Both the position numbers and the translations under genes were made by a program. A stretch of DNA of 64,000 bases from a virus. Taxonomy: Duplodnaviria > Heunggongvirae > Uroviricota > Caudoviricetes. Below the pieces are notes generated by a model. That model was not told the origin of the DNA, made no database searches, and was given only the letters and a program-made list of their open reading frames with translations. The stretch lies in IMG/VR virus record IMGVR_UViG_2654587772_000002; one strand, given 5' to 3'. Positions 1 through 64,000 of the stretch are shown one piece after another; positions within the stretch are counted from its first letter, which is position 1; every line of letters starts with the position of its first letter.

Positions 1-21916: not shown

Positions 21917-23179
21917 ATGAGCACTTCAGCACAAAACCAATCAATCGAAAATGTATCTATCCCTGATGTCCTGAATGCCGGTATCCCGGCCATTATCCAG
22001 AACATCCGGGCCGCGCAACGCCGCGTTAGTTGTGATGACCTCACAGCACGTTTTTTTGATAATGCGGTTCAGTCAGCGGAGATGCTTCACGCACAGCTTA
22101 TTGATGTTTATAACGCAGAAGCTGATAGCCATAACTCCCTGGTAGATGCAGCTGAAAATATGCAGTTGGATCTCGGTCTGAAGGGTAAAGAAATTGAAGA
22201 GCTTCAGCTGCAAATTGAACATTTGAAACGCCAGCAACAGGACGCGATCGACGATGCGACGCATGACGCCAACCAGCGTGCTGATAATGCCGAACGTATA
22301 AGCATTGAGCTGGAAACAAAACTCAATGAAATGACCGCGATGGTTGAACTGCGGAACTCACAGATTTCAACGCTAAAATCTCAATATAAAGAGATCATGA
22401 AACTTGATCCTTTTAACCTTGAGAAACGCTATAACAAAGCTAAAAGCGAGCGACAAGAACTGCGTAAGCAGGTCGCCGACCTTAACCAACAGCTCAAAAA
22501 AACTATTAAAGATGCAAGCGAAGCGCGCGTGGCATTTGCTAATAAAAAAGCAGAGGTTACCGCGCTGGTTAATGAGAATGCCAAATTTGCGACGCTCAAG
22601 AAGGAAATGTATGGCATTACTGAGCGCCGTTTCCCTGCAAGCAAACTTCATCCGACGTTAGGGCAAATCTCCTTCTTCCCGCGCCTCCTGGCTTATGGGA
22701 TCTCATCGCCTAAAGAGTTCAATAACGAGCGTCCTTATATCGTTTCTAAGCTGGACTTTGCTTATCAGTTCTGCTGCGACATGGGCTATGCCATTGATAT
22801 CCGAATCAACGAATGGTTGATGCCAAACTTCCAGCCGTTGGCAATTTTCCGCGAGTTCCAGCCGGAAGGTTGGGTAGAGTTCTTCCATGAATTGATCTGT
22901 AAAGAGATGGAAAGCCGCCGCCCGGAATTGGTCCGTCGAGTTGAGTGGGCGCAAGAGGTTATGTTGGCAGATGCAGAGCTGCCGTTCGAACCGGAATTCA
23001 TTGATGATCTGGCAACTAAAGGGTTGCATACCCTGTTTGATGTGGTTACCCGCCGTCATGAGCAGTTGGTTGTCGAATTGGGTTTAGAGGAAACAGCGGC
23101 AAGAAGACTTCTCGATGTTTGCTATGCACGTAGCGATGCATGGGAAAAAGAGAACGGCGGCACTATTTACGTTCGCTGA
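21917..23179 (+). CDS. Coiled-coil protein, function unknown
   Basis: Long heptad-like charged region 100-230. Confidence 0.45.
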   Translation: MSTSAQNQSIENVSIPDVLNAGIPAIIQNIRAAQRRVSCDDLTARFFDNAVQSAEMLHAQLIDVYNAEADSHNSLVDAAENMQLDLGLKGKEIEELQLQIEHLKRQQQDAIDDATHDANQRADNAERISIELETKLNEMTAMVELRNSQISTLKSQYKEIMKLDPFNLEKRYNKAKSERQELRKQVADLNQQLKKTIKDASEARVAFANKKAEVTALVNENAKFATLKKEMYGITERRFPASKLHPTLGQISFFPRLLAYGISSPKEFNNERPYIVSKLDFAYQFCCDMGYAIDIRINEWLMPNFQPLAIFREFQPEGWVEFFHELICKEMESRRPELVRRVEWAQEVMLADAELPFEPEFIDDLATKGLHTLFDVVTRRHEQLVVELGLEETAARRLLDVCYARSDAWEKENGGTIYVR

Positions 23180-23203
23180 TAGTTACAGTGTCACTTTTAA
23201 TGC

Positions 23204-23232
23204 TGGTGGAGTGCGCCCACCAGCATTTTTTT
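23204..23232 (+). terminator. Rho-independent terminator (GCTGGTGG...CCACCAGC + T-run)
   Basis: Stem-loop followed by TTTTTTT. Confidence 0.6.
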
Positions 23233-23251
23233 CGTCCAATGAGGAGGGCAT

Positions 23252-23758
23252 TTGAGTATTTTCAATAAACACGCACACCAGGAACGTCCGTATATCGTCA
23301 TAGTCGATATTGATGGAACAATATCAGAGGCAACTGAAGACAGACTGCATTTGCTTCCGCCACCAGGTAAAGGTGCATTAACAAAGGACTGGAACGAGTT
23401 TAATCTCGCCTGTGACACTGATACTCCCATAACTCCAGTTATTGATATTGTGCGCCAGTTATTTAACGTTTACACGGTCTGGTTTGTAACCGGGCGCTGT
23501 GAGATCGCAAGGGATAAAACACGAGCCTGGCTGCGGAAGTACGTAACAAACGGGGCTGAGCCTTTGCTATCTATGCGTCCTGCCACCGATGACAGAAGTG
23601 ACGGCCCAGCAAAGATTGATCTCCTTAAGAAAATTGGTCTAAGTAAAATCGCGTTCGCGCTGGAAGATAAGATTGAAGTGGCGCGTGTTTTCAGGAGGCA
23701 CGGCGTGCTTACGTTAATGGTCAGGGAGTATGAAAATGCGCTTCTTCATCAGCAATAA
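23252..23758 (+). CDS. HAD-superfamily-like hydrolase (DIDGT motif); TTG start after GAGGAGG
   Basis: IVIVDIDGTIS motif I. Confidence 0.45.
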   Translation: MSIFNKHAHQERPYIVIVDIDGTISEATEDRLHLLPPPGKGALTKDWNEFNLACDTDTPITPVIDIVRQLFNVYTVWFVTGRCEIARDKTRAWLRKYVTNGAEPLLSMRPATDDRSDGPAKIDLLKKIGLSKIAFALEDKIEVARVFRRHGVLTLMVREYENALLHQQ

Positions 23759-23774
23759 TTACTCTAATAAATCT
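23758..23774 (+). promoter_or_regulatory. C1-operator-like site ATTACTCTAATAAATCT (15/17)
   Basis: Consensus match. Confidence 0.45.
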
Positions 23775-23856
23775 TGATTTTTAAAACAGAGAAAGTGAAA
23801 ATAAAAACTTGCCGCAAGGCGCGGCATGTATCCAATCAATCACAGGAGCTGAAAAT

Positions 23857-23943
23857 ATGAACACGGCATTCAAAATCATTATGGCCGCGATCTATTTCTG
23901 GCTGTTCTCTATCACTTTTGGCGGCATCGTCGCGCATGGGTAA
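23857..23943 (+). CDS. 28-aa hydrophobic peptide (MNTAFKIIMAAIYFWLFSITFGGIVAHG)
   Basis: AGGAG SD 8 nt upstream; followed by hairpin. Confidence 0.35.
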   Translation: MNTAFKIIMAAIYFWLFSITFGGIVAHG

Positions 23944-23966
23944 GGGGAGTATATTAGCCATTTGGA

Positions 23967-24001
23967 ACCCCACGGTCTCTTGCGGGTTTAATTAAGAACC
24001 C
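23967..24001. terminator. Hairpin (CTTGCGGGTT-TAATTAA-GAACCCGCAAG) between convergent genes
   Basis: 10-bp stem; no strong T-run. Confidence 0.4.
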
Positions 24002-24022
24002 GCAAGAAAAACACGAATTGGG

Positions 24023-27000
24023 CTATATTTTTCCGCCTACGCCTTTAAACTTCTCAATAAACGAGACGATTTTCTGGAAAACTGCCTGTTTTTTCGTTTT
24101 ATATTGCGGATTTAACGGACTAAGTTTTGGTAATGTTTCGTTTAATTCTGTGCCATTTTCGGTGGCGTATTCGCGTTTTAAAGACGTGCGAATATAGCGT
24201 TTTGCTGCATCTTCATTGAGATTTTCTTCTTTTATCAATGCTTCTGCTTCACGTTGCTGTTCGCGTTGAGCAAACGTAAAGAATGCGTCAATGATGCTGG
24301 CTTTGTCCGGTAAATCATCCAGGTTCGTTTGCTGAATAAAATCGACCACCAGGCCCTCTTTAGCACGGTTCCCTAGGCTTGAACGAATTAAGCGTTTGAC
24401 CTCTTCGATCATTTCGCCCTTGCCTTTATTTTGTCTGTTGTGTTCGAAAATAAGTCCAAGGATATAATCCAGGTTTATTTCCTGAGACTTCAGCAAATCG
24501 ACCTCAAAAACTACGTCATCCCAGTCAGTGGTTGATTTCTCTTTTTTCTCAGCTTCTTTCTCACGGCGCTGCCAGTCGCGAATATCGTTATAGGCAGAAC
24601 GATAATCCTGAATCTTGCGATCAGCAGGGAGACGAATTGTTTGCAATTCAGCGAACTTTTCATCATCCACATAATGTTCTGCTTTGAATTTTTCTACCGC
24701 AACAGGATCGCTAAGATCGATTTGTTGCAGGGCTTTTAGCGTGGCAAATTCATCATAGTTTTGCAGGATGTTCTCGGCACGCAGGTATTCGCCAAACAGT
24801 TTAACGAAGTCTTTCTTCTCTTTTTCACTTTCAATACTGGTAGGGTCAGGGAACCGTTGTTCCAGTTCTGAAACTACTGTCATGAAGCCGCGTTTAGCTT
24901 CACCTGTAGCAGCATCAGTAAAGCCTTCCATATACTCTGTATAACTCTTTTCTAACACCACATTTTTGGTGTTTTTGTCACCAAACAGCGTTATGGCATC
25001 AATAGTTGAGCGTTCCAGATCCCGGAAAGTGACGATATTACCGAAGGTTTTAGTTGCATCATAAATACGGTTGGTGCGGGAAAATGCCTGCATCAGGCCG
25101 TGAAAACGCAAGTTTTTATCGACGAATAGCGTGTTCAATGTTGGAGCATCGAAGCCGGTTAAAAACATCCCCACGACAATTAGCAGATCGATATCCTGAT
25201 TTTTAACCCGCTGGGCTAAATCACGATAGTAGTTCTGAAAACCGTTACTGTCGGTGCTAAAGTTAGTTTTAAAATGGCTGTTATATTCACGAATTGCAGC
25301 GTCCAGAAACTCTTTAGCACTGCTGTCCATTGCGCTGGTATCAAAAGTTTCATCGGAAATTTCACCAATGGCATTTTGTTCTTCATTGGCGGCAAAGGAG
25401 AAGATTGTCGCAATACGCAGCGGTTTATAGGTAGCCGATTTATTAGCGGCTTCTTCTTGTAACCGTTTAAACGTCGCATAATAGGCTTTCGCGGCATCCA
25501 CGCTGCTCACTGCCAACATAGCATTAAAACCTTTTGAGCCAGGGAAGGTACGGTGAGTTTTCTGGCGGAAATTATTCAGAATATATTGCGTGATTTCCTG
25601 AATACGCATAGGATGAAGAAACGCCTGCTGATTTTCAGCCGCACTTAGTTTTTTCTCGTCAGTTTCTGTCTCTAAAGACTTAAACTGTGGCCGCACATCG
25701 TTGTAGTCCACCTTGAATTTGAGCACTTTTTCGTCACGAATCGCATCGGTAATTACATACGAATGCAATTCACGACCAAATACGCTGGCGGTTGTTTCTG
25801 AGCCTAAGGCGTTTTCCGGGAAAATAGGGGTGCCGGTAAAACCAAACTGATAATAGCGTTTGAATTTCTTCTTCAGGTTTTTCTGCGCTTCTCCAAACTG
25901 GCTGCGGTGGCATTCATCAAATATGAACACTACTTGCTGATTATATACAGGCAGGTCGCTTTCTGCTTTCATCAGGTTATTGAGTTTCTGAATAGTAGTG
26001 ACGATAATTTTGTTATCGTCCTTATCCAGATTTCGTTTAAGGCCTGCGGTATTTTCCGAGCCGTTGACGCTGTCTGGCGAAAAACGCTGATATTCCTTCA
26101 TGGTCTGGTAATCGAGGTCTTTTCTGTCGACCACAAAGAAGACTTTATCAATAAAGTCCAGCTCTGTTGCCAGACGCGCGGCTTTAAAGCTGGTAAGGGT
26201 TTTACCAGAACCGGTAGTGTGCCAGATAAAGCCACCGCTTTCGGGGTTAGACCAGTTTTTCGCTTTATAGGAGCTGTTGATTTTCCATAAGATTCGTTCG
26301 GTGGCGGCAATCTGGTACGGTCGCATCACCAGTAGCGTCTGACTACTGTCAAAAACGCTGTAGTTCACCAGAACATTCAGCAGAGTATGTTTCTGGAAAA
26401 AGGTAGCGGTAAAGTCTTTGAGGTCTTTAATCAGCGTGTTGTCTGATTTCGCCCAGTTCATGGTGAAGTCAAAACTGTTTTTATCGCGCTTTGTCGTGTT
26501 GGCAAAATAACGGGTATCGGTGCCGTTAGAAATGACAAACAGTTGCAGATACTTAAACAGGGAATTTTCGCTGTTAAAACTCTCTTTACTGTAACGATGT
26601 ATCTGGTTGAAAGCCTCACGAATCGCCACCCCGCGTTTTTTTAGTTCGATTTGCACCAGCGGTAAACCATTAACCAGGATCGTGACGTCATAACGGTTAG
26701 CATGAGAACCCGTCTGTTCAAACTGCTGGATAATCTGCACCTTATTGCGCATGAGATTCTTTTTATCTATCAAATAGATGTTCTCAAGACGCTCGTCATC
26801 AAAAATAAAGTCGCAAATATAGTCGATATGGATTTTACGGGTCTTATCCAGAATGCCATCACTCGGGTTGTCCAGATACTGCTCCGTGAAACGCCGCCAT
26901 TCGCTGTCATTAAACACCACACCATTGAGGTTCTGAAGCTGTTCCCGAACGTTGGCCAGCATCGCCGACTGTGATTTTACGGGTATAAATTCATAGCCCT

Positions 27001-27139
27001 GATTTCGCAGGTCCTGAATCAGTTCCCGTTCCAGGTCCGATTCACTCTGATAGCTGTCGCCTGTTTGCTCAGCTTTGATGTACTTATCAAGAACGATAAA
27101 GTTATTGGATTCAGCAATGGTGTGTGTCTGATGAGTCAT
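24023..27139 (-). CDS. hsdR: Type I restriction enzyme R subunit
   Basis: SF2 helicase motifs (TGSGKT Walker A, DECHR), 1038 aa, operon with hsdM/hsdS. Confidence 0.9.
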
Positions 27140-27261
27140 AGCGCATCCTTTGTGCCGTCTGGCAAGGGCCGGAAGGGGGTTAAGGGTGACTTCCAGCGTG
27201 TAAAAAAATAGCCTATATACTGACCGGGTGTTAAGGTGGCCCGGTCGGTAGCAATGGTCAA

Positions 27262-28473
27262 TTAATTACTGACAGTTTCAGGTTTCGGGAAACTGAACAG
27301 TAAATCACGGTAGTACTCGTATTGTTTCTGGCGCAACTCGATTTCACGCGGGAGACCTTCGGTGATGGAGTTGGTCAGGGTGTCGAACTTATCGAGGATA
27401 AAGGCAATTTTTTGTTGCTCATCAATCGATGGTAAAGGAATAGATAAACCATCAATGTTATTTGCTTTAAGATAACCTTGCCCTGAATTGTTTTTTACTG
27501 ACTTAAAGTAAAATTTCATTCTTGGTGAGTCGAAGAAATGCAGAAAATATCTAGGGTGAAGTAATTCCTCATTCAACCTGATTAGGTACATGTTTTGACC
27601 GTAAAAATCAGGATCGAGACATTTTACTCGAGCAATCTCACCAATAGTACCAATCATGCTTATAAGAAAGTCACCTTTCAAGATCGGTCTATTTTTGGAG
27701 ATGCTCAAAAAATCGTCCCGGGAAATATGCTTAACTCTTTCAAAATCGATGTTCCCACCACTAATATTCTTTGAAGTGACATATGGAATTTCACCATTAT
27801 CATCAAACTTCGGAGTTGCGGGCATAATCCAAAATTTATCTACTAGCACCTCCTCCAAAGTCTTCCACTCAACCTCACCCTCTTTAAAACTCAACAACTG
27901 GTCGCGATAATAGTTGTACTGTTTTTTACGCATGTTAAGCTCAGCGGTAAGCTCAGCGGTAAGTGCAGTAAATTTATCCAGAATCCGAACGATTTCAGAC
28001 TGGATGGCAAGGGATTTTTCCGGATTATCCGGGCAGGGGATTGGGATTTTTTTTTGAGAATAATTACTAATCCATTGGCGTTTATGGTCTCCCTCTGCGA
28101 ATTCACTTGGTAATGTATTGAGCCAATAGTAAACATATTTCAGTAAGGTTTTATTATTATCACATGATGTAACCATTTTCATGGCCGATGATTTTGCCTT
28201 AAAGTCAAAATCCACCCATTTATTAGCGGTGGTGAAATCATCAAAAATTATTACAGGTGCCTTTGATGCCTGGTAAATACCATGAGTCTCATTTGTGTAT
28301 CCAAGAATAAATGTTTTTCCGGCAGTAAGAACCGGTATGGTATATGTGTCGTGATAATCTTTTGCTTTTACCAAATACTTTGTTGGCTGTTCATATTTGG
28401 TTATTTCCCCCAATGGCAACCACTCAACTTCAACCCCATCCAGCAATTTTTCCAGATAACTCAACTCGCTCAT
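27262..28473 (-). CDS. hsdS: Type I R-M specificity subunit
   Basis: 403 aa, two target-recognition-domain halves, overlaps hsdM stop (ATGA). Confidence 0.85.
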
Positions 28474-30032
28474 TTCTGCACCTCGCAGCCTTCAATTTCA
28501 GCCACAATCGCATCAATATCTTTACGCAACTGGTCGATTTTGCTGACCGTGGTTTTCAGCTCAGCATTTAGCTCAGCAATATCGATAGTTTCGCGGTTAT
28601 CTTTCACTTCTACATAGCTGCTCACTGACAGGTTATAGTCATTCGCGACAACGGCCTCAAACGCGACAGATTTTGCCAGATGGGCAACATCTTCCTTGCT
28701 GGAAAATACCTGCATAATTTTTTCGATATGGGCATCGGTCAGGATGTTGTTGTTAGTCTCTTTTTTGAACAGTTCGCTGGCGTCAATAAACTGAACTTTG
28801 GTATCCGTTTTATGTTTAGACAGCACCAGAATATTTACGGCAATGGTGGTGCCAAAGAACAGGTTCGGTGCCAGTGAAATCACGGTTTCGACATAGTTAT
28901 TGTCAACCAGATACTGACGGATTTTCTGCTCCGCTCCGCCACGGTAAAAAATGCCCGGGAAGCAGACAATCGCAGCACGACCTTTGGCAGAAAGATAGTT
29001 CAGCGCATGTAATACAAACGCAAAGTCAGCTTTGGATTTGGGGGCCAGAACGCCAGCCGGGGCAAAACGTTCATCGTTAATCAGCGTCGGGTCATCGCTG
29101 CCAATCCATTTCACCGAATACGGCGGGTTAGAAACGATGGCATCAAACGGTTTTTCATCTCTGAAGTGCGGCTCAGTCAGTGTATTACCCAGCTTGATAT
29201 CAAACTTGTCGTAGTTGATGTTGTGCAAAAACATGTTCATACGCGCCAGGTTATAGGTCGTATGGTTGATCTCCTGACCAAAAAAGCCTTCTTCGATGAT
29301 ATGGTCATCAAACTGTTTTTTAGCCTGCAACAACAGCGAACCGGAACCTGCTGCCGGGTCGTAGATTTTGTTAACGTGGGTCTGGCCGTGCATTGCCAGT
29401 TGTGCAATCAGCTTAGAGACGTGCTGCGGTGTAAAGAACTCGCCGCCGGACTTACCGGCATTCGCCGCATAGTTAGAAATCAGGAACTCATAGGCATCAC
29501 CGAACAGGTCAATCTGATGTTCGTTGAAGTCACCAAGGTTTAACCCTTCAACCCCTTTCAGAACCGCAGCCAGGCGGGCATTTTTATCCTTAACGGTGTT
29601 ACCCAGGCGGTTACTGGTGGTATCGAAATCAGCAAACAAACCTTTGATGTCAGCTTCTGAAGGATAACCGTAAGCAGAACTTTCGATAGCAACGAAGATG
29701 CTGTTTAAATCTGCATTCAGTCTGTCATTGGTATTTGCTTTCGCCGCTACGTTGCAGAAAAGCTGACTTGGGTAGATGAAGTAGCCTTTGGTTTTGATGG
29801 CATCGTCTTTAATGTCATCAGTAATTACGCTGTCATCCAGTTTCGCATAACAGATACTGCCATCACCGGCTTCAATATAGCTGGAAAAATTTTCGCTGAT
29901 AAAACGGTAGAAAAGTGCGCCCAGAACGTATTGCTTAAAATCCCATCCATCGACCGAACCCCTGACATCGTTAGCAATTTGCCAGATTTGACGATGAAGC
30001 TCTGCACGTTGTTGAATACTTGTCATTTTCAT
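28470..30032 (-). CDS. hsdM: Type I R-M N6-adenine methyltransferase subunit
   Basis: [10 protein letters not shown] (motif I) and NPPY (motif IV). Confidence 0.9.
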
Positions 30033-30164
30033 CCACTTATTTCAGGCTTATGTAATTGGATGTGATTCTACAACAACTTGGTGGCTTTAACAGTTCGGAC
30101 ATTAGGCTATGAATGACCTGCCTAGAGTTTTGTTAAGCCGCAAAGTGCTGGCGCTTTATGCCTG

Positions 30165-30205
30165 TGAAGTTTATAATTGTGTACACATAACGAGTACACG
30201 AGGTG
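30165..30205 (+). promoter_or_regulatory. phd-doc promoter/operator (TATAAT -10 then GTGTACAC / GAGTACAC palindromic half-sites)
   Basis: TTATAATTGTGTACACATAACGAGTACACGAGGTG directly upstream of phd. Confidence 0.6.
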
Positions 30206-30208
30206 TTT

Positions 30209-30430
30209 ATGCAATCCATTAACTTCCGTACCGCGCGCGGCAACCTTTCTGAAGTGCTCAACAATGTTGAGGCCGGGGAAGAGGTTGAAATCACCCGCAG
30301 AGGCCGTGAGCCAGCAGTAATTGTCAGCAAGGCTACTTTCGAAGCCTACAAAAAAGCGGCGCTGGATGCTGAATTTGCATCCCTGTTTGACACCCTGGAC
30401 TCCACCAACAAGGAACTGGTTAACCGATAA
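30209..30430 (+). CDS. phd: Antitoxin Phd
   Basis: 73 aa [39 protein letters not shown]...; TAATG overlap with doc. Confidence 0.9.
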
Positions 30431-30810
30431 TGAGGCATATATCACCGGAAGAACTTATTGCGCTTCATGATGCGAATATAAGCCGCTACGGCGGCCTGCC
30501 TGGCATGTCAGATCCGGGCAGGGCAGAGGCCATTATCGGGAGAGTTCAGGCCAGAGTTGCCTACGAAGAGATCACCGACCTTTTCGAAGTCTCCGCCACC
30601 TACCTGGTGGCTACAGCGAGAGGGCATATATTCAATGATGCCAATAAGCGTACCGCGCTAAACAGTGCGCTGCTATTTCTACGCCGTAACGGGGTGCAGG
30701 TATTTGATTCACCTGAACTGGCAGACCTTACCGTAGGCGCTGCGACTGGCGAGATATCTGTATCTTCTGTCGCCGACTCGTTACGTAGATTGTATGGTTC
30801 TGCGGAGTAG
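30430..30810 (+). CDS. doc: Toxin Doc (Fic-fold)
   Basis: 126 aa, HIFNDANKR motif. Confidence 0.9.
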
Positions 30811-30814
30811 ATTA

Positions 30815-30994
30815 ATGGCACGCAAATACGACAAATTGTCCCGTGAAGCGTTAAAGATGCTTCTTGATGGCGTGAGTCGCCGCAAGGTAAAGCAATACCT
30901 GGTTGGTAAGCAAATTGGAGTCAGGACCGCTATTGCTGTGTTATGCCGTCAGGAAATGGTTGTGCTTAAACAGAGAATGCCGGGCAGCAGATAA
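30815..30994 (+). CDS. Small protein downstream of doc (pdcA position)
   Basis: ORF with ATG 30815. Confidence 0.35.
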   Translation: MARKYDKLSREALKMLLDGVSRRKVKQYLVGKQIGVRTAIAVLCRQEMVVLKQRMPGSR

Positions 30995-31021
30995 AGCCCA
31001 ATCAGTGATTAAAGGTGTGAT

Positions 31022-32065
31022 GTGAAAGCCATAATTACTCCCTTTGTACAGAAAGAGCTTGGCCTCGCCACGTTCAAAGTGGATCAGGAGGTCAGAAAGC
31101 TGGTGGAGGCTGGCCGTAAATTTATTATGGAGCCGGTGCCGCGTGAGTTAATCGAGCACATGGAAGACGGCCTCGTTGTTACTGAGCAAACCATGGCAAC
31201 AAATGAGGCGTTGCAGCCGTTTTTTAACAGCGATGAACTGTTTCGCCGTATTGGTGGAATTGACGCGCTGGTTGCGTGGTTGCGTAGGAAAGAGGGTCAA
31301 TGCCAGGCCGCAGATCGTAGTTGGTGTGACAACCATATTGTCCACGCTGAACGAGACAATAGCGCGGTGTTGTTGTGCTGGCATCACGATAACCATTACC
31401 GGATGCGTGGTTTTAATGAGCTGAAAGAAACGCTGCACAATAATCGCGTTAACTGGATACTGGATGTCGCCCGTCAGGAAATGGGCCTTTCAAATAGCCA
31501 TGATTTAAGTATTCAGGAGCTGTGCTGGTGGGCTTTCATGCGCAACATGATGCACCTGATGCCGGAAGAAGTCTGCCGCATATCAATAAATAAGATGAAG
31601 GCTACTCCGCAGGATAGTGGACCTCTGAAAGAGGCGGATATTCGCCCGTATGACGATCGCGCTACAGCATATGTTCAGATGATGGAAGAACGCGCCGCGC
31701 CGATGCGTGCAAAAGTATGCCCTGTGGATGTTGACTCCGACCCTAGCATGGCGCATTTCAAAATACCAAAACTTCAATCGCTAAAATTGCCTGAGTACAT
31801 GGATTTTGTGGCTTCCCGTCCATGCTGTGGCTGTGGAGCTGCGGGAGCTGGCGCTCACATTACGCCTTATATCGTTCGTCATAGTCGATTATGCGCGCAT
31901 GACATTTATGCTATTCCTCTGTGCCAGTCATGCCAGCGTGATATTGAGCGTGACCGCGATAATTGGGAGAAGACGCACGGTAGGCTGGCGATGCATCAAC
32001 GATTGTTCTTTGATTACGCGCTTGGAGTCGGCGCTATCACAAGTCATTCGTCGAGCGTTAGATAA
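31022..32065 (+). CDS. Cys/His-rich protein (pdcB position)
   Basis: 347-aa ORF, GTG start; multiple CxxC/H clusters. Confidence 0.45.
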
Positions 32066-32066
32066 A

Positions 32067-32083
32067 ATTGCTCTAATGCATTG
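32067..32083 (+). promoter_or_regulatory. C1-operator-like site ATTGCTCTAATGCATTG (14/17)
   Basis: Upstream of lpa, consistent with C1 control of late activator. Confidence 0.45.
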
Positions 32084-32153
32084 CTATTTCTTTAATCGAT
32101 GGTATTATATTCGACGTTGATTAGTTGACATGGGCTAATCAGTAGGTGACAGG

Positions 32154-32606
32154 ATGTTACTTAACTGGCAGGGACGCCACTTCATGGAAATAAATCACTC
32201 ACGAATAACATCGTACGAGATTGCGGATTACATGATCCGCACTAAATCTCTTCTATCAGCGAAAGAACTCGCAGCAATTCTTGAAAAGGAATACCCGCAT
32301 CTGGATGTCGATAAGCGCGATGTTTATCTGCGCTTAAAGGCTATCGCTGTGTCTAAGTATTCGTCTGTTTTGATTGATGACAGTACACGCCCACGTAGAT
32401 TTCAGATCCACTCTCTGAATCCTGAATTCTTTCGCCGCAGCCGCGCTCCGCGCCGGTTTGATGAAAAACTCCAGAACGAACTCTATATGACGCAGGACGA
32501 AAAGGAACGCCGGGAGCACCAGCCTTGGGTAATGGCGCGTCAACTTTTCAATAAGGTGGCCCGTCAGCACCGTCATTACGGTAATGCCACATCCGCACGT
32601 ATCTGA
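32154..32606 (+). CDS. lpa: Late promoter activator Lpa-like
   Basis: 150-aa ORF immediately upstream of pacA, preceded by C1 operator. Confidence 0.55.
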   Translation: MLLNWQGRHFMEINHSRITSYEIADYMIRTKSLLSAKELAAILEKEYPHLDVDKRDVYLRLKAIAVSKYSSVLIDDSTRPRRFQIHSLNPEFFRRSRAPRRFDEKLQNELYMTQDEKERREHQPWVMARQLFNKVARQHRHYGNATSARI

Positions 32607-32691
32607 TTGATTGCTTGCCCGTTCCGGGCCTTTTGACATGTGACTTTCGTTACCCTCGCGTCAAAAAGAGTTTTTACGAAAGGAAGCATAA

Positions 32692-33885
32692 GTGACCTGG
32701 GACGATCACAAGAAGAATTTTGCTCGCCTGGCGCGAGATGGTGGTTACACCATCGCACAGTATGCCGCCGAGTTTAATCTTAACCCTAATACCGCACGTC
32801 GTTATCTCCGTGCCTTCAAAGAAGACACCAGGACTGCGGACAGCCGCAAGCCAAATAAGCCAGTCAGGAAGCCACTAAAAGGCATGATCATTGATCACTC
32901 TAATGATCAACATGCAGGTGATCATATTGCGGCTGAAATAGCGGAAAAACAGAGAGTTAATGCCGTTGTCAGTGCCGCAGTCGAGAATGCGAAGCGCCAA
33001 AATAAGCGCATAAATGATCGTTCAGATGATCATGACGTGATCACCCGCGCCCACCGGACCTTACGTGATCGCCTGGAACGCGACACCCTGGATGATGATG
33101 GTGAACGCTTTGAATTCGAAGCTGGCGATTACCTGATAGATAACGTTGAAGCGCGGAAGGCCGCGCGCGCTATGTTGCGTCGGTCCGGGGCCGATGTTCT
33201 GGAAACCACTCTTCTTGAAAAGTCTCTTTCTCATCTCCTTATGCTGGAGAACGCCAGGGATACGTGTATTCGTCTGGTGCAGGAAATGCGCGATCAGCAA
33301 AAAGACGATGATGAAGGGACTCCGCCTGAATATCGTATCGCGAGCATGCTAAACAGCTGTTCCGCGCAGATAAGCAGCCTGATCAACACCATTTACAGCA
33401 TCCGGAATAACTATCGAAAAGAAAGCCGGGAGGCGGAAAAGCACGCTTTATCTATGGGGCAAGCTGGCATTGTTAAGCTGGCATACGAACGAAAGCGTGA
33501 AAATAACTGGTCAGTGCTGGAAGCAGCTGAATTCATCGAGGCGCATGGCGGAAAAGTGCCGCCCCTGATGCTGGAGCAAATCAAAGCCGATCTGCGTGCT
33601 CCTAAGACCAATACCGATGATGAGGAAAGGCAAACAGCCGTCGGTGGCCCTTCTCTTGAAGATCTGGACAAAGTTGCGCGAGAACGGGCTGCCAACCGCC
33701 GCGCCGATGCCGCATTGTGGATTGAGCAGCGTAGGGAAGAAATCGCCGATATCGTTGATACAGGCGGTTATGGAGATGTTGATACTGAAGGTGTATCAAA
33801 CGACCCATGGCTGGAACAAGACCTGGACGAAGACGAGGAGGAAGACGAAGAAGTTACCCGCAAGCTATACGGGGATGATGATTAA
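32692..33885 (+). CDS. pacA: Pacase (terminase) small/recognition subunit PacA
   Basis: 397 aa; contains pac hexamer clusters; GTG start with AAGGAAG SD. Confidence 0.8.
32885..33071 (+). other. pac site: two clusters of TGATCA(N) hexamers (4 + 3-4) about 95 bp apart, inside pacA
   Basis: TGATCA at 32885, 32892, 32904, 32919 and 33015, 33027, 33038, 33066. Confidence 0.75.
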
Positions 33886-35369
33886 TGGCCAGAAGTTGCG
33901 TAACGGATCCACGTTGGCGCGAGCTGGTGGCGCTATATCGTTATGACTGGATTGCTGCCGCTGATGTTTTGTTCGGCAAAACACCTACCTGGCAGCAGGA
34001 TCTGATTATTGAGTCTGTGCAGGAACAGGGTAGCAAGACATCTGTTTCGTCTGGTCACGGTACCGGGAAATCAGACATGACTTCTATCATGATCATGTTG
34101 TTCATAATCATGTATCCCGGTGCCCGCGCCATTATCGTTGCGAACAAAATTCAGCAGGTAATGACCGGTATATTCAAGTACATCAAGATAAACTGGGCTA
34201 CTGCCACCAGCCGTTTTCCATGGCTTGCTGATTATTTTGTTCTGACAGAAACCGCTTTCTATGAGGTTACTGGTAAAGGTGTATGGACTGTAGTACCGAA
34301 GGGCTTTCGTCTGGGAAGTGAAGAAGCTCTCGCCGGTGAACACGCAGATCATCTTCTGTATATTATCGATGAAGCCTCCGGTGTCAGTGATAGAGCTTTC
34401 GGTATCATCACTGGTGCTCTTACCGGACAGGATAACCGCATCTTATTACTGTCACAGCCTACACGCCCAAGCGGCTATTTCTACGATACTCACCATAAAC
34501 TGGCCAAGCGTCCTGGTAACCCTGATGGCGTTTATACGGCGATCACGCTTAACAGTGAGGAATCACCGCTGGTAACGCCAGCATTTATCAAAATGAAGCT
34601 GGCGGAGTACGGCGGGCGTGATAACCCTATGTACATGATTAAGGTACGCGGACTATTCCCTAAATCACAGGATGGCTTCCTTCTTGGACGTGATGAGGTT
34701 GAACGTGCGACGCGGCGGAAAGTCAAGATTGCCAAAGGATGGGGCTGGCTTGCATGTGTGGACGTTGCTGGTGGTACAGGACGGGATAAGTCCGTTATCA
34801 ATATCATGATGGTGTCCGGCCAGCGAAATAAACGCCGTGTAATCAACTATCGAATGCTGGAATACACAGACGTTACAGAAACGCAGCTTGCCGCCAAAAT
34901 TTTCGCAGAATGTAATCCTGAGCGATTCCCAAATATCACCATAGCGATAGACGGCGATGGGCTGGGTAAAGCAACGGCGGATCTGATGTACGAGTATTAT
35001 GGTATTACCGTACAGCGCATACGCTGGGGTAAAAAGATGCATAGCCGTGAAGATAAGAGCCTGTACTTTGATAAACGTGCTTATGCCAACGTTCAAGCCG
35101 CAGAGGCCGTAAAATCTGGTCGTATGAGACTGGATAAGGGTAATGAAACTATTGAGGAAGCGTCGAAAATCCCTGTAGGGATTAACTCCGCAGGTCAATG
35201 GAAGGTGATGAGTAAGGAGGATATGAAGAAAAAACTCAACCTGCACTCACCAGACCATTGGGATACATATTGTTTCGCTATGCTGGCGGATTATGTTCCC
35301 CAGGACGAAGTGCTTAGCGTCGAAGACGAAGCGCAGGTTGATGAAGCTCTGGCATGGCTTAATGAATGA
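33885..35369 (+). CDS. pacB: Pacase (terminase) large subunit PacB
   Basis: 494 aa; ATPase and nuclease regions; start overlaps pacA stop. Confidence 0.8.
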
Positions 35370-35372
35370 ATA

Positions 35373-35389
35373 CTTGCTCTAATAAATTG
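35373..35389 (+). promoter_or_regulatory. C1-operator-like site CTTGCTCTAATAAATTG (15/17)
   Basis: Immediately 3' of pacB. Confidence 0.45.
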
Positions 35390-35520
35390 TGTTTTTTAAC
35401 TGCCGATGTTACATTGAGCCTGACCTCTTGCGCCTTGAGGCATTTTCGGTTTATGCTTATCAGGCACCTCAGTAAAACGGGTGCCGGGATTGAGACCCCG
35501 GATAATGCAAAAGGCGACAC

Positions 35521-35548
35521 AGACGCCAAAAGCGTCTTTTTTTGTGTC
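35521..35548 (+). terminator. Rho-independent terminator (GACGC-CAAAA-GCGTC + T7)
   Basis: Hairpin plus TTTTTTT. Confidence 0.55.
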
Positions 35549-35569
35549 ATGCCATCGCACAGCCATACG

Positions 35570-35720
35570 TAGCGTTTAGCTCAGAGATCAATGGTAGTGC
35601 TGGCTGGGCTGCCGAAAGGCAGGCCGGTTCCCTTTTGCGCCGGTAGTCTCAACCCAGTCAGTGCTACCGCCATTGAGATTGAGACCTCACGCGGTAGCTC
35701 CTTAAATTAGCAAAAGGAGG
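35570..35720 (+). ncRNA. Candidate structured leader/antisense-type RNA upstream of icd-like/ant-like genes (c4-like role speculative)
   Basis: GC-rich inverted repeats (GGTAGTGCTGG / CCAGTCAGTGCTACC), no ORF, lies between terminator and strong SD. Confidence 0.3.
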
Positions 35721-35728
35721 CTGCCATT

Positions 35729-35950
35729 GTGGCTACTATCCCTACCCCAGCTCATCCTGAATTTATCTGGCGCTTTTACTCCTGCCAAAAACGTCACTAT
35801 CACTTCGTTATTGCACCGACAGAAGATGAGGCACGTTCTCAGCTTCCGGATGCTCCCTGTATTTTCTCTGCCCGCTTTTCTACCGATTCGCGCAATTCTC
35901 TCAGTTACTGGTGCCTCCCTGTTAACGCTTCTGCTCAGGAGGGACTATGA
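35729..35950 (+). CDS. Small protein (73 aa) preceding antirepressor gene (icd-like position)
   Basis: AGGAGG SD; GTG start; stop overlaps next start. Confidence 0.4.
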   Translation: MATIPTPAHPEFIWRFYSCQKRHYHFVIAPTEDEARSQLPDAPCIFSARFSTDSRNSLSYWCLPVNASAQEGL

Positions 35951-37049
35951 GAACGTCATTAGTCACCCGTGAAGAGATGATCGAGGCAATTGAACAGCAC
36001 ACTGCCTGTATCAGTACCAGGGATATACCGGGCGTTATTGCCAACTACTTCATGATCACCAAACAACTTTACCGGAGAAAGGACAAATACGCGGTTCACC
36101 GCATTCTGCTAACCGATATCCGTGAATACCTGCTCGAACAGGGTCATCTGAATTACGCAACCGTCGCAGCCGAAGCACGCAAGGAGGCACACAGAATGAA
36201 AGCAACTAACGTTAAATCAGAAAAAATTTATGCACCTTCAGTTCAGGAATCGGAACTGGTGGTTGTTCAGAATCAGCCGGATGAAATTCCCGTTCTGGAA
36301 TGGCAGGGAGTACGTGTCGTGACAACCGAAACTCTTGCTAGAGGGTATGGTGTCGATGAAGCCAATATTCGCAACAATTTGTCTCGCAACCTTGACCGCT
36401 TTGAAGAAGGTAAGCATTACTTTCTTCTAACTGGTTTAAAATTAAGAGAATTTAAGAACAGAGTAACCGGAAGTTACTCTGTTGGTAAGAACGCCAGAAG
36501 CCTTACACTCTGGACAGAGCGCGGCGCTGCACGCATGTCTAAGATCGTGGACACAAATGAAGCATGGGCATTCTTTGAAAAACTGGAAGACAGCTACTTC
36601 CGGCAAAAAGAACAGCAACCGGTTGCAATCCCCCAGACGCTTCCAGAAGCTCTGCGCCTGGCTGCCGAACTGGCTGAACAAAAGAACAGAAAGCCCACCA
36701 GCTAAATCAGCAGCTGGTGGCCGCCGCTCCTAAAGTCGATTTTGCCGACCGGGTATCAGTAGCTAAAGGGATCCTGATTGGGAATTTTGCAAAGGTTGTT
36801 GGACTTAAGCAAAACGCGCTGTTTGCCTGGTTACGGGAGAACGGCATCCTGATAGCGTCCGGTGGACGTAAAAATGTGCCGTTCCAGCAGTACATCAATG
36901 CGGGGTATTTCACGGTGAAAGAAGTGGTGCTGGATGATGAAGATGGCTACCAGATACGGTTGACGCCTCAATTAACGGGTAAAGGCCAGCAGTGGTTGAC
37001 GCGTAAACTGCTCGATGCTGGCTTGTTAAAACCGGTGGCGGCTGAATAA
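35947..37049 (+). pseudogene. Antirepressor-like gene (ORF6N/AntA-like N-domain + KilAC C-domain) split by a frameshift near 36678-36705
   Basis: Frame A ends LAAELAEQKNRKPTS*; C-frame open from 36678 reads TKEQKAHQLNQQLVAAAPKVDFADRV... (KilAC); domains normally fused. Confidence 0.55.
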
Positions 37050-37081
37050 TGGAAGAATGCCCGGTTGATGCCGGGCATAAT

Positions 37082-37933
37082 TTATTGCGCGCTTTCGGGG
37101 TTGTCGTTTACTGGCTGCCCCTTCTTGGTTTTACGGCTGCGCGTAACTGATGCGGCTGACTTAACCTTTTTCTCTTCGCGAGTGATGGCAATTTGTTTTT
37201 TTACATTTTCAATATCTGCCAGGCGATATATTTTTGCTTGCGGCCAGCGGTCGCAGATGATCGGTTCTATAGAGTCATAAAGGCTAAATTTTGCTTTCTC
37301 GAATTCACCGTTGATGATGATTCCATCACGGAGAGTTTCATCGCAGATAAACACGCCACACAGCGGTACATGGTAACTAACTGATTTACCATCATTGTAG
37401 TTAGGGCTACTGGAGATGTAGTGGACGCGCAGCATTGTTTCGCTAAAGCCGTGTACACGCATACGGAATTTTTCATCCTCCGGGTACTGCCTCATTAGCT
37501 CTTTTGTTGCTTCCAGGTTCTCTATGTATTTCGCACTGTGCTCATTGATCCCCGCGCTTTTTTGGATGCGAATGTCCTTATCAATCAGATGAATAATGCG
37601 GCCAGCGGTCATGTTGACGCTGTTCACAGCTTCTGTCTGATAAGTTGTAACCTTGCGCACACCGCGAAGGATGTTAGGCACTGGATATAAAATAGTCTTT
37701 GGGATATTGAGGTCTGGGTACTGTTCCAGTTCCCGCGCCATTAAAGTCCATTTATCAATTTCAGCCTGAATGCTGTCAGTTTCTTTGAACGGTAGAACGA
37801 CAACCGGGCGTACAGGACGACCGTCGCTGGCTGTATCAACGTGTTGGGCGCGTGCAACAGCTTTTTTTAGAAAGAGATCCCTGAAGCTGACGAACTCCTG
37901 GTACAGTTGTTCGCCGTAGACATAATTTATCAT
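37082..37933 (-). CDS. c1: C1 repressor of lytic functions
   Basis: 283 aa, position next to coi/loxP/cre, genome-wide cognate operators. Confidence 0.85.
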   Translation of the reverse strand: MINYVYGEQLYQEFVSFRDLFLKKAVARAQHVDTASDGRPVRPVVVLPFKETDSIQAEIDKWTLMARELEQYPDLNIPKTILYPVPNILRGVRKVTTYQTEAVNSVNMTAGRIIHLIDKDIRIQKSAGINEHSAKYIENLEATKELMRQYPEDEKFRMRVHGFSETMLRVHYISSSPNYNDGKSVSYHVPLCGVFICDETLRDGIIINGEFEKAKFSLYDSIEPIICDRWPQAKIYRLADIENVKKQIAITREEKKVKSAASVTRSRKTKKGQPVNDNPESAQ

Positions 37934-38027
37934 TGATCCTCCTCCAGAATTGACATGGTCAATAACGCCCGGCTGAGAAAACCGGTCATTACTGACCTAT
38001 ATTATAGAGGGATCAAACAAAAATAAT

Positions 38028-38044
38028 AGATTTATTAGTGCATT
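38028..38044 (-). promoter_or_regulatory. C1-operator-like site (14/17) between coi and c1
   Basis: AATGCACTAATAAATCT on minus strand. Confidence 0.4.
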
Positions 38045-38253
38045 TATTGTGAGTCCAACTGGTTAGTTGCCATGAGATATTCGATTGTGTCAGTGAGGTC
38101 ATCCAGGTCGTCTTGGGTGATGCGGTACTCCTGATTGGATATCTTTGAGTAGTGTTCAGCAATGGCGCGGGCAGCGTCGGTTTCGGCAGGGTCTACAGAT
38201 AAAGCGTTAGAGCAATGTCTAACGTCGTCGATGGTTGGTTGAATGAAAGCCAT
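38044..38253 (-). CDS. coi: C1 inactivator Coi
   Basis: 69 aa ORF directly upstream of c1 on the same strand. Confidence 0.7.
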   Translation of the reverse strand: MAFIQPTIDDVRHCSNALSVDPAETDAARAIAEHYSKISNQEYRITQDDLDDLTDTIEYLMATNQLDSQ

Positions 38254-38491
38254 AATTATGCCTCACTGTATTGACAACACAGAGCCTGAAGCTCTGACCT
38301 ACTGTTTCACCCATGATCCATGCTGGGGTAATCTAACAACATTGCGCTGTGTGTAAGATGAGCAATGCATAGCTGTAATGCCGTTGTATAAGGTTTCCCT
38401 GTTTGCTCATTTCCTTCTGAGCCGCTCTACAACGCTGAAGACACATTAAATAGTGAATCCAAAGTCGTATTACGAAACGGCGGCAAAACTA

Positions 38492-38508
38492 TAATTTATT
38501 AGAGCAAT
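38492..38508 (-). promoter_or_regulatory. C1 operator (16/17), Op99-like
   Basis: ATTGCTCTAATAAATTA on minus strand upstream of coi. Confidence 0.55.
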
Positions 38509-38574
38509 TGTCAAACAACTATGAAAAACAATCCAGTTTTTGGCTGGTGGAGTGGGATTTTTCTCTCAAAATTT

Positions 38575-38591
38575 ATTGCTCTAATAATTCT
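38575..38591 (+). promoter_or_regulatory. C1 operator ATTGCTCTAATAATTCT (15/17)
   Basis: Inverted relative to 38492 site. Confidence 0.5.
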
Positions 38592-38634
38592 TGATTTTTA
38601 TGCGCAGCTGGACGTAAACTCCTCTTCAGACCTA

Positions 38635-38668
38635 ATAACTTCGTATAGCATACATTATACGAAGTTAT
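38635..38668 (+). other. loxP recombination site
   Basis: Exact ATAACTTCGTATA-GCATACAT-TATACGAAGTTAT. Confidence 0.98.
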
Positions 38669-38740
38669 ATTAAGGGTTATTGAATATGATCAATTTACCT
38701 GTAAATCCATACAGTTCAATACCTTGGCAGGTCAAATAGT

Positions 38741-38828
38741 GATCACTTGATCATTTGATCAAGGTTGCGCTACGTAAAATCTGTGAAAAATTGGCGGTGT
38801 TAGTCCTACAGATTTCGCGTAGCGCACT
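38741..38828 (+). promoter_or_regulatory. cre upstream regulatory region: three tandem GATC sites (TGATCACTTGATCATTTGATCA) and an 18-bp imperfect inverted repeat
   Basis: GATC triplet 38741-38765; inverted repeat GCGCTACGTAAAATCTGT / ACAGATTTCGCGTAGCGC. Confidence 0.5.
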
Positions 38829-38857
38829 TAGCACCACCAATCAATCAGAGGTGAAAA

Positions 38858-39079
38858 ATGGGATATTCAACTGCTAAAGTGTCCACTCATCTTGAGCTTG
38901 AGAAAAACCGTGGTTACTGGCGGGCAAAAGGGTTTGATCGTGATAGTTGCCAACTGTCATTATCGCGCGGTGAAGAAAAAATAGAACGCACGCGCGGTCG
39001 CTGGCGTTTCTATGACGAGAACCATAAACAGGTAAAGGCAGAGCCGATCCTGTACACTTTACTTAAAACCATTATCTGA
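38858..39079 (+). CDS. Small basic ORF (73 aa) immediately upstream of cre
   Basis: SD GAGGTG; coding status uncertain. Confidence 0.3.
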   Translation: MGYSTAKVSTHLELEKNRGYWRAKGFDRDSCQLSLSRGEEKIERTRGRWRFYDENHKQVKAEPILYTLLKTII

Positions 39080-39086
39080 GTGTTAA

Positions 39087-40118
39087 ATGTCCAATTTACT
39101 GACCGTACACCAAAATTTGCCTGCATTACCGGTCGATGCAACGAGTGATGAGGTTCGCAAGAATCTGATGGACATGTTCAGGGATCGCCAGGCGTTTTCT
39201 GAGCATACTTGGAAAATGCTTCTGTCCGTTTGCCGGTCGTGGGCGGCATGGTGCAAGTTGAATAACCGGAAGTGGTTTCCCGCAGAACCTGAAGATGTTC
39301 GCGATTATCTTCTATATCTTCAGGCGCGCGGTCTGGCAGTGAAAACTATCCAGCAACATTTGGGCCAGCTAAATATGCTTCATCGTCGGTCCGGGCTGCC
39401 ACGACCAAGTGACAGCAATGCTGTTTCACTGGTCATGCGACGGATCCGAAAAGAAAACGTTGATGCCGGTGAGCGTGCAAAACAGGCGCTGGCGTTCGAA
39501 CGCACTGATTTCGACCAGGTTCGTTCACTCATGGAAAATAGCGATCGCTGCCAGGATATACGTAATCTGGCATTTCTGGGGATTGCTTATAACACCCTGT
39601 TACGTATAGCCGAAATTTCCAGGATCAGAGTTAAAGATATCTCACGTACTGACGGTGGGAGAATGTTAATCCATATTGGCAGAACGAAAACGCTGGTTAG
39701 CACCGCTGGTGTAGAGAAGGCACTTAGTCTGGGGGTAACTAAACTGGTTGAGCGATGGATTTCTGTCTCTGGTGTGGCTGATGATCCGAATAACTACTTG
39801 TTTTGCCGTGTCAGAAAAAATGGTGTTGCCGCGCCATCTGCCACCAGCCAGCTATCAACTCGCGCCCTGGAAGGGATTTTTGAAGCAACTCACCGATTGA
39901 TTTACGGGGCTAAGGATGACTCTGGCCAGAGGTACCTGGCCTGGTCTGGACACAGTGCCCGTGTCGGAGCCGCGCGAGATATGGCCCGCGCCGGAGTTTC
40001 AATACCGGAGATCATGCAAGCTGGTGGCTGGACCAACGTAAATATTGTCATGAACTATATCCGTAACCTGGATAGTGAAACAGGGGCAATGGTGCGCCTG
40101 CTGGAAGATGGCGATTAG
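39087..40118 (+). CDS. cre: Cre tyrosine recombinase
   Basis: 343-aa sequence MSNLLTVHQNLPALPVDATSDEVRKNLMDMFRDRQAFSEHTWKMLLSVCRSWAAWCKL... matches Cre. Confidence 0.98.
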   Translation: MSNLLTVHQNLPALPVDATSDEVRKNLMDMFRDRQAFSEHTWKMLLSVCRSWAAWCKLNNRKWFPAEPEDVRDYLLYLQARGLAVKTIQQHLGQLNMLHRRSGLPRPSDSNAVSLVMRRIRKENVDAGERAKQALAFERTDFDQVRSLMENSDRCQDIRNLAFLGIAYNTLLRIAEISRIRVKDISRTDGGRMLIHIGRTKTLVSTAGVEKALSLGVTKLVERWISVSGVADDPNNYLFCRVRKNGVAAPSATSQLSTRALEGIFEATHRLIYGAKDDSGQRYLAWSGHSARVGAARDMARAGVSIPEIMQAGGWTNVNIVMNYIRNLDSETGAMVRLLEDGD

Positions 40119-40168
40119 CCATTAACGCGTAAATGATTGTTCTAATTCTTTGATATTTATGGTGACAT

Positions 40169-40480
40169 ATGAGAAAGGATTTCAACATCGACGGAAAATA
40201 TGTAGTGCTGTCTGTAAGCACTAATATTCAGTCGCCAGCCGTCATTGTCACTGTAAAGCTGAGCGATAGAATGCCTGATATTGACTCAATATCCGTTGCG
40301 TTCCCTGTCAAAAGTATGCGTGGTGCTGAACATTTCGTGATGAATGCCACCGAGGAAGAAGCACGGCGCGGTTTTGCTAAAGTAGTGTCTGACTTTGGCG
40401 AACTCTTGGATAAGGTTAACAATGTCCTTTCAATCAGTTCAGCAAGGTCCAAAGCGTTAACAGCTTCCATGATGAAATAA
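40169..40480 (+). CDS. Small protein downstream of cre (cra position)
   Basis: 103-aa ORF. Confidence 0.45.
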   Translation: MRKDFNIDGKYVVLSVSTNIQSPAVIVTVKLSDRMPDIDSISVAFPVKSMRGAEHFVMNATEEEARRGFAKVVSDFGELLDKVNNVLSISSARSKALTASMMK

Positions 40481-40607
40481 AAAAAGCCTGGCAAGGAACC
40501 AGGCTGCACAAAAGAGCGGGTTTGTGTTCCGCATCCAATCAATCAGAAAGGAGTATAGCACATAGATACTAAAGTGAAAAAATGTGACTGAAGATAAACA
40601 ATATAAC

Positions 40608-40624
40608 ATTGCTCTAATTGATTG
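40608..40624 (+). promoter_or_regulatory. C1-operator-like site ATTGCTCTAATTGATTG (14/17)
   Basis: At the position where P1 has the ref operator; here followed by cargo. Confidence 0.45.
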
Positions 40625-40828
40625 TTATAATTGAGCCGTGGCGTTAGTCAACTACGAAGACGTGGCCATTACCTACTTAACCAGTTCCGCCAGGGCAGCA
40701 GAGTAGGTTTCATCTCGGATGTACCATGCCTGCATGTTTTCCAGAGAAGCCCGCGAGGTTCCCGGACAGGACTCTGCCATTGCGATAGATTAAATGCAAT
40801 AACCTAAAAGCGATAACGTGGTGGAAAA

Positions 40829-41468
40829 ATGTTCATCAGAGCTTATTTAAGGGCATCAACGGAAGATCAGTTTGCCGATCGGGCAAAAGAGATGCTGGGG
40901 CAGTTTGTTCAGGAGCGGGGACATAAAATAGCCAGTTACTACCGGGAGAACATAAGCGGTACAAAACTCGACCGCCGGAACTGGGACGCTTACTGATGGA
41001 CAGCCACCGCAATGATATTTTACTGGTCGAGCAAATTGACCGCCTGACCCGTCTGAGTAACAGTGACTGGATTACGCTGAAAAAGCAGATAGAACAACAC
41101 GAACTGCGGATTGTCGCCTGGATGTATCCACCTCATGGCAGGCGCTGTCAGATAAAGACCCTTCGCAGGCTGACCCAATCACCCGCGCCGTGATAACCGC
41201 CATCAATAACATGCTTATCGACCTGATGGCCGCGATGTCGCATAAGGACTGGCTGAGCCGTCGCCAACGGCAACAACAGGGAATTGAACGGGCTCATACG
41301 CTGGGTAAATACCGGGGATAACAGGCCGATCAGGAACGGCATCAGAAAGTCCTGTACTACTGGCAGGTCAAGAAACTAAGTATCCATGAAACGGCAGATG
41401 CGACAGGGTACAGTCCTTCACAGATATGCCGCATTCAAGCCCTTTATAGAGAGCCTGAATCGGAATAA
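40829..41468 (+). pseudogene. Serine recombinase (resolvase/invertase family) pseudogene with at least 3 frame disruptions
   Basis: MFIRAYLRASTEDQ... / DRPELGRLLMDSHRNDILLVEQIDRLTRL / ...HETADATGYSPSQICRI (HTH) in three different frames. Confidence 0.6.
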
Positions 41469-41574
41469 AAAGTAGCCCAGGCGTTAATGGATTACCTTTC
41501 CAGGCTAAGCTCATTGCTCCTGTCAGATACGCAGCCCTGCCTGTAATAATACAGACTGGGCAATGTGTTGCCAC

Positions 41575-41976
41575 TCAGGCTGACAACTGTCGGAGGATAT
41601 CCGCTGTATTATAATGAGCCCGTTTTTCTATATATTTCCCGTCTTTCAGAGTGATCATAAACATCAGAGAAAAGCGCACTTTCCTGCCGCTGGCAGGATG
41701 CCCAAGGAATTCACGGGTCTGCACGCCTTCAAAGATAAGATAGCAGGCGACTTTATCGTCTCTGGCAAAGATTTCGTGGATACGCATTGTAAATCCCGGA
41801 AAAGCATCCATATGGCCTTTTTCCTGTACGATAAACTGCTCACTGTTCAGCGGTGTATCCACCTGAGAATAGAATTTAAAATCCGGATGGCAGAGGTTTT
41901 TCACCTCATCATATTTATTTTCTTCAATCAGACGATAAAACTTTTTAACCGTTTTGATATTTTCTTAAACAGACAT
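41575..41976 (-). pseudogene. SnoaL-like small protein with in-frame TAA at codon 4 (ATG TCT GTT TAA)
   Basis: Natural ATG at 41976 followed by stop at 41965-41967, frame then open to 41575; NTF2/SnoaL-like composition. Confidence 0.45.
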
Positions 41977-41984
41977 ATTGCACC

Positions 41985-42974
41985 TCATTTTTCAGTTTCT
42001 TTACCTGCCGGAATATTGCCTTCCGGCGTTCCGTTAAATGTTTTTCGCCATTCACTGGGACTGACTCCCATCCGCTGCCGGAATATCTGCCGGAAAGTAA
42101 TGGTGGACTGAAAGCCTGCCAGTTCGGCAACCCGCTCCACTGCAATATCTGTACTTTCCAGCAGTTCCTGACTCCGCCGGAGACGCTCTGTGGTGATCCA
42201 CTCCCAGACCGTCATTCCTGTGGCCGAATGAAAATGGCGTGTAAGCGTTCTTCGGCTCATGGAGGCTAAATGGGCCAGAGTGTCAATATCATGTGGTAAT
42301 CCCAGATTTGCGGACAGGTATTCCAGCAGCTGGTTTATGCGGTTATCGGACGTACTTTTGGGAATAAGCAGTTGCCGGTACTGTGCCTGTCCGCCTTCCC
42401 GGTAAGGAGGAGCAACCATCCGGCGGGCTATTTGATTAGCCGTATATCTGCCCAGGCGTTGCCGGATCACATGGAGACAACAGTCCAGTGCTGCGGCTGT
42501 ACCGGCTGAGGTGATAATCCGCTCGTCCTCAACATAAAGCACGTTCACGTCCAGATGAACCGCCGGGAAAAGCATCTGGAAATCCCGTTCAGCCTCCCAG
42601 TGCGTGGCCGCCCGTTTACCATCCAGCAGACCGGTGTAAGCCAGAACAAAACTCCCCAGGCACAGGCCCACCACCTGAGCTCCATTTTTCCAGGCTGCAA
42701 CCAGGGCACTGAGCAGAGTTTCAGAAGGCCTTTCATGGATGTGTTTCCAGAAAGGAATAATAACGATATCGGCCTCTGCCAGTGCATCAAGCCCGTATTC
42801 TGCCCTCATCGCCGTACCTTCAGCAGACCAGATAAGCCCGGGCTCTTCCGCACATACCCGGCGGCTGAAGAGGGCCTTCCCTTCCAGTATCTCCCCGAAC
42901 AGGATTAATGGAACGGAGACATGAAATGTACTGAACCCTTCGGTGATCACTATAGCGACAGTGATGGTGGACAT
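41985..42974 (-). CDS. GlxA-family transcriptional regulator (DJ-1/PfpI domain + AraC HTH)
   Basis: N-terminal class-I glutamine amidotransferase-like region, C-terminal AraC-type HTH. Confidence 0.75.
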   Translation of the reverse strand: MSTITVAIVITEGFSTFHVSVPLILFGEILEGKALFSRRVCAEEPGLIWSAEGTAMRAEYGLDALAEADIVIIPFWKHIHERPSETLLSALVAAWKNGAQVVGLCLGSFVLAYTGLLDGKRAATHWEAERDFQMLFPAVHLDVNVLYVEDERIITSAGTAAALDCCLHVIRQRLGRYTANQIARRMVAPPYREGGQAQYRQLLIPKSTSDNRINQLLEYLSANLGLPHDIDTLAHLASMSRRTLTRHFHSATGMTVWEWITTERLRRSQELLESTDIAVERVAELAGFQSTITFRQIFRQRMGVSPSEWRKTFNGTPEGNIPAGKETEK

Positions 42975-42989
42975 GCCATGGCCTCCGGG

Positions 42990-43766
42990 TTAAATCGTAA
43001 CTGATTCACCATCAGCAGGAGCGACAACTGACGCCTGGATCTGGTTATCGCGGGCATATTCCAGCAGTTCCTGACGGGTCAGCAGACAGTGGTTTACGGC
43101 CTCCATGTGCGTTGCCACAATCAGTGCCTCTGGTACGATACGATGGGCTTTCAGGACATCTTCCCTGCCGAAAATAATGGGGCCGAATCCGAGAACATGC
43201 GCCCAGCCCGTATTCATAATAACGACGCCAGGATTGAACCGACGTAAATTATCCTCTACAGCCTTGATCCAGATGGTATCCCCAACCAGATAGAGCGTTT
43301 TTTCGGACGGATGCTGGAAGACCACCCCACAGGCATCCCCAAGAATTGCTGCGAGTTGCGGGTTAGCATAGGCTTCGTCCGAACCATGCTGACAAACGGT
43401 TTTAATAAGTGAAATTTCGCCAAATGTGCTTTTGTCAGACAGAATAACAAGGTTGCTGAAGCCCTGGGAACGCAGGATCTTTTCATCATGTTCATTCTGA
43501 ACATAAATCAGTTTATCTTTCGGGATGTGCGCAACAGCCGCTTCATCCCAGTGGTCAGGGTGTGTGTGGGTGACAATAATGGCATCCACATCCAGCAGTA
43601 CATCAAGGTCAAAAGGCAGCTCAGTCATCGGGATGCGGATATCTGACCGGGCCGTTCCTTCGAATCCCGGATAGGCTTCTTTTTTCGCAAGCATCGGATC
43701 GACAAGAAATTTTTTACCAGCGTAAGAAATGAGTTGTGTGGCGTTACGTACCTGGATGATCTTCAT
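42990..43766 (-). CDS. MBL-fold metallo-hydrolase
   Basis: THTHPDHWDE (HxHxDH) motif. Confidence 0.75.
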   Translation of the reverse strand: MKIIQVRNATQLISYAGKKFLVDPMLAKKEAYPGFEGTARSDIRIPMTELPFDLDVLLDVDAIIVTHTHPDHWDEAAVAHIPKDKLIYVQNEHDEKILRSQGFSNLVILSDKSTFGEISLIKTVCQHGSDEAYANPQLAAILGDACGVVFQHPSEKTLYLVGDTIWIKAVEDNLRRFNPGVVIMNTGWAHVLGFGPIIFGREDVLKAHRIVPEALIVATHMEAVNHCLLTRQELLEYARDNQIQASVVAPADGESVTI

Positions 43767-43981
43767 TTTAGCAAGTCCTGTATTGGTTAATAACCATCAG
43801 AGCCATATCATGATGGCCTAATGTGATAATTATGATTAAATCAGGCCTGCCTGCCACTGAAATAATGCCATATTTGGATGATATCAGGCCATTCTTCTGG
43901 CTCTCAGGTTTCAGGAATATGTCTGCTGAAAGCGGGTACAGATCTGACGCATTGAAGGGAAGTATCGTCCTTTAAGGCTTA

Positions 43982-44371
43982 TTGATGTCAGCCAGTACAA
44001 AAAATCATCTTAACGTACAATATCTTCCGTTTCCCAAACGGAGCCCACCAACGACGGAGGAACGGCGCATCGCCAATGCTCTTGGCGCTCTCCCCTGCAT
44101 TGCCTGCTATATGCCTGGAGTAATATCTAATGAGGTGTCTCTGAACCATATCGCCGGTCGTACCGCGCCGGGTTGTCACAAAAAGCAATTGCCACTTTGT
44201 AGATGGCACCACCAGCATGCAGCACCGGCTGAAGTAAGAGAAAAATACCCCTGGCTGGTCCCTGTTCATGCCGATGGTGTGGTTGGAGGCAAGAAAGAAT
44301 TCACCTTGCTGAACAAGTCAGAGATGGAGTTGCTGGCTGACGCCTATGAAATGGCAAACGTCATGCACTAA
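43982..44371 (+). CDS. Cys/His-rich small protein (possible HNH/Ref-like nuclease core)
   Basis: CIACY...NHIAG...GCHKK..PLCRWHHQH pattern. Confidence 0.35.
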   Translation: MMSASTKNHLNVQYLPFPKRSPPTTEERRIANALGALPCIACYMPGVISNEVSLNHIAGRTAPGCHKKQLPLCRWHHQHAAPAEVREKYPWLVPVHADGVVGGKKEFTLLNKSEMELLADAYEMANVMH

Positions 44372-44378
44372 TAAATAT
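44362..44378 (+). promoter_or_regulatory. Weak C1-operator-like site (13/17)
   Basis: ATGCACTAATAAATAT. Confidence 0.3.
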
Positions 44379-44560
44379 ATTATTTTTAATCTTAAATGAT
44401 TGACAACTGACAAGTGACTTGAGTCAGAATCATCACACGCCCGGTACGGATGGATCCCTTTTCAAATATTCCATGGACGGCACAGTCTGAGTACCGGGCG
44501 CTACCTTCTGTTGTATTGCTAAGCCGCCGCTGGTGGCTTTTCTTTTTTATAGGGGGCGAT

Positions 44561-45205
44561 ATGGATAAGAAAATATGCGTTGTTTCGATGAGCGTCGGTA
44601 AACCGGCGTCAATGACTGCTGCATGGATCAACAACGAGCTGATAATGGCTGAGCGGACCAGCTACCCTGAACGCCGCCGCGATATGGAACTCCAGCTGCT
44701 GCGCGAATTGCGAGAAAAAGAGGAAAAGGGTTTTATCGTGCTGGTGGAAGAGGAAAACAGCTTTATTACCGGTCGAGTTGGCCAGCGTGTAAGGTTGCGC
44801 GATCCCTTCATGAACGGCAGGCCGGTACTAATTGAAGCAATGCAGATTTACAAGGAGCTGGAACGCCAGAAAGCGATCAAGTTACCGCGCAAGGAATCCG
44901 GCAAATACATCCTCCACCAAAGCATCTTCGATTCCGAACACGATAAAAAAGGCGATGAGTTTTTCAACATCAACTGGAGCGAAATAACGACAGAGCATGT
45001 TCTGACGTTGTTATGCTGCTTCGCAACAGAATACAACAACGTGGTAAGCGCAGACTACATCAGGACAATGACAGACACCGTTACTAAACAAGACAACGAA
45101 TATTCACCATATGAGCCATTTGTAAATATGATAAAAGCATTTTATCGGATGGAGCTCGCTAAAGTTCCTCAAGGTAAATTAACAGGTAAGGATAACATCT
45201 TTTAA
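44561..45205 (+). CDS. Hypothetical protein (214 aa)
   Basis: AGGGGG SD, ATG 44561. Confidence 0.45.
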   Translation: MDKKICVVSMSVGKPASMTAAWINNELIMAERTSYPERRRDMELQLLRELREKEEKGFIVLVEEENSFITGRVGQRVRLRDPFMNGRPVLIEAMQIYKELERQKAIKLPRKESGKYILHQSIFDSEHDKKGDEFFNINWSEITTEHVLTLLCCFATEYNNVVSADYIRTMTDTVTKQDNEYSPYEPFVNMIKAFYRMELAKVPQGKLTGKDNIF

Positions 45206-45258
45206 GCACAGTAATGAGGTGCTTAGATGTTAATATCAATATCCTAACTCTCTGCATC

Positions 45259-45948
45259 TCATAAATCTGATAGCCACTTACTATCTATGGACTCAATCTC
45301 CGTCAGCGGAATTGATGGGAAAAAATATCCCTGAGCGCCCCATAGCCCTATTCCTTTTGATAACTTATGACAATCAATGTTTTCGACGCCTTCAGCGATG
45401 ATATTCGGACATAACTTTTTTAAATTGCTAATAATGACATCAAAATGAGGCTTAATCATATGCTCTTGAAAAAATGACTTATCAAGTTTTATTGCATGGT
45501 ATTTATTTTTAATTAATGCTTTCATGGTGGCGTTACCACTTCCAAAATCATCAAGCCAAACATAGTCTGTCAAAGTCAGGAGAAAGGGTATAACGTAATC
45601 CTCATCGCTTAAATCAGGGTAGTTTTCTGATATCTCAAGAACTATAAATTTATTGTTTTTAATTAACTCTTGAGTTTGTTTATTACTGTATATATATATA
45701 CATGTATCATAATCTACATTAATAGAACATAGTATATTATGGCGTTCAAAAAAACACTTGTATTTCATTATTGTGTTAAGTTGTGATTTAAGTAAATTAA
45801 TCTTCATCTTATTGGTAAACATACCCAATACTCTTTGAGTAGGAAGAGCGACACCATCTTTGGAGCGAAATCTGCTTAACACTTCTACTGCAATCAACTT
45901 GTTCGTGCTCGTAGAAATGATTGGTTCTGCAATGTAGATAACTTCCAT
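45259..45948 (-). CDS. Stand-alone EAL-domain protein (c-di-GMP phosphodiesterase-like), AT-rich gene
   Basis: EVL(SRF), ENYP, DDFGSG, KLDKSF, EGVE motifs in EAL order. Confidence 0.75.
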   Translation of the reverse strand: MEVIYIAEPIISTSTNKLIAVEVLSRFRSKDGVALPTQRVLGMFTNKMKINLLKSQLNTIMKYKCFFERHNILCSINVDYDTCIYIYSNKQTQELIKNNKFIVLEISENYPDLSDEDYVIPFLLTLTDYVWLDDFGSGNATMKALIKNKYHAIKLDKSFFQEHMIKPHFDVIISNLKKLCPNIIAEGVENIDCHKLSKGIGLWGAQGYFFPSIPLTEIESIDSKWLSDL

Positions 45949-46184
45949 ATCCCCACCCTCAAGTTTTAAATTGCTTGATTTTGCTCAGATAACGAGCCCC
46001 CTATATTTACAAGAGTTACACTCTACTTTTGTAGATTAAATGTCAATTTATTTGTTTGTGATAATATTGAAAAATATCAATTAAAACAATCAAAAAATGT
46101 GACATAAATCAATAATTTTATTTTTACACAACTTCTTGATTTCTGAGCCTAGCTATCTCTATTCTTATTCAAAGCCTCTTTAGA

Positions 46185-46919
46185 ATGGTGGTGGCCATGT
46201 CAGCAGTTTGTTACTTCATACTCATAAAGAAACCTATAAGCTTTCAATTTCTTAAGGATTTCTTAATATTAAATTATGGTGATGTGTTGTTGCTTAAGCA
46301 TTCTGAGCATGAATGCTTAAAAATCTATTCAGACAAATATATAGAATTCGAACTCAATGATAATACCGTAAGAAACTATTTATCATGCAACAACAACCAT
46401 GGAAACCAATCGCTGGATAAGTGTCCGCATTTGCTAAAAAAGTCTTTTGCCTATCCTGATTTATTAATCAGGATGATCGATAATATAAGCGATCAAAATC
46501 ATATCCATTCTGATTTTAGGGAGGCAGTAACTTTTTCATTACTCTCAATTTTTAATGATGTTGATAACTTTAGAGCATTTCTTACGTCTGGTATGCCCAC
46601 TTTCTCAGGGAAAGTGCGCAGCATATTTCTTTCAGATGTATCTAAACACTGGAAACTAAGAGACCTAACCGATTATCTCTACATGAGTGAAAGCTTAATA
46701 AAGAAAAAACTATTATTGGAAAACACCTCCTTCAGTAAGTTATTACTTGATACACGGATGGCTTTTGCTATTAAATTACTAAAGCAAAATCATCCAGTCA
46801 AACAAGTATCAGAAAGCTGTGGCTTTAGTAGTACATCGTACTTTGTGTGCCTGTTCAGGCAATATTATAATTGCACGCCACGTGAATATGCAAAACATCA
46901 ATTATTATCTGGAAAATAA
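46185..46919 (+). CDS. AraC-family regulator of the AppY/EnvY/GadX/Rns type, AT-rich gene
   Basis: C-terminal HTH closely resembles E. coli AppY (WKLRDLTDYLYMSESLIKKKL...TRMAFAIKLL...SSTSYFVCLFRQYY). Confidence 0.75.
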   Translation: MVVAMSAVCYFILIKKPISFQFLKDFLILNYGDVLLLKHSEHECLKIYSDKYIEFELNDNTVRNYLSCNNNHGNQSLDKCPHLLKKSFAYPDLLIRMIDNISDQNHIHSDFREAVTFSLLSIFNDVDNFRAFLTSGMPTFSGKVRSIFLSDVSKHWKLRDLTDYLYMSESLIKKKLLLENTSFSKLLLDTRMAFAIKLLKQNHPVKQVSESCGFSSTSYFVCLFRQYYNCTPREYAKHQLLSGK

Positions 46920-46957
46920 GATGCATTTATCTCCCAGATAATATTGTAATATTAAAC

Positions 46958-47206
46958 TCAGTCAGCATTTAGTAGCAGAGCATTATCTATGATGATCTGC
47001 TCCCATTCTTCGAATGCCCGGTCACGGACGCCCTGGGGAACACTGTTTGTTTTGAAATCAACGACTGTCCGCCATTTCCCGTCCGGACGGTACATGCGCA
47101 GAGCTTTACTTCCCCCTTCCCTACGCACCTCAACGTTATGCTTGTCAGCAAACTCTTGTAATGCTCGTAGCGTCCCATGCTTTACTGTGTAGTATCGCTT
47201 TTTCAA
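46958..47206 (-). CDS. Small protein at lxc position (immT-like)
   Basis: 82-aa ORF downstream of ulx/darB on same strand. Confidence 0.5.
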   Translation of the reverse strand: MKKRYYTVKHGTLRALQEFADKHNVEVRREGGSKALRMYRPDGKWRTVVDFKTNSVPQGVRDRAFEEWEQIIIDNALLLNAD

Positions 47207-47643
47207 GTTTTCTCTCCAGCCTGTGCCAAGGCTTCAACTTCCAAATCGTAAGACTCAAACTCATAGTCCTGGTCGTCAACTTCTTCAGGCACTGGCAGTA
47301 AATGCCAGGCTGAGTATATCTGACCATTATCAAAACGCTCCTGGCTGTAGAGCGTCGCAGCTATGAGCGTCAGCGCCGGGCGGTCATAACGGTAAATTTT
47401 GCGAACGTCACGGTCAACGAGACGACCGAAATTACCATAACCGCGCTCCAGTAATAATTTTTTAATTTCCGGCCAGTATGGGCCATAGCTGCGGTACAGG
47501 CGGGGATTTTTCAGTAATCGCCCGCGTAGCCCTGACAGGAAGAAATCAACGTATTCGTCTTCTGTCTTTCCTAACAACGCTGTACGGAGTACCGCCTCAA
47601 GATATGTTTTATTCGGTTTTATTGTATCAGATAGTGTGGCCAT
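47203..47643 (-). CDS. Protein at ulx position (between darB and lxc)
   Basis: 146-aa ORF, ATGA-type overlap with downstream gene. Confidence 0.5.
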   Translation of the reverse strand: MATLSDTIKPNKTYLEAVLRTALLGKTEDEYVDFFLSGLRGRLLKNPRLYRSYGPYWPEIKKLLLERGYGNFGRLVDRDVRKIYRYDRPALTLIAATLYSQERFDNGQIYSAWHLLPVPEEVDDQDYEFESYDLEVEALAQAGEKT

Positions 47644-47676
47644 ATTATGCGACGCCCGGCGAACCGGGCGCTCCTG

Positions 47677-50600
47677 TTATGCGTATTGTTGGATGACGGC
47701 CAGAACGTCCGCCACGTTGTGTTTTGTCTCGATAATCCACCAGTTACCCGGGAAATCGCTGTTCTTCGCCTTCGCTGGCAGCCAGCGAGCGCCGAATTTC
47801 GCCTTGATTGCGTCTTTCGCACGGAAAAGAACGCCTTTCATGCCTGAGGCTTCCTGAAGCCCAAATACCTCGCCAGCGGCGAATTTTGGTGCGTACATCA
47901 TCTTCAGGTCGGCGGTGGATACGCGATAATTCAGACCTAGAGACTGAGCTATGCTGGTGGCATCACCCTGTATTGATGATAACTCTTCTTGTTTCTCGTT
48001 TCTGGCGGCAATCTCTTCCTCCGTGATGTTGCCAAGGGCCAGGTTTATCCGATCAGCGTCGGCCTGTTTCTCTTCATCGGTGCGCCCGGCAAGAACCGTG
48101 TTAATTCTCTGCAATATCTCCACATGATTCTTGCGCATGCTGAGCAATTCCGGCGTAACCTCGTTAAGATCCACCAGCCCAAGGATGGCAAGGTCGGAAA
48201 ACATTGATACCAGGTTGTAGGTCATGCGATAGCTGAGTTGACCATAGGCTGATGGCAACTTCACCGCATCCATTTGATAGGCATCCATAAATTTAGAGCC
48301 GTCGTTTACGACATCCGCTATTGCAGGTGTGATTTTCCCTGTGGTGGCGGCCTCCCTGATTGCTGTTACCCACGATTGAGTCAGCGCGGCGACTGCATGA
48401 TTCAGATTGGCTTCCCGTTCTGCTGCGATGCGCGCGCTTGCTGCGTCCATTGCCTGCTTGATCTCGGCTTTATTGCTGTAAATGCCAATGGTGCCAAACT
48501 GTGCTGTGGTGATCTCATAATCTGACGCCCGGAACTCATTGGTACCGAAAATGGCATTGGTGACTTCAAGTTCAGAATCCCCGTTACGAGTAGCCCCCTG
48601 GCTTGTTTTTTCCGGCATTCTGGCGATCGCATCCGCTATTTTCTCCTGAATTGCTTCAGGGGATAGCGTATCTCCGTATGACGCGATTACATCGCCATAA
48701 TTGGAGCCAAACAATTCAACCAGGAATGTTTCTGCCGAACGGATCTGGCGGTTATTCCCTTCCGACATCATACCAAGCACCCATTTTGCAATTGACGACT
48801 TCAGCGCGACGTCACGGCGATCCGGGTAAACCGCATGCTTCAGTGGGTCCGTATAGGTACCAACAAAATCAATGCTATAGCCTGACTCTGTAGTCTGAAC
48901 GCCGTATGAGTCAGTGATTTTGATCATGCCGCGCTGCTGGAAACGGTAGAAATCGTCACAGGAAATGATGTCGTTAATCCCGGCGATGGAGACGCCGCCA
49001 CTGATTTTCTGCATAACAGCATCTTCATCGGGAGTTACATCAACCTGTTTATCCAGCGTCTTCACATCCCAGTTACCCGATTTGGTACCTTTGAAGGTAA
49101 AGATAATCTCCACGTCTGCGCGCAGGCTGTCGAAGTCCAGCGACTTAATGCGAACGATATCACCGGCACAATCGTAGTATTGGCCTACACGCCATGAGCG
49201 ATCGCCGATAATAAGGAACTCACTCGCATGGTTAACCAGGTCAGGATCAACATCCAGAATGCCTTTATTTATTGCATCCTCCACCAGCGGGCGCAGGCGT
49301 TTGATATCCGTCGCGGCCTTCTGAGTACGGTTCAATAATTTCTCATAGCGGGAGATGGCTTGAGAGATATTAGCCTTGCGCTGAATGGCGCTTTTCAACG
49401 ACGCGCGATACTGTGCTAACAACGTACGGTCTGTGTGATGGACGCTACCCCAGCGGGCTTTCCAGTCTGCGTTATCAGCTGCTTTGGCCATTACCGCCTG
49501 TTTGAATTTGGCGACGTCGGCGGTGGTCTTTTCAAGTTCCGCTTTGCTTCGCTCTAATTCAGCGGTAAGCACCTCCACATCCTCACCAGCTGCGTGCTGC
49601 GCCTTGATGTAGTTCTGAAGGTCGATAGTAGCCTGTTCTTTCTGGCGAGCGCGTTGCGCGGCTTTCGCCTTATCCATTTGAACCTGCATCATTGCCAGAC
49701 GTTCGCCATCATCCTTAGCGGTATACATCTGCATTTCGATCATATCGTTGGCGTCGGCGTTCTCCATTTCTGACTTATCTGAACGGAGGATATCGGAGAT
49801 CCAACCTGCTTTACGCTTCAGCGTCTTCAGTCGGTATTCATCGAAAGAACCCTTGCCGCAGTAGTAGTGAACGCGAACGCTTGCACGGTTGGAACCAACT
49901 CGGGCACCGCGACCGTTACGCTGTGCGATACTGGCTGGTGTCCATGGCAACGTCAGATGATGGATGTCAGTCGTTCCTCGATGCAGGTTGATACCCACCT
50001 CTGCCTTTTTGTTGCAGATGATGATCGGAGTCCGGCCCTCCTGGAAGTCGGCTGCAATCTTTTCCAGACCGCCCAACGACATTTCATTTTGCTGCGCGAT
50101 ATAGGCGTCATACAGAGCTATTTGCTCGTTGTATTTCGCTATCTGTGCATCTGTTGGTTCATCCGGTAACTCTTTCGGCGGTTTAACCGCTTTCAGTTTC
50201 TTACCGGTTTTACCTGCCTCGGCAACCGTCTGAGCATTCAGGATCCCCACCTTTGAAGGTTCAAGGTTAAGAGCATTGCAGATAATGCGCTTGAGCTTCT
50301 GGTGTTGCGTTTTTTCATCGGTGAAGATGATTTGCTTACCTTCTGGGAAAAACTCCTTCAGCGTGGCAATCAGCTTCGCGTATTTGGGCGTAACGGGGTG
50401 AGTTACGGTCTGTTCGTCAATGCCAAACTTGGCCAGGCGCTTATTCACTTCCTGCTCAAATGCTTCCGGTACCTGCAACTGAATAAACTCGCCCTTATCT
50501 ATCAGGGAGTATTGCGATTGCTGCGTGATTGAATCATCACTGTCGTCGTCTTCGCTGGTGGCTTGTTTGGGCAAACTGTCCGCCAGCTGCTGCACCGCAT

Positions 50601-53600
50601 CGGCGTACTCCGGCAGGAAACGATAGGTGATCCGGCGATAGTACAGGTCCATGTCAGTACATACGCGGTCCATATCCCTGATTATTGAGAAGATCGGACG
50701 GGCTTTCTCGTGCTCAATCACGCCGTCTTCATTGACCGAGGTCATTACGCCATTGTTGGCTTTGGCCGCCGCTTCCGCCTGCTGACGCAATTCTTCATAC
50801 GCCGCCAGTTGTTCTTCAGTAAGTGGTGCATCCTGCTGGTGTTCGTCCAGCTCCGGGATCTCCACGGTATCCTTAACGTCTTCCGCCGTTTTAAGCGTTA
50901 CCCAGCGATGGAATATACCGCGCAGCGCATCAAGGTTTTCAAAGCCCACCAGCGCCATTTTTTCTTCAACTTCACCGCTGATTTTCTGTACCGTTTCCAG
51001 CCTGGTCTTGCCGAAGAATTTAACGAAGTCATCAGGACCGTAGATCCCCATCTTCTGCCAGTATTCCTTCGGCAGAACATGAGAAAGCATGTTGTATGCA
51101 TCGATCGGGGTGTTAACGACTGGCGTTGCAGTCAGGAGAACCGGCCCGCGCCCGCCATTCTTTTTCATCAGGTACGCGTTTTTAATTGCCATATCTCGCG
51201 CCGATTGCGCCACCGCGCTGGTGGGCAGATAGGCCAGCTGTGACGCTTCGCGACCATTTTTATAGCTATTGCGGTAGTTGTGGCCTTCGTCAGCAATCAC
51301 GCTGTCGAAGCCCATATCCTCAAAGTACGGATACTTCTCTGCTTTTTCGGTACCGGTATCTGAATACTCCGACAATACCCGGCGACGCGCCGCCTCTTTG
51401 CGATGGGAATCGGAGTCCATTGCGCTGGCCACACGCCTGGCAGCAACGAAGTCATAAAGCATGTCTTGTGCATGCTCATCTACGGTGTCATCACGTAGCG
51501 GAATGCGGGCGTATTGTTCTTTGGTAAACACGACTGCACGGTAGTTTGAGTGCGGGATCGCGTTCATCCGCGCCGTGATAGTGGCTTCATCTGCCAGTTT
51601 AAGGGCATCGCGCATAACGGGAGTGCCATCTGCACCAACGACAGGTTTACCGTTCTCATCGAGCACCGGCACCTGGCGAATCTGATCGCCATCCATCAGC
51701 ACATCAAGACCGACGAACAGGTAGTTACTGAATGCCTCTTCACTCAGGAACTCTTTTGCTTCGTAATACCAGTTTTCCAGCACTGCTTTAGGCACTACAT
51801 AAGCAGTACGGGTGGAGCGACCGTTCTCATAGTTGAACGCCTCAAGCGCCAGCGCGGTCGTCGTTTTACCCAGCCCGGTGCCGAAGCCCAGGATGCCGCG
51901 CCCATCTTCGGACAGTCGGCGCACCTCGCTATTCTGGTAATCAAATGGCTGGCGCTTACCGCTTAATCCCTTCAACCCAAGCGGATCGCCAGAGTGTTCA
52001 TACGGGATATTGCTATTGAACACATCGTTGTATTTGGCAACCAACTCATCGTAGCGATCGTGCGTCTTGATCCACTTATTGAACTGGTCCTCAAGCAGTG
52101 CCATCTGCTCGCGGTAGCCGTTCGCCGTCGCGCTATCTTTGCCACCGATACGCGCACCATTGAGATACTTTTCCAGCTGTGCCGGGAACCCGGTCGCGTT
52201 TTCACCTGATTTACGGTCCCACTCGTAGCGGATCTCGCCTGTTTCTTTATCCTTGCGCTGGACGACACCGTATCGGTGCCCTACGAACAGGCCATCACCA
52301 CCGTGATAGGTGTCAGAAACCATTTCGTCGCCTTCCAGCTGCACTGACTGCACATAGCGCAGATCCGGATAGCCGTTTTCCTGCAAAAATTCCAGAATGA
52401 CGGAACGGTCGAACCAACGGCTATTGAGCTTAAACCGGATATTCTCTGCTGGCGTCTTGATGCGCTTCTCTTCGATCGCTGCCAGCTGATTAAGGACGTT
52501 GTTCTTTACTGGACCGTCGGGGAGCGTGGCGAGGAATTCCTGTTTTGGAGCCACTATCTCGTTAATGTCGCCGCTGGTGGCGCGGGCAAACGGAACAATC
52601 CCGCCATACGGTGAAACCGCAATACCAGGGGTGCTGGCCAATAAATTAAGCAACTCGTCATCACTGGCTGGCAGTTCGCCGGTAAACGCAAGGCGGAAAT
52701 CATCGAGCTGGATTGGATCGCGGGTAAGATCGCTATAGAGATAACGCAGGGTGTCCTGATAGCTGTTGGAGTCATAACTGGCGCTGGAGTCATGCGTAAC
52801 CAGCTTTCCTGTCAGCTCGTCTGAAATAGAGCCATCCAGCTTAATCGCACCACGGAAAGCAAACCAGGCGCGCGCACCGCTCCCCGACAATTTCGCTATA
52901 GGACCGCGACCAGGATTACCAAAGCGGTCAATCTCTGCCTGCAAACGGGATACCAGAGAAAGGCGCTGCTGTTCGATTTGTTCAGCACTATGCCCGGCGG
53001 CCTTCATATCCTGATATTCAATTAACATCCGGCCAATCATCGCCCCGCGATACAAGCGTTCACGGTATTTTTCAGGCTGGCTGTTAATCCAGTCCACCAG
53101 CTGCACCATATCGTCGCTGATTGATGTGGTGTACTTATCGCGGACATTTGCCATCTGGGTAAATGTCATGCCGAGACGGCCTTCTGTTGTAGTCAGGTTA
53201 CGCTGAAGAGCCTCCCAGCTATCCGCGCCATAACTGGCAGCATCGATCTTAAGTTCCTTCCCGGCATCAGCTTCAATCCAGCGACCACCAGCATATTTTT
53301 GCCATACGCCATTAATCAGGCGCATTTCCCCTTCACCAACAACGTCTGCGGTCGGTGACGGTTCAGCCATATCGAGCAAAGACCAGTCGATACGGCTTTC
53401 GAAACGATGAATCAGCTTCGCTTTAAGAGCCTGGTTATCAATCTGACCGTCGGCACGAACCTCAATACGCCCCTGGAAGCCCTTTTCCTGGGTGCCATGA
53501 ACAAACCGGCGGCCATCCTTTTCAAACCACTTGCCAGAAATAAACGTTGGCCAAAGCACATTTGCCGATTCAAGAGTGCTTTCATCCACCAGGGGGATTT

Positions 53601-54444
53601 TCTCAGCCATCTCTGCCGGATGTTTGCGCATCAGCACCACATCAACGACTGTACTGGTCCCGTTTGCGTCAAAAGTACCGGTAGGCAAGCGGTGAGCGCC
53701 AAGAAATTCAGCTTTACGGGATAAGCGCAGGCGTAACCGCTTCATGTTTGAACCTGAAACAATGGACGGCGGCACAATCACGCACATGAATCCGCCTGGC
53801 TTTATCTTGTCCAGCATGCGGAGCATGAAGTAAGAACCCATGTCCGTTTCTTCTGCGTAAGGCTTATCGATGTTGCGTGTGTTATCACGACCGCCGAACG
53901 GAACGTTACCCACAACATGGTCGAATGAATCGTTAGGCGTGCTTATAGCCAGCTGTTCGAACGGGGAAATCTGTACGCTGTCTTCCGGGTGTAACAACTG
54001 GTTTATACGACCGGAAACACTGCTGATCTCAGTCGCGGTCATCACCGTACCAACCGGTTTTGTCTCATTAAAAACGCCGGTTCCCGCCGATGGTTCCAGA
54101 GTGTTACCTACGTCCGCGCCGTAGAGCTTCATGATCTCCCAGACACCTTCAGCGATCGGCTTTGGTGTGTAATATTCGGAGACGGACCCGCCAATGCCGC
54201 CTTCACCGGTGTACCCAGCCAGGATCTGGCGCTGTTCATCTGTCAGTGTCGCGCCGTCCACCAGCGAATTAAGCAAATCTATCGCCTTCTGATTCGCCTC
54301 CCGGCGCAGTCGGTCATAGCTTTTGCCTTCCACCTTTTCCACGCCGTATTTAATCGGCGCTCGGTGAGATGTTATTGCCCTAATGTATTTCAATATTTCG
54401 CTGACACTTGAACAGCAAAACACCCCCATAAATAGCTTGTTCAT
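47677..54444 (-). CDS. darB: DarB-like giant antirestriction protein (N-terminal MTase-like + DExH helicase domains)
   Basis: 2255 aa; GNVPFGG (NPPF-like), GFGTGLGKT Walker A, DEGHNYRN DExH box. Confidence 0.85.
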   Translation of the reverse strand: MNKLFMGVFCCSSVSEILKYIRAITSHRAPIKYGVEKVEGKSYDRLRREANQKAIDLLNSLVDGATLTDEQRQILAGYTGEGGIGGSVSEYYTPKPIAEGVWEIMKLYGADVGNTLEPSAGTGVFNETKPVGTVMTATEISSVSGRINQLLHPEDSVQISPFEQLAISTPNDSFDHVVGNVPFGGRDNTRNIDKPYAEETDMGSYFMLRMLDKIKPGGFMCVIVPPSIVSGSNMKRLRLRLSRKAEFLGAHRLPTGTFDANGTSTVVDVVLMRKHPAEMAEKIPLVDESTLESANVLWPTFISGKWFEKDGRRFVHGTQEKGFQGRIEVRADGQIDNQALKAKLIHRFESRIDWSLLDMAEPSPTADVVGEGEMRLINGVWQKYAGGRWIEADAGKELKIDAASYGADSWEALQRNLTTTEGRLGMTFTQMANVRDKYTTSISDDMVQLVDWINSQPEKYRERLYRGAMIGRMLIEYQDMKAAGHSAEQIEQQRLSLVSRLQAEIDRFGNPGRGPIAKLSGSGARAWFAFRGAIKLDGSISDELTGKLVTHDSSASYDSNSYQDTLRYLYSDLTRDPIQLDDFRLAFTGELPASDDELLNLLASTPGIAVSPYGGIVPFARATSGDINEIVAPKQEFLATLPDGPVKNNVLNQLAAIEEKRIKTPAENIRFKLNSRWFDRSVILEFLQENGYPDLRYVQSVQLEGDEMVSDTYHGGDGLFVGHRYGVVQRKDKETGEIRYEWDRKSGENATGFPAQLEKYLNGARIGGKDSATANGYREQMALLEDQFNKWIKTHDRYDELVAKYNDVFNSNIPYEHSGDPLGLKGLSGKRQPFDYQNSEVRRLSEDGRGILGFGTGLGKTTTALALEAFNYENGRSTRTAYVVPKAVLENWYYEAKEFLSEEAFSNYLFVGLDVLMDGDQIRQVPVLDENGKPVVGADGTPVMRDALKLADEATITARMNAIPHSNYRAVVFTKEQYARIPLRDDTVDEHAQDMLYDFVAARRVASAMDSDSHRKEAARRRVLSEYSDTGTEKAEKYPYFEDMGFDSVIADEGHNYRNSYKNGREASQLAYLPTSAVAQSARDMAIKNAYLMKKNGGRGPVLLTATPVVNTPIDAYNMLSHVLPKEYWQKMGIYGPDDFVKFFGKTRLETVQKISGEVEEKMALVGFENLDALRGIFHRWVTLKTAEDVKDTVEIPELDEHQQDAPLTEEQLAAYEELRQQAEAAAKANNGVMTSVNEDGVIEHEKARPIFSIIRDMDRVCTDMDLYYRRITYRFLPEYADAVQQLADSLPKQATSEDDDSDDSITQQSQYSLIDKGEFIQLQVPEAFEQEVNKRLAKFGIDEQTVTHPVTPKYAKLIATLKEFFPEGKQIIFTDEKTQHQKLKRIICNALNLEPSKVGILNAQTVAEAGKTGKKLKAVKPPKELPDEPTDAQIAKYNEQIALYDAYIAQQNEMSLGGLEKIAADFQEGRTPIIICNKKAEVGINLHRGTTDIHHLTLPWTPASIAQRNGRGARVGSNRASVRVHYYCGKGSFDEYRLKTLKRKAGWISDILRSDKSEMENADANDMIEMQMYTAKDDGERLAMMQVQMDKAKAAQRARQKEQATIDLQNYIKAQHAAGEDVEVLTAELERSKAELEKTTADVAKFKQAVMAKAADNADWKARWGSVHHTDRTLLAQYRASLKSAIQRKANISQAISRYEKLLNRTQKAATDIKRLRPLVEDAINKGILDVDPDLVNHASEFLIIGDRSWRVGQYYDCAGDIVRIKSLDFDSLRADVEIIFTFKGTKSGNWDVKTLDKQVDVTPDEDAVMQKISGGVSIAGINDIISCDDFYRFQQRGMIKITDSYGVQTTESGYSIDFVGTYTDPLKHAVYPDRRDVALKSSIAKWVLGMMSEGNNRQIRSAETFLVELFGSNYGDVIASYGDTLSPEAIQEKIADAIARMPEKTSQGATRNGDSELEVTNAIFGTNEFRASDYEITTAQFGTIGIYSNKAEIKQAMDAASARIAAEREANLNHAVAALTQSWVTAIREAATTGKITPAIADVVNDGSKFMDAYQMDAVKLPSAYGQLSYRMTYNLVSMFSDLAILGLVDLNEVTPELLSMRKNHVEILQRINTVLAGRTDEEKQADADRINLALGNITEEEIAARNEKQEELSSIQGDATSIAQSLGLNYRVSTADLKMMYAPKFAAGEVFGLQEASGMKGVLFRAKDAIKAKFGARWLPAKAKNSDFPGNWWIIETKHNVADVLAVIQQYA

Positions 54445-54455
54445 TGGTAATCCTT

Positions 54456-54476
54456 AACAAGTGACTAGTGTTAAAT
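54456..54476 (+). promoter_or_regulatory. Candidate late promoter upstream of prt (AACAAGTGACTAGTG + TTAAAT)
   Basis: Conserved motif shared with 17950 and 59472 sites. Confidence 0.45.
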
Positions 54477-54510
54477 TCCGTTCAAACACGATGCGAATTA
54501 TTCTAATTAA

Positions 54511-56241
<1,731 letters not shown>

Positions 56242-56273
56242 ACGGCAAACATTCCCAATTCACAGAGTCCGAC

Positions 56274-57404
56274 CTAAACCACATGAAGCGGCTTAGGAAT
56301 TACAGACTCTCCAAGGGCTAACACTGCCAGCCCGGCAGCTTTTATATTACGGGCCGCGTTAATATCACGATCATGCTCTGCGCCACATTCCGGGCAGTGC
56401 CATTTACGAATATTAAGAGGCATTTTTTGCATGGTGAAGCCGCAACTGCTGCAACGTTTGGAAGAAGGGAAATACTGGTCGATAGCGACAATGCTACGTC
56501 CACCCCATTCTCCTTTGTACTGGAGTTGGCGTACAAGTTCGCTCCAGCCTGCGTCAGCTATTGCTTTAGACAGCTTCGGGTTACGGATCATGTTTTTCAC
56601 TTTAAGGGATTCGACGCAAACAACTTGGTTTTCGTTAATCAGTTTGCGGGACAACTTATGCAGGTTATCCATCCGACAATCGACTATTCTCGCGTGGAGG
56701 CGGGCAACCTTTAAACGTGCTTTGGCGCGGTTCTTTGAGCCTTTTTGTTTCTTGCTCAATCTGCGCTGTAACACTGCTAATCGCTTCGCGTATTTAGCGT
56801 TGTGTCGAGGATTGCCAGTTTTAAAACCGGTATCGGTGACGAACAAATCTTTTAAACCAATATCAATGCCGACCGTGGAAACGGTGATCGGCAGTGATAC
56901 AGGCTCAAACTCGCAGAGACAGGATACAAAATATCGTCCGGCAGCATCCCTGGTGATAGTGACAGTGGATGGAGCAGACGGCAACGGACGGCTCCAGCGA
57001 ACATCTAACGGCTCTTTGCTCTTTGCCATGTACAGCTTGCCGTCACGGTATTTAAATGCGCTGGCAGTTAGTTCTGCGGCCTGTTTATGCCGCTTGCTCT
57101 TAAAAACTGGGTATGCAGCACGCCCGGCGAAAAAGTTAGCAAAAGCCGTTTGTTGGTGGCGCAGAGACTGCTGGAGGGGGACGCAGGAAACGTCATTCAG
57201 CCAAGCGAATTCTGGTTCTTTTTTCAGTGCCGTTAATTTGGCGCTGGCTTGTGCATAGCCGACCCTCTCATGGCGTGCGTAGTACGCATCGGTGCGCCAG
57301 CGAAGGAGGCTGTTATAGACAAAACGCACACACCCAAAAGTCCGGGCTAATAGCTCGGTTTGTTCGGGAGTTGGATAGAATCGATATTTATAGGCACGCT
57401 TCAT
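56274..57404 (-). CDS. tnpB: IS200/IS605-family TnpB (RuvC-like RNA-guided nuclease), no tnpA nearby
   Basis: N-terminal MKRAYKYRFYPTPEQ..., RuvC-like region, C-terminal zinc finger CSSCG...CPECG. Confidence 0.85.
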   Translation of the reverse strand: MKRAYKYRFYPTPEQTELLARTFGCVRFVYNSLLRWRTDAYYARHERVGYAQASAKLTALKKEPEFAWLNDVSCVPLQQSLRHQQTAFANFFAGRAAYPVFKSKRHKQAAELTASAFKYRDGKLYMAKSKEPLDVRWSRPLPSAPSTVTITRDAAGRYFVSCLCEFEPVSLPITVSTVGIDIGLKDLFVTDTGFKTGNPRHNAKYAKRLAVLQRRLSKKQKGSKNRAKARLKVARLHARIVDCRMDNLHKLSRKLINENQVVCVESLKVKNMIRNPKLSKAIADAGWSELVRQLQYKGEWGGRSIVAIDQYFPSSKRCSSCGFTMQKMPLNIRKWHCPECGAEHDRDINAARNIKAAGLAVLALGESVIPKPLHVV

Positions 57405-57516
57405 GTTCTATATAATACATTGAAACTAATGAGTATATAAATGAATACACGGACGAAAATGTTATCAAAGCCAATATACCAACAGACATTAGGTAAGGTA
57501 GCTGGAGGGCAATATA

Positions 57517-58536
57517 ATGACTGATGTTTTGAAAACGGTCACTGACCGCTTTTGTCTCTATAGCAATGCTCGAAAAGGTCGCCAGAACGGGCGACAGTAT
57601 GTATTAAGCGCGGTTAAGACCATGCTTGAAAGCAAGGAAACTCAGGAAGGTTTACGCCTTGGAGAGCTTTTCGGCTATTACGGTCACGGTCGCCGACAGC
57701 TGACCGGCAAACTGGAAGTACCAGAAACCAGCGTAATCATGGTGGAAGGTCGCCCGGTCGTAATCGACAATGTTCCAGCGTGCCGCACAGTGGCTATATC
57801 CGTTGACGACAACGGCATCGTTACCCATACACAGGAAATTCTTAACACAGAGCCGGGTAAAATTGTCGCCGCGATGATCGAAAGCCGAGCTGGTGGCTGG
57901 AGCTGGGCCACTGGCGGGCGTGAGTCCGGGAAAATCGCTGTAACCACCAGCTTCCATGGTGTGGATTATGTGACAACGCCGAACTATATCAGTCTGGATC
58001 ATCCTGCCAGCGCCGGAATGTTTGAAAGCGCGGATTCTAAATCTTTACTGGCAGAGTCCCTGGCGGCGCATGGGTACTCCGACGAGTCAGTGCAGGCCGT
58101 TATATCCCATTACGGCAAAATGGCTGAACTGGAAATGATGGTGGAGGCGACAGAGCGTACGGCAGAACTGGAAACTGCACTACTCGAAAGCCAGGGCCGC
58201 CACCTCGAAGCAATGGCCAAGATCGCAGATGCTGAAGCGCGAATCGCTTTGCTGGAGGAAACAGCGGGTATCCGCGACGATGTGCTGGCAGCAATGCAAG
58301 ACGAACTGGATAACCTCCCGATCTTCGTCTCCGCCGCCCAAAAAGACGCATTCCGCCTCAAAGAACCTGGTGATGCAAAAATCGTTGCCACACTTTTCGA
58401 ATCTCTGATCAAAGTTGGCGCACGCAACTTGCCTGTCACCAAGAAAATTAAGGAGGTTCCGCAAGCGGCTAACGTCCAGGCACCGCGTGAGACAAGCATC
58501 ATCACGTTTAATAATTCAATCAATCCGTTTAAATAA
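57517..58536 (+). CDS. pro: Head processing protease/scaffold-like protein (pro position)
   Basis: 339 aa; coiled-coil C-terminal half; follows portal in synteny. Confidence 0.6.
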   Translation: MTDVLKTVTDRFCLYSNARKGRQNGRQYVLSAVKTMLESKETQEGLRLGELFGYYGHGRRQLTGKLEVPETSVIMVEGRPVVIDNVPACRTVAISVDDNGIVTHTQEILNTEPGKIVAAMIESRAGGWSWATGGRESGKIAVTTSFHGVDYVTTPNYISLDHPASAGMFESADSKSLLAESLAAHGYSDESVQAVISHYGKMAELEMMVEATERTAELETALLESQGRHLEAMAKIADAEARIALLEETAGIRDDVLAAMQDELDNLPIFVSAAQKDAFRLKEPGDAKIVATLFESLIKVGARNLPVTKKIKEVPQAANVQAPRETSIITFNNSINPFK

Positions 58537-58545
58537 CCACCAAAA

Positions 58546-58569
58546 ATAACCCCGGCAGCTGCCGGGGTT
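58546..58569. terminator. Bidirectional hairpin terminator (CCCCGGCAG / CTGCCGGGG)
   Basis: Perfect 9-bp stem between convergent genes. Confidence 0.55.
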
Positions 58570-58580
58570 CTCGTTAACTA

Positions 58581-58835
58581 TTATCGCCTTCGTGCCATAT
58601 ATTTGCGCACCGCGCGGCGTGGACAATCTGAAGCGGTTTCTTTCTGCTGCATCAATCTCGCAGCCATGCTCAAAAATGTCAGGCACAGCCGAAGCCCGGC
58701 ATACAATAGCGGTTCCAGTGGCCACGTCTCATTGAGCACATATACCGCCATGAAAATCGAGTCAAAAACTATCGCCGCCAGCGATAACTTCATTGTCGAA
58801 AGTCGGCGGAGCTGCCGGAGTTTATTCATTGACAA
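58581..58835 (-). CDS. Small two-TM membrane protein downstream of endolysin (holin/lysis-accessory candidate)
   Basis: Two hydrophobic helices; start overlaps lyz stop. Confidence 0.4.
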   Translation of the reverse strand: MSMNKLRQLRRLSTMKLSLAAIVFDSIFMAVYVLNETWPLEPLLYAGLRLCLTFLSMAARLMQQKETASDCPRRAVRKYMARRR

Positions 58836-59379
58836 GCCCCGTCAGGCAAAGCTGGCGTTCTTTTTCACGGCGAATCTTTAAACCTCGCAGGGGCACGCCG
58901 TTACTGTTCACGAAATCAGGGAGATGGTTACACATATTCACCCATTCCCCTTTCTGCGCCCACTTGTGGATGGACGTTTCTACTCGCATGCCTCGCGCTT
59001 TGCTGTAGTAGGTCCGTAAGCTATTGCATCCCATATTGAATGCCGCGCTTGTCATTGCACTGAAGGCATTATCGGGCATGTCTTTGCCCCGGAAGTGCTG
59101 ATTAATACAGCGTTCAGCGATCAGGATATTCTTTTCCCAATCAGCGGCGATTTGCTGGTCGGTTTTTCGCACACCCGGCGTTACCCCGTGTGTATTACCG
59201 ATCCCGTCAGTCCATACCCCCGCCGGGCACATGTATGGATCACGTCGGCAACCTTCAGCGTTACCAATCTGCTCAAGCCCCGCCTGGTTGGTTCGCACAT
59301 TGCCATTACCCATCACGATGGTAATCATCACCGCGATAGCGCAAATTGCACCGCCTCCTGCGGCTGTTTTTCCCTTCAT
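58822..59379 (-). CDS. lyz: SAR endolysin (lysozyme) Lyz
   Basis: N-terminal signal-anchor-release helix MKGKTAAGGGAICAIAVMITIVMG then lysozyme domain; start at ATG 59379 (GAGG SD). Confidence 0.85.
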   Translation of the reverse strand: MKGKTAAGGGAICAIAVMITIVMGNGNVRTNQAGLEQIGNAEGCRRDPYMCPAGVWTDGIGNTHGVTPGVRKTDQQIAADWEKNILIAERCINQHFRGKDMPDNAFSAMTSAAFNMGCNSLRTYYSKARGMRVETSIHKWAQKGEWVNMCNHLPDFVNSNGVPLRGLKIRREKERQLCLTGLVNE

Positions 59380-59471
59380 AAAGACCTCATAAGCGAATTT
59401 TTTACGCTCCAGGACAAACACCCATTCACAGCCAATACCGACTGACTCGATCCCTTTAGAAGGCACAGGAT

Positions 59472-59491
59472 AATGCAAATCACTTGTTAGC
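59472..59491 (-). promoter_or_regulatory. Candidate late promoter upstream of lyz (CTAACAAGTGATTT + TATCCT)
   Basis: Motif shared with prt and baseplate-operon upstream regions. Confidence 0.4.
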
Positions 59492-59512
59492 TACGTTTCA
59501 AAGATATACATT

Positions 59513-59529
59513 ATTGCTCTAATTAATTT
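59513..59529 (+). promoter_or_regulatory. C1 operator ATTGCTCTAATTAATTT (16/17) upstream of ssb
   Basis: Consensus match. Confidence 0.55.
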
Positions 59530-59548
59530 ATTTTATTAGGTAAGATAA

Positions 59549-60037
59549 GTGGCACAACGCGGTGTAAACAAAGTCATCCTGATTGGTACCCTGGGGCAAG
59601 ACCCGGAGATCAGGTATATACCAAATGGCGGAGCGGTCGGAAGACTCAGCATCGCAACGAATGAATCATGGCGCGACAAGCAAACTGGCCAACAGAAAGA
59701 GCAAACAGAATGGCATAAAGTCGTTTTGTTCGGAAAACTTGCTGAAATTGCGAGTGAATATTTACGAAAAGGTTCTCAGGTCTACATCGAAGGGAAACTT
59801 AAAACCCGTAAGTGGACAGATGACGCCGGTGTAGAACGTTACACGACGGAAATTATCGTCAGCCAGGGCGGCACCATGCAAATGATCGGCGCTCGCCGTG
59901 ACGATTCACAGTCCTCAAATGGCTGGAGGCAATCAAACCAACCTCAAAACCACCAGCAATACAGCGGTGGCGGTAAACCTCAGAGCAACGCCAATAACGA
60001 ACCTCCAATGGACTTTGACGACGATATTCCGTTTTGA
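59549..60037 (+). CDS. ssb: Single-stranded DNA-binding protein
   Basis: OB-fold N-terminus ([18 protein letters not shown]), Gly/Gln-rich tail ending DFDDDIPF. Confidence 0.9.
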
Positions 60038-60234
60038 ATGTGTAAAAAACGACTGAAAGAAAAGCGGTGGTCCAAACGCCAACAAAAGCACGAACTCGCT
60101 AAAAAACGCCAAAGTTGGCAATGGCACGCGCTTTTCACGAAAAGAACACCCCGAGATATTGCTTTCGCTGGTGGGAAAACATTCCTGACCCACCTGAAGG
60201 CGCAATACATCAGGTTTTAAGCAGAGGAAAGACT

Positions 60235-60912
60235 ATGAATAACATGACAACGAAAGAGCTTTTGACGGCACTTCCAAAATACAAAAGCCATAAAACAGTT
60301 CGTGCCTCAAAAATCAAAGATATCGAAATTATCGCCCTAATGGATGTGGTCCTTCTTTGCAACATCGAAGTCGTTGAGCCAGAAGGGGTAAAAGTCCATG
60401 TTGATAAAATGTTTTTGCAAAAACACCGACCAGAAATTGGCGGATATCTGGTCGCTTACGAGGACGGATCTCTGTCCTATTCACCAGAAAAAACATTTGA
60501 AGAAGGCTTTAGTCGGACTAACGACTTCTTCGAAAATGGGGTATCGCTCAGCATTGAAGGTCACAACGGGGTGACATTCATTACAGCCAAGGACGTAACT
60601 ATTTCTGCTGGCGGTATCGCTACTCTACAAGAAGAAATCGACCTTGAAGCAGCCGACTTTTCTGACGCGCTGATGTGGCTGAAGGATGGCAAGAAAGTTG
60701 CTCGACGCGGGTGGAACGGCGAAAACCAATTCTGCTGGCTGGTTCCTGAAGGACAGTACCCGGCACGAATGGAAGCCATTAAGGGATATTTCCCCGGCGA
60801 CCTCGTTCCGTATGGTGCTTATTTCGCCTTAAAAAATGCACAAGGTGTAGTTGTTCCGTGGGTTCCTTCTGTAGGCGACTTACTGGCATGTGACTGGTTT
60901 GTAGTGGAGTGA
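60235..60912 (+). CDS. Hypothetical protein, possibly DUF2829-like (ARRGW motif)
   Basis: GAGGA SD; MWLKDGKKVARRGWNG. Confidence 0.45.
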   Translation: MNNMTTKELLTALPKYKSHKTVRASKIKDIEIIALMDVVLLCNIEVVEPEGVKVHVDKMFLQKHRPEIGGYLVAYEDGSLSYSPEKTFEEGFSRTNDFFENGVSLSIEGHNGVTFITAKDVTISAGGIATLQEEIDLEAADFSDALMWLKDGKKVARRGWNGENQFCWLVPEGQYPARMEAIKGYFPGDLVPYGAYFALKNAQGVVVPWVPSVGDLLACDWFVVE

Positions 60913-60918
60913 TTTAAC

Positions 60919-61707
60919 GTGGAAAATACTAAAGCAATTCAATACCGCCTGCGTAATGGCCAGAGTGTCGAAGTGACCATCAATAATGATGGTGTACCTG
61001 GCGAAAAGGTTTCTATCTCTGATCTGGCTATCGAAAAAACCATCATGTGCCACCTTGGCTTTACTGAAGAAGTGAGCAAAAAGCATGGTGTAGCTATCTG
61101 GCGAACAATGGATACTGGCATGCGCAGATTCATTACCGCTCGTACCCCAGGTATGACCATGATGGACCTCATGCAGATTGCGCCGCTGTTTGAGTGTGAA
61201 CCTTTGGATGTATTCAGCAATCCAGCTATCTGCCAGCAGTTATATGGTGAGATGAAACTCGCGGTTACCCCCATTGTGCTGCATGAAGGATCGCTTGCTG
61301 GCGTATGGAAAGTAGAGCGAATTTCAAGCTATATGCCCTTCCACATCCATGTCAACGGCGTAATCGCAGGTGAAAATCAACCTGTTTCAGTTACAAAGTC
61401 AGACCTCAAGCGCGCAATTCTTGAAGCAAGTTGTCGAGTTATCGGCCTGGGCAAACAGTCTTATGTTTTCTTCCCGGCTGGCCCTGAAGGCCCGGCAGAA
61501 ATTCTGATTATGGATGCCGATCTGCTCTGGCAAATACAGTTTCTGATTGGCAAAAGCATCATCCGCGCTGAAGAACTCGATCAGTACATTACCTGCACGA
61601 TGACGGATGAAGTCAAAAGTGTGGCTATAGCCAATGCCCGGAACCTATGTCGTGCTGCATTAACAGAACTGCAAGAAAACACCACGGAAGAAGTGGAAAG
61701 CGATTAA
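60919..61707 (+). CDS. Hypothetical protein (262 aa)
   Basis: ORF; operon with previous gene. Confidence 0.45.
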   Translation: MENTKAIQYRLRNGQSVEVTINNDGVPGEKVSISDLAIEKTIMCHLGFTEEVSKKHGVAIWRTMDTGMRRFITARTPGMTMMDLMQIAPLFECEPLDVFSNPAICQQLYGEMKLAVTPIVLHEGSLAGVWKVERISSYMPFHIHVNGVIAGENQPVSVTKSDLKRAILEASCRVIGLGKQSYVFFPAGPEGPAEILIMDADLLWQIQFLIGKSIIRAEELDQYITCTMTDEVKSVAIANARNLCRAALTELQENTTEEVESD

Positions 61708-61738
61708 AAAAAATCCCGCCGATTGGCGGGATTTCTTC
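61705..61738. terminator. Bidirectional terminator (A-run, AATCCCGCC-GATT-GGCGGGATT, T-rich)
   Basis: Perfect 9-bp stem between convergent genes. Confidence 0.6.
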
Positions 61739-62045
61739 AATATACGATCTGGTCTACATGATCACCAAAATCATCGTCGTCGTCCTCATCGCCACCATCT
61801 ACTGCTGGCCAATCAACAAACCAGCCAGCGTAAAGATGCAGCGTTCGGAGAACATCACTTGCGGGAGCATCAAGGGTGTTAACGAATCCCATATAGCTAT
61901 TGGGATTTGCTCCAGCTATGGCTTCAGCGATCATGTCCTCGGTAATGTCACCGGAGATAATGCTTAAACGCCCGGAAACTTCTTCATTATCATCAAATTC
62001 GATAATGGCATCTCCGCCTAATGGCGCTGCGATTTTAATCTGCAT
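61737..62045 (-). CDS. Small acidic protein downstream of Dar-like gene
   Basis: 102-aa ORF overlapping upstream gene end. Confidence 0.4.
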   Translation of the reverse strand: MQIKIAAPLGGDAIIEFDDNEEVSGRLSIISGDITEDMIAEAIAGANPNSYMGFVNTLDAPASDVLRTLHLYAGWFVDWPAVDGGDEDDDDDFGDHVDQIVY

Positions 62046-63951
62046 TATTTAGCTCCTTTGCCACACCTAATAACAGTTCCAGCAATCCGTCACCATTCAT
62101 CAGTGATGCGGCAGCGGCCTCTTTGTCATGATACAACTGAAGAGCCATAGAGAACACTTCCGTTGCTGACGTTTTGGAAATTGTCGGAGATTTGTGTCGA
62201 AATTTACCAGAATTACTCACTGAGACAGGCGGGTATACCTTCGCCATATAAATATCACTCAATCGAGATCTGAAGCACCATTCAGGCTTGCCACGCCCAC
62301 CGATATTAACGAAAGATGGCTTATCCCCTTCAACATTGGCCTTCAGGAATGACCTGGCTTTCTCTAACAAACCCGGGTTACTGTACTCAAGATGATGACC
62401 CAGCTCGTGCCACAGTGCATTTGCATTTTCATCGTGCAAATCGACAGCAACAACACCATTAAGATTTGCATACGCCCTACCCTTGTGGTGAATTACCCTT
62501 GATAAGGTTGATATTTTCCCGCCGGTCAGGCGATAAATATCAGCAAGTTCCTTGCGCAGGTCTATTCCACCATTCTGTCCAGCGCGGGCTTCTTCCACTT
62601 CTTCCGTGATAAAAGAGTCGGCCCACTCAAGAGCTTTTTCTTCTGATACGGATGAGTTGGTGATCGCACTGTTCATGGCAGATAACACTTTCTCGTAGAC
62701 CGAATCCATACTTCGCTGATTCATTTGCCAGCGTTTCTGCGGGATATATGAAAATCGATTGAGTAGCTGGTCAAGCTGCTCAAGTTCTTCTTCACTGACA
62801 TGCTTTTTAGCCTCACCAATAATGCTGGGGAGAATAATGCCGTTAGGATTAAACGCTCGCGAAAGGAAGAGTTTCAGCGCCCCCATGCCCTCCGATGCTT
62901 CAATATCACCAATAACACGGTTAACAATGGCCGCATTCTTCGGATTAACGTCCTCCAACGCCCTAGCTACGATTTGCAGGGACGATACGACCTCACGCTG
63001 CATATCCGTCCTGATCTCATCAATTAACTCTGGCGTTATGCCGTGCTCTTTAAGGATATCCCGGCCTTCCGCCGTTACCCCATCGATATCACCGACATGT
63101 TTATTAACACGACTTTGCAATGCCTTAAATGCCTTCAGAATTCCACGGGCATCATCCGCTTTACTAACGGCCTTCCTGAATGCTGGCAAGAAGTCTGAGT
63201 TAACCTCATTTTGTTGATCGGCCCACTGAATGGAGGCTTCCTTCATCTCGTCCAGAGTCAGATCACCCAACGCGGTATGGTCTGTGAATATGAGCGATAA
63301 CCTCTGAACCATTTCTGCCAATGGTGATACTGATTGCGCCGCGCTAAGGAATGCTTTCACCCTGGTTGGGCGAATGGAAAACCAGTCAATAGCTGGTGGC
63401 ATATCTCCGTTTTGTATCGCCTGCGCTATCTCATCAAAGCCGTCGCGCCCAAGGGAGGATGCGTGATTTAACAATCCGCGAAGTAACGAATTGCTGATAC
63501 CGAATAATCGGCACCATTTATTCACGTCGGCAACAGGCATTCGAACAAAATGCGCAAGCACTTGTACAAGCTGTTCATCCTGGGGATCTCTACGGGAAAG
63601 CAGCCTTATCAGATGAATAATGTCTTTGATGCCGGATGACCGATGTAATAGCAAGCTGGTATATGGAGCAACACCGTTGTAACTACCGCCGGAAACGGAC
63701 TCGAAAAGACCGCCTGATATCCCTTGCATGCCTTCGTTTTCCAGTTCCTGAGACACCTGGCGAAGGATATCCTGTAACGACACATCACCACCGCCAAACA
63801 TATCCCCCAGCGCCTGGCCCTGGTGCTGTAACTCATCATTGATACGTTGAGCCATCAATTTAAAGGCGGTGGCCATACGCTTCGCGCTACGGTTATTCGC
63901 GACGATGAACAACGCGAGAGCTTTCACTTCCGGGGCTGTTTCGCTGAACAT
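62035..63951 (-). CDS. Large virion/antirestriction-operon protein (DarA-like by position) with HExxH motif
   Basis: 638 aa; HELGHH motif; P1 assignment by synteny only. Confidence 0.4.
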   Translation of the reverse strand: MFSETAPEVKALALFIVANNRSAKRMATAFKLMAQRINDELQHQGQALGDMFGGGDVSLQDILRQVSQELENEGMQGISGGLFESVSGGSYNGVAPYTSLLLHRSSGIKDIIHLIRLLSRRDPQDEQLVQVLAHFVRMPVADVNKWCRLFGISNSLLRGLLNHASSLGRDGFDEIAQAIQNGDMPPAIDWFSIRPTRVKAFLSAAQSVSPLAEMVQRLSLIFTDHTALGDLTLDEMKEASIQWADQQNEVNSDFLPAFRKAVSKADDARGILKAFKALQSRVNKHVGDIDGVTAEGRDILKEHGITPELIDEIRTDMQREVVSSLQIVARALEDVNPKNAAIVNRVIGDIEASEGMGALKLFLSRAFNPNGIILPSIIGEAKKHVSEEELEQLDQLLNRFSYIPQKRWQMNQRSMDSVYEKVLSAMNSAITNSSVSEEKALEWADSFITEEVEEARAGQNGGIDLRKELADIYRLTGGKISTLSRVIHHKGRAYANLNGVVAVDLHDENANALWHELGHHLEYSNPGLLEKARSFLKANVEGDKPSFVNIGGRGKPEWCFRSRLSDIYMAKVYPPVSVSNSGKFRHKSPTISKTSATEVFSMALQLYHDKEAAAASLMNGDGLLELLLGVAKELNNAD

Positions 63952-64000
63952 ATCCCCCTGAGCAATGACATCGGTAATATGCTGGCCTGACTCCTTCGAT

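Follow-up and report, generated by a model that had tools for sequence, protein, structure and literature searches.

The analysed stretch of DNA, referred to below as the window (64,000 nt), derives from a P1-like phage-plasmid and carries three adjacent minus-strand genes for a Type I restriction-modification (R-M) system, arranged in the Type IC order hsdM-hsdS-hsdR. hsdM (28470-30032) encodes an N6-adenine methyltransferase subunit of 520 aa, hsdS (27262-28473) a specificity subunit of 403 aa with two Methylase_S matches, and hsdR (24023-27139) a restriction/translocase subunit of 1038 aa. Pfam and NCBIfam matches identify HsdM, HsdS and HsdR as encoded together, and PADLOC calls the three ORFs as Type I MTase, Specificity and REase; the NCBIfam hsdM and hsdR scores are well over their cut-offs, and none of the three translations contains an internal stop. 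An earlier note, made from the sequence alone, had claimed a complete Type I system with hallmark motifs at these positions, and this is borne out, every motif that it cited being present in HsdM or HsdR. Its description of an operon of three overlapping genes holds only in part: the genes are adjacent and on the same strand, and the hsdM stop overlaps the hsdS start by 4 nt, but hsdR is set apart from hsdS by an intergenic spacer of 122 nt (27140-27261, minus strand), which makes the term operon imprecise.

HsdM matches Pfam N6_Mtase (2.4e-121) and HsdM_N over its full length and TIGR00497 (hsdM) at 650 bits (cut-off, 243). The two Type I methyltransferase motifs are present, the AdoMet-binding motif I as DPAAGSG at residue 225 and the catalytic motif IV as NPPY at residue 302. 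HsdR is covered full-length by HSDR_N, SWI2_SNF2/ResIII, T1R_D3(-like) and EcoR124_C (1.9e-71), and scores 762 bits against TIGR00348. Its PD-(D/E)xK nuclease residues Asp151, Glu165 and Lys167 and the QxxxY motif (QIHRY at 179) are those of EcoR124I, and superfamily-2 helicase motifs are found as TGSGKT at 309 and DECH(R) at 408. Both subunits show the high identity to Type IC prototypes that is characteristic of this family. HsdM differs from the EcoR124 M protein (PDB 7bst_D) at 9 of 520 residues (~98% identity, gapless over the whole length), and HsdR differs from EcoR124I HsdR (PDB 2w00_A) at 10 positions in the ~970 aligned residues shown (~99% identity, gapless). Given this 98-99% identity, the enzyme is predicted to methylate a bipartite target (m6A) and, using ATP, to cleave DNA at a distance from it. 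Subunit complementation with EcoR124I should likewise occur, HsdM, HsdR and the conserved regions of HsdS being nearly identical.

In HsdS, alignment to EcoR124 HsdS (PDB 7bst_A) delimits a first target recognition domain (TRD1; ~aa 1-150, 28024-28473), a central conserved region (~aa 151-204), a second domain (TRD2; ~aa 205-345, 27439-27861) and a C-terminal conserved region (aa 346-403), all on the minus strand. Only two differences occur in aa 1-204, and there is near-identity in the C-terminal conserved helix, whereas aa 205-345 are divergent. As in other Type IC subunits, the region between the two TRDs bears TAEL repeats: a 12-bp repeat present in 2.3 copies (27936-27963, minus strand) encodes TAEL-TAEL (aa 172-179), with TAEL at 172 and 176, as found by TRF, motif search and reading of the sequence. 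The spacer is N6 in EcoR124I, with two TAEL repeats, and N7 in EcoR124II, with three; both this rule and the modularity of HsdS TRDs are documented (PMC3874165). TRD1 is thus of EcoR124I type, but because TRD2 is divergent, this HsdS is a different specificity allele and not EcoR124I itself, which recognizes GAA-N6-RTCG. It is apparently a natural domain-swap allele, combining the EcoR124I TRD1 (GAA), two TAEL repeats (6-bp spacer) and another, rare TRD2, so that the predicted target is GAA-N6 followed by a half-site of 3-5 bp. The earlier note had suggested that the target be predicted from the TRDs; this gives a prediction for the GAA-N6 part, and for TRD2 the sequence of the half-site is not predictable, the nearest solved or characterised TRDs being only distantly related. 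TRD2 occurs in five PLSDB records at >=95% identity (at least 95%), and the full hsdS allele in 6 of 5426 complete E. coli genomes; it is also found at 99.3-99.8% identity in NZ_LT883139 and NZ_CP122909. The hybrid may have a specificity so far undescribed, and the locus illustrates the birth of specificity alleles via exchange of recognition domains.

The three genes constitute a complete, apparently intact Type IC (EcoR124-family) R-M system. That the locus is instead silent, decayed, or active only as a methyltransferase (M2S1) with HsdR unexpressed or inactive is very unlikely, as three full-length ORFs retain every catalytic residue at 98-99% identity to the active EcoR124I. This alternative draws on the transcriptional context: a consensus scan revealed no strong promoter for hsdR or hsdM, the number of promoter-like sites in the region not exceeding that in shuffled sequence, and the C1-controlled promoter PpmgT is directed, in antisense, into hsdR from its 3' end. 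One of the sites, TTAACA-18-TATTTT (27234..27205, minus strand; 9 of 12 consensus positions), lies within the 122-nt spacer and is a weak candidate for a separate hsdR promoter. A spacer before hsdR is the layout of Type IC loci in which hsdR has its own promoter, as in EcoR124I, and the spacer observed here fits this layout. Related P1-like phages have damaged loci: hsdS of phi456 is split by an IS5-family transposase, whereas hsdS is intact here, and the hsd genes of vB_EcoM-673R5 are annotated in pieces. These disrupted copies show that such cassettes decay.

The intact Type IC genes lie within a 6.2-kb cassette (23948-30132, minus strand) which replaces the pmgT-humD segment of P1. In BLASTN of the window against P1, homology extends over 20001-23947 and resumes at 30133, and the P1 pmgT-humD segment does not occur anywhere in the window. 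G+C content is 38-46% inside the cassette and 45-52% in the flanks; no direct or inverted repeats flanking the cassette were found. The left P1-type flank (23252-23947, plus strand) contains pap (23252-23758; HAD_PNKP Pfam match), the C1 operator OpmgT/Op88 (23758-23774; operator match ATTACTCTAATAAATCT), the PpmgT region and an ORF of 28 aa (23857-23943). To the right, the phd-doc addiction module (30209-30810, plus strand) is located directly upstream of hsdM in divergent orientation and is 98.6% identical to P1 phd-doc; phd starts at 30209 as read from the sequence, and Doc (30430-30810) has a Fic/DOC Pfam match. The hsdM/phd intergenic region (30033-30208) includes, from 30133, a P1-homologous part with Pphd. 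These features agree with the earlier placement of the R-M genes between a HAD-like gene and phd-doc, and its statement that P1 has humD there rather than an R-M system proved right, the P1 annotation listing pmgT through humD.

The GenBank annotation of P1 gives 96-98% identity to the DNA that flanks hsd in EcoDXXI and R124/3 for two intervals: 84263-84482, on the downstream side of hsdR, and 87969-88647, which lies upstream of hsdM and includes phd-doc. The breakpoints of the window (23947/23948 and 30132/30133) coincide exactly with these annotated limits. By these breakpoints, the cassette has the P1-homologous flanking DNA that marks Type IC loci (Tyndall et al., 1997). The linkage between P1 and Type IC hsd genes was reported in 1997 (Tyndall et al., Mol Microbiol 23:729; ref. 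364 in PMC12707154). The pmgT-humD region is known from the literature to be variable (PMC9603915), and those of its genes that were tested, a set which leaves out upfM, are all non-essential for P1 (PMC10695390). It is highly probable that the pmgT-humD variable slot of a P1-like phage-plasmid here holds, as accessory cargo, a functional-looking EcoR124-family Type IC system.

An artefact of scaffold-ordered assembly could in principle have produced the hsd-P1 juxtaposition, as the closest record (E. coli ST2747) is a 'chromosome' built from ~14 scaffolds ordered on a reference map (PMC3983296), and a 1.6-kb segment around cre sets it apart from the window. This is scarcely credible, because hundreds of independent records have the two junctions at 95-100% identity, among them closed circular IncY plasmids (~90-120 kb) and isolated phages; such independent plasmid, genome and phage records effectively refute it. 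The ST2747 assembly is an early PacBio one of ~28x coverage (PMC3983296). RefSeq flags several neighbouring P1 genes in this strain as frameshifted, which indicates imperfect base-level accuracy; the hsd genes still read through cleanly. The pap-hsdR junction is present in 250 PLSDB plasmids, as compared with 634 carriers of pmgS-pap; roughly four in ten P1-like plasmids of known sequence have the hsd arrangement. Among 5426 complete E. coli genomes, the left (pap-hsdR) junction is found in 214 and the right (hsdM-phd) junction in 646. The synteny comparison that the earlier note called for thus finds the same junctions in plasmids, phages and E. coli genomes. In other P1-like elements, the flanks, hsdM and hsdR are shared, and the differences lie in the hsdS TRDs. 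The cassette would probably be transferred among P1-like and other plasmids by homologous recombination within the P1-type flanks, on the pap/Op88 side and the phd-doc side.

The element also encodes DarB, as the earlier note had said (47677-54444, minus strand; 2255 aa), a virion-packaged anti-restriction protein with N6_Mtase, SNF2 and Helicase_C domains; the lxc-ulx-darB region is 98% identical to P1. Cre lies at 39087-40118, and the res-mod segment of P1 is replaced at 45071-46961 by unrelated genes, consistent with the unrelated cargo that had been noticed after cre; res-mod is absent from the element. The co-occurrence of a Type I system and Dar had been considered a notable combination, and this view does not stand. 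Dar is reported to be present in every P1/D6 phage-plasmid surveyed (bioRxiv 10.1101/2025.09.12.675607), so its pairing with Type IC is routine, and P1 itself has Dar alongside EcoP1I, a Type III system. Moreover, Dar acts in cis and only on virion-packaged DNA (PMC12707154), and is thus compatible with a resident R-M system; being a function of the virion that works in cis in every P1-like element, it leaves no Dar/Type I paradox. With the linkage known since 1997 and the junctions common, an hsd cassette on a P1-like element is real but ordinary, and the finding matters little past correct annotation.

Based on the near-identity to EcoR124I, HsdS and two HsdM molecules would assemble as an M2S1 methyltransferase acting on adenines of the bipartite target, and one or two HsdR subunits would convert this into an ATP-driven translocase/nuclease. 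At an unmethylated target the holoenzyme would stay bound, reel in DNA and cut at a distance. After entry into a naive host, restriction would be restrained by weak assembly of the second HsdR and not by ClpXP; assembly-based control of Type IC restriction has been described (PMC12707154). In the lysogen, host and prophage DNA would be methylated and incoming unmodified phages and plasmids restricted, the hsd system taking the place of the missing EcoP1I res-mod. In the host strain, the system is likely to hinder transformation and phage infection, with GAA-N6-? as the predicted target.

The same Type IC system might have plasmid-prophage maintenance and competition with sibling P1-like elements, rather than general phage defence, as its main selective role, either as a second addiction-type module beside phd-doc or as a barrier that holds even against Dar-protected P1-like phages. 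hsdM directly adjoins and diverges from phd-doc, a linkage kept in the 646 genomes mentioned above, although it may just reflect common ancestry of the flanks. Strong post-segregational killing is hard to reconcile with the efficient establishment of Type IC systems in naive cells via assembly control (PMC12707154). On the side of competition, hsdS TRDs vary among otherwise near-identical P1-like elements, as diversifying selection between competitors predicts, and Dar protection is documented only against Type IA (EcoB, EcoK) and Type IB (EcoA, StySA) systems (PMC12810830). No report of Dar acting against Type IC was found in the literature searched, an absence which is not evidence of sensitivity. 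Overall, such a main role is unlikely.

If Dar does fail on Type IC enzymes, the cassette would be a weapon against rival P1-like phages and TRD shuffling an arms race, and Type IC systems may be so frequent on P1-like phage-plasmids because virion Dar does not neutralise them. Upon prophage induction, antisense transcription from the C1-repressed PpmgT may damp HsdR and spare fast-replicating, under-methylated phage DNA. The reading made up of an undescribed HsdS specificity, a Dar-insensitive Type IC weapon against rival P1-like phages and PpmgT-dependent damping of HsdR is quite unlikely.

Known systems close to this one include the Type IC prototypes EcoR124I/EcoR124II (plasmids R124 and R124/3), with which the system shares gene order and, nearly identical in sequence, TRD1, the central region (two TAEL repeats, as in EcoR124I) and the C-terminal helix. 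The TRD2 here is unrelated to that of EcoR124, which recognizes RTCG; the carrier of EcoR124 is a conjugative plasmid, whereas the carrier here is a P1-like phage-plasmid. EcoR124 loci also have a P1-like remnant downstream of hsdR, as judged from the P1 annotation and from plasmids that match only from window position 23864 on. EcoDXXI, another Type IC system, has flanks that match those here, a likeness judged through the P1 annotation; it recognizes TCA-N7-RTTC and has three TAEL repeats (PMC3874165).

EcoprrI belongs to the same Type IC family, but its hsd locus embeds the prrC anticodon nuclease gene. prrC in the prr locus is placed between hsdS and hsdR; this interval holds only the 122-nt spacer here, and prrC is absent from it. 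'PrrC (Type I RM)' is listed among the defence systems of P1-like phage-plasmids (bioRxiv 10.1101/2025.09.12.675607). EcoP1I res-mod of phage P1 is likewise a prophage-borne R-M system on a Dar-encoding genome, with the same presumed role in restricting incoming foreign DNA in the lysogen, but it is of another enzyme type (Type III) and resides at another locus, after cre-c8-ref-mat, which is occupied by unrelated genes in this element. In this element, the classic Type III system EcoP1I has thus given way to an EcoR124-family Type I system located in a known hot spot of recombination. Counterparts among other P1-like elements are the phages 673R5 and phi456, plasmid pSvP1 and IncY plasmids such as NZ_LT883139 and NZ_CP122909, which have the cassette at the same position with the same flanks. 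In pSvP1, a Type I R-M system substitutes for pmg genes (PMC6906374). 673R5 and phi456 carry TRDs other than those here, and NZ_CP122909, unlike the present element, keeps hot and humD between hsdM and phd.

Three minus-strand genes, lying in a 6.2-kb cassette (23948-30132) that stands in place of P1 pmgT-humD, make up a real and complete Type I restriction-modification (R-M) system, and the earlier note, which had assigned them to hsdM, hsdS and hsdR with exactly the ORF limits found here, identified it correctly. hsdM (28470-30032; 520 aa) and hsdS (27262-28473; 403 aa), both present in the six-frame ORF list, match Pfam N6_Mtase (2.4e-121) plus HsdM_N and two copies of Methylase_S, respectively; hsdR (24023-27139; 1038 aa) matches HSDR_N, SWI2_SNF2/ResIII, a T1R_D3-like domain and EcoR124_C (1.9e-71). 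NCBIfam scores exceed the cut-offs for both hsdM (650 bits vs. 243) and hsdR (762 bits vs. 285), and the PADLOC Type I models are concordant with Pfam and NCBIfam. The translated hsdM, hsdS and hsdR contain no internal stops, and all the hallmark motifs previously named were recovered on translation. In HsdM they are DPAAGSG (residue 225) and NPPY (302), and in HsdR the helicase-type motifs TGSGKT (309) and DECH(R) (408); HsdR further contains the nuclease residues D151, E165 and K167 together with QxxxY (QIHRY at 179). In end-to-end alignments, HsdM differs from the EcoR124 M protein (PDB 7bst) at 9 of 520 residues, and HsdR from EcoR124I HsdR (PDB 2w00) at 10 positions in the approximately 970 residues displayed. 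At the level of sequence, the hsd locus is a Type IC system nearly identical to the prototype EcoR124I.

The three genes had been described as overlapping, which holds for hsdM and hsdS, sharing 4 nt, but not for hsdS and hsdR, which are 122 nt apart across a non-coding spacer (27140-27261). In EcoR124I, hsdR has a separate promoter. A promoter-like site within the spacer would agree with this arrangement and is a candidate for the corresponding element; in the consensus scan such sites were no more numerous than in shuffled sequence. prrC was also considered for this gap and is absent. In phage phi456, extra ORFs that were considered as prrC proved instead to be an IS5-family DDE transposase interrupting hsdS (7262-9699 of the phi456 locus, L003).

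On alignment, HsdS is a mosaic: residues 1-204, comprising the N-terminal target-recognition domain (TRD1) and the central conserved helix, differ from EcoR124 HsdS at 2 positions, residues 205-345 (TRD2) are divergent, and near-identity resumes in the C-terminal conserved helix. Exactly two TAEL repeats lie in the central region, encoded by a perfect 12-bp tandem repeat of 2.3 copies (27936-27963). A change in the copy number of this 12-bp repeat converts EcoR124I (N6) to EcoR124II (N7), and unequal crossing-over there could change the specificity of the window hsdS allele in the same manner. In the EcoR124 family, two TAEL repeats specify a 6-bp spacer and three specify 7 bp, and the recognition domains are exchangeable modules (PMC3874165). 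Given this modularity, the EcoR124I-type TRD1 and the two TAEL repeats, the predicted target is GAA-N6-X, X being the half-site read by TRD2. The proposal that the target might be predicted from the TRDs of HsdS thus gave a prediction for the GAA-N6 part; four approaches yielded no answer for the TRD2 half-site. A PDB sequence search for the latter returned only distant TRDs; a full-text search of the E. coli methylome literature for a GAA-N6 motif returned only the unrelated GAA-N9-TTYG of a Gram-positive isolate; and a search for the HsdS accessions and strain NCTC11129 in the supplementary files of a pan-methylome paper from 2026 gave no match. TRD2 is rare, as tblastn retrieved five PLSDB records at >=95% identity and the next-best match, on a Vibrio cholerae plasmid, is 64% identical. 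The HsdS protein corresponds to WP_025210456, to which WP_023157127 and WP_247165177 are near-identical. Among 5426 complete E. coli genomes, 6 have the full hsdS allele and 1312 have Type IC hsdS-like sequence. The only uncommon part of the system is this particular HsdS allele.

Because the subunits are 98-99% identical to those of EcoR124I, the EcoR124I mechanism can be carried over to the window system. M2S1 would methylate adenines of the target, and R1-2M2S1 would bind unmethylated sites, translocate DNA in an ATP-driven manner and cleave at a distance. During establishment, the second HsdR would assemble inefficiently, and this, not ClpXP, would temper restriction (PMC12707154; PMC3874165). 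In a lysogen, host and prophage DNA would be marked and unmodified invaders restricted, and the Type IC system would supply the R-M function lost from the element along with res-mod. In phage vB_EcoM-673R5 (4113-10064 of locus L002), the annotation breaks hsdR and hsdM into several pieces, which may reflect real frameshifts or sequencing errors. The cassettes of both isolated phages, phi456 and 673R5, look damaged, so related copies do decay, and activity of the window hsd system is accordingly a prediction.

Relative to reference P1, alignment places the breakpoints of the cassette at 23947/23948 and 30132/30133, and none of the displaced pmgT-humD genes is found elsewhere in the window. Genome-wide CRISPRi screening of P1 scored every pmgT-humD gene that it covered, a set without upfM, as non-essential (PMC10695390). 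The displaced genes are dispensable, and cassette-bearing phages exist as isolates. Misassembly of the hsd/P1 junctions was rejected, as the same junctions are present in hundreds of independent records. The G+C content of the cassette is 38-46% vs. 45-52% in the flanks. Direct or inverted repeats flanking 23948-30132 were not found, and a transposon or integrative unit, which would carry such terminal repeats, was therefore rejected; homologous recombination in the conserved flanks would be the simplest route of exchange. In the IncY plasmid NZ_CP122909.1 (8827-9997 of locus L006), which bears the same hsdS allele (99.3%), hot and humD are retained between hsdM and phd, indicating that the right boundary of the cassette is not fixed; replacement of pmgT-humD probably took more than one step.

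The left flank consists of pap, the C1 operator OpmgT/Op88 (23758-23774) and a short plus-strand ORF (23857-23943) preceded by a Shine-Dalgarno-like sequence, which encodes a hydrophobic peptide of 28 aa (MNTAFKIIMAAIYFWLFSITFGGIVAHG) with no family match in an NCBIfam search. This ORF closely follows the PpmgT promoter region, which C1 represses, and belongs to the P1-type flank also retained beside hsdR in R124/3; a 44-aa version is annotated in phi456. The C1-controlled PpmgT points toward the 3' end of hsdR, where its transcripts would run antisense, suggesting possible antisense control of hsdR on induction. In the right flank, Pphd and phd-doc are divergent from hsdM across 176 bp.

The whole window is P1-like: phage RCS47 covers 95% of positions 1-21000 at 98% identity, and P1 covers 78% of 40000-64000. 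DarB (2255 aa) and Cre, which the earlier note had placed on the same element, were both detected by domain search, and the res-mod position indeed holds unrelated cargo of 1.9 kb (45071-46961), including genes for an EAL-domain protein (45259-45948, minus strand) and an AraC-like regulator (46185-46919). The c8-ref interval, like the res-mod position a variable slot of P1, holds a further insert of 3.4 kb (40673-44039) that encodes a DJ-1/AraC-type regulator, an MBL-fold protein and others; this insert looks like the one described for pJIE250-3 and ST2747 between c8 and mat (PMC6906374). At 99.99% identity, the window matches the 'chromosome' record of E. coli ST2747 (NZ_CP007393.1), in which RefSeq annotates the three hsd genes as a Type I system; that record is without a 1.6-kb segment bearing lox, cra and cre (window 38543-40145). 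The ST2747 genomes consist of about 14 PacBio scaffolds ordered on a reference map (PMC3983296), which makes a chromosomal placement of the P1-like element doubtful. This element is probably a plasmid.

P1 itself pairs Dar, its virion-packaged antirestriction system, with EcoP1I. Dar was found in every P1/D6 phage-plasmid of a large survey (bioRxiv 10.1101/2025.09.12.675607) and works solely in cis, on the DNA packaged in the virion (PMC12707154), so that Dar with an R-M system is the norm and not the notable combination that had been proposed for Dar and Type I restriction. Protection against EcoA and StySA depends on DarA and Hdf, and that against EcoB and EcoK on DarB, Ulx and DdrB (PMC12810830); a literature search found no published statement on Dar protection against Type IC enzymes.

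[quoted passage not shown] In PLSDB, the region has matches in 1656 records, 492 of which span at least 80% of it; the pap-hsdR junction is present in 250 records vs. 634 with pmgS-pap, corresponding to about 39% of P1-like plasmids. Among the 5426 complete E. coli genomes, 214 contain the left junction and 646 the hsdM-phd junction, and closed IncY plasmids have the same hsd layout. Linkage of hsd to P1-type flanks was reportedly the topic of Tyndall et al. (1997). In the P1 annotation, 84263-84482 and 87969-88647 are 96-98% identical to sequences downstream and upstream, respectively, of the hsd locus of EcoDXXI, another Type IC system, and 84399-84482 matches the sequence downstream of R124/3 hsdR. 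The limits of homology annotated in P1 for these EcoDXXI and R124/3 hsd flanks coincide exactly with the breakpoints in the window.

Follow-up and report, generated by a model that had tools for sequence, protein, structure and literature searches.

A second immI-type operon in the pacB-c1 interval of a P1-like phage-plasmid, probably reduced to its immunity half by a 10-bp deletion in ant

Evaluating the 1,712 bp that separate the end of pacB (35369) from the end of c1 (minus strand, 37082) in the window (the whole 64,000-nucleotide stretch analysed here, a P1-like phage-plasmid of E. coli ST2747), we very probably see a second, heterospecific operon of the immI type whose antirepressor gene, ant, was truncated by a 10-bp deletion, with the immunity half of the module left. 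A preliminary description of this DNA had noted a loose likeness to the c4-icd-ant logic of immI; the likeness is stronger than that, as the insert is a complete second copy of the P1 c4 / icd / antirepressor operon and a true homologue of immI rather than a loose analogue. The terminator, GC-rich structured RNA, 73-aa open reading frame and two-frame antirepressor of that description all lie where it had placed them (Table 1), and the region whose intact presence in reference P1 it had named as a possible objection is absent there, the pacB-c1 gap of P1 being only 24 bp. The matches that identify the parts are far beyond chance (Rfam E-values 6e-14 and 5e-11, Pfam 1e-18 and 4e-31), and elements of this kind are ordinary and for the most part known. 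The canonical immI of ST2747 lies at a separate place, adjoining kilA; the window copy sits between pacB and c1 instead of at the P1 position, which is flanked by the sim genes and by kilA-repL.

Table 1. Features of the pacB-c1 insert, in window coordinates.
Feature	Position	Strand	Details
C1 operator-like 17-mer, CTTGCTCTAATAAATTG	35373..35389	+	directly 3' of pacB stop codon; counterpart of P1 Oc4/Op51
Promoter-like element, TTGTGT-17-TACATT	35387-35415	+	P1 P2c4 counterpart; overlaps operator; alignment to annotated P1 promoters
Promoter-like element, TTGCGC-18-TATGCT	35428-35457	+	P1 P1c4 counterpart; alignment to annotated P1 promoters
isrK-type leader	35464..35542	+	Rfam isrK RF01394
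a1 target, TTGAGAC	35490-35496	+	in hairpin loop; co-varies with c4
b1 target, GCAAAAGG	35507-35514	+	co-varies with c4
Intrinsic terminator	35521-35537	+	hairpin then T run; terminator scan
c4 antisense RNA gene	35587..35674	+	Rfam C4 RF01695
b', CCUUUUGC	35631-35638	+	second hairpin loop of c4
a', GUCUCAA	35646-35652	+	c4 junction
a2 target, TTGAGAC	35679-35685	+	icd leader; perfect complement of a'
b2 target, GCAAAAGG	35710-35717	+	icd leader; perfect complement of b'; overlaps icd Shine-Dalgarno
icd Shine-Dalgarno, AAGGAGG	35714-35720	+	
icd homologue	35729..35950	+	73 aa; GTG start; 81% identical to P1 Icd
ant, 5' part	35947..36705	+	252 codons; ORF6N domain; last 6 codons out of frame
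In-frame internal ant start, ATG	36196	+	Ant2 equivalent; Shine-Dalgarno AAGGAGG 36181-36187
ant, 3' part	36678..37049	+	-1 frame, open from 36678; KilAC domain; stop 37047-37049
Junction of 10-bp deletion (GCAGCTTCTG) relative to intact alleles	36683..36685	+	alignment with JL22, RCS47 and 673R5
9-bp hairpin inside ant	36695..36720	+	just 3' of deletion; present in intact alleles too
Hairpin between convergent ant and c1	37057..37078	.	-18 kcal/mol, z = -5.0

Comparing the insert with immI of P1 and P7, whose make-up and heteroimmunity have been described (PMC6906374), we found the same order of elements, namely a C1 operator, two promoters, a1/b1, a terminator-like hairpin, c4, a2/b2, icd and ant. 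At the upstream end, the operator-like 17-mer matches the consensus ATTGCTCTAATAAATTT at 15 of 17 positions (2 mismatches) and aligns with the annotated Oc4 of P1; the window holds 15 operator-like sites versus 0.33 expected by chance, and we regard this one as a putative C1-controlled operator of the operon. The two promoters, predicted by homology with P1, are weak matches, and a generic promoter scan scored both below threshold (8/12 or less) while listing three other weak sites. The leader that follows scores 58.2 bits against the Rfam isrK model (gathering score 50), and the Rfam c4-a1b1 model reaches 22 bits on it, below gathering.

The structured RNA downstream, which the preliminary description had taken for a structured leader, is indeed structured, being in fact the c4 gene itself in addition to the isrK-type a1/b1 leader. 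It scores 75 bits against the C4 model (gathering score 45; model positions 1-87; E = 6e-14), and its minimum-free-energy fold (-46.4 kcal/mol, z = -5.6) agrees with that model, with the long closing stem and two internal hairpins of the C4 type. Among 20 distinct sequences, all 27 internal pairs are 100% paired, and double-sided compensatory changes occur at 9 of them. Both a' and b' are perfectly complementary, over 7 + 8 nt, to each of the two target sets (a1/b1 and a2/b2); every cell of the a'-a2 and b'-b2 pairings is paired (100%, compared with 28-50% in slid controls), and 7 of the 15 pairs show compensatory changes. These pair counts refer to the D6-type clade alone, with the P1-type clade assessed by direct complementarity search, as the joint alignment of P1-type and D6-type leaders was one column out of register in a' and a2 and hence was not used for counting. 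A fold of this RNA and a search for complementarity to the downstream ribosome-binding site had both been proposed beforehand, and the second leads to b2, which covers the icd ribosome-binding site here as it does in P1 and P7. The 3' side of the c4 stem ends in GCCA, as expected of RNase P substrates, and release by RNase P is putative.

We assessed specificity by the a'/b' sequences, which read GUCUCAA/CCUUUUGC in the window, CUGUCAA/UCACUAAC in P1 and CUGCUAA/UCACAAUC in P7. At the pacB-c1 site, c4 and all four targets co-vary perfectly over at least five specificity types (11 types in total), in which three variants of a and three of b are combined in five ways. Because the window copy is D6-type and the resident immI of the strain is P7-type, the two circuits should be orthogonal and should not cross-react, going by their pairing: the cognate c4/target pairing is 15/15 and that against the resident P7-type targets is 7/15, with the experimentally heteroimmune pair P1/P7 at 12/15 by the same count.

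The small open reading frame noted earlier is icd. Its product shares 81% identity with P1 Icd across 64 aa and scores 49.8 bits against NCBIfam NF033153 (phage_ICD_like; cut-off 25), and a Pfam search of Icd found no family. Its stop codon overlaps the ant ATG as ATGA (35947-35950), and 83 codons separate the internal ant start from the first, just as they separate ant2 from ant1 in P1, an arrangement shared with immI that points to translational coupling of icd and ant and to nested Ant1/Ant2 starts. Both domains of Ant exceed their Pfam gathering thresholds (ORF6N, PF10543, 67.5 bits, E = 1.3e-18; ANT/KilAC, PF03374, 107.9 bits, E = 4.3e-31), in two frames in the window and in one 370-aa open reading frame in JL22. 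The intact JL22 Ant is 57% identical to P1 Ant1, and the KilAC part is ~93% identical to the C-terminus of P1 Ant1; the middle (ORF6N) domain differs from that of P1 Ant1, so the target of the protein could differ as well. A PDB sequence search with the intact Ant gave only chance-level L9 matches. Downstream, the hairpin between ant and c1 is probably a bidirectional terminator.

The reading frames of ant had been reported exactly, with the KilAC frame open from 36678 and the first-frame stop at 36703, and a test for programmed frameshifting had been proposed. We read the split, from alignment with intact alleles, not as a designed two-frame gene with programmed frameshifting but as a strain-specific pseudogene arising from the 10-bp deletion, because the deletion is found only in ST2747 records: two such records match across the junction among 5,426 E. 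coli genomes, and a search for the junction in GTDB representative genomes did not find it. The deletion falls in the ORF6N-KilAC linker. Relatives have intact alleles, with a single ant open reading frame of 351-372 aa in 46 of 49 complete IMG/VR modules, and ant in the window ends at codon 252. Expression of the two-frame gene by ribosomal -1 frameshifting, whether programmed or as useful leakiness, would require a slip such as one proposed at CAA_AAG (36679-36684), 10 nt 5' of the hairpin inside ant, giving an Ant without three linker residues (QLL). The frames do overlap (36678-36702), a -1 shift would join them, the overlap contains two A_AAG motifs and a stable hairpin (-16 to -17 kcal/mol, z = -4.1) lies 3' of it; moreover, linker length varies naturally (that of P1 Ant is 7 residues shorter), and in an unrelated allele (L060) another 10-bp deletion at this spot shifts the frame in the same way. 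However, A_AAG motifs are all that occurs between 36678 and 36702, with no canonical X_XXY_YYZ heptamer, and the hairpin is plain coding sequence in the intact alleles. Linker spacing is intact in 73 IMG/VR sequences and shortened in 1, and all 40 plasmid matches listed span the extra 10 bp; because nearly all linkers are thus in one frame, the two-frame ant is a rare mutant and not a conserved design. PGAP, too, labels ant 'frameshifted' in CP007393 and CP007394, calling it a pseudogene, and we consider frameshifted expression very unlikely.

That sequencing or assembly produced the 10-bp gap, with ant intact in the real plasmid, is very unlikely in our judgement; a sequencing error had been raised in the preliminary description as a way in which its account might fail. 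The ST2747 assemblies were made with HGAP from early PacBio data (C2 chemistry, ~28x), their scaffolds being forced into one chromosome, PGAP flags further frameshifted genes nearby (e.g., cre and ref in CP007393 and CP007394), and the paralogous ant of the strain could confuse assembly. PacBio errors, on the other hand, are mostly 1-nt indels and not 10-nt deletions, two derivative strains that were sequenced separately (CP007393 and CP007394) share the deletion, and a similar lesion arose independently in an IMG genome. A chimeric assembly of the two ant paralogues as the source of the gap was ruled out, both flanks matching the JL22-type allele and not the paralogue.

To summarize how the module may work, we draw on the P1 immI mechanism, for which PMC8201110 cites Citron & Schuster 1990 and Riedel et al. 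1993. By homology with P1/P7 immI, the operon would be transcribed from one C1-controlled and one constitutive promoter, and the c4 RNA would be cut from the transcript as in P1. Its a' and b' would then pair with a2 and b2 of its own mRNA and of any incoming mRNA of the same type, hiding the icd ribosome-binding site. Because ant appears translationally coupled to icd, blocking icd would shut off ant too; Rho-dependent polarity may act here as in P1. Free Ant, again by analogy with P1, would bind the C1 repressor and trigger lytic growth. With the deletion ending Ant at residue 252, c4 RNA and Icd should still be makeable and a full-length antirepressor should not, such that what remains is probably the repressing (immunity) half only; the truncated 252-aa Ant might keep some activity. 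The preliminary description had also seen in an antirepressor next to immC a second route to C1 inactivation besides coi. An antirepressor module with ORF6N and KilAC domains does adjoin c1; P1-type phages, however, already have an Ant in immI, as does this strain (P7-type). An intact ant at pacB-c1 would add a third route, and in the window it is disabled.

A module left with c4 and icd could also be an inert remnant, both genes silent and the region decaying after the loss of ant, consistent with the disruption of ant both in the window and in 3 of 49 further complete modules and with the weak promoter matches. We find this very unlikely, given that the 306 bases from 35440 to 35745 (a1/b1 leader, c4, a2/b2 and icd start) are 100% identical in pHNTH9F11-2, where ant is intact, and that every c4/target pair is preserved. 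Likewise, 78 of 79 IMG/VR loci have an intact 73-aa icd, including every one with a broken ant (the remaining locus is cut by a contig end), and the deletion, because it is confined to one strain, is recent.

The truncated operon of the window has many relatives with the same layout. The module occurs in roughly half of P1-like plasmids, and 309 PLSDB records include at least 80% of the region; RCS47, pTZ20_1P, JL22 and several hundred P1-like plasmids have the same gene content at the same pacB-c1 locus, with an intact ant of ~370 aa, unlike the window. Identity to the insert is 98.3% for JL22, 94.5% for RCS47 and 87.9% for 673R5, and the latter two have c4 specificities other than that of the window. 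The specificity of the window copy recurs in the plasmid prophage D6 (MF356679), in which leader, c4 and icd start are 95.7% identical over 328 nt and a', b' and all four targets are the same. D6 belongs to a separate phage-plasmid lineage, however, in which the module is flanked by ref (upstream) and pmgF (downstream) and the downstream antirepressor is a different gene (orf82, 313 aa, Rha/Roi/KilA-like).

Two further systems resemble parts of this circuit. Gifsy-1 of Salmonella (isrK - STnc1160 - orf45 - anrP) shares the isrK-type leader and the layout of short terminated leader RNA, processed stable RNA, small open reading frame and coupled regulator gene, a likeness of sequence and layout; there, IsrK is a short RNA that acts in trans to switch on translation of the long transcript, and AnrP is an antiterminator-type regulator (PMC4825925). 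By analogy, the leader in the window may add a layer of positive control that is absent from the simple P1 model. Phage P4 immunity (CI RNA, seqA/seqC), cited as a structural homologue in the same paper, is alike by description in that a processed operon-leader RNA pairs with two flanking complementary sites to turn downstream genes off, although CI terminates transcription of replication genes and icd/ant are not involved.

Extending these observations, one could see in the pacB-c1 site a hypervariable 'second lock' of P1-type immunity, with ant-less copies serving as c4-only decoys, a reading that we regard as unlikely overall. The presence of at least five c4 specificities at this site suggests diversifying selection and recombination. 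Copies that lack ant and keep c4 and icd could silence the antirepressors of phages that arrive with a matching type, D6-type phages from another lineage among them. Were this so, the linker hairpin, hit by two independent 10-bp deletions, would be a mutational hotspot or else a preferred place for disabling ant, and a -1 slip at A_AAG could give back slight Ant activity.

For the window itself the message is modest, in that the split antirepressor appears to be a strain-specific pseudogene and no new expression mechanism. For the family, an insert that is very common in P1-like phage-plasmids proves to be a full immunity circuit, controlled by antisense RNA and having a specificity of its own. 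The insert is mentioned in PMC6906374, and in publications and sequence records it is usually annotated as 'hypothetical orfs + ant/Roi' with c4 unrecognised, some annotations laying a spurious 'Ash family' open reading frame over the RNA gene. P1-like plasmids play an important part in carrying resistance genes, and the module bears on their coexistence, superinfection and mutual induction.

The region is carried by a P1-like (Punavirus) phage-plasmid and, as the preliminary description had it, holds about 1.7 kb between pacB and c1; the spacing is 1,712 bp, versus the 24 bp that separate both genes in reference P1, where the insert is missing. Aligning it to P1 immI, to which it had been loosely likened, revealed that the immI operon is reproduced part by part, with the same order of operator, promoters, a1/b1, terminator hairpin, c4, a2/b2, icd and ant, and with an ant1/ant2 offset exactly equal to that of P1 (83 codons). 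The elements described beforehand were likewise recovered, including a terminator-like hairpin with a T run (35521-35543), a GC-rich structured stretch (fold -46.4 kcal/mol, z = -5.6 vs shuffles), a 73-codon ORF starting 8 nt past AAGGAGG, and an antirepressor gene lying in two frames. On sequence grounds, the structured stretch encodes a C4 antisense RNA and the 73-aa ORF is Icd. P1 Ant1 and the intact Ant of phage JL22 (370 aa) share 57% identity overall and ~93% in the KilAC part.

Features of the c4-icd-ant module and its flanks (window positions)
Feature	Position	Remarks
pacA	32692-33885	
pacB	33885-35369	upstream flank of module
C1 operator-like 17-mer	35373-35389	2 mismatches to consensus; aligned with annotated P1 immI
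two promoter-like elements, positions of P2c4 and P1c4		weak matches, homology with P1 only
a1/b1 leader and terminator	35464-35542	Rfam isrK RF01394, 58 bits vs gathering 50
a1	35490-35496	
b1	35507-35514	
c4 antisense RNA gene	35587-35674	Rfam RF01695, 75 bits vs gathering 45
b'	35631-35638	c4 loop, CCUUUUGC
a'	35646-35652	c4 junction, GUCUCAA
a2	35679-35685	
b2	35710-35717	overlaps icd Shine-Dalgarno
icd, 73 aa	35729-35950	81% identity to P1 Icd; NCBIfam phage_ICD_like match
ant, ORF6N part	stop at 36705	ATG overlaps icd stop (ATGA, 35947-35950)
Ant2-type in-frame ATG	36196	behind AAGGAGG; 83 codons in
ant, KilAC frame	36678-37049	
c1	37082-37933	minus strand; downstream flank of module
coi	38044-38253	
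cre	39087-40118	

Existing annotation names parts of this operon, with ant in the RCS47 record and an Icd-like protein and Ant called by PGAP. A 39-aa ORF (35591-35710, +) overlying the c4 RNA gene matches Pfam PF10554 Phage_ASH (29 bits) and is named 'ash family protein' (WP_071527722.1) by PGAP in many plasmids; translated RNA genes of the c4/CI type are probably among the members of Phage_ASH, a family that is spurious here. The JL22 record (L001) has no c4 feature, carries a 68-aa ORF annotated over the promoter and a1/b1 leader (1567-1773), and misannotates icd, placing an 81-aa TTG ORF from a wrong frame at 1928-2173 rather than the 73-aa reading frame. The icd start itself is GTG in the window and JL22 and ATG (ATTATG or AATATG) in most relatives in the D6-clade leader alignment, and the GTG may reduce icd and ant translation.

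Both c4 segments are perfectly complementary to their paired targets, b' to b1 and b2 and a' to a1 and a2. Among 79 IMG/VR loci encoding close Icd relatives, plus P1, D6, JL22, RCS47 and 673R5, we found eleven a'/b' combinations, and a1, a2, b1 and b2 change with c4 in all eleven. Pair counting over 20 aligned leaders of the D6 clade, all distinct (27 c4-internal and 15 c4-to-target pairs) revealed that 42/42 pairs are standard in all 20 sequences, with either a2/b2 or a1/b1 as targets, and that 16 pairs, including 7 c4-to-target, have double-sided changes; sliding the partners by 1-3 columns as a control brought pairing down to 28-50%. At the single pacB-c1 site, IMG/VR loci flanked by pacB and/or c1 (L011-L073) possess five c4 specificity types, built from the a' variants GUCUCAA, GUUCCAA and AGGCCAA and the b' variants CCUUUUGC, CCUUUGAC and CCUUGGAC, with targets matching c4 in every type, which suggests that the a and b determinants are swapped as modules.

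The host strain, E. coli ST2747, also possesses a canonical immI adjoining kilA (CP007393, L009 13898-17250, outside the window), whose c4 has a' and b' identical to those of phage P7. Its Ant is unusually long (463 aa vs 347 in P1) with an extra ORF6N domain, and a contig junction directly upstream cuts into its promoter region. The window's module shares its c4 type with phage D6, to which its leader, c4 and icd start are 95.7% identical. Cognate c4 and targets form 15/15 pairs, and P1 and P7, which are heteroimmune through immI (PMC6906374), form 12/15 when c4 of one is set against targets of the other; since the window c4 forms only 7/15 with the resident P7-type targets, no cross-talk is predicted between the two circuits.

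We evaluated whether the split antirepressor represents a programmed frameshift, as the preliminary description suggested testing. Alignment to JL22, RCS47 and 673R5 exposes a 10-bp gap in the window (GCAGCTTCTG missing) past about 36683, within the linker that joins ORF6N to KilAC; the truncated Ant ends ...AELAEQKNRKPTS. All 40 plasmid matches listed span 1,718-1,725 bp vs 1,708-1,712 bp of the query, the gene is a single ORF of 351-372 aa in 46 of 49 complete IMG/VR pacB-c1 modules, and an exact-pattern scan of IMG/VR found 73 linkers with intact 19-nt spacing and one shortened. A match spanning the junction occurs in just the two ST2747 records out of 5,426 complete E. coli genomes, and both carry PGAP's label 'frameshifted' for the gene. 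Random sequencing error is an unlikely source of the gap because these records stem from separately sequenced derivative strains. Programmed frameshifting might find its signals in a 9-bp hairpin downstream (36695-36720) and two A_AAG motifs in the 25-nt frame overlap; the hairpin is equally present in intact alleles, the overlap holds no X_XXY_YYZ slippery heptamer, and the gene is a single ORF nearly everywhere else. We conclude that ant was inactivated by a recent deletion specific to this strain and is not subject to programmed frameshifting.

Other antirepressor losses occur at this locus. The sole shortened linker among the 74 belongs to L060 (IMGVR_UViG_2737471840_000005), which has a different c4 type and a clearly different ant allele (ORF6N part only 73% identical to the window); its own 10-bp deletion (TTCTGGAACA, about 3960-3990) is independent, overlaps the window's deletion site, likewise shifts the frame by -1 and leaves an almost identical truncated tail. 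Mapped onto intact alleles, the two deletions lie within a small imperfect hairpin (GCUUCUG-GAA-CAGAAAGC) abutting the 9-bp hairpin, and the simplest reading of the two would be a structural deletion hotspot. Elsewhere, an IS3-family element (3219-4535) follows ant codon 3 in locus L030, and 4 nt are inserted near codon 36 (about 3320) in locus L052. Every module that lost ant retains an intact c4 and icd. These four events give a hint, and only that, that antirepressor loss with the RNA kept is tolerated or favoured.

CP007393 is identical to the window over 5,983 nt, and CP007394 nearly so. The ST2747 genomes, from a parental strain and two derivatives resistant to nitrofurantoin, were assembled from PacBio data, with ~14 scaffolds per strain ordered into a single 'chromosome' (PMC3983296); the plasmid prophage is found in chromosome records because this ordering was done against a reference map. 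Segments of the P1-like plasmid are ordered differently between the assemblies, so the window's long-range gene order may be artificial, and window 38543-40145, including cre, is absent from CP007393. Fifteen C1 operator-like 17-mers are scattered over 3494-59529 (0.33 expected; one pair at 8039-8066), in line with P1, whose C1 regulon is dispersed, and three tRNA genes (8725-8875 and 10403-10475, Rfam) are as expected in P1-like phages.

Our comparisons of sequence establish the parts list, complementarity, covariation, b2/RBS overlap, icd-ant overlap and truncation, and we infer the dynamics from P1/P7 immI (Citron & Schuster 1990; Riedel et al. 1993, as cited in PMC8201110). By this homology, c4 would be cut from the operon transcript by processing and pair with a2/b2, blocking icd translation and keeping ant off via translational coupling and polarity; where c4 is insufficient or non-matching, Ant would be made and C1 inactivated. 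Given its isrK-type leader, the operon may possess a further layer of control, as in Gifsy-1, where a short terminated RNA activates a long transcript (PMC4825925). As full-length Ant is impossible in ST2747, the module there should be left with no more than a repressible icd and the repression, by c4, of icd-ant messages of the D6 type.

The insert was noted by Venturini et al. in connection with RCS47 (PMC6906374), and in the literature searched, which covers older P1 papers thinly, we found no paper naming it a complete c4-icd-ant operon or describing its c4 types. With 314 PLSDB records having an uninterrupted P1-type pacB-c1 junction and 260-309 having the module, roughly half of P1-like plasmids carry the module, in which a circuit already well understood occupies a second locus and has different specificities.

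Follow-up and report, generated by a model that had tools for sequence, protein, structure and literature searches.

The stretch analysed here, 64,000 nucleotides of viral DNA (IMGVR_UViG_2654587772_000002, hereafter the window), is a P1-like phage-plasmid in which the interval between c8 and lxc carries two independent accessory insertions. Module A is what remains of a Tn3-family transposon in ref, while module B is an AT-rich cassette between mat and lxc that pairs an EAL-domain protein with an AraC-family regulator and may serve the lysogenic conversion of c-di-GMP signalling. We regard this explanation as a whole, with both modules and the proposed mechanism, as probable. It bears out in part a preliminary description of the sequence, which had proposed a single accessory island at this position.

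Alignment to P1 by blastn divides the region into three collinear blocks and two replaced segments. The left block ends at 40672, the middle one (44040-45070) is 96.3% identical to P1 2306-3336, and the backbone resumes at lxc, as first described. About 1 kb of retained P1 sequence, comprising the ref core, Omat, Pmat and mat, separates the two insertions. Of the ref-mat-res-mod block only res-mod is absent entirely; mat is intact and ref truncated. The preliminary description was right that no restriction or modification genes are recognisable between 40500 and 46950, but two of its cargo genes are backbone: the small Cys/His-rich protein corresponds to the intact catalytic core of Ref (codons 77-186), and the hypothetical one is Mat. 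The intact homologues that it had named as evidence against itself were thus found for mat and in part for ref.

Table 1 Features of the c8-lxc interval (positions in the window)
Feature	Position	Strand	Remark
c8 (P1 backbone)	40169..40480	+	Collinear with P1 1518-1829, annotated c8; 6 nucleotide differences from P1
P2ref-like promoter overlapping C1 operator Oref	40603..40631	+	Operator 40608-40624; promoter-pattern match
Module A	40673-44046		Tn3-family transposon debris inserted in ref
tnpA internal fragment (about aa 680-706)	40673..40780	-	~35 codons (~100 nt) left of a Tn3-family transposase gene
tnpR resolvase pseudogene	40829..41465	+	Two frameshifts; Pfam Resolvase 3.8e-16 on joined frames
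SnoaL-like "ester cyclase" gene	41575..41976	-	TAA replaces Glu4 (GAA in pJIE250-3)
GlxA/FtrA-like regulator (DJ-1/PfpI domain and AraC HTH)	41985..42974	-	Intact; Pfam HTH_18 1.8e-20, DJ-1_PfpI 9.8e-11
MBL-fold metallo-hydrolase	42990..43766	-	Intact; first gene of passenger operon; Pfam Lactamase_B_2 3.1e-9
ref, N-terminally truncated	43982..44371	+	129-aa ORF, ATG at 43985; core = P1 Ref residues 77-186
38-bp terminal inverted repeat, right end	44009..44046		Abuts ref codon 77/78
Omat operator and Pmat/LPmat promoter region	44362..44445		Conserved; 98% identical to P1 2596-2726 (annotated Omat, Pmat, LPmat)
mat	44450..45205	+	Intact, 251 aa; 86% aa identity to P1 Mat
Module B	45071-46961		1.9-kb AT-rich cassette between convergent mat and lxc, where P1 has res-mod
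Stand-alone EAL-domain protein, 229 aa	45259..45948	-	Predicted active c-di-GMP phosphodiesterase
Divergent intergenic region	45949..46184		AT-rich (28-33% GC); presumed promoters of both cassette genes
AraC/XylS-family regulator, 244 aa	46185..46919	+	YdeO/GadX/Rns-like; RefSeq start 46197; Pfam HTH_18 3.1e-13
lxc	46958..47206	-	P1 backbone resumes at 46962 (lxc 3′ end), then ulx, darB; 98.3% identical to P1 9754-11292

Modules A and B assort independently across P1-like elements. Module A is found elsewhere with SIR2, DUF2971 or YaaC cassettes in place of EAL/AraC, and EAL/AraC occurs with a complete ref and without module A, for example in the laboratory P1vir record OP279344 and in IMG/VR loci. 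Because of this assortment and the P1 backbone between the modules, we assign them to two separate events. The view that the entire ref-mat-res-mod block gave way to a single 6.3-kb cargo island associated with a recombinase agrees with the serine recombinase remnant at the left edge and with the loss of res-mod, but it has practically no chance of being right: the position of the ref core and mat between the two segments, with Omat and Pmat and at 96% identity to P1, already refutes it, the segments differ in GC content (~53% in A vs ~31% in B) and occur independently in other elements, and the recombinase is a dead Tn3-family resolvase.

The c8-lxc arrangement itself is already known, having been published for the sister plasmid pJIE250-3 (NZ_MN510445), a P1-like plasmid of E. 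coli ST405 that is collinear with the window over 38652-48500 at 97.2% identity. Its description reports "five additional orfs inserted between c8 and mat", a regulator and a putative resolvase among them, and names as RD-1 a hotspot of P1-like genomes in which res-mod is replaced by "2 orfs including putative transcriptional regulator" (Venturini et al. 2019, Sci Rep 9:18861, PMC6906374). In the parts of that article drawn on here there is no mention of a retained ref core, of the transposon nature of the insert or of an EAL domain, and "ref" and "EAL" are absent as whole words from its main text. The two elements differ in that the SnoaL gene is intact in pJIE250-3 and interrupted by a stop codon in the window, and in that the EAL/AraC cassette of the window is another allele (~89% nucleotide and ~90% amino acid identity). 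At least 28 plasmid records contain the whole 7.2 kb at 97% identity, so the pattern is not a chance one. Among 5426 complete E. coli genomes, lxc-ulx is present in 698, EAL/AraC in 145 and the module A cargo in 99.

On the left, the gene preceding the operator had been called cra; it is c8, and cra lies at 38858-39079, upstream of cre. The operator-like site noticed at 40608, at the position of the P1 ref operator, is identical to Oref: the 17-bp site ATTGCTCTAATTGATTG matches P1 1962-1978, annotated as the C1 operator Oref, at 17/17 positions. The overlapping P2ref-like promoter has the highest score among the promoter-like matches of the interval (10/12 with an extended -10).

Module A begins directly behind the breakpoint. 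Its tnpA fragment carries the annotation "Tn3 family transposase" in pTET-GZEC065, appears as a partial CDS in ST2747, and matches the end of a 706-aa TnpA ORF in a Citrobacter plasmid, where that ORF is divergent from the same resolvase. The resolvase gene of the window is correctly placed for the Tn3 family, divergent from the tnpA fragment, yet its tblastn alignment with an intact 211-aa homologue is distributed across frames 3, 2 and 1 (88-98% identity), in agreement with the decayed serine recombinase of the preliminary description. Over 1000 enterobacterial plasmids carry intact genes with 86-92% nucleotide identity to it, and on plasmids the same resolvase is accompanied by other cargo (frmRAB) or directly followed by ~92% identical copies of the repeat (for example in NZ_CP035847). 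The right repeat is identical at 23/38 positions to the Tn1721 repeat that abuts ref in SJ46, sharing the CTTA(A/G)CGTAC and TTCCG blocks. No inverted partner is found in the window between 38001 and 46000 (best match 20/38); the left end of the transposon is deleted along with 279 bp of P1 sequence next to it, and the target-site duplication is gone.

On this sequence evidence, module A is classed as a Tn3-family transposon remnant inserted into ref at codon 77, with the single surviving end suggesting insertion by transposition. Most of tnpA and the left repeat would have been lost in later deletions, together with ref codons 1-76 and their promoter P1ref. The DDE transposase gene is present as a fragment and not in full, which makes the element a remnant and not a functional family member; because tnpR is frameshifted and the SnoaL gene has an early stop codon, it can no longer move. 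Tn3-family transposons with passengers, such as Tn1721 in phage SJ46 and Tn2 in P7, share with module A the divergent tnpA/tnpR arrangement, the serine resolvase, the 38-bp terminal repeat and cargo located between tnpR and the right end. Tn1721 is likewise inserted in or next to ref, as is Tn2 in P7 (PMC6906374). In contrast to these transposons, module A has one repeat only, ~100 nt of tnpA, a frameshifted tnpR and no recoverable target-site duplication, and its cargo is an MBL/GlxA/SnoaL operon instead of resistance genes.

Between tnpR and the right repeat, the minus strand carries the passenger genes, and the GlxA/MBL/SnoaL-like operon proposed earlier was recovered. What remains of the SnoaL gene is a GTG-started ORF of 109 aa (41575-41904); its Pfam SnoaL match (2.5e-21) covers model positions 20-126. 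The GlxA/FtrA-like regulator scores 312 bits against the NCBIfam FtrA model, under the cut-off of 425. By sequence comparison the operon is of a type otherwise found on Enterobacterales and Vibrionaceae chromosomes, where the MBL-GlxA pairing is kept in ~70 of 80 loci; the best pair, in Photorhabdus, has 79%/74% amino acid identity, and no donor above 79% was found.

The truncated ref retains a complete nuclease core, with a RecA_dep_nuc match of 2e-48 over model positions 1-102 of 103 and a match of 5e-70 to PDB 3PLW residues 76-186. Codons 1-76 and the gene's own promoter are lost, with transposon sequence in their place, and the ORF therefore has the core of Ref without the N-terminus of the full protein. 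Gruenig and colleagues, who described structure 3PLW in 2011, reportedly found the N-terminal region of ~76 residues to be needed for optimal activity. Five of 6 elements with module A keep the ORF intact; its dN/dS of 0.30 comes from just 5 synonymous and 5 nonsynonymous changes, and in ST2747 the gene is annotated by RefSeq as a partial pseudogene. Mat is near-identical to P1 Mat over the first ~200 residues (dN/dS 0.09 over codons 1-207), most differences falling behind residue ~198. From 45071 onwards, the final ~45 codons belong to a cassette-linked allele.

Module B occupies the RD-1 slot: P1 homology stops at 45070 (P1 3336, inside mat) and restarts at 46962 (P1 9754, the lxc end). The same borders enclose ~11 alternative contents in 80 IMG/VR loci, namely SIR2 (13), DUF2971 (10-11), CapRel (9-10), res-mod (7), GNAT (~7), PIN (6), YaaC, EAL/AraC and JukA (4 each) and a lipoprotein (1), with 8 loci empty. 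Alleles of the Mat C-terminus track the cassette type, each type with its own allele, presumably because one crossover falls inside mat. Since the cassette borders lie inside mat and at the lxc end, the slot is probably refilled by homologous recombination with crossovers at these two places, as the linkage pattern suggests. The accessory hotspot of the preliminary description thus stands for the site where P1 has res-mod, but not as one island; its association with a recombinase holds for module A, while the mat-lxc cassette contains none. At least 6 of the ~11 occupant classes fit known or candidate defence models (type III RM, CapRel/PDC-S33, SIR2/PDC-S25, DUF2971/PDC-S31, JukA and PIN/PDC-S34). 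The EAL/AraC cassette shares its slot, its size of ~1-2 kb and its low GC content with CapRel-SJ46 and the other single-gene defence cassettes, but has no homology to them. The predominance of known and candidate anti-phage genes among the other occupants is an argument for a role connected with phages over plain lifestyle conversion.

The EAL protein matches Pfam EAL at 5.5e-18 (65.6 bits vs a gathering cut-off of 31.3), and all motifs are present: E22-V-L..R, N77, E108-x-x-E, DDFGSG, K154-L-D, EGVE and QG. Family members as distant as 31% identity keep these motifs, which are missing from YdiV and STM1697. It is predicted to be a c-di-GMP phosphodiesterase with putative hydrolysis to pGpG. 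The nearest NCBIfam model is that of the active PdeH (95.4 bits, 3e-27), well below the curated cut-off of 190 for the equivalog NF008617. With PdeH (YhjH) and SfaY/PdeY of E. coli it shares a single EAL domain of ~230-255 aa and the full catalytic signature, but it is 25-28% identical to them, resides on mobile elements and is paired with an AraC regulator. The closest solved structures are the degenerate, non-enzymatic FlhD-binding proteins STM1697 (1.5e-29) and YdiV/CdgR (6e-22), a point against the explanation favoured here, since the protein may act by protein binding; the active EAL domain of PdeL/YahA follows at 5e-9. Members of the family occur exclusively on E. coli mobile elements, with identities ranging from 100% to 46%. 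A divergent EAL and AraC pair with 68% amino acid identity is also found on IncFII plasmids and beside chaperone-usher fimbrial genes; more distant EAL relatives are located at the ends of pap-like operons, a position shared by SfaY, a remote homologue.

The second cassette protein matches HTH_18 with 50.3 bits (cut-off 33.6) and the NCBIfam YdeO model (NF007407) over its full length with 152 bits (2e-44), below the cut-off of 348; by these scores it belongs to the family without being YdeO itself. Its PDB matches are CsvR (8e-21), Rns (2.5e-20) and GadX (3e-19). The AT-rich character of the pair (28-35% GC), already noticed in the preliminary description, and its location on a mobile element recall the YdeO/GadX/AppY and Rns/CsvR regulators, horizontally acquired, H-NS-antagonising E. 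coli activators of which AppY is prophage-encoded (PMC10057817). In contrast to these, it falls below every equivalog cut-off, and its partner is an EAL gene and not an acid-resistance or fimbrial gene. The intergenic region is 76% identical, with gaps, between the two alleles, and no binding site was identified in it. Regulation of the EAL gene by the AraC protein is a candidate link suggested by the conserved divergent pairing. Both genes are under purifying selection, with dN/dS of 0.14 (EAL, vs the pJIE250-3 allele) and 0.09 (AraC) measured at dS 0.3-0.5.

It is unlikely that the cassette is a phage-resistance (superinfection-exclusion) module like its neighbours in the slot. It could act by draining c-di-GMP and so disabling phage receptors that depend on c-di-GMP, for example the NfrB exopolysaccharide that N4 requires, or through a YdiV/STM1697-like surface that shuts down flagella and blocks flagellotropic phages. 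The defence-rich slot, the confinement of the EAL family to mobile elements and its FlhD-binding structural relatives fit such a role, as does the N4 resistance conferred by overexpression of six E. coli c-di-GMP phosphodiesterases in a Dub-seq study (via PMC8669469). However, PdeH already keeps c-di-GMP in E. coli very low (PMC8669469), the catalytic site is intact, relatives of the cassette lie beside fimbrial operons and plasmid replication genes instead of defence islands, and the selection is ordinary purifying and not diversifying. Neither cassette protein has a significant PADLOC match: in PADLOC-DB v2 no family was found for the AraC protein, nor for MBL, GlxA, SnoaL, Ref or Mat, and the sole match listed for the EAL protein is a Cyclase model at E 0.0089, with no stretch passing the threshold.

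That the EAL protein is mainly a non-enzymatic anti-FlhD4C2 factor, repressing the flagellar genes of the lysogen at a level set by the AraC protein, is very improbable. Full-length sequence identity to YdiV (E. coli) and STM1697 (Salmonella) is 28-30%, and both are far better matches than PdeL/YahA. However, they are degenerate at catalytic positions, with GNLGAG or GDLGVG for DDFGSG and GGID or GGQE for EGVE, and have lost further catalytic residues, whereas the window's EAL protein and its whole family keep these residues under purifying selection; the protein itself is nearest to the model of an active enzyme, PdeH.

We favour lysogenic conversion of c-di-GMP signalling as the role of the EAL/AraC cassette. 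The AraC protein would activate the H-NS-prone, AT-rich divergent promoters and the EAL enzyme would hydrolyse c-di-GMP, so that lysogens may become more motile and form less curli/cellulose biofilm. Module B would then represent a lysogenic-conversion module borrowed from the regulatory loci of E. coli plasmids and fimbriae.

Judged by its backbone, the window belongs to a P1-like phage-plasmid. In a blastn comparison with phage P1 (NC_005856), with genes named by the P1 annotation, the region of interest contains three collinear P1 blocks interrupted by two non-P1 segments, which correspond to modules A and B. The second stands in place of P1 3337-9753, which comprises the 3' end of mat, res, and mod with its IS5.

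Features of the region between cra and darB in the window and their counterparts in P1
Feature	Window position	Strand	Remarks
P1 block 1	38652-40672		P1 1-2026, 96.9% identity (blastn); lox half-site, cra, cre, c8, Oref/P2ref region (P1 annotation)
cra	38858-39079		P1 annotation
cre	39087-40118		P1 annotation
c8	40169-40480		P1 annotation
Non-P1 segment 1	40673-44039		3367 bp in place of P1 2027-2305
Module A	40673-44046		Reads as decayed Tn3-family transposon
tnpA fragment, ~100 nt	Left end of module A	minus	Annotated 'Tn3 family transposase' in pTET-GZEC065; partial CDS in ST2747
Resolvase gene	Module A		Split over 3 reading frames; 88-98% aa identity to intact 211-aa protein
MBL hydrolase, GlxA/FtrA-like regulator, SnoaL-like protein	Module A	minus	Passenger genes
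38-bp terminal repeat CTTAACGTACAATATCTTCCGTTTCCCAAACGGAGCCC	44009-44046		Directly abuts ref codon 77/78
P1 block 2	44040-45070		P1 2306-3336, 96.3% identity (blastn); ref codons 77-186, Omat, Pmat/LPmat, most of mat
Non-P1 segment 2 (module B)	45071-46961		1891 bp in place of P1 3337-9753
EAL protein, 229 aa	45259-45948	minus	
EAL/AraC intergenic region	45949-46184		236 bp
P1 block 3	46962-48500		P1 9754-11292, 98.3% identity (blastn); lxc, ulx, darB

The preliminary description had treated 40500-46950 as one recombinase-associated cargo island at the position of ref-mat-res-mod. The genes it listed are all present. Its operator-like site at 40608 is identical to Oref, the C1 operator of ref, at 17 of 17 bases, and the EAL/AraC pair is AT-rich as described (28-35% GC, versus ~50% in the backbone and 53-55% in the MBL/GlxA genes). 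Three labels change: the gene called cra proves to be c8, the Cys/His-rich small protein corresponds to the core of the RecA-dependent nuclease Ref (Pfam RecA_dep_nuc 2e-48; PDB 3PLW residues 76-186, 5e-70), and the hypothetical protein is Mat (251 aa, 86% identical overall to P1 Mat). When checked for ref and mat homologues, the interval contains mat and the ref core; only res and mod are missing from the block. Replacement holds for these two genes, fails for mat and fails in part for ref. The observation is partly confirmed and the interpretation partly supported, and the feature is real, already known and ordinary for P1-like elements.

While the element lacks the type III res-mod system of P1, it has a different restriction system at another place: 24023-30032 on the minus strand encodes a complete type I restriction-modification system (hsdR 1038 aa, hsdS 403 aa, hsdM 520 aa; strong Pfam match for each subunit), which adjoins phd/doc in a related E. 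coli ST2747 record. An IS200/IS605-family TnpB with OrfB_IS605 and Cas12f1-like TNB domains (56274-57404, minus strand) is inserted in the head/lysis region. In the sister plasmid pJIE250-3, IS609 lies between RD-1 and RD-2, according to Venturini et al. (PMC6906374).

This variant of P1-like plasmids is common, its layout has been published, and as found it matters little. Over the entire 7.2 kb, pJIE250-3 and at least 27 other plasmids are 97% identical to the window. Venturini et al. 2019 (PMC6906374) describe five extra ORFs between c8 and mat of pJIE250-3, near the Tn2 site of P7 and including a regulator and a putative resolvase, as well as two ORFs in place of res-mod in RD-1, the mat-lxc slot. 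Later surveys list type III RM, CapRel and other defences on P1-like elements. The literature searched, a partial coverage in which absence is no proof, yielded no description of mat-lxc as a defence hotspot. Nor did we find it stated there that module A is a Tn3-family remnant truncating ref at the core boundary, that the cassette encodes an EAL domain with an intact active site or that Mat tails are cassette-specific, and we found no census of slot contents. These points refine what was known and do not define a new kind of element.

Modules A and B assort independently. Among 5426 complete E. coli genomes, lxc-ulx is found in 698 (about 13%, nearly always plasmid-borne), the EAL/AraC cassette in 145, roughly one fifth as many, and the cargo of module A in 99. 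Module A is seen alongside SIR2, DUF2971 or YaaC cassettes, and EAL/AraC occurs with a complete ref in IMG/VR loci and in the laboratory P1vir stock OP279344. In this stock, the pair lies between mat and lxc (OP279344.1, 3525-5150), with 90% (EAL) and 86% (AraC) amino acid identity to the window. The record, deposited under the name 'P1 isolate del res del mod', originates from a pAgo study (PMC10250240). With EAL/AraC standing in for res-mod in at least one laboratory P1vir stock, host c-di-GMP physiology could be affected in transduction or infection experiments.

Two E. coli ST2747 'chromosomes' (NZ_CP007393.1, NZ_CP007394.1) hold a P1-like element that is 100% identical over the cargo. One record lacks cre, the other mat, EAL, AraC, lxc and darB, and genes of these copies, darB among them, are frameshifted. 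Both are relatives of the window sequence and not identical with it. The copies reflect either true integration followed by decay or an assembly artefact.

The sequence of module A identifies it as a probable decayed Tn3-family transposon inserted in ref. The tnpA fragment corresponds approximately to residues 680-706 of a TnpA from a Citrobacter plasmid, where it is encoded divergently to the same resolvase, and the resolvase gene shares 86-92% nucleotide identity with genes on more than 1000 enterobacterial plasmids. The terminal repeat shares 23 of 38 positions, conserved inner blocks included, with the Tn1721 repeat that abuts ref in phage SJ46, and near-identical copies are found directly behind the same resolvase in other plasmids. 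Module A lacks its left repeat and most of tnpA, and ref has lost the P1ref promoter and codons 1-76; when the left inverted repeat was looked for, the best match was 20/38. The target-site duplication is gone as well. One insertion, followed by deletions, would account for this arrangement. An intact version of the resolvase is present in the Citrobacter plasmid NZ_CP073009.1 (locus L105, 3049-6469), followed by other passengers, the formaldehyde detoxification genes frmR-frmA-VOC-fghA. There, IS26 interrupts tnpA just three codons away from the window's boundary between tnpA fragment and P1 DNA.

On chromosomes of Enterobacterales and Vibrionaceae, MBL and GlxA genes are widespread as an operon, in some cases with SnoaL between them. 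A search of one genome per species did not identify the donor of the MBL/GlxA/SnoaL operon; the closest match was Photorhabdus (79% and 74% amino acid identity for MBL and GlxA). The SnoaL gene of the window has TAA at the position of Glu4 in pJIE250-3. At 41985-41988 (ATGA), the GlxA-like stop codon overlaps an ATG that lies upstream in the SnoaL reading frame and in phase with it, which suggests that translation of the two genes was coupled in the original operon.

The truncated ref ORF has an identical junction and is intact in five of six module-A-bearing elements, which points to a single origin. The truncation falls where the ordered Ref core begins in the crystal structure. The N-terminus, which is disordered there and which Gruenig and colleagues reportedly found in 2011 to be needed for optimal activity, falls outside the retained core, making full function of the truncated Ref unlikely. 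Relative to P1, the ORF has 5 synonymous and 5 nonsynonymous changes (dN/dS 0.30), and these 10 substitutions are too few to tell a pseudogene from a maintained gene.

In SJ46, Tn1721 (tnpR, tnpA; 625-4001 of the compared locus) is inserted in the 3' end of ref, with the last 8 codons of the gene bordering directly on its terminal repeat. It represents another Tn3-family insertion into ref, independent of the one in the window and oriented like it. The ref gene is a repeated target of Tn3-family transposons and dispensable in nature.

The c8-mat interval is a second variable site among the IMG/VR loci. ref is absent in 8 of 66 loci (L139, L129, L136, L168, L169, L177, L179, L184), where a segment of ~2.0-2.15 kb is found instead. 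The one segment examined (L139, 12810-14830) encodes a 370-aa protein, and a near-identical ORF lies within the JukA-type mat-lxc cassette of locus L108. The label 'ant-like' is tentatively given to this protein by analogy with pSvP1.

Module B is a cassette in the mat-lxc slot. The Mat protein of the window is nearly identical to P1 Mat up to residue ~198, and the operator and promoters of mat show 98% conservation. RCS47 has an empty slot, with the convergent mat and lxc 39 bp apart. Using Lxc as a probe, we classified the mat-lxc interval of 80 P1-like IMG/VR loci.

Occupants of the mat-lxc slot in IMG/VR loci
Occupant	Loci	Defence assignment
Empty	8	
SIR2	13	PADLOC PDC-S25/ThsA-like
DUF2971	10-11	PDC-S31
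CapRel	9-10	PDC-S33; SJ46 CapRel gene sits in this slot
res-mod	7	Type III restriction-modification
GNAT-like	about 7	No defence-model match
PIN-like	6	PDC-S34, partial match
YaaC + deoxyribosyltransferase-like	4	No defence-model match
JukA + HTH + ant-like	4	JukA match
EAL/AraC	4	No defence-model match
Lipoprotein	1	No defence-model match

Across these loci, the last ~45 Mat residues (window 45071-45205) have their own allele for each cassette type. One tail recurs in 10 loci, each with SIR2, and another in 9, each with DUF2971. The EAL-linked tail is the most divergent. The variable tail moves together with the cassette. Such cassette-specific tails place the left crossover inside mat, which suggests that the slot is exchanged by homologous recombination and not by a site-specific enzyme. 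The slot behaves as a one-cassette exchange site holding mostly known or candidate anti-phage genes, and its uncharacterised occupants, EAL/AraC included, are therefore cheap candidates for testing.

The EAL protein contains all catalytic motifs (E22-V-L-x-R, N77, E108-x-x-E, DDFGSG, K154-L-D, EGVE, QG), which are kept in relatives down to about 31% identity. The proteins closest to it among solved structures, STM1697 and YdiV, no longer have these motifs. The protein scores below the cut-off of the PdeH equivalog. Its family is essentially limited to mobile elements of E. coli, where identities of 96, 90, 86, 68, 56 and 46-49% are seen; beyond these are Erwiniaceae (~35%) and SfaY (25%). When a counterpart was sought among the additional phosphodiesterases named in E. 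coli (PdeX, PdeY/SfaY, PdeU1-3, PdeT), the comparison with SfaY gave only this 25%. The YdeO model aligns with the AraC protein from end to end, at 152 bits versus a cut-off of 348, and structures of CsvR, Rns and GadX match the protein at about 1e-20. The identity ladder of its relatives parallels that of the EAL family.

Both genes are under purifying selection: when the window allele is compared with the common allele found in pJIE250-3 and P1vir, dN/dS is 0.14 for EAL and 0.09 for AraC. The cassette dS of 0.3-0.5 is several-fold deeper than that of the backbone (0.02-0.16). IncFII plasmids carry the same divergent EAL+AraC pair at about 68% identity, and it is also seen at most 2 kb from chaperone-usher fimbrial genes. 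More distant EAL relatives are located at the ends of pap-like operons. SfaY likewise lies at the end of a fimbrial operon. The intact, selected EAL gene and the divergent AraC gene constitute a mobile two-gene unit in a recombination slot of a phage-plasmid.

We propose that this unit descends from E. coli regulatory modules coupling fimbriae to motility. The AraC protein would activate the AT-rich, probably H-NS-silenced divergent promoters, and the EAL enzyme, as predicted from its sequence, would hydrolyse c-di-GMP, so that lysogens may shift to motility and away from matrix production. The main alternative, that the cassette is a phage-resistance module, fits the otherwise mostly defensive content of the slot and the N4 resistance conferred by overexpressed phosphodiesterases, which starve the c-di-GMP-dependent NfrB receptor pathway (PMC8669469). 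However, a PADLOC scan of all cargo proteins, those of the cassette included, returned no significant match, and no known defence system is assignable to the cargo. Moreover, the selection on both genes is of the ordinary purifying kind and their relatives sit in non-defence contexts. It is rather improbable that EAL/AraC is a second-messenger 'drain', gated by its own AraC-type sensor, through which P1 lysogens are protected against other phages, either by loss of c-di-GMP-dependent receptors (for instance the NfrB polysaccharide used by N4-like phages) or by altered flagella, and which adds a new kind of occupant to a phage-plasmid defence hotspot. If it were, the mat-lxc slot would be a compact exchange site for defence cassettes, with its unannotated occupants (YaaC + deoxyribosyltransferase-like gene, a GNAT and a lipoprotein) as further candidates.

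Follow-up and report, generated by a model that had tools for sequence, protein, structure and literature searches.

A serine recombinase gene and a SnoaL-like gene lie next to each other in an accessory island of a tailed-phage genome (IMG/VR record IMGVR_UViG_2654587772_000002, Caudoviricetes), and both appear to be broken. The locus raises the question of whether these reading frames are genuinely decayed, have been corrupted by sequencing or assembly, or are still expressed by some unusual translational route. The original prediction, made from the 64,000-nucleotide stretch analysed here (the window) without database searches, was that they belong to an acquired module undergoing decay, unless errors had produced the lesions.

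The island is embedded in a P1-like backbone. The window has the lox-cra-cre-c8 / ref-mat synteny of phage P1, which identifies it as a P1-like phage-plasmid (Punavirus). This assignment rests on the two stretches around the island: positions 38652-40672 are 96.9% identical to positions 1-2026 of P1 (NC_005856), and positions 44040-45070 are 96.3% identical to P1 2306-3336 (blastn). Full-length Cre is encoded at 39087-40118 and is followed by c8 at 40169-40480 in the list of open reading frames (ORFs). Inspection of the junctions places the borders of the foreign DNA at 40673 and 44046 (3374 bp, or about 3.4 kb), with its left edge at 40673 joined to P1 coordinate 2026. It stands where P1 has the P1ref promoter and roughly codons 1-78 of ref. 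P1 homology resumes at P1 coordinate 2313 with a 5'-truncated ref, from about codon 79, at 44047-44371 on the plus strand (blastn against NC_005856), which RefSeq labels as "Ref family protein, incomplete, missing N-terminus".

P1-like phage-plasmids with cargo (p12579_1, pTetA_020022, RCS47, SJ46, and JL22) have the lox-cra-cre-c8-ref-mat backbone in common with the window, at 95% to 97% identity to P1. The accessory cargo of the window is not an antibiotic resistance gene. Downstream of mat, positions 45259-46919 of the window hold an EAL-domain gene (45259-45948, minus strand) and an AraC-type regulator-like ORF (46185-46919), whereas p12579_1 has SIR2-family ORFs there. P1 itself carries the EcoP1I res-mod genes at this place, which is the known variable region of P1-like plasmids. 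P1-like elements with transposon-borne cargo are well described (PMC9603915, PMC9600943). However, the insertion site in ref is absent from the eight "highly variable regions" of P1-like plasmids (PMC9603915), and the literature on these plasmids that we found, consisting of general descriptions and p12579_1, does not describe an insertion of the island in ref.

Comparison with intact homologs located the lesions in both genes. Alignment to the intact 642-nt recombinase gene of plasmid pEcFELIX705.1 places the window copy, here called tnpR, at 40829-41468 on the plus strand and reveals two 1-bp deletions and one in-frame nonsense codon. A single C has been deleted from a CCC run at 40975-40976 (GAC CGC CCG GAA in the intact gene), an A has been deleted between 41115 and 41116 (GTC AGC CTG in the intact gene), and Lys165 (AAA) has become TAA at 41319-41321. 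The coding sequence is thereby spread over three frames, with longest ORFs of 55, 65, and 43 amino acids followed by an open tail. It had been predicted that the resolvase is broken into several frames, which is the case, and that it is readable only by switching frame at least three times, which is not, since two switches and passage of one stop codon would be needed. Neither of the two recombinase lesion sites proposed at the outset coincides with a frameshift: within 40880-40900 the sole change is a substitution (E24G, at 40899), and positions 41130-41160 are downstream of the real deletion. With the two missing bases restored, tnpR is colinear with the intact 213-amino-acid homolog (642 versus 642 nt), and 14 of the 213 codons differ, frameshifts aside (96% amino acid identity). 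Over tnpR and snoaL together, the window is about 98% identical to pEcFELIX705.1, and the colinearity of the repaired tnpR and snoaL frames with intact homologs far exceeds chance.

The family to which the recombinase belonged is clear from its intact homolog, which matches the Pfam resolvase domain (PF00239) over residues 5-161 (75.1 bits versus a cut-off of 23.3; E = 8e-21), carries a helix-turn-helix (HTH) domain, and has distant matches in the PDB to Tn552 Bin3 and to the gamma-delta and Tn3 resolvases. The window preserves the sequence MFIRAYLRAS(10)TEDQ found in all intact homologs, in which S10 would be the nucleophile by analogy with gamma-delta resolvase. However, no single uninterrupted frame extends from the catalytic domain to the HTH domain. 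Judged from its sequence, tnpR is a pseudogene of the small serine recombinase family and not a functional member of it, and RefSeq labels it as "frameshifted; internal stop".

The lesion in the neighboring gene is simpler. snoaL occupies 41575-41976 on the minus strand and is colinear with an intact 133-amino-acid homolog annotated as an ester cyclase. As originally noted, and at the position proposed, it begins ATG TCT GTT TAA (41976-41965); past this TAA, 129 open codons lead up to a stop at 41575-41577. The TAA at 41965-41967 stands in place of GAA (Glu4), and all ten intact proteins retrieved from this cluster begin with MSVEENIK, with GAA at codon 4. The stop precedes the entire SnoaL domain, which in the intact homolog covers residues 9-131 (Pfam PF07366; E = 4e-24; 85.4 bits versus a cut-off of 28.4) and is still recognizable in the window downstream of the stop (84.5 bits versus the same cut-off). 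The intact homolog therefore resembles the SnoaL-like polyketide cyclases of the NTF2-like superfamily over its full length and above the gathering score, and the window gene differs from these members in having a stop at codon 4. Against the NCBIfam model for true SnoaL/DnrD methyl-ester cyclases, the intact homolog scores only 26 bits, with a cut-off of 200. Because its scores are below the NCBIfam cut-offs, the protein is, by sequence, a generic family member. None of the four module proteins received an equivalog-level name from NCBIfam.

The frameshifts and the TAA might be sequencing or assembly errors in genes that are intact in the real molecule, and one of the two deletions does shorten a C run from CCC to CC, at a type of site that some platforms miscall. 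However, homopolymer miscalls do not explain the second deletion (the A of GTCAGCC) or either nonsense substitution, and the same sequence recurs in records from many laboratories, years, and platforms. The island is identical at 3374 of 3374 positions to that of p12579_1 from Escherichia coli O55:H7 RM12579 (NC_017653). Dozens of complete plasmids (more than 50) have the 1.4-kb region at 99.9% to 100% identity, as do 63 complete E. coli genomes; in PLSDB, at least 80% of the region is covered by 57 records. The 55-amino-acid product of the first frameshift occurs on at least 1000 contigs. Within PLSDB, the snoaL 65-mer with the TAA is found exactly in 53 plasmids, compared with 32 that have one to three mismatches, and the first frameshift is exact in 43, compared with 28 at 95% to 99% identity.

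The lesions are furthermore nested among sister plasmids in a phylogeny-like pattern, which is not expected of errors. In pTetA_020022 and pLR-25_1 the island occupies the identical P1 site but has only the 41115/41116 deletion and K165*; the CCC run and GAA codon are intact in both, and a 133-amino-acid ester cyclase is annotated. The snoaL 65-mer of pTetA_020022 differs by exactly one base, in the GAA codon. CP010234, at the other end of the series, has all of the window lesions and an extra 2-bp deletion at 41173-4. Taken together, these records leave the error explanation with virtually no probability, and the sequences compared identify the lesions as real and inherited.

The region was detected in plasmid records only, and a megablast search of positions 40600-42000 against a phage collection returned no match. 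A copy that is 100% identical is located at 2175844-2177171 of NZ_CP007393.1, a 5.0-Mb chromosome record of E. coli ST2747; this is either an integrated P1-like element or a plasmid that was merged into the chromosome during assembly. In some other copies, TnAs1, another Tn3-family element, or IS1 has interrupted the region further. In NZ_AP027771.1 the glxA gene is truncated by a Tn3-family element, in NZ_CP156815.1 the tnpR pseudogene is truncated at about window position 41152 by a TnAs1-family element, and IS1A is present within the island region in NZ_CP100527.1 and NZ_CP178692.1. Tn3-family relics thus appear to draw further insertions.

Real lesions could still be compatible with expression if the recombinase were produced by programmed recoding, through ribosomal frameshifting or stop read-through, as occurs in some insertion sequence transposases. 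The remaining frames do encode recognizable resolvase sequence, which is all that speaks for this idea. Two independent +1 shifts and read-through of the TAA would be required, neither frameshift site has a slippery heptamer (GACCGCCGGAA; ATTGTCGCCTGG), and hundreds of close homologs have one unbroken ORF of 209 to 218 amino acids. The lesions also vary between sister plasmids, derived substitutions have occurred at invariant residues, and tnpA and most of the res site have been lost as well. Programmed frameshifting was rejected on the absence of slippery motifs and the variation among sister plasmids, and recoding of any kind is extremely improbable.

The origin of the broken genes is apparent from intact copies of the four-gene module in pEcFELIX705.1 and pEcFELIX724.1, which encode a 213-amino-acid recombinase, a 133-amino-acid "ester cyclase", a 329-amino-acid GlxA-family regulator, and a 258-amino-acid MBL-fold hydrolase. 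The complete element is about 6.4 kb long and has the order IRL-tnpA-res-tnpR-snoaL-glxA-MBL-IRR. In pEcFELIX724.1, a gene of 2979 nt (about 3 kb) annotated as a Tn3 family transposase (tnpA) is divergent from the recombinase gene; tnpA starts at 3380 and tnpR at 3548, with an intergenic region of 167 bp. This element has 38-bp terminal inverted repeats (left, GGGGTCAGTTTGGAGATCGAAAATTATTGTACGTTAAG; right, GGGCTCCGTTTGGGAAACGGAAAATATTGTACGTTAAG) and is flanked on both sides by the 5-bp direct repeat TATAG. Because of the divergent tnpA, the 38-bp inverted repeats, and the TATAG repeats, the cargo island is identified as part of a Tn3-family transposon and its "serine recombinase" as the TnpR of that transposon.

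The intact relative in pEcFELIX724.1 shares with Tn3 and gamma-delta/Tn1000 the 38-bp inverted repeats of the form GGGG...ACGTTAAG, divergent genes for TnpA and a small serine resolvase, passenger genes, and a 5-bp target duplication. However, its TnpR is longer than the Tn3 and gamma-delta resolvases (213 versus 183 to 185 amino acids) and matches them only distantly (PDB E of about 1e-4); the best PDB match is Tn552 Bin3 (3e-6).

The window module is the right-hand two thirds of such a transposon, inserted in P1 ref. In place of a full-length DDE transposase of about 1000 amino acids, 105 to 109 bp (about 35 codons) are left at 40673-40781 on the minus strand, an internal tnpA fragment without start or end whose translation aligns with about residues 625-659 of the pEcFELIX724.1 tnpA product. 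This fragment matches more than 1000 plasmid regions (blastn), many of which bear a Tn3 family transposase annotation, and is an incomplete pseudogene in RefSeq. Next to it, at 40782-40828 (plus strand), are the last 47 of the 167 bp of the tnpA-tnpR intergenic region, where homology to both intact copies starts at 40782; by analogy with the Tn3/gamma-delta layout, the crossover subsite of res would have been lost. The right terminal inverted repeat is present at 44009-44046 on the minus strand (GGGCTCCGTTTGGGAAACGGAAGATATTGTACGTTAAG, read inward) and is identical to that of pEcFELIX724.1 at 37 of 38 positions. It has no partner in the window, since at the left end P1 sequence is joined directly to the tnpA fragment; this left end is deleted, and a target-site duplication of the kind that flanks the pEcFELIX724.1 element is seen only there. 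With the left inverted repeat, all but a fragment of tnpA, the greater part of res, and 286 bp of the P1 ref region gone, the element is immobilized and its transposition and resolution machinery is dead. Unlike Tn3-family transposons in general, the window copy has lost the capacity for transposition and resolution, as only one inverted repeat, 105 bp of tnpA, 47 bp of res, and a tnpR with three lesions are left.

The right end of the transposon creates a chimeric ORF of 129 amino acids with a TTG start (43982-44371, plus strand), which begins about 27 nt upstream of the inverted repeat, crosses it, and runs into the C-terminal part of P1 Ref. Since parts of the P1ref promoter and of the C1 operator Oref region are missing, the Ref core, if it is expressed at all, would depend on transposon-borne signals.

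Sequence identity varies along the island. At the DNA level, identity to the reference element is only about 73% in the tnpA fragment but about 98% in the neighboring tnpR. The source of the fragment may therefore be another, related Tn3-family element, as opposed to an internal deletion of the same transposon. A blastn search with the fragment gave no conclusive match to a closer full-length source. Further to the right, identity to pEcFELIX705.1 shifts sharply at about 41790-41905, from about 98% over 40800-41900 (tnpR and most of snoaL) to about 87% over 41900-43950 (the 5' end of snoaL, glxA, and MBL). In these alignments, the drop implies that diverged alleles of one and the same transposon have recombined at a point within snoaL.

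We consider it very probable that the disrupted genes belong to an immobilized Tn3-family transposon relic on a P1-like phage-plasmid and that they decayed after immobilization. According to this history, a complete element (IRL to IRR, with 5-bp target duplications) would have inserted into P1 ref, and a later rearrangement would have taken out the left inverted repeat, almost the entire tnpA gene, roughly 120 bp of res, and a 286-bp stretch of P1 comprising the ref promoter and ref codons 1-78. TnpR would then have been left without a transposase partner or a complete res site. In the P1 replicon, dimers are resolved by its own Cre/lox system. Since transposase and a complete res site were missing and dimer resolution was already provided, tnpR was presumably free to drift, and its lesions accumulated stepwise. 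The 1-bp deletion at 41115/6 and K165*, which are common to all P1-context copies examined, represent the first step, the 1-bp deletion at 40975-6 in the sublineage of the window the second, and the further 2-bp deletion in another plasmid the third. In the window sublineage, snoaL also acquired its G-to-T nonsense mutation at codon 4. This order can be read directly from the comparisons with sister plasmids, among them pTetA_020022 and pLR-25_1, which hold only the second frameshift and K165* together with an intact snoaL.

The substitutions in tnpR are consistent with such drift. Six derived changes (E24G, M82I, P101S, K165*, R179W, and R187H) are at positions that are invariant in the ten intact homologs against which their polarity was assigned (at position 187, R or K), and at most five differences, counted without polarity, are synonymous. 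tnpR thus appears to be under relaxed constraint.

The same is not true of the whole module. The GlxA/FtrA-like AraC-family regulator gene (41985-42974, minus strand) is intact and, at 329 amino acids, has the same length as in the intact transposon copies; its product has the Pfam DJ-1/PfpI and HTH_18 domains and scores below the cut-off of the NCBIfam FtrA-like model. The gene for the MBL-fold metallo-hydrolase (42990-43766, minus strand; 258 amino acids; Pfam Lactamase_B_2) is intact as well. The exact protein sequences of both occur on at least 1000 contigs each. Relative to pEcFELIX705.1, the regulator gene has 65 synonymous and 27 non-synonymous codon differences and the hydrolase gene has 80 and 43, which indicates, from codon comparisons, purifying selection over the longer divergence from those alleles. 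The two P1-context alleles differ by two synonymous and no non-synonymous changes in glxA and by two of each in MBL. A scan of the island for promoters and terminators yielded sites no more numerous than in shuffled sequence. The original view of an acquired module under decay is therefore well founded as far as the element is concerned, a Tn3-family remnant in P1 ref with dead machinery and an early nonsense codon in one of three passengers. However, decay extends to tnpR and snoaL and not to the full-length regulator and hydrolase genes.

Whether snoaL has lost its function depends on translation initiation. A Shine-Dalgarno (SD)-like GAGGTG is located 5 nt upstream of the original ATG, but translation from this start ends at the TAA. 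It is conceivable, though unlikely, that translation restarts after the three-codon mini-ORF at ATC (41958), ATT, or GTG (41904) and yields a slightly shortened, functional enzyme. A 127-amino-acid model starting at ATC would retain the whole Pfam SnoaL domain (E = 7e-24), and a ribosome terminating at the TAA would be 6 nt from this codon. The frame is open past the TAA and has no added lesion in the compared copies, and the TAA allele is common, as the 53 PLSDB plasmids with the exact 65-mer attest. However, no SD-like motif is found at the proper distance from any of the three candidate restarts, ATC and ATT initiate translation very poorly in E. coli, and the GTG model loses 24 residues, including the first 16 domain positions. 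The absence of further lesions is expected of an allele this young, in which about 0.4% of sites differ from the intact P1-context allele.

RefSeq and GenBank models of the TAA-bearing gene vary by record between 127 (ATC), 118 (ATT), and 109 amino acids (GTG), as in NC_017653, CP010234, and the cluster members P0006 and P0011, none of which is marked as a pseudogene; the three differing starts mark these models as rescue guesses by annotation pipelines. Because the stop precedes the whole domain and no canonical SD-preceded restart is near, the TAA allele is, by its sequence, most likely null or strongly hypomorphic. The stop lies in the final gene of the MBL-glxA-snoaL string, in which the intergenic gaps are 15 and 8 nt, and should therefore leave the intact MBL and glxA-like genes unaffected. 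SnoaL E4* is also the commoner allele among P1-context copies. That selection, and not neutral decay, favored the loss or down-tuning of this final gene, or that the stop is bypassed by termination-reinitiation at a non-canonical start to give a trimmed enzyme, is improbable.

The locus is thus a case of ordinary gene decay. The recombinase lesion, the tnpA fragment, and the truncation of ref are already flagged in RefSeq; the snoaL lesion is unflagged, hidden behind the ATC, ATT, or GTG start models, and public annotation of this "ester cyclase" is inconsistent. The biological weight of the finding is small, as this is a textbook example of a transposon stranded in a phage-plasmid, where a now-useless resolvase decays. 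The nested lesions are, nevertheless, handy markers of descent within a clade of P1-like plasmids that is very widespread, in the order second frameshift and K165*, then first frameshift and SnoaL E4*, then further deletions.

Follow-up and report, generated by a model that had tools for sequence, protein, structure and literature searches.

A divergent EAL-domain and AraC-type gene pair carried as variable cargo by a P1-like phage-plasmid

The stretch of DNA analysed here, referred to below as the window (64,000 nucleotides of the IMG/VR virus record IMGVR_UViG_2654587772_000002), comes from a P1-like phage-plasmid and carries between positions 45259 and 46919 two divergently oriented genes, one for a 229-residue EAL-domain protein and one for a regulator of the AraC/XylS family (Table 1). 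A first-pass annotation of the sequence had placed both open reading frames at exactly these coordinates and had described them as an AT-rich two-gene module on a mobile element, visibly poorer in GC than its flanks. Windowed calculation of the GC content bears this out, with 0.326 over the module (EAL gene 0.329, intergenic region 0.284, regulator gene 0.336) as against 0.48–0.51 in the flanks and 0.478 for the full window, and the mobile element is the P1-like phage-plasmid. Over all sliding windows of 1661 bp (mean GC 0.478, sd 0.035) the minimum of 0.320 is reached at position 45351, and the module lies approximately 4 sd under the mean, so that no other stretch of the window is as rich in AT. 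GC3 amounts to 0.32 and 0.34 for the two genes versus 0.58 for darB. The EAL-AraC module is horizontally acquired. A scan of positions 44900–47300 against Rfam at E ≤ 1 returned no matches.

Table 1. Features of the EAL-AraC cassette and its surroundings (positions in the window)
Feature	Position	Strand	Basis or remark
mat, left backbone flank	44450–45205	+	convergent with the EAL gene
Variable cassette, ~1.9 kb	45071–46961	.	blastn against P1 NC_005856; GC 0.327
EAL-domain open reading frame, 229 residues	45259–45948	-	list of open reading frames
Control region between the start codons	45949–46196	.	GC 0.28; six-allele alignment
(TTTG)n tract, 2 units	46051–46058	+	6 units in the 96%-identical allele L012
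Inverted repeat CATAAATCAATAATTT / AACTTCTTGATTTCTG, candidate operator	46103–46145	+	repeat search; conserved in alleles
Candidate sigma-70 promoter of the regulator gene, TTGATT-18-TATTCT	46136–46165	+	by eye, in a conserved block
Maximal regulator open reading frame, 244 residues	46185–46919	+	
AraC/XylS regulator gene, 240 residues from the conserved start	46197–46919	+	Pfam, NCBIfam, BLASTP, PDB, AF2/Foldseek, start codon
Terminator-like inverted repeat, 17-bp stem	46903–46943	-	inside the cassette boundary, where the regulator gene and lxc converge
lxc, right backbone flank, modulator of the C1 repressor	46958–47206	-	
ulx	47203–47643		beyond lxc
darB	47677–54444		beyond lxc, after ulx

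Comparison with P1 (NC_005856) by blastn reveals that homology ends at P1 position 3336, within the 3′ end of mat, and picks up again at P1 position 9754, at lxc; the final ~135 nt of mat in the window are part of the variable segment. The same slot in P1 is filled by res-IS5-mod (EcoP1I, a type III restriction-modification, or R-M, system), and this res-mod site is the low-GC "variable region 1" of P1-like elements (PMC9603915). The EAL-AraC cassette stands in place of res-mod and has the mat and lxc flanks, the P1 backbone on either side and the low GC content of variable region 1 cargo. The slot is a hypervariable hotspot, the other contents of which are SIR2, CapRel, PIN, DUF2971 and type III R-M. 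Occupants were tallied in 60 of the 707 matching plasmids, sampled at even spacing: EAL-AraC was found in 11–12, SIR2 in 9, YaaC in 9, DUF2971 in 6, RelA/SpoT in 5, PIN and GNAT in one each and large inserts in 8, and the slot was empty in 3. Among these occupants, SIR2, DUF2971, PIN and RelA/SpoT have matches to defence models in PADLOC and YaaC and GNAT have none there; in phage SJ46, which encodes CapRelSJ46 (PMC9712102), a single RelA/SpoT-family gene was seen in the slot, namely its occupant. These other occupants (EcoP1I res-mod, CapRelSJ46, SIR2, PIN, DUF2971) share slot and flanks with the EAL-AraC pair and are likewise low-GC accessory cargo swapped among P1-like elements, but whereas they match known or candidate defence systems or are R-M genes, the pair matches none: a PADLOC 2.0 scan of both cassette proteins gave no significant match (the sole one listed, with E 0.0089, has no stretch passing the cut-off), and PHROGs lists both solely as families of unknown function. 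Defence genes predominate among the other occupants, a hint that the benefit under selection may be other than general lysogenic conversion.

The 229-residue protein is a stand-alone EAL domain. The Pfam EAL profile PF00563 matches residues 4–210 over profile positions 14–233 out of 236 (65.6 bits for a cut-off of 31.3, E 5.5e-18), and the AF2 model, with a pLDDT of 93.3, is an EAL barrel. The first-pass annotation had recognized the signature residues EVL, N, DDFGSG, K and EGVE and had named a loss of catalytic residues on careful alignment as grounds for giving up its reading; alignment with active PdeL/YahA finds every one of them kept, residue for residue, and matches R, EISE, KxD and QGY in addition. 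Indeed, all 12 catalytic, metal-binding and substrate-binding positions (E22, R26, N77, E105, E108, D133, D134, K154, D156, E186, E189 and Q206) are identical to those of PdeL/YahA, the corresponding string being ERNEEDDKDEEQ, whereas it reads EHNQEGDKDGEQ in STM1697 and EHNLEGNMDGDQ in YdiV. The EVL motif, which PdeL also has, occurs in active enzymes. Loop 6 of active EAL enzymes canonically reads DFG(T/A)GYSS. That of the present protein is DDFGSGNATMKAL, and its GSGNAT is closer to the GVGNAT and GAGNST of STM1697 and YdiV than to the canonical GTGYSS. Deviation in loop 6 alone, however, does not predict inactivity, since active enzymes deviate as well: compared with DFGSGNAT in the query, PdeH has DFGTGMAN (loop DDFGTGMANFSAL, non-YSS) and PdeL has DFGTGYAT. 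Moreover, in a family alignment of 21 sequences down to 24% identity, catalytic residues account for six of the 12 invariant columns (hypergeometric P 4e-6), and for nine of 18 once a single decayed copy is removed (P 2e-9), the 12 active-site residues being invariant or nearly so across the family. Judged from its sequence, the 229-residue protein is most likely an active c-di-GMP phosphodiesterase that would hydrolyse c-di-GMP to pGpG.

The best-scoring characterised relatives are STM1697 (117 bits, 30% identity) and YdiV (88 bits), and STM1697 matches the query more strongly (117 bits) than it matches YdiV (93 bits). The same two proteins are found with phmmer against the PDB (STM1697 1.5e-29, YdiV 6e-22) and are the best fold matches in Foldseek (TM 0.82–0.89; for YdiV, TM 0.88 and rmsd 1.9). 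STM1697 and YdiV (RflP) are also compact stand-alone EAL-type barrels of ~230 residues, acting as anti-FlhD4C2 factors of Salmonella and E. coli, and G-x-G-N-A/S-T in loop 6 is common to the query, STM1697 and YdiV. On the other hand, proteins of the STM1697/YdiV type neither bind nor cleave c-di-GMP (PMC5622320); their active sites are degenerate (GDLGVGN and GGQEN in STM1697, GNLGAGN and GGIDT in YdiV, with DDFG and EGVE lost) whereas that of the query is complete, and their genes are chromosomal and have no AraC partner whereas the query is paired and borne by a mobile genetic element. The alternative originally offered, an active phosphodiesterase or a YdiV-like protein, was apt in both its parts, the nearest solved relatives being YdiV and STM1697 and the catalytic signature yet intact. 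A first neighbour-joining tree hinted at proximity to STM1697/YdiV, but bootstrapping supported no sister group: the query family is recovered at 100%, its grouping with STM1697 at 0%, and an inclusive group with STM1697 and YdiV, containing neither PdeH nor MrkJ-like proteins, at 54%.

The principal stand-alone c-di-GMP phosphodiesterase of E. coli, PdeH (YhjH), likewise consists of one EAL domain, its active site being intact and its loop 6 non-canonical. It is, however, only 26% identical, forms its own clade with 100% bootstrap and is encoded by a chromosomal gene of the flagellar regulon, whereas the query is AT-rich cargo of a mobile element. The NCBIfam model PRK11596 (PdeH) matches the full query length at 95.4 bits; this score lies under the equivalog cut-off of 190 and the PdeH clade is separate, and PdeH equivalog identity was therefore ruled out. 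PdeU1-3 of UPEC, with DDFGTGYAT/YSC loops and Tn21 tnpM-like character, were also ruled out. The SfaX-SfaY (PdeY) and MrkH/I-MrkJ systems of fimbrial islands and plasmids resemble the cassette in that a dedicated transcription factor and a small stand-alone EAL phosphodiesterase are encoded side by side on horizontally acquired DNA. Homology to SfaY, which carries DDFGSGN, is detectable (25% identity, 76 bits), and MrkJ is cited in PMC5023117 as a proven phosphodiesterase. The transcription factors of these modules belong to other families (PapX/MarR-like; PilZ and LuxR) and are tied to fimbrial operons, whereas the EAL-AraC cassette is free-standing, divergent and phage- or plasmid-borne.

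The second gene encodes a full-length two-domain AraC/XylS protein of the YdeO/AppY/GadX/Rns group, a placement that the homology searches confirm; the Pfam profiles HTH_18 (50.3 bits) and HTH_AraC (37.1 bits) both score over their cut-offs. It had initially been described as a 244-residue protein resembling AppY. The open reading frame stands but its start does not, the first ATG at 46185 being missing in a diverged allele; the conserved ATG at 46197 yields 240 residues, as RefSeq annotates. The likeness to AppY holds for the DNA-binding half (residues 112–235, 40% identity to AppY 109–233 by BLASTP), whereas the N-terminal domain of AppY cannot be aligned with the query by BLAST and the best full-length relative in K-12 is YdeO (35% identity over residues 5–237). 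The NCBIfam YdeO model matches over the full length with 152 bits versus an equivalog cut-off of 348, so that the regulator is a relative of YdeO and not its orthologue. AppY, from the DLP12 prophage, and YdeO, an acid-resistance regulator, are also AraC/XylS proteins of similar length encoded by AT-rich horizontally acquired genes, but neither is paired with an EAL gene; prophage-encoded AppY alters acid resistance, biofilm and motility (PMC10057817). Searching the PDB with phmmer yielded CsvR (8e-21) and Rns (2.5e-20) over residues 46–236. Foldseek gave full-length matches of the Rns/CsvR/ToxT fold down to E 1e-12 with a global TM of 0.43, and a match of the DNA-binding domain to that of GadX with TM 0.90 and rmsd 1.3; in the predicted model, the low global TM may stem from the two domains being placed differently with respect to each other. 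The fatty-acid pocket of Rns, for which H20 and R75 were taken from PDB entries 8vst and 8vrq, is not conserved, R75 aligning with E56 of the query and H20 lying beyond the aligned region.

In an alignment of six alleles, the regulator-side half of the control region is far better conserved than the EAL-side half. The cores of the inverted repeat, AAATCAAT and CTTGATTT, are the same in every allele, even in one of 74% nucleotide identity, and the repeat, which overlaps a CRP-like TGTGA-N6-TCAAT (46098–46113) and the candidate -35 element, is a candidate operator. The sigma-70 promoter proposed for the regulator gene is putative; an automatic promoter scan returned 10 sites where 9.9 were expected, and thus no statistically supported promoter. 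The AppY motif ATGSCWGM does not occur in the cassette, and its counts across the window are near chance. Synteny suggests that the regulator may control the EAL gene.

The same divergent pair was found at protein identities of 96/98%, 90/90% and 69/80%, intact copies being carried by P1-like elements and by IncX1 conjugative plasmids, in which it adjoins hns-hha; a decayed form at 56/49% is found on virulence plasmids. The two genes co-diverge as a unit and form a conserved cassette, which is present in 128 of 707 P1-type plasmids of PLSDB (about 18%) and in 145 of 5426 complete E. coli genomes (2.7%). Both are under purifying selection, with dN/dS of 0.10–0.19 for the EAL gene and 0.08–0.20 for the regulator gene at dS up to 0.5 (1.4–1.9 against the IncX1 allele), and more than 1600 cluster members are full length for a few tens that are truncated. 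Decay is seen in individual copies: phage Ro157c2YLVW and a plasmid of E. fergusonii each have a frameshifted EAL gene, one IMG/VR contig has a frameshift in the regulator gene, and P0015, from a virulence plasmid, is degenerate. In 80 other species of Enterobacterales, no AraC partner was found beside EAL relatives on the chromosome, and AraC homologues at a greater distance (50% and 37% identity) lack a neighbouring EAL gene.

The IncX1 allele of the EAL gene is known as "xeal" from plasmids pOLA52 and pIS15_43 (Madsen et al. 2016, PMC5023117). It adjoins hns-hha-topB and is 94% identical to allele P0011, which in turn shares 69% identity with the query; over the fragment that is kept, xeal and the query are 63% identical. 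Both plasmids tested have lost the regulator gene and the N-terminal 66–100 residues, EVL included, to an IS1/mrk insertion. No effect of xeal on motility or biofilm was reported, and its overexpression reduced Congo-red binding (PMC5023117). Owing to the truncation these phenotypes concern a fragment and not the intact cassette, and we set them aside as evidence for or against any of the readings discussed below; the only published test of this gene used an IS1-truncated copy. A literature search found no paper combining "P1-like" and "EAL domain".

On balance, and with moderate confidence, we consider the pair an accessory ("moron") cassette of the P1-like phage-plasmid that serves as a mobile regulatory unit, its function, as we infer it, being that of an active c-di-GMP phosphodiesterase joined to a dedicated AraC activator. 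In the plasmid prophage, the AT-rich cassette would probably be silenced by H-NS. The AraC protein would bind the inverted repeat that is conserved in the control region common to both genes, counteract this silencing and drive its own gene as well as the EAL gene, possibly together with AppY/YdeO-like host targets. The phosphodiesterase would then lower c-di-GMP, and the lysogen would turn to motility at the expense of curli, cellulose and further surface polymers that depend on c-di-GMP. With prophage-encoded AppY as an analogue, the cassette would likely retune motility, biofilm and stress behaviour of the host, much as the first-pass annotation had proposed for motility, biofilm and acid stress.

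A quite different role would be that of YdiV/RflP or STM1697, the EAL protein binding FlhD and blocking or destabilising FlhD4C2 so as to shut down flagella in lysogens, with catalysis absent or irrelevant. The rank of STM1697 and YdiV as top characterised relatives by sequence and fold and the shared loop 6 speak for it, as does the hydrophobic core of the STM1697-FlhD interface, part of which is kept or conservatively replaced (F160 by F159, L172/L173 by V171/I172, V147 by I146, and K167 by K166; PMC5622320). Yet among the 11 contact residues of STM1697 (V115, L116, L136, V147, F160, K167, L172, L173, K175, H176 and Y180; PMC5622320) two are identical in the query, four conservative and five non-conservative (V115D, L116Y, K175S, H176N, Y180L), the polar contacts K175, H176 and Y180 being missing, and of the key YdiV residues F155, F168, F181 and A184, which correspond to I, F, I and N, only the second is kept. 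Furthermore, the retained F159 and I172 are generic positions of the EAL fold, being F and I in PdeL too, and the bootstrap values for grouping with STM1697 (0%) and for the inclusive group (54%) lend no support to a specific sister relationship. Finally, known FlhD binders have lost DDFG and EGVE whereas the query family keeps its catalytic residues across deep divergence, which requires selection on catalysis or ligand binding. We regard FlhD binding as the protein's role as unlikely. Even less probable, in our opinion very much so, is that the pair is hitch-hiking DNA without a function, kept silent by H-NS and in slow decay: frameshifted or IS-disrupted copies do occur, as in the IS1-truncated xeal and the degenerate P0015, but a dN/dS of 0.08–0.20 for both genes, the invariance of catalytic residues, the overwhelmingly full-length copies in the databases and the frequency of the cassette among P1-type plasmids and E. 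coli genomes all stand against it. Scarcely credible is a counter-defence enzyme that destroys CBASS-type cyclic-dinucleotide signals of the newly infected host, in spite of the nearby anti-restriction genes ulx and darB and of a cyclic-dinucleotide phosphodiesterase fold with an intact site. To our knowledge, EAL enzymes are specific for c-di-GMP and the known anti-CBASS nucleases are of other folds; in addition, the gene comes with an AraC regulator of its own, its promoter is AT-rich and probably silenced rather than an early or late P1 promoter, and the cassette also resides on non-phage IncX1 plasmids.

A more tentative place must be given to protection of the lysogen from other phages, which we hold to be improbable but less so than the three readings just discussed. 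The cassette would be kept because c-di-GMP depletion, a regulator-driven change of flagella or surface, or both, removes phage receptors. In the fuller and equally doubtful form of this scenario, the AraC protein would sense a signal and the phosphodiesterase would drain c-di-GMP, maybe acting also as a c-di-GMP-responsive "trigger enzyme" on FlhD4C2, so that c-di-GMP-dependent or flagellar receptors would be stripped and the P1 lysogen shielded from N4-like or flagellotropic phages. This is in line with the hypervariable slot, in which SIR2, DUF2971, PIN and RelA/SpoT have matches to PADLOC defence models, with the RelA/SpoT-family occupant of SJ46 (PMC9712102) and type III R-M in P1, and with the efficiency of plating (EOP) of phage N4, which falls to < 8e-8 upon overexpression of any of six E. 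coli c-di-GMP phosphodiesterases (PMC7553319). However, neither protein matches a PADLOC model or has a defence-typical effector domain, and the same cassette lies in IncX1 plasmids beside hns-hha and not in a defence island; the evidence from location is circumstantial, the YaaC and GNAT occupants also being devoid of a defence match.

Many of the P1-type elements bearing the cassette also spread resistance genes. If the enzyme is active, a common phage-plasmid would alter the second-messenger level of its host, with consequences for biofilm, motility, colonisation and possibly phage susceptibility. The EAL protein, having the fold and loop 6 of the YdiV/STM1697-type adaptors together with a complete active site, also provides a natural comparison point for the way in which such adaptors arose from enzymes. 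Were phage exclusion the role of the cassette, this would explain its competition with SIR2, CapRel, PIN and R-M genes for the hotspot. An example of a receptor of the kind concerned is the c-di-GMP-dependent NfrB polysaccharide, which is needed by N4-like phages.

The two divergent open reading frames that the first-pass annotation had placed here were both found at identical coordinates (see the table), and the AT-richness ascribed to them is borne out by a GC content of 32.6% in the module versus 47.8% in the window and 48–51% in the immediate flanks. Nowhere else in the window is GC as low over 1.66 kb, the module lying about 4 standard deviations under the mean of equal-sized windows, and GC3 is 0.32–0.34 in its two genes versus 0.58 in darB. 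Pfam matches lie above the curated thresholds both for the EAL protein (EAL, 65.6 bits) and for the regulator (HTH_18, 50.3 bits; HTH_AraC, 37.1 bits). The AT-rich two-gene module is confirmed, far beyond chance.

The window belongs to a P1-like phage-plasmid (genus Punavirus), with the local gene order ref', mat, EAL, AraC, lxc, ulx, darB. P1 homology breaks off at 45070, within the 3' end of mat, and restarts at 46962, at lxc; the P1 counterpart of the cassette is the 6.4-kb res-IS5-mod segment, the EcoP1I type III restriction-modification system, a site described as "variable region 1" of P1-like phage-plasmids and reported to be low in G+C (PMC9603915). The final ~135 nt of mat (~45 codons, 45071–45205) fall beyond the P1 homology on the cassette side, so that the Mat C-terminus differs between the window element and P1. 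Sixty of the 707 flank-matching PLSDB plasmids were picked at even ranking steps, and the mat-lxc slot is hypervariable among them: it holds the EAL-AraC pair in 11–12, SIR2 in 9, a YaaC-family protein in 9, DUF2971 in 6, RelA/SpoT in 5, PIN and GNAT in 1 each and a large insert in 8, and is empty in 3. PADLOC defence models recognise the SIR2, DUF2971, PIN and RelA/SpoT occupants but neither protein of the EAL-AraC pair; PHROGs assigns both members of the pair to families of unknown function. A RelA/SpoT-family gene fills the slot in phage SJ46, which encodes the CapRelSJ46 defence protein (PMC9712102). The YaaC-family protein (346 aa) and its 169-aa partner, located at 1194–2743 of the plasmid pEC12-3 locus, are among the commonest alternative occupants; neither matches a PADLOC model, and they are a candidate unrecognised defence pair.

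The EAL and AraC genes form one unit, their divergent arrangement recurring at each divergence level examined. The pair is present at 96/98% and ~90/90% protein identity (EAL protein/regulator) in other P1-like elements, and at 69/80% in conjugative IncX1 plasmids from E. coli and E. albertii, where it adjoins the backbone genes hns-hha-topB; virulence plasmids have it in decayed form at 56/49%, with an IS66 element and a Pap-type fimbrial operon as neighbours. No regulator partner accompanies a 46%-identical EAL relative beside a SPATE autotransporter gene, and no AraC partner was found for chromosomal EAL relatives in 80 other Enterobacterales species. Of the 707 matching plasmids 128 have the cassette, as do 145 of the 5426 complete E. 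coli genomes, 149 of the 154 places found being on plasmids; most copies are ~88% identical to that of the window, and the sole 100% match among the complete genomes is strain ST2747. Some copies are frameshifted or IS-cut; more than 1600 members fall into full-length database clusters, versus a few tens into truncated ones. Between P1 alleles of the cassette dS reaches 0.3–0.5, several-fold above the flanking mat, lxc and ulx (0.01–0.14), which fits old alleles having been swapped at a hotspot of recombination.

The best sequence matches of the EAL protein among solved structures are the EAL-like anti-FlhD4C2 factors STM1697 (1.5e-29) and YdiV (6e-22), true phosphodiesterases ranking far lower (PdeL/YahA, 5e-9). 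Pairwise BLASTP gave 117 bits (30% identity) for STM1697, which is more than the 93 bits of STM1697 against YdiV, followed by YdiV (88 bits, 28%), PdeH (77 bits, 26%), SfaY/PdeY (76 bits, 25%) and the PdeL EAL domain (56 bits, 28%); the NCBIfam PdeH profile covers the protein full-length at 95 bits, under its cut-off of 190. The confident AlphaFold model (pLDDT 93.3) superposes best on YdiV (TM 0.88, rmsd 1.9) and STM1697 (TM 0.82–0.89), and next on the PdeL EAL domain (TM 0.78, rmsd 3.3). In neighbour-joining trees five E. coli mobile-element EAL sequences form one clade (100% support), apart from the PdeH and MrkJ-like clades (100% each), and no sister group gained bootstrap support. UPEC PdeU1-3 were considered as members and rejected as a different family. 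The catalytic residues, among them those that the first-pass annotation had seen in order, are retained one for one on alignment with PdeL: E22, R26, N77, E105, E108, D133, D134, K154, D156, E186, E189 and Q206. Judged from this alignment, the active site is complete despite the STM1697/YdiV kinship; the acidic residues of DDFG and EGVE are present here, whereas STM1697 and YdiV lack them. Across 21 family sequences, down to 24% identity, catalytic positions account for 6 of 12 invariant columns (P 4e-6), or 9 of 18 (P 2e-9) when one decayed copy is left out. Loop 6, DDFGSGNATMKAL, is non-canonical and YdiV/STM1697-like, and that of the highly active PdeH, DDFGTGMANFSAL, is likewise off canon.

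The regulator is matched full-length by the YdeO profile (152 bits, under the equivalog cut-off of 348) and shares 35% identity with K-12 YdeO across residues 5–237. Of the proposed collinearity with AppY, the DNA-binding half holds (40% identity, residues 112–235), with no alignment beyond it. Among solved structures the regulator is closest to CsvR, Rns, the GadX DNA-binding domain and ToxT; the AlphaFold model (pLDDT 87.7) matches Rns, CsvR and ToxT over its full length, and GadX matches its DNA-binding domain at TM 0.90. The fatty-acid-contacting R75 of Rns aligns with E56, so the ligand pocket of Rns has not been preserved here. A diverged allele lacks the first ATG, and RefSeq annotates 240 aa from a start at 46197.

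The control region between the divergent genes spans 236–248 bp at 28% GC. Its regulator-side half is near-invariant, even in the allele of 74% nucleotide identity, and contains an inverted repeat that shares bases with a CRP-like TGTGA-N6-TCAAT and with a plausible TTGATT-18-TATTCT promoter; the EAL-side half is variable, and its (TTTG)n tract may be a slippage-prone spacer altering promoter geometry. The repeat, promoter and hairpin have putative roles in the cassette. An automatic promoter scan performed no better than chance, and neither an AppY motif search of the control region nor an Rfam scan returned anything in the region scanned.

Features of the cassette and of the other insertions, in window coordinates
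Feature	Position	Strand	Remarks
Ester cyclase-like gene	41575-41904	-	in 3.4-kb insertion
GlxA/AraC-type regulator, 329 aa	41985-42974	-	in 3.4-kb insertion
MBL-fold hydrolase	42990-43766	-	in 3.4-kb insertion
ref remnant, 129 aa	43982-44371		TTG start
EAL-domain ORF, 229 aa	45259-45948	-	
(TTTG)n tract	46051-46058		EAL-side half; 2 units here, 6 in the 96%-identical allele (IMG/VR contig L012)
Inverted repeat	46103-46145		cores AAATCAAT and CTTGATTT; conserved regulator-side half
AraC-type regulator ORF, 244 aa	46185-46919	+	divergent from EAL ORF
Hairpin, 17-bp stem			between regulator gene and convergent lxc
376-aa ORF	56274-57404	-	TnpB / IS605-OrfB-type transposon nuclease by appearance; in prt-pro insertion

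The best-supported reading, which we consider somewhat more probable than otherwise, is a mobile regulatory cassette composed of an AraC activator and a c-di-GMP-hydrolysing EAL protein; the earlier interpretation, that such a pair could rewire host regulation, is sound as a functional prediction. The AraC protein would activate AT-rich, probably H-NS-silenced promoters, as its relatives AppY, YdeO, GadX and Rns do, the divergent EAL promoter among them; the EAL protein would then hydrolyse c-di-GMP and thereby shift c-di-GMP-dependent traits such as curli, cellulose, other exopolysaccharides and motility. The prophage regulator AppY raises acid resistance and biofilm and abolishes motility (PMC10057817), so that a regulator of this type on a prophage can change these traits.

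A role in defence or superinfection exclusion is possible though unlikely; it draws on the hotspot context of the slot and on the block of phage N4 by overexpressed c-di-GMP phosphodiesterases (EOP < 8e-8; PMC7553319), and its biochemistry is compatible with that of the regulatory cassette. We regard as distinctly unlikely that the EAL protein, like YdiV or STM1697, binds FlhD and is non-catalytic: that these two are its nearest relatives speaks for this reading, a strictly conserved active site and altered polar contacts against it. Mapping of the published STM1697-FlhD contact residues (PMC5622320) gave 2 identical, 4 conservative and 5 non-conservative positions, and since conservation falls on positions generic to the EAL fold, it does not separate an enzyme from an FlhD adaptor. 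Decaying junk is very improbable, being contradicted by dN/dS values of 0.08–0.20 in both genes, indicative of purifying selection, and counter-defence against cyclic-dinucleotide signalling hardly enters into consideration.

Both proteins of the proposed regulatory cassette belong to well-known families, and the cassette is already generically annotated in databases. Above routine are a YdiV/STM1697-fold protein with intact catalytic residues and a predicted function, an EAL gene that P1-like and IncX1 elements carry together with a dedicated AraC regulator, and a location in a hotspot where defence genes otherwise dominate. We found no paper in which P1-like elements are said to carry an EAL gene. 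Experiments on this EAL family are confined to "xeal" from IncX1 plasmids pOLA52 and pIS15_43, for which no effect on motility or crystal-violet biofilm was seen and Congo-red binding dropped on overexpression (PMC5023117). Insertion of IS1/mrkABCDF has cost both plasmids the regulator gene and at least 66 N-terminal residues including the EVL motif, leaving as the published "xeal" a C-terminal fragment (matching residues 67–226 in pOLA52; annotated as a 124-aa ORF in pIS15_43). The published results thus say nothing about the cassette in its intact form. IncX1 plasmid RCS50_p carries the same HTH-EAL cassette at 74% nucleotide identity, beside hns-hha-topB.

In the decayed virulence-plasmid copies (four loci, e.g. 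CP010123.1) the cassette is flanked by a 774-aa HTH_18 protein on one side and IS66 on the other, with a PapB-type fimbrial operon adjoining; the EAL gene reads DNLGSGN and is frameshifted at its C-terminus, and no more than residues 15–162 of the AraC protein are left. The identical ST2747 module is on a "chromosome" record (NZ_CP007393.1, 2164887–2178638) within the P1-like genes c1, ref, ulx and darB, the last being frameshifted there versus intact in the window; this copy reflects either integration of a P1-like element or a join made in assembly. A 235-aa regulator paralogue, 50% identical, follows a 206-aa unknown-family protein in three E. coli contigs (L111, L113, L114), where an EAL partner is absent; genes for a MotA-like protein and a LuxR-type response regulator lie a few kb away. 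A second cargo insertion relative to P1 (40673–44039, 3.4 kb) replaces the 5' part of ref, and the ST2747 equivalent of the ref remnant is a partial pseudogene according to RefSeq. A further 1.28-kb insertion (56227–57504) separates prt and pro (P1 coordinates 19018/19001), with ~18 bp repeated at its ends.

Follow-up and report, generated by a model that had tools for sequence, protein, structure and literature searches.

A tnpB-only element directly before the pro start codon of a P1-like phage-plasmid, with its own Shine-Dalgarno sequence and a predicted guide RNA

How can a selfish element of 1.3 kb persist at a junction where two essential phage genes overlap and are translationally coupled? 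The question is raised by a 64,000-nt stretch of DNA, analysed as a whole and called the window here, in which a tnpB gene stands antiparallel between prt and pro. A sequence-only reading had assigned this gene to the tnpA-less IS200/IS605 family, and Pfam domains, a match to ISDra2 TnpB and the empty site of P1 all bear the assignment out. The host is a P1-like phage-plasmid, and the element is a new member of an already known family of TnpB-only elements (IS1341 group, GipA/ISEc42 clade). The coordinates read earlier for the genes are all correct (tnpB at 56274-57404 on the minus strand, prt TAA at 56239-56241, pro ATG at 57517), as are the 32 nt (56242-56273) between the tnpB and prt stop codons. 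The insert itself is delimited by the empty site in P1 (AF234172: ...AACGATA followed by ATGACTGA..., the insert lying between the two), which fixes its ends at 56222 and 57516. Of the span first proposed, 56242-57516, the end is right and the start has to move 20 nt to the left, since the element's right end overlaps the last 20 nt of prt.

56222..57516, minus strand: the whole element, 1295 bp, from the P1 empty-site comparison
56274..57404, minus strand: tnpB, 376 aa, ATG start and TAG stop, an intact open reading frame (ORF)

A second, independent empty site (E. coli bioA-ybhB, CFT073 versus NCTC11151) defines the ends of the family, and the P1-derived boundaries agree with it. The left terminus begins T(A/C)..ATGCC, the right terminus finishes GTCAA, and TCAT is conserved beside the left end. 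At both the P1 and the E. coli empty sites the insertion lies after TCAT, without target duplication and without terminal inverted repeats. An 18-bp target duplication, suggested by the BLAST overlap of two P1 homology blocks, was rejected, as it comes down to a 3-nt ambiguity (ATA/TAT) and the likeness of two Shine-Dalgarno regions. This copy targets TCAT, complementary to the pro start codon and the base after it. The TTAC-like target expected earlier is ruled out for this copy; TTAT/TTAC belongs to another sub-group of relatives located after terminators and marked by a GCGCG-type left end. A tblastn search with IS200C TnpA over the 64-kb window returned no match (E > 3). From the left end to the tnpB ATG there are only 112 nt in the element and 106-136 nt in its relatives, a span that leaves no space for tnpA.

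The tnpB gene reads through intact, with no frameshift, and the RuvC-like domain and C-terminal zinc finger seen in its translation were both recovered. Pfam profiles for HTH_OrfB_IS605 (PF12323, 1e-21), OrfB_IS605 (PF01385, 4e-25) and Cas12f1-like_TNB (PF07282, 1e-23) all score above their cut-offs, and the alignment with ISDra2 TnpB (8bf8/8exa) covers the full length (E = 7e-77). The RuvC triad D181/E265/D347 is intact and aligns to D191/E278/D361 of ISDra2, and the zinc-finger cysteines C318/C321/C337/C340 are present. Compared with the copies of CFT073, Citrobacter and Gifsy-1, the dN/dS of tnpB is 0.08-0.12. The ISDra2 TnpB/omega-RNA system (8bf8, 8exa, 8h1j) shares with the window the domain order and the catalytic D/E/D, a scaffold that overlaps the tnpB 3' end and extends to the right end, a guide taken from the flank, and insertion 3' of a short target without duplication. 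ISDra2 carries tnpA and targets TTGAT, whereas the window element is tnpA-less and targets TCAT; unlike ISDra2, it bears an opposite-strand Shine-Dalgarno in its left end and, in this copy, has no hairpin there. We infer that the protein would be an active nuclease with TCAT as its TAM; as a natural TnpB and close kin of ISDra2 TnpB, it is a candidate for TCAT-TAM activity.

The right end and any guide-RNA scaffold had been expected to abut or overlap prt. They overlap it, and the final six codons and the stop codon of prt now come from the right end:

56222..56241, plus strand: right end coding the last six prt codons and stop (..IDNCPP, stop)
56222..56371, minus strand: predicted guide-RNA (omega/reRNA) scaffold, overlapping the tnpB 3' end and running to the right end
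56230-56253, minus strand: terminal hairpin of the predicted scaffold
56202..56221, minus strand: predicted guide TATCGTTTCCCTCTTTAAAG, the 3' flank adjoining the right end, antisense to the prt 3' end

The C-terminus of Prt, which in P1 reads ...KEGNDND before the stop, is thereby replaced in the element carrier, and in the carrier pEC21Z048-103K both right-end substitutions are synonymous for prt. From 49 sequences RNAalifold predicted 32 scaffold pairs, of which 20-21 show double compensatory changes; the share of paired cells is 97.1%, versus 32-45% in controls with slid partners, and none of 500 shuffles reached these values. Every scaffold pair is retained in the window copy, whose single-sequence RNA fold has an energy of -72.9 kcal/mol (z = -3.4), and the terminal right-end hairpin carries double compensatory changes specific to the P1-borne lineage. 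At the level of sequence, these comparisons establish that the TnpB ORF, its catalytic residues and the guide-RNA scaffold are intact and evolutionarily constrained. The position of the guide follows from TnpB/omega-RNA architecture, in which the guide is the flank past the right end; its length was assumed to be 16-20 nt. The Rfam family RAGATH-18 (RF03064) matches 56252-56317 below threshold (21.8 bits versus a gathering score of 44.9, E = 0.51), so membership was rejected and the match taken as a hint only. RAGATH-18-derived reRNAs belong to IS607 TnpBs (PMC11061315), whereas the window protein is IS605-type and not IS607-associated; what the weak match has in common with them is the nested-stem layout (CCC..GGAGAGUC ... 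GACUCUGUGAA..GGGAA) at the tnpB 3' end.

At the other end the element meets pro and its expression signals:

57405..57516, minus strand: left end, 112 nt, 32% G+C, from the alignment of relatives
57517..57520, plus strand: target complement ATGA, the pro start codon plus one base; TCAT (predicted TAM) adjoins the left end
57504..57509, plus strand: Shine-Dalgarno GGAGGG from the element end, 7 nt before the pro ATG, replacing GAGGG of P1
57441-57436 and 57417-57412, minus strand: putative tnpB promoter, -35 TTTATA and -10 TATTAT, from a promoter scan
57387..57416, plus strand: promoter-like TTTATA-18-TATAAT toward pro, from a consensus scan only, 10/12 matches
56324-56338, plus strand: terminator-like hairpin inside the element
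54459..54477, plus strand: P1 late promoter LPpro, upstream of prt, a 19-mer identical to the annotated feature of AF234172

In P1, ATGA comprises the pro start codon overlapping the prt stop codon TGA, and the insertion splits this prt/pro overlap. The earlier suggestion that prt-pro coupling may be affected holds as far as the overlap is concerned; since the left end brings GGAGGG to within 7 nt of the pro ATG, the likely effect on pro translation would be compensated. Transcripts from LPpro reach pro only by crossing the element antisense to tnpB. Pro would be translated from the element's Shine-Dalgarno on such read-through late transcripts, which probably explains how an essential operon tolerates the insertion. 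The locus thus illustrates how a selfish element can reside at such a junction, with landing exactly on a start codon, equipped with its own ribosome-binding site, as the presumed route to tolerance. The plus-strand terminator-like hairpin might make the insertion polar on pro. On the minus strand, the putative tnpB -35 TTTATA lies within the left end and the -10 TATTAT ends 7 nt upstream of the tnpB ATG.

Carriage in the late head operon had been called unusual, a description that the relatives do not support. In other prophages, relatives occupy structural-gene start codons, those of genes for the tail terminator, Neck1, minor tail and baseplate hub, and they are always antiparallel; Gifsy-1 gipA is among them, and several lie within phage tail operons. 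Among 44 TCAT-type relatives, 38 adjoin the ATG of an ORF 80 codons or longer, as against 27% of control TCAT sites (p = 3e-16), and in 32 of the 44 the left end supplies the Shine-Dalgarno. These counts suggest that the combination of start codon and Shine-Dalgarno is a general habit of the GipA/ISEc42 clade; the start-codon bias could equally be pure survivorship and not targeting. Neither the P1 insertion nor the TCAT target nor the Shine-Dalgarno supply was described in any paper that our literature search found, and on that basis this habit of the clade seems undescribed so far.

The closest comparison is with Gifsy-1 gipA and the gipA/ISEc42 copies of B2 E. coli (CFT073, LF82, 536, E2348/69), at 79-81% nucleotide and 84-86% amino-acid identity. 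Like the window element, these copies are tnpB-only and antiparallel, with a 376-aa ORF and a right end in GTCAA, and their left end adjoins the ATG of the next gene (a gpU homologue; ybhB) and supplies GGAGG. Their flanks differ from those of the P1 copy, and therefore their guides differ. They also keep a G+C-rich left-end hairpin (CCCCGGCC-N4-GGCCGGGG) that the P1 copy has lost. Of the IS200/605 subterminal hairpins that the sequence-only reading proposed to look for, the right-end one is therefore present and the left-end one is absent from this copy by both alignment and folding: as single-stranded DNA its left end folds at -2.5 kcal/mol (z = +0.95), versus -12.9 for the CFT073 left end.

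TCAT followed by a match to the 20-nt guide has one occurrence in P1 and none in the window, and the 46-nt empty prt/pro junction is found perfectly in at least 269 E. coli records. As a prediction from sequence only, the guide would direct TnpB against the same locus in its insert-free state, and the occupied locus would be spared. We consider it likely that the locus holds a tnpB-only element placed before the pro ATG with its own Shine-Dalgarno, acting by RNA-guided cutting and homing at the empty junction and no longer able to transpose. Integration took place 3' of the minus-strand TCAT, without duplication, directly before the pro ATG. TnpB with its guide RNA (16-20 nt of flank, TATCGTTTCCCTCTTT..) would cut DNA bearing TCAT and the matching sequence, namely the prt/pro junction without insert, in other P1-like genomes or in a copy from which the element was lost. 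Repair from an occupied copy would then restore or spread the element (homing or retention), as has been shown for other TnpBs, and insert-free competitors might be damaged by the cutting. TnpA-type excision and transposition of the P1 copy have probably been lost.

More tentatively, and with the odds somewhat against it, two ideas may be linked: the clade would be specialised for a 'translation-neutral' niche, and the P1 copy would be an RNA-guided homing or exclusion module without transposase-dependent mobility. In this niche TCAT complements ATGA start codons and the left end carries a ready Shine-Dalgarno on the opposite strand, which would leave the next gene expressed when the element resides in essential operons, phage head and tail operons included. 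In lysogens, TnpB and its guide RNA would cut incoming or co-resident insert-free P1 relatives at the prt/pro junction, leading to their conversion or elimination. TnpB-assisted transposon retention and homing in IS605/IS607 elements was reportedly described by Meers et al. 2023, and the predicted target of the window guide is likewise the transposon-less donor joint, TAM plus flank. Unlike in that case, the empty site here is a conserved junction in hundreds of related phage-plasmids, so the same logic could operate between genomes, in the manner of a phage homing endonuclease. With the predicted guide on one side and the junction in hundreds of natural P1-like plasmids on the other, TnpB homing or exclusion between competing phage-plasmids becomes testable.

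The distribution of the insert bears on whether such homing takes place. P1, P7, RCS47, SJ46 and others are insert-free, so the comparison with P1-family genomes proposed earlier shows that the element is not conserved at this site in all P1-like phages. Of about 489 P1-like prt-pro junctions in complete E. coli genomes, about 36 are occupied, a minority, and about 93% are empty; PLSDB has about 24 carriers. An occupancy of only about 7% is modest for an efficient homing element. The element has diverged by 0.2-1.1% and the flanks by 0.9-2.0%, the element being 2-8 times less diverged, and the flank haplotypes of carriers, which span two replicon types and three host species, are as distant from each other as from insert-free P1. 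That the element is the less diverged part agrees with its spread by recombination or homing. Recombination of the flanks with insert-free relatives could also produce this difference, with TnpB playing no part. ON470615, considered as evidence for the viability of carriers, was set aside since no virion data were found for it; the sole paper we found naming vB_EcoM-673R5 deals with phages that were located in phage-like plasmids and clinical isolates of E. coli.

These figures leave room for a simpler account, in which a single old insertion was tolerated and then inherited vertically and by ordinary recombination, with TnpB and its guide RNA unexpressed or inactive. An inert passenger of this kind would agree with the decayed left end and the single site in about 7% of P1-like genomes, and the known mosaicism of these genomes could by itself account for element and flanks having diverged to different degrees. 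It also agrees with the substitutions among P1-borne copies (about 12 nonsynonymous versus 10-11 synonymous, approximate counts that exclude two records with indels), which give a dN/dS of roughly 0.4 from small numbers; from this ratio, selection on TnpB inside P1 may be relaxed. We nevertheless regard this account as unlikely. The ORF is intact in 9 of the 11 P1-borne copies examined, across the three host species and two replicon types, and the frame-shifting indels in the other two records are probably assembly errors. All scaffold pairs are kept, including those of the terminal hairpin with its lineage-specific double compensatory changes, the hexamers of the tnpB promoter are retained, and dN/dS has been about 0.1 since the split from the relatives.

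Far less probable is that the P1 copy still moves, its AT-rich left end being a functional variant on which a TnpA of the host or a plasmid, such as that of IS200C, acts in trans to excise and transpose it. A sibling plasmid does carry an IS200C tnpA 115 bp beyond pro, the right end is intact with its hairpin and GTCAA terminus, and some Serratia and Klebsiella genomes, such as those of Serratia proteamaculans CBSDS_009 and Klebsiella sp. MISC125, carry relatives in multiple copies. Against this, the window holds neither a tnpA nor the IS200C of the sibling plasmid, and the IS200C ends are unlike those of the element, their hairpins differing in sequence from those of the GipA/ISEc42 family. 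Copies at least 99% identical occur only at the prt/pro site, and no second location of the P1-borne lineage was found in 5,426 E. coli genomes, PLSDB, phage records and GTDB representatives. With the left-end hairpin missing and near-identical copies at one site only, the P1 copy is probably immobile, leaving recombination or homing as the only route of spread.

We know of no mechanism for the GipA phenotypes. An exapted, non-nuclease role, whether that of a TldR-like RNA-guided repressor or that of a 'virulence factor' of GipA type for host or phage, is suggested by the close GipA homologues in Gifsy-1 and AIEC/UPEC E. coli and by a guide antisense to the prt 3' end, and is hardly credible given that, unlike in TldRs, the RuvC triad and zinc finger are intact in a full-length protein of 376 aa and that the transposon ends, the right end included, and a flank-derived guide are kept as in ordinary TnpB elements. 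The GipA proteins of Gifsy-1 and AIEC/UPEC E. coli have been reported as Peyer's-patch factors (PMC2941450; PMC3627910), and gipA was described as a virulence factor and not as a guide-RNA nuclease (PMC2941450). The start-codon habit, shared by the relatives, would bear on how the gipA 'virulence' phenotypes are read, for example as polar or translational effects on neighbouring genes.

The darB, prt, pro, lyz and ssb genes of the window are 98-99% identical to those of P1, and the window reads as a P1-like phage-plasmid in which the following features frame the insertion:

54459-54477: LPpro, the P1 late promoter, conserved in the window
54520-56241, plus strand: prt, 573 aa, stop TAA
56274-57404, minus strand: tnpB, antiparallel, 376 aa, ATG start, TAG stop
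57517-58536, plus strand: pro, the head processing gene

The converging stop codons of prt and tnpB lie 32 nt apart; this gap and the coordinates of the three ORFs are as the sequence-only reading had described them. The insert was delimited by comparing the empty site of P1 (AF234172; ...GAGGGAAACGATA/ATGACTGA..., where ATG is the start of pro and TGA the stop of prt) with the occupied site of the window (...GAGGGAAACGATA(TTGACAATTG......GGAGGGCAATATA)ATGACTGA...). It spans 56222-57516 (1295 bp); the comparison leaves 3 nt ambiguous, and the family ends, namely TCAT before the left end and GTCAA at the right end in tnpB sense, decide between the possible positions. The left coordinate first proposed (56242) was therefore 20 nt too far to the right. 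An overlap of the right end with prt had been anticipated and is observed: the prt C-terminus (KEGNDND*) is changed because the last six codons and the stop are now supplied by the element, and the prt/pro overlap of P1 is broken apart.

Relatives at 79-87% identity comprise gipA of Gifsy-1, chromosomal gipA of B2 E. coli (CFT073, LF82, 536, Nissle and E2348/69, the same strain set as listed for gipA in PMC2941450) and plasmid copies from Citrobacter, Serratia and Yersinia; one carrier phage record calls the gene 'ISEc42'. The right ends of all relatives read ...GTCAA in tnpB sense, with flanks diverging beyond, and the left ends start directly after a conserved TCAT. The boundaries are settled by a second empty site, AAGGAGGGTTC/ATGAAACTC in E. 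coli NCTC11151, since in CFT073 the element (TAGAATGCC...GTCAA, tnpB sense) sits exactly between TTC and the ybhB ATG without duplication. Taken together, these ends and empty-site comparisons mark the element as an IS200/IS605-type insertion 3' of TCAT; a target of this type had been expected, but in a TTAC-like form. No TnpA homologue was found within the window, in agreement with the earlier claim that tnpA is absent, and no relative has room for one (106-136 nt from the left end to the tnpB ATG), a layout that corresponds to the IS1341-group arrangement. Some other relatives use a TTAT or TTAC target and are sited after terminators. In this sub-group of the same TnpB clade (loci L017, L016, L023, L133, L037 and others) the outer left-end stem is GCGCG/CGCGC, not GCCTCC/GGAGGC, a natural target switch coupled to covariation in the stem.

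The element is of a known kind, a TnpB/guide-RNA insertion sequence of the IS1341 group and GipA/ISEc42 clade, and public records already label it TnpB; no description of it was found in the literature searched. To this our analysis adds the exact insertion anatomy, strong covariation evidence for a guide RNA, the TCAT/start-codon target with Shine-Dalgarno replacement as a clade trait, the loss of the left-end hairpin and a predicted guide target, the empty junction in other P1-like genomes.

The identification of the protein as TnpB was right: the 376-aa ORF carries the three TnpB Pfam domains (HTH_OrfB_IS605, OrfB_IS605 and Cas12f1-like_TNB) and aligns over its full length with the solved ISDra2 TnpB (8bf8/8exa; E = 7e-77). 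ISDra2 residues D191, E278 and D361 align with D181, E265 and D347, and both CxxC pairs are kept. The frameshift against which the earlier reading had guarded is not seen, the same 1131-nt ORF being intact in the window and in six more carriers (E. coli, E. albertii and E. fergusonii; IncY or p0111-like replicons). Frame-shifting indels occur in two element copies, ON470615 and an IMG/VR copy (L140); prt and darB are likewise fragmented in ON470615, which suggests that its tnpB indels are sequencing or assembly errors rather than decay. A dN/dS of 0.08-0.12 against three relatives points to strong constraint at the family level. Among P1-borne copies selection may be relaxed, because unique substitutions are roughly 12 nonsynonymous versus 10-11 synonymous.

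For the guide RNA, the 150 nt preceding the right end were aligned across 49 distinct family members. The only Rfam match for this RNA in the element is sub-threshold, to RAGATH-18 (56252-56317), RNAs that are guide RNAs of IS607 TnpBs (PMC11061315). The consensus fold comprises 32 pairs arranged as seven helices, with 97.1% of cells paired versus 32-45% when partners were slid, and changes on both sides in 21 pairs versus 7-12 in the slid controls; none of 500 shuffles matched any observed measure (covariation was also run with an independent script). The window copy keeps every consensus pair; two double compensatory changes and three G.U pairs distinguish its terminal hairpin from that of the family consensus, and its RNA folds at -72.9 kcal/mol (z = -3.4). 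In the established architecture of TnpB systems, the flank on the 3' side of the right end serves as the guide, which predicts:

56221-56202: guide, TATCGTTTCCCTCTTT(AAAG)

TCAT followed by a match to the 20-mer guide occurs once in P1 and is absent from the window, and at least 269 E. coli records contain a perfect copy of the 46-nt empty junction. The guide is predicted to target this empty junction in other P1-like genomes.

TCAT is the complement of ATGA, and the left end adjoins the annotated ATG of pro in the window, ybhB in CFT073, trbC in a Citrobacter plasmid and a gpU homologue in Gifsy-1. Among 74 distinct upstream flanks surveyed from GTDB representatives and IMG/VR, 44 use TCAT. 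An opposite-strand ORF of at least 80 codons begins at the adjoining ATG in 38 of these 44 insertions; for control TCAT sites taken from the same flanks the share is only 27% (binomial p = 3e-16). In 32 of the 44, among them nearly all enterobacterial members, the left end opens with 12-13 nt whose other strand is GGAGG(G)CAnTnTn, a Shine-Dalgarno sequence 7-8 nt upstream of the host ATG; the host's own sequence, now displaced, shows up as CTCC/TCCTT beyond the right end, in its 3' flank. Halomonas-type members have TCAT at start codons without supplying a Shine-Dalgarno sequence. The start-codon bias reflects either targeting or the survival of harmless insertions. Carriage in the late head operon had been considered unusual; phage-borne relatives adjoin structural-gene start codons (tail terminator, Neck1, minor tail (twice) and baseplate hub), so that carriage within a phage morphogenesis operon is typical of the clade.

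In different prophages, two diverged IMG/VR members (L110 and L135; 85% and 78% amino acid identity to the query) are inserted at the start codons of minor-tail-protein genes that are orthologous to each other, reflecting either ancient co-divergence or homing that reached this site more than once. In many relatives (loci L004, L005, L008, L018, L026, L119, L128, L131 and others) the predicted guide includes CTCC/TCCTT, which is complementary to the host Shine-Dalgarno sequence that was displaced; these guide RNAs thus carry an anti-SD-like sequence resembling the 16S rRNA 3' end.

Conservation at this site in all P1-like phages, which the sequence-only reading had set against its own proposal, is not what we found: of about 489 P1-like junctions in complete E. 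coli genomes, about 36 hold the element, and P1 is insert-free. When carriers are compared, 3-14 of the 1295 positions of the element differ (0.2-1.1%), against 13-30 positions in each 1.5-kb flank (0.9-2.0%). In the flanks, carriers are as far from one another as from insert-free P1; right-flank variants of some carriers also occur in P1, and the flank differences closest to the element lie 100-190 nt from it. This pattern agrees with transfer of the element from one backbone to another on short recombination tracts, a process that TnpB-induced breaks would promote; ordinary mosaicism could also produce it.

Subterminal hairpins of the IS200/605 type, suggested earlier as a check, are kept at the right end and not at the left, where the 112 nt (32% G+C) do not fold stably (-2.5 kcal/mol, z = +0.95). 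The window copy has thus lost the CCCCGGCC-N4-GGCCGGGG hairpin that relatives have there, flanked by GCCTCC/GGAGGC. This junction is the sole location at which copies of at least 99% identity turned up (37 E. coli records, 24 PLSDB records, one phage record and three IMG/VR contigs). From these two observations we infer that the lineage no longer transposes. A sibling plasmid, NZ_CP033882.1 (L169:7817-8508), is 100% identical across the tnpB region and bears IS200C with tnpA just 3' of pro, past the terminator hairpin CCCCGGCAGCTGCCGGGG+TTATTTTTG; the window is without IS200C (empty site at 58541-58569), whose end hairpins are unlike those of the tnpB element.

The expression context is inferred from putative signals:

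57412-57441, minus strand: sigma-70-like tnpB promoter, TTTATA-18-TATTAT, in the left end, ending 7 nt before the tnpB ATG
57387-57416, plus strand: promoter-like TTTATA-18-TATAAT (perfect TATAAT), directed towards pro
56324-56348: weak terminator-like site, the reverse of one guide-RNA stem, then CTTTTATATT

Given the 7-nt spacing, the tnpB mRNA may be nearly leaderless. LPpro transcripts would have to cross the element, antisense to tnpB, before reaching pro, and would meet what looks like a weak terminator at 56324-56348. The two promoter-like sites are divergent and overlapping and span the left end and the first tnpB codons.

RefSeq phage records and PHROGs (phrog_1801) give P1 Pro the name 'tail fiber protein', probably a propagated misannotation. 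NZ_CP033882.1 is collinear with the window apart from three stretches (about 40675-44046, 45070-46958 and 60035-61739) that have no match above 500 nt in it and read as accessory parts in which the P1-like backbone varies.
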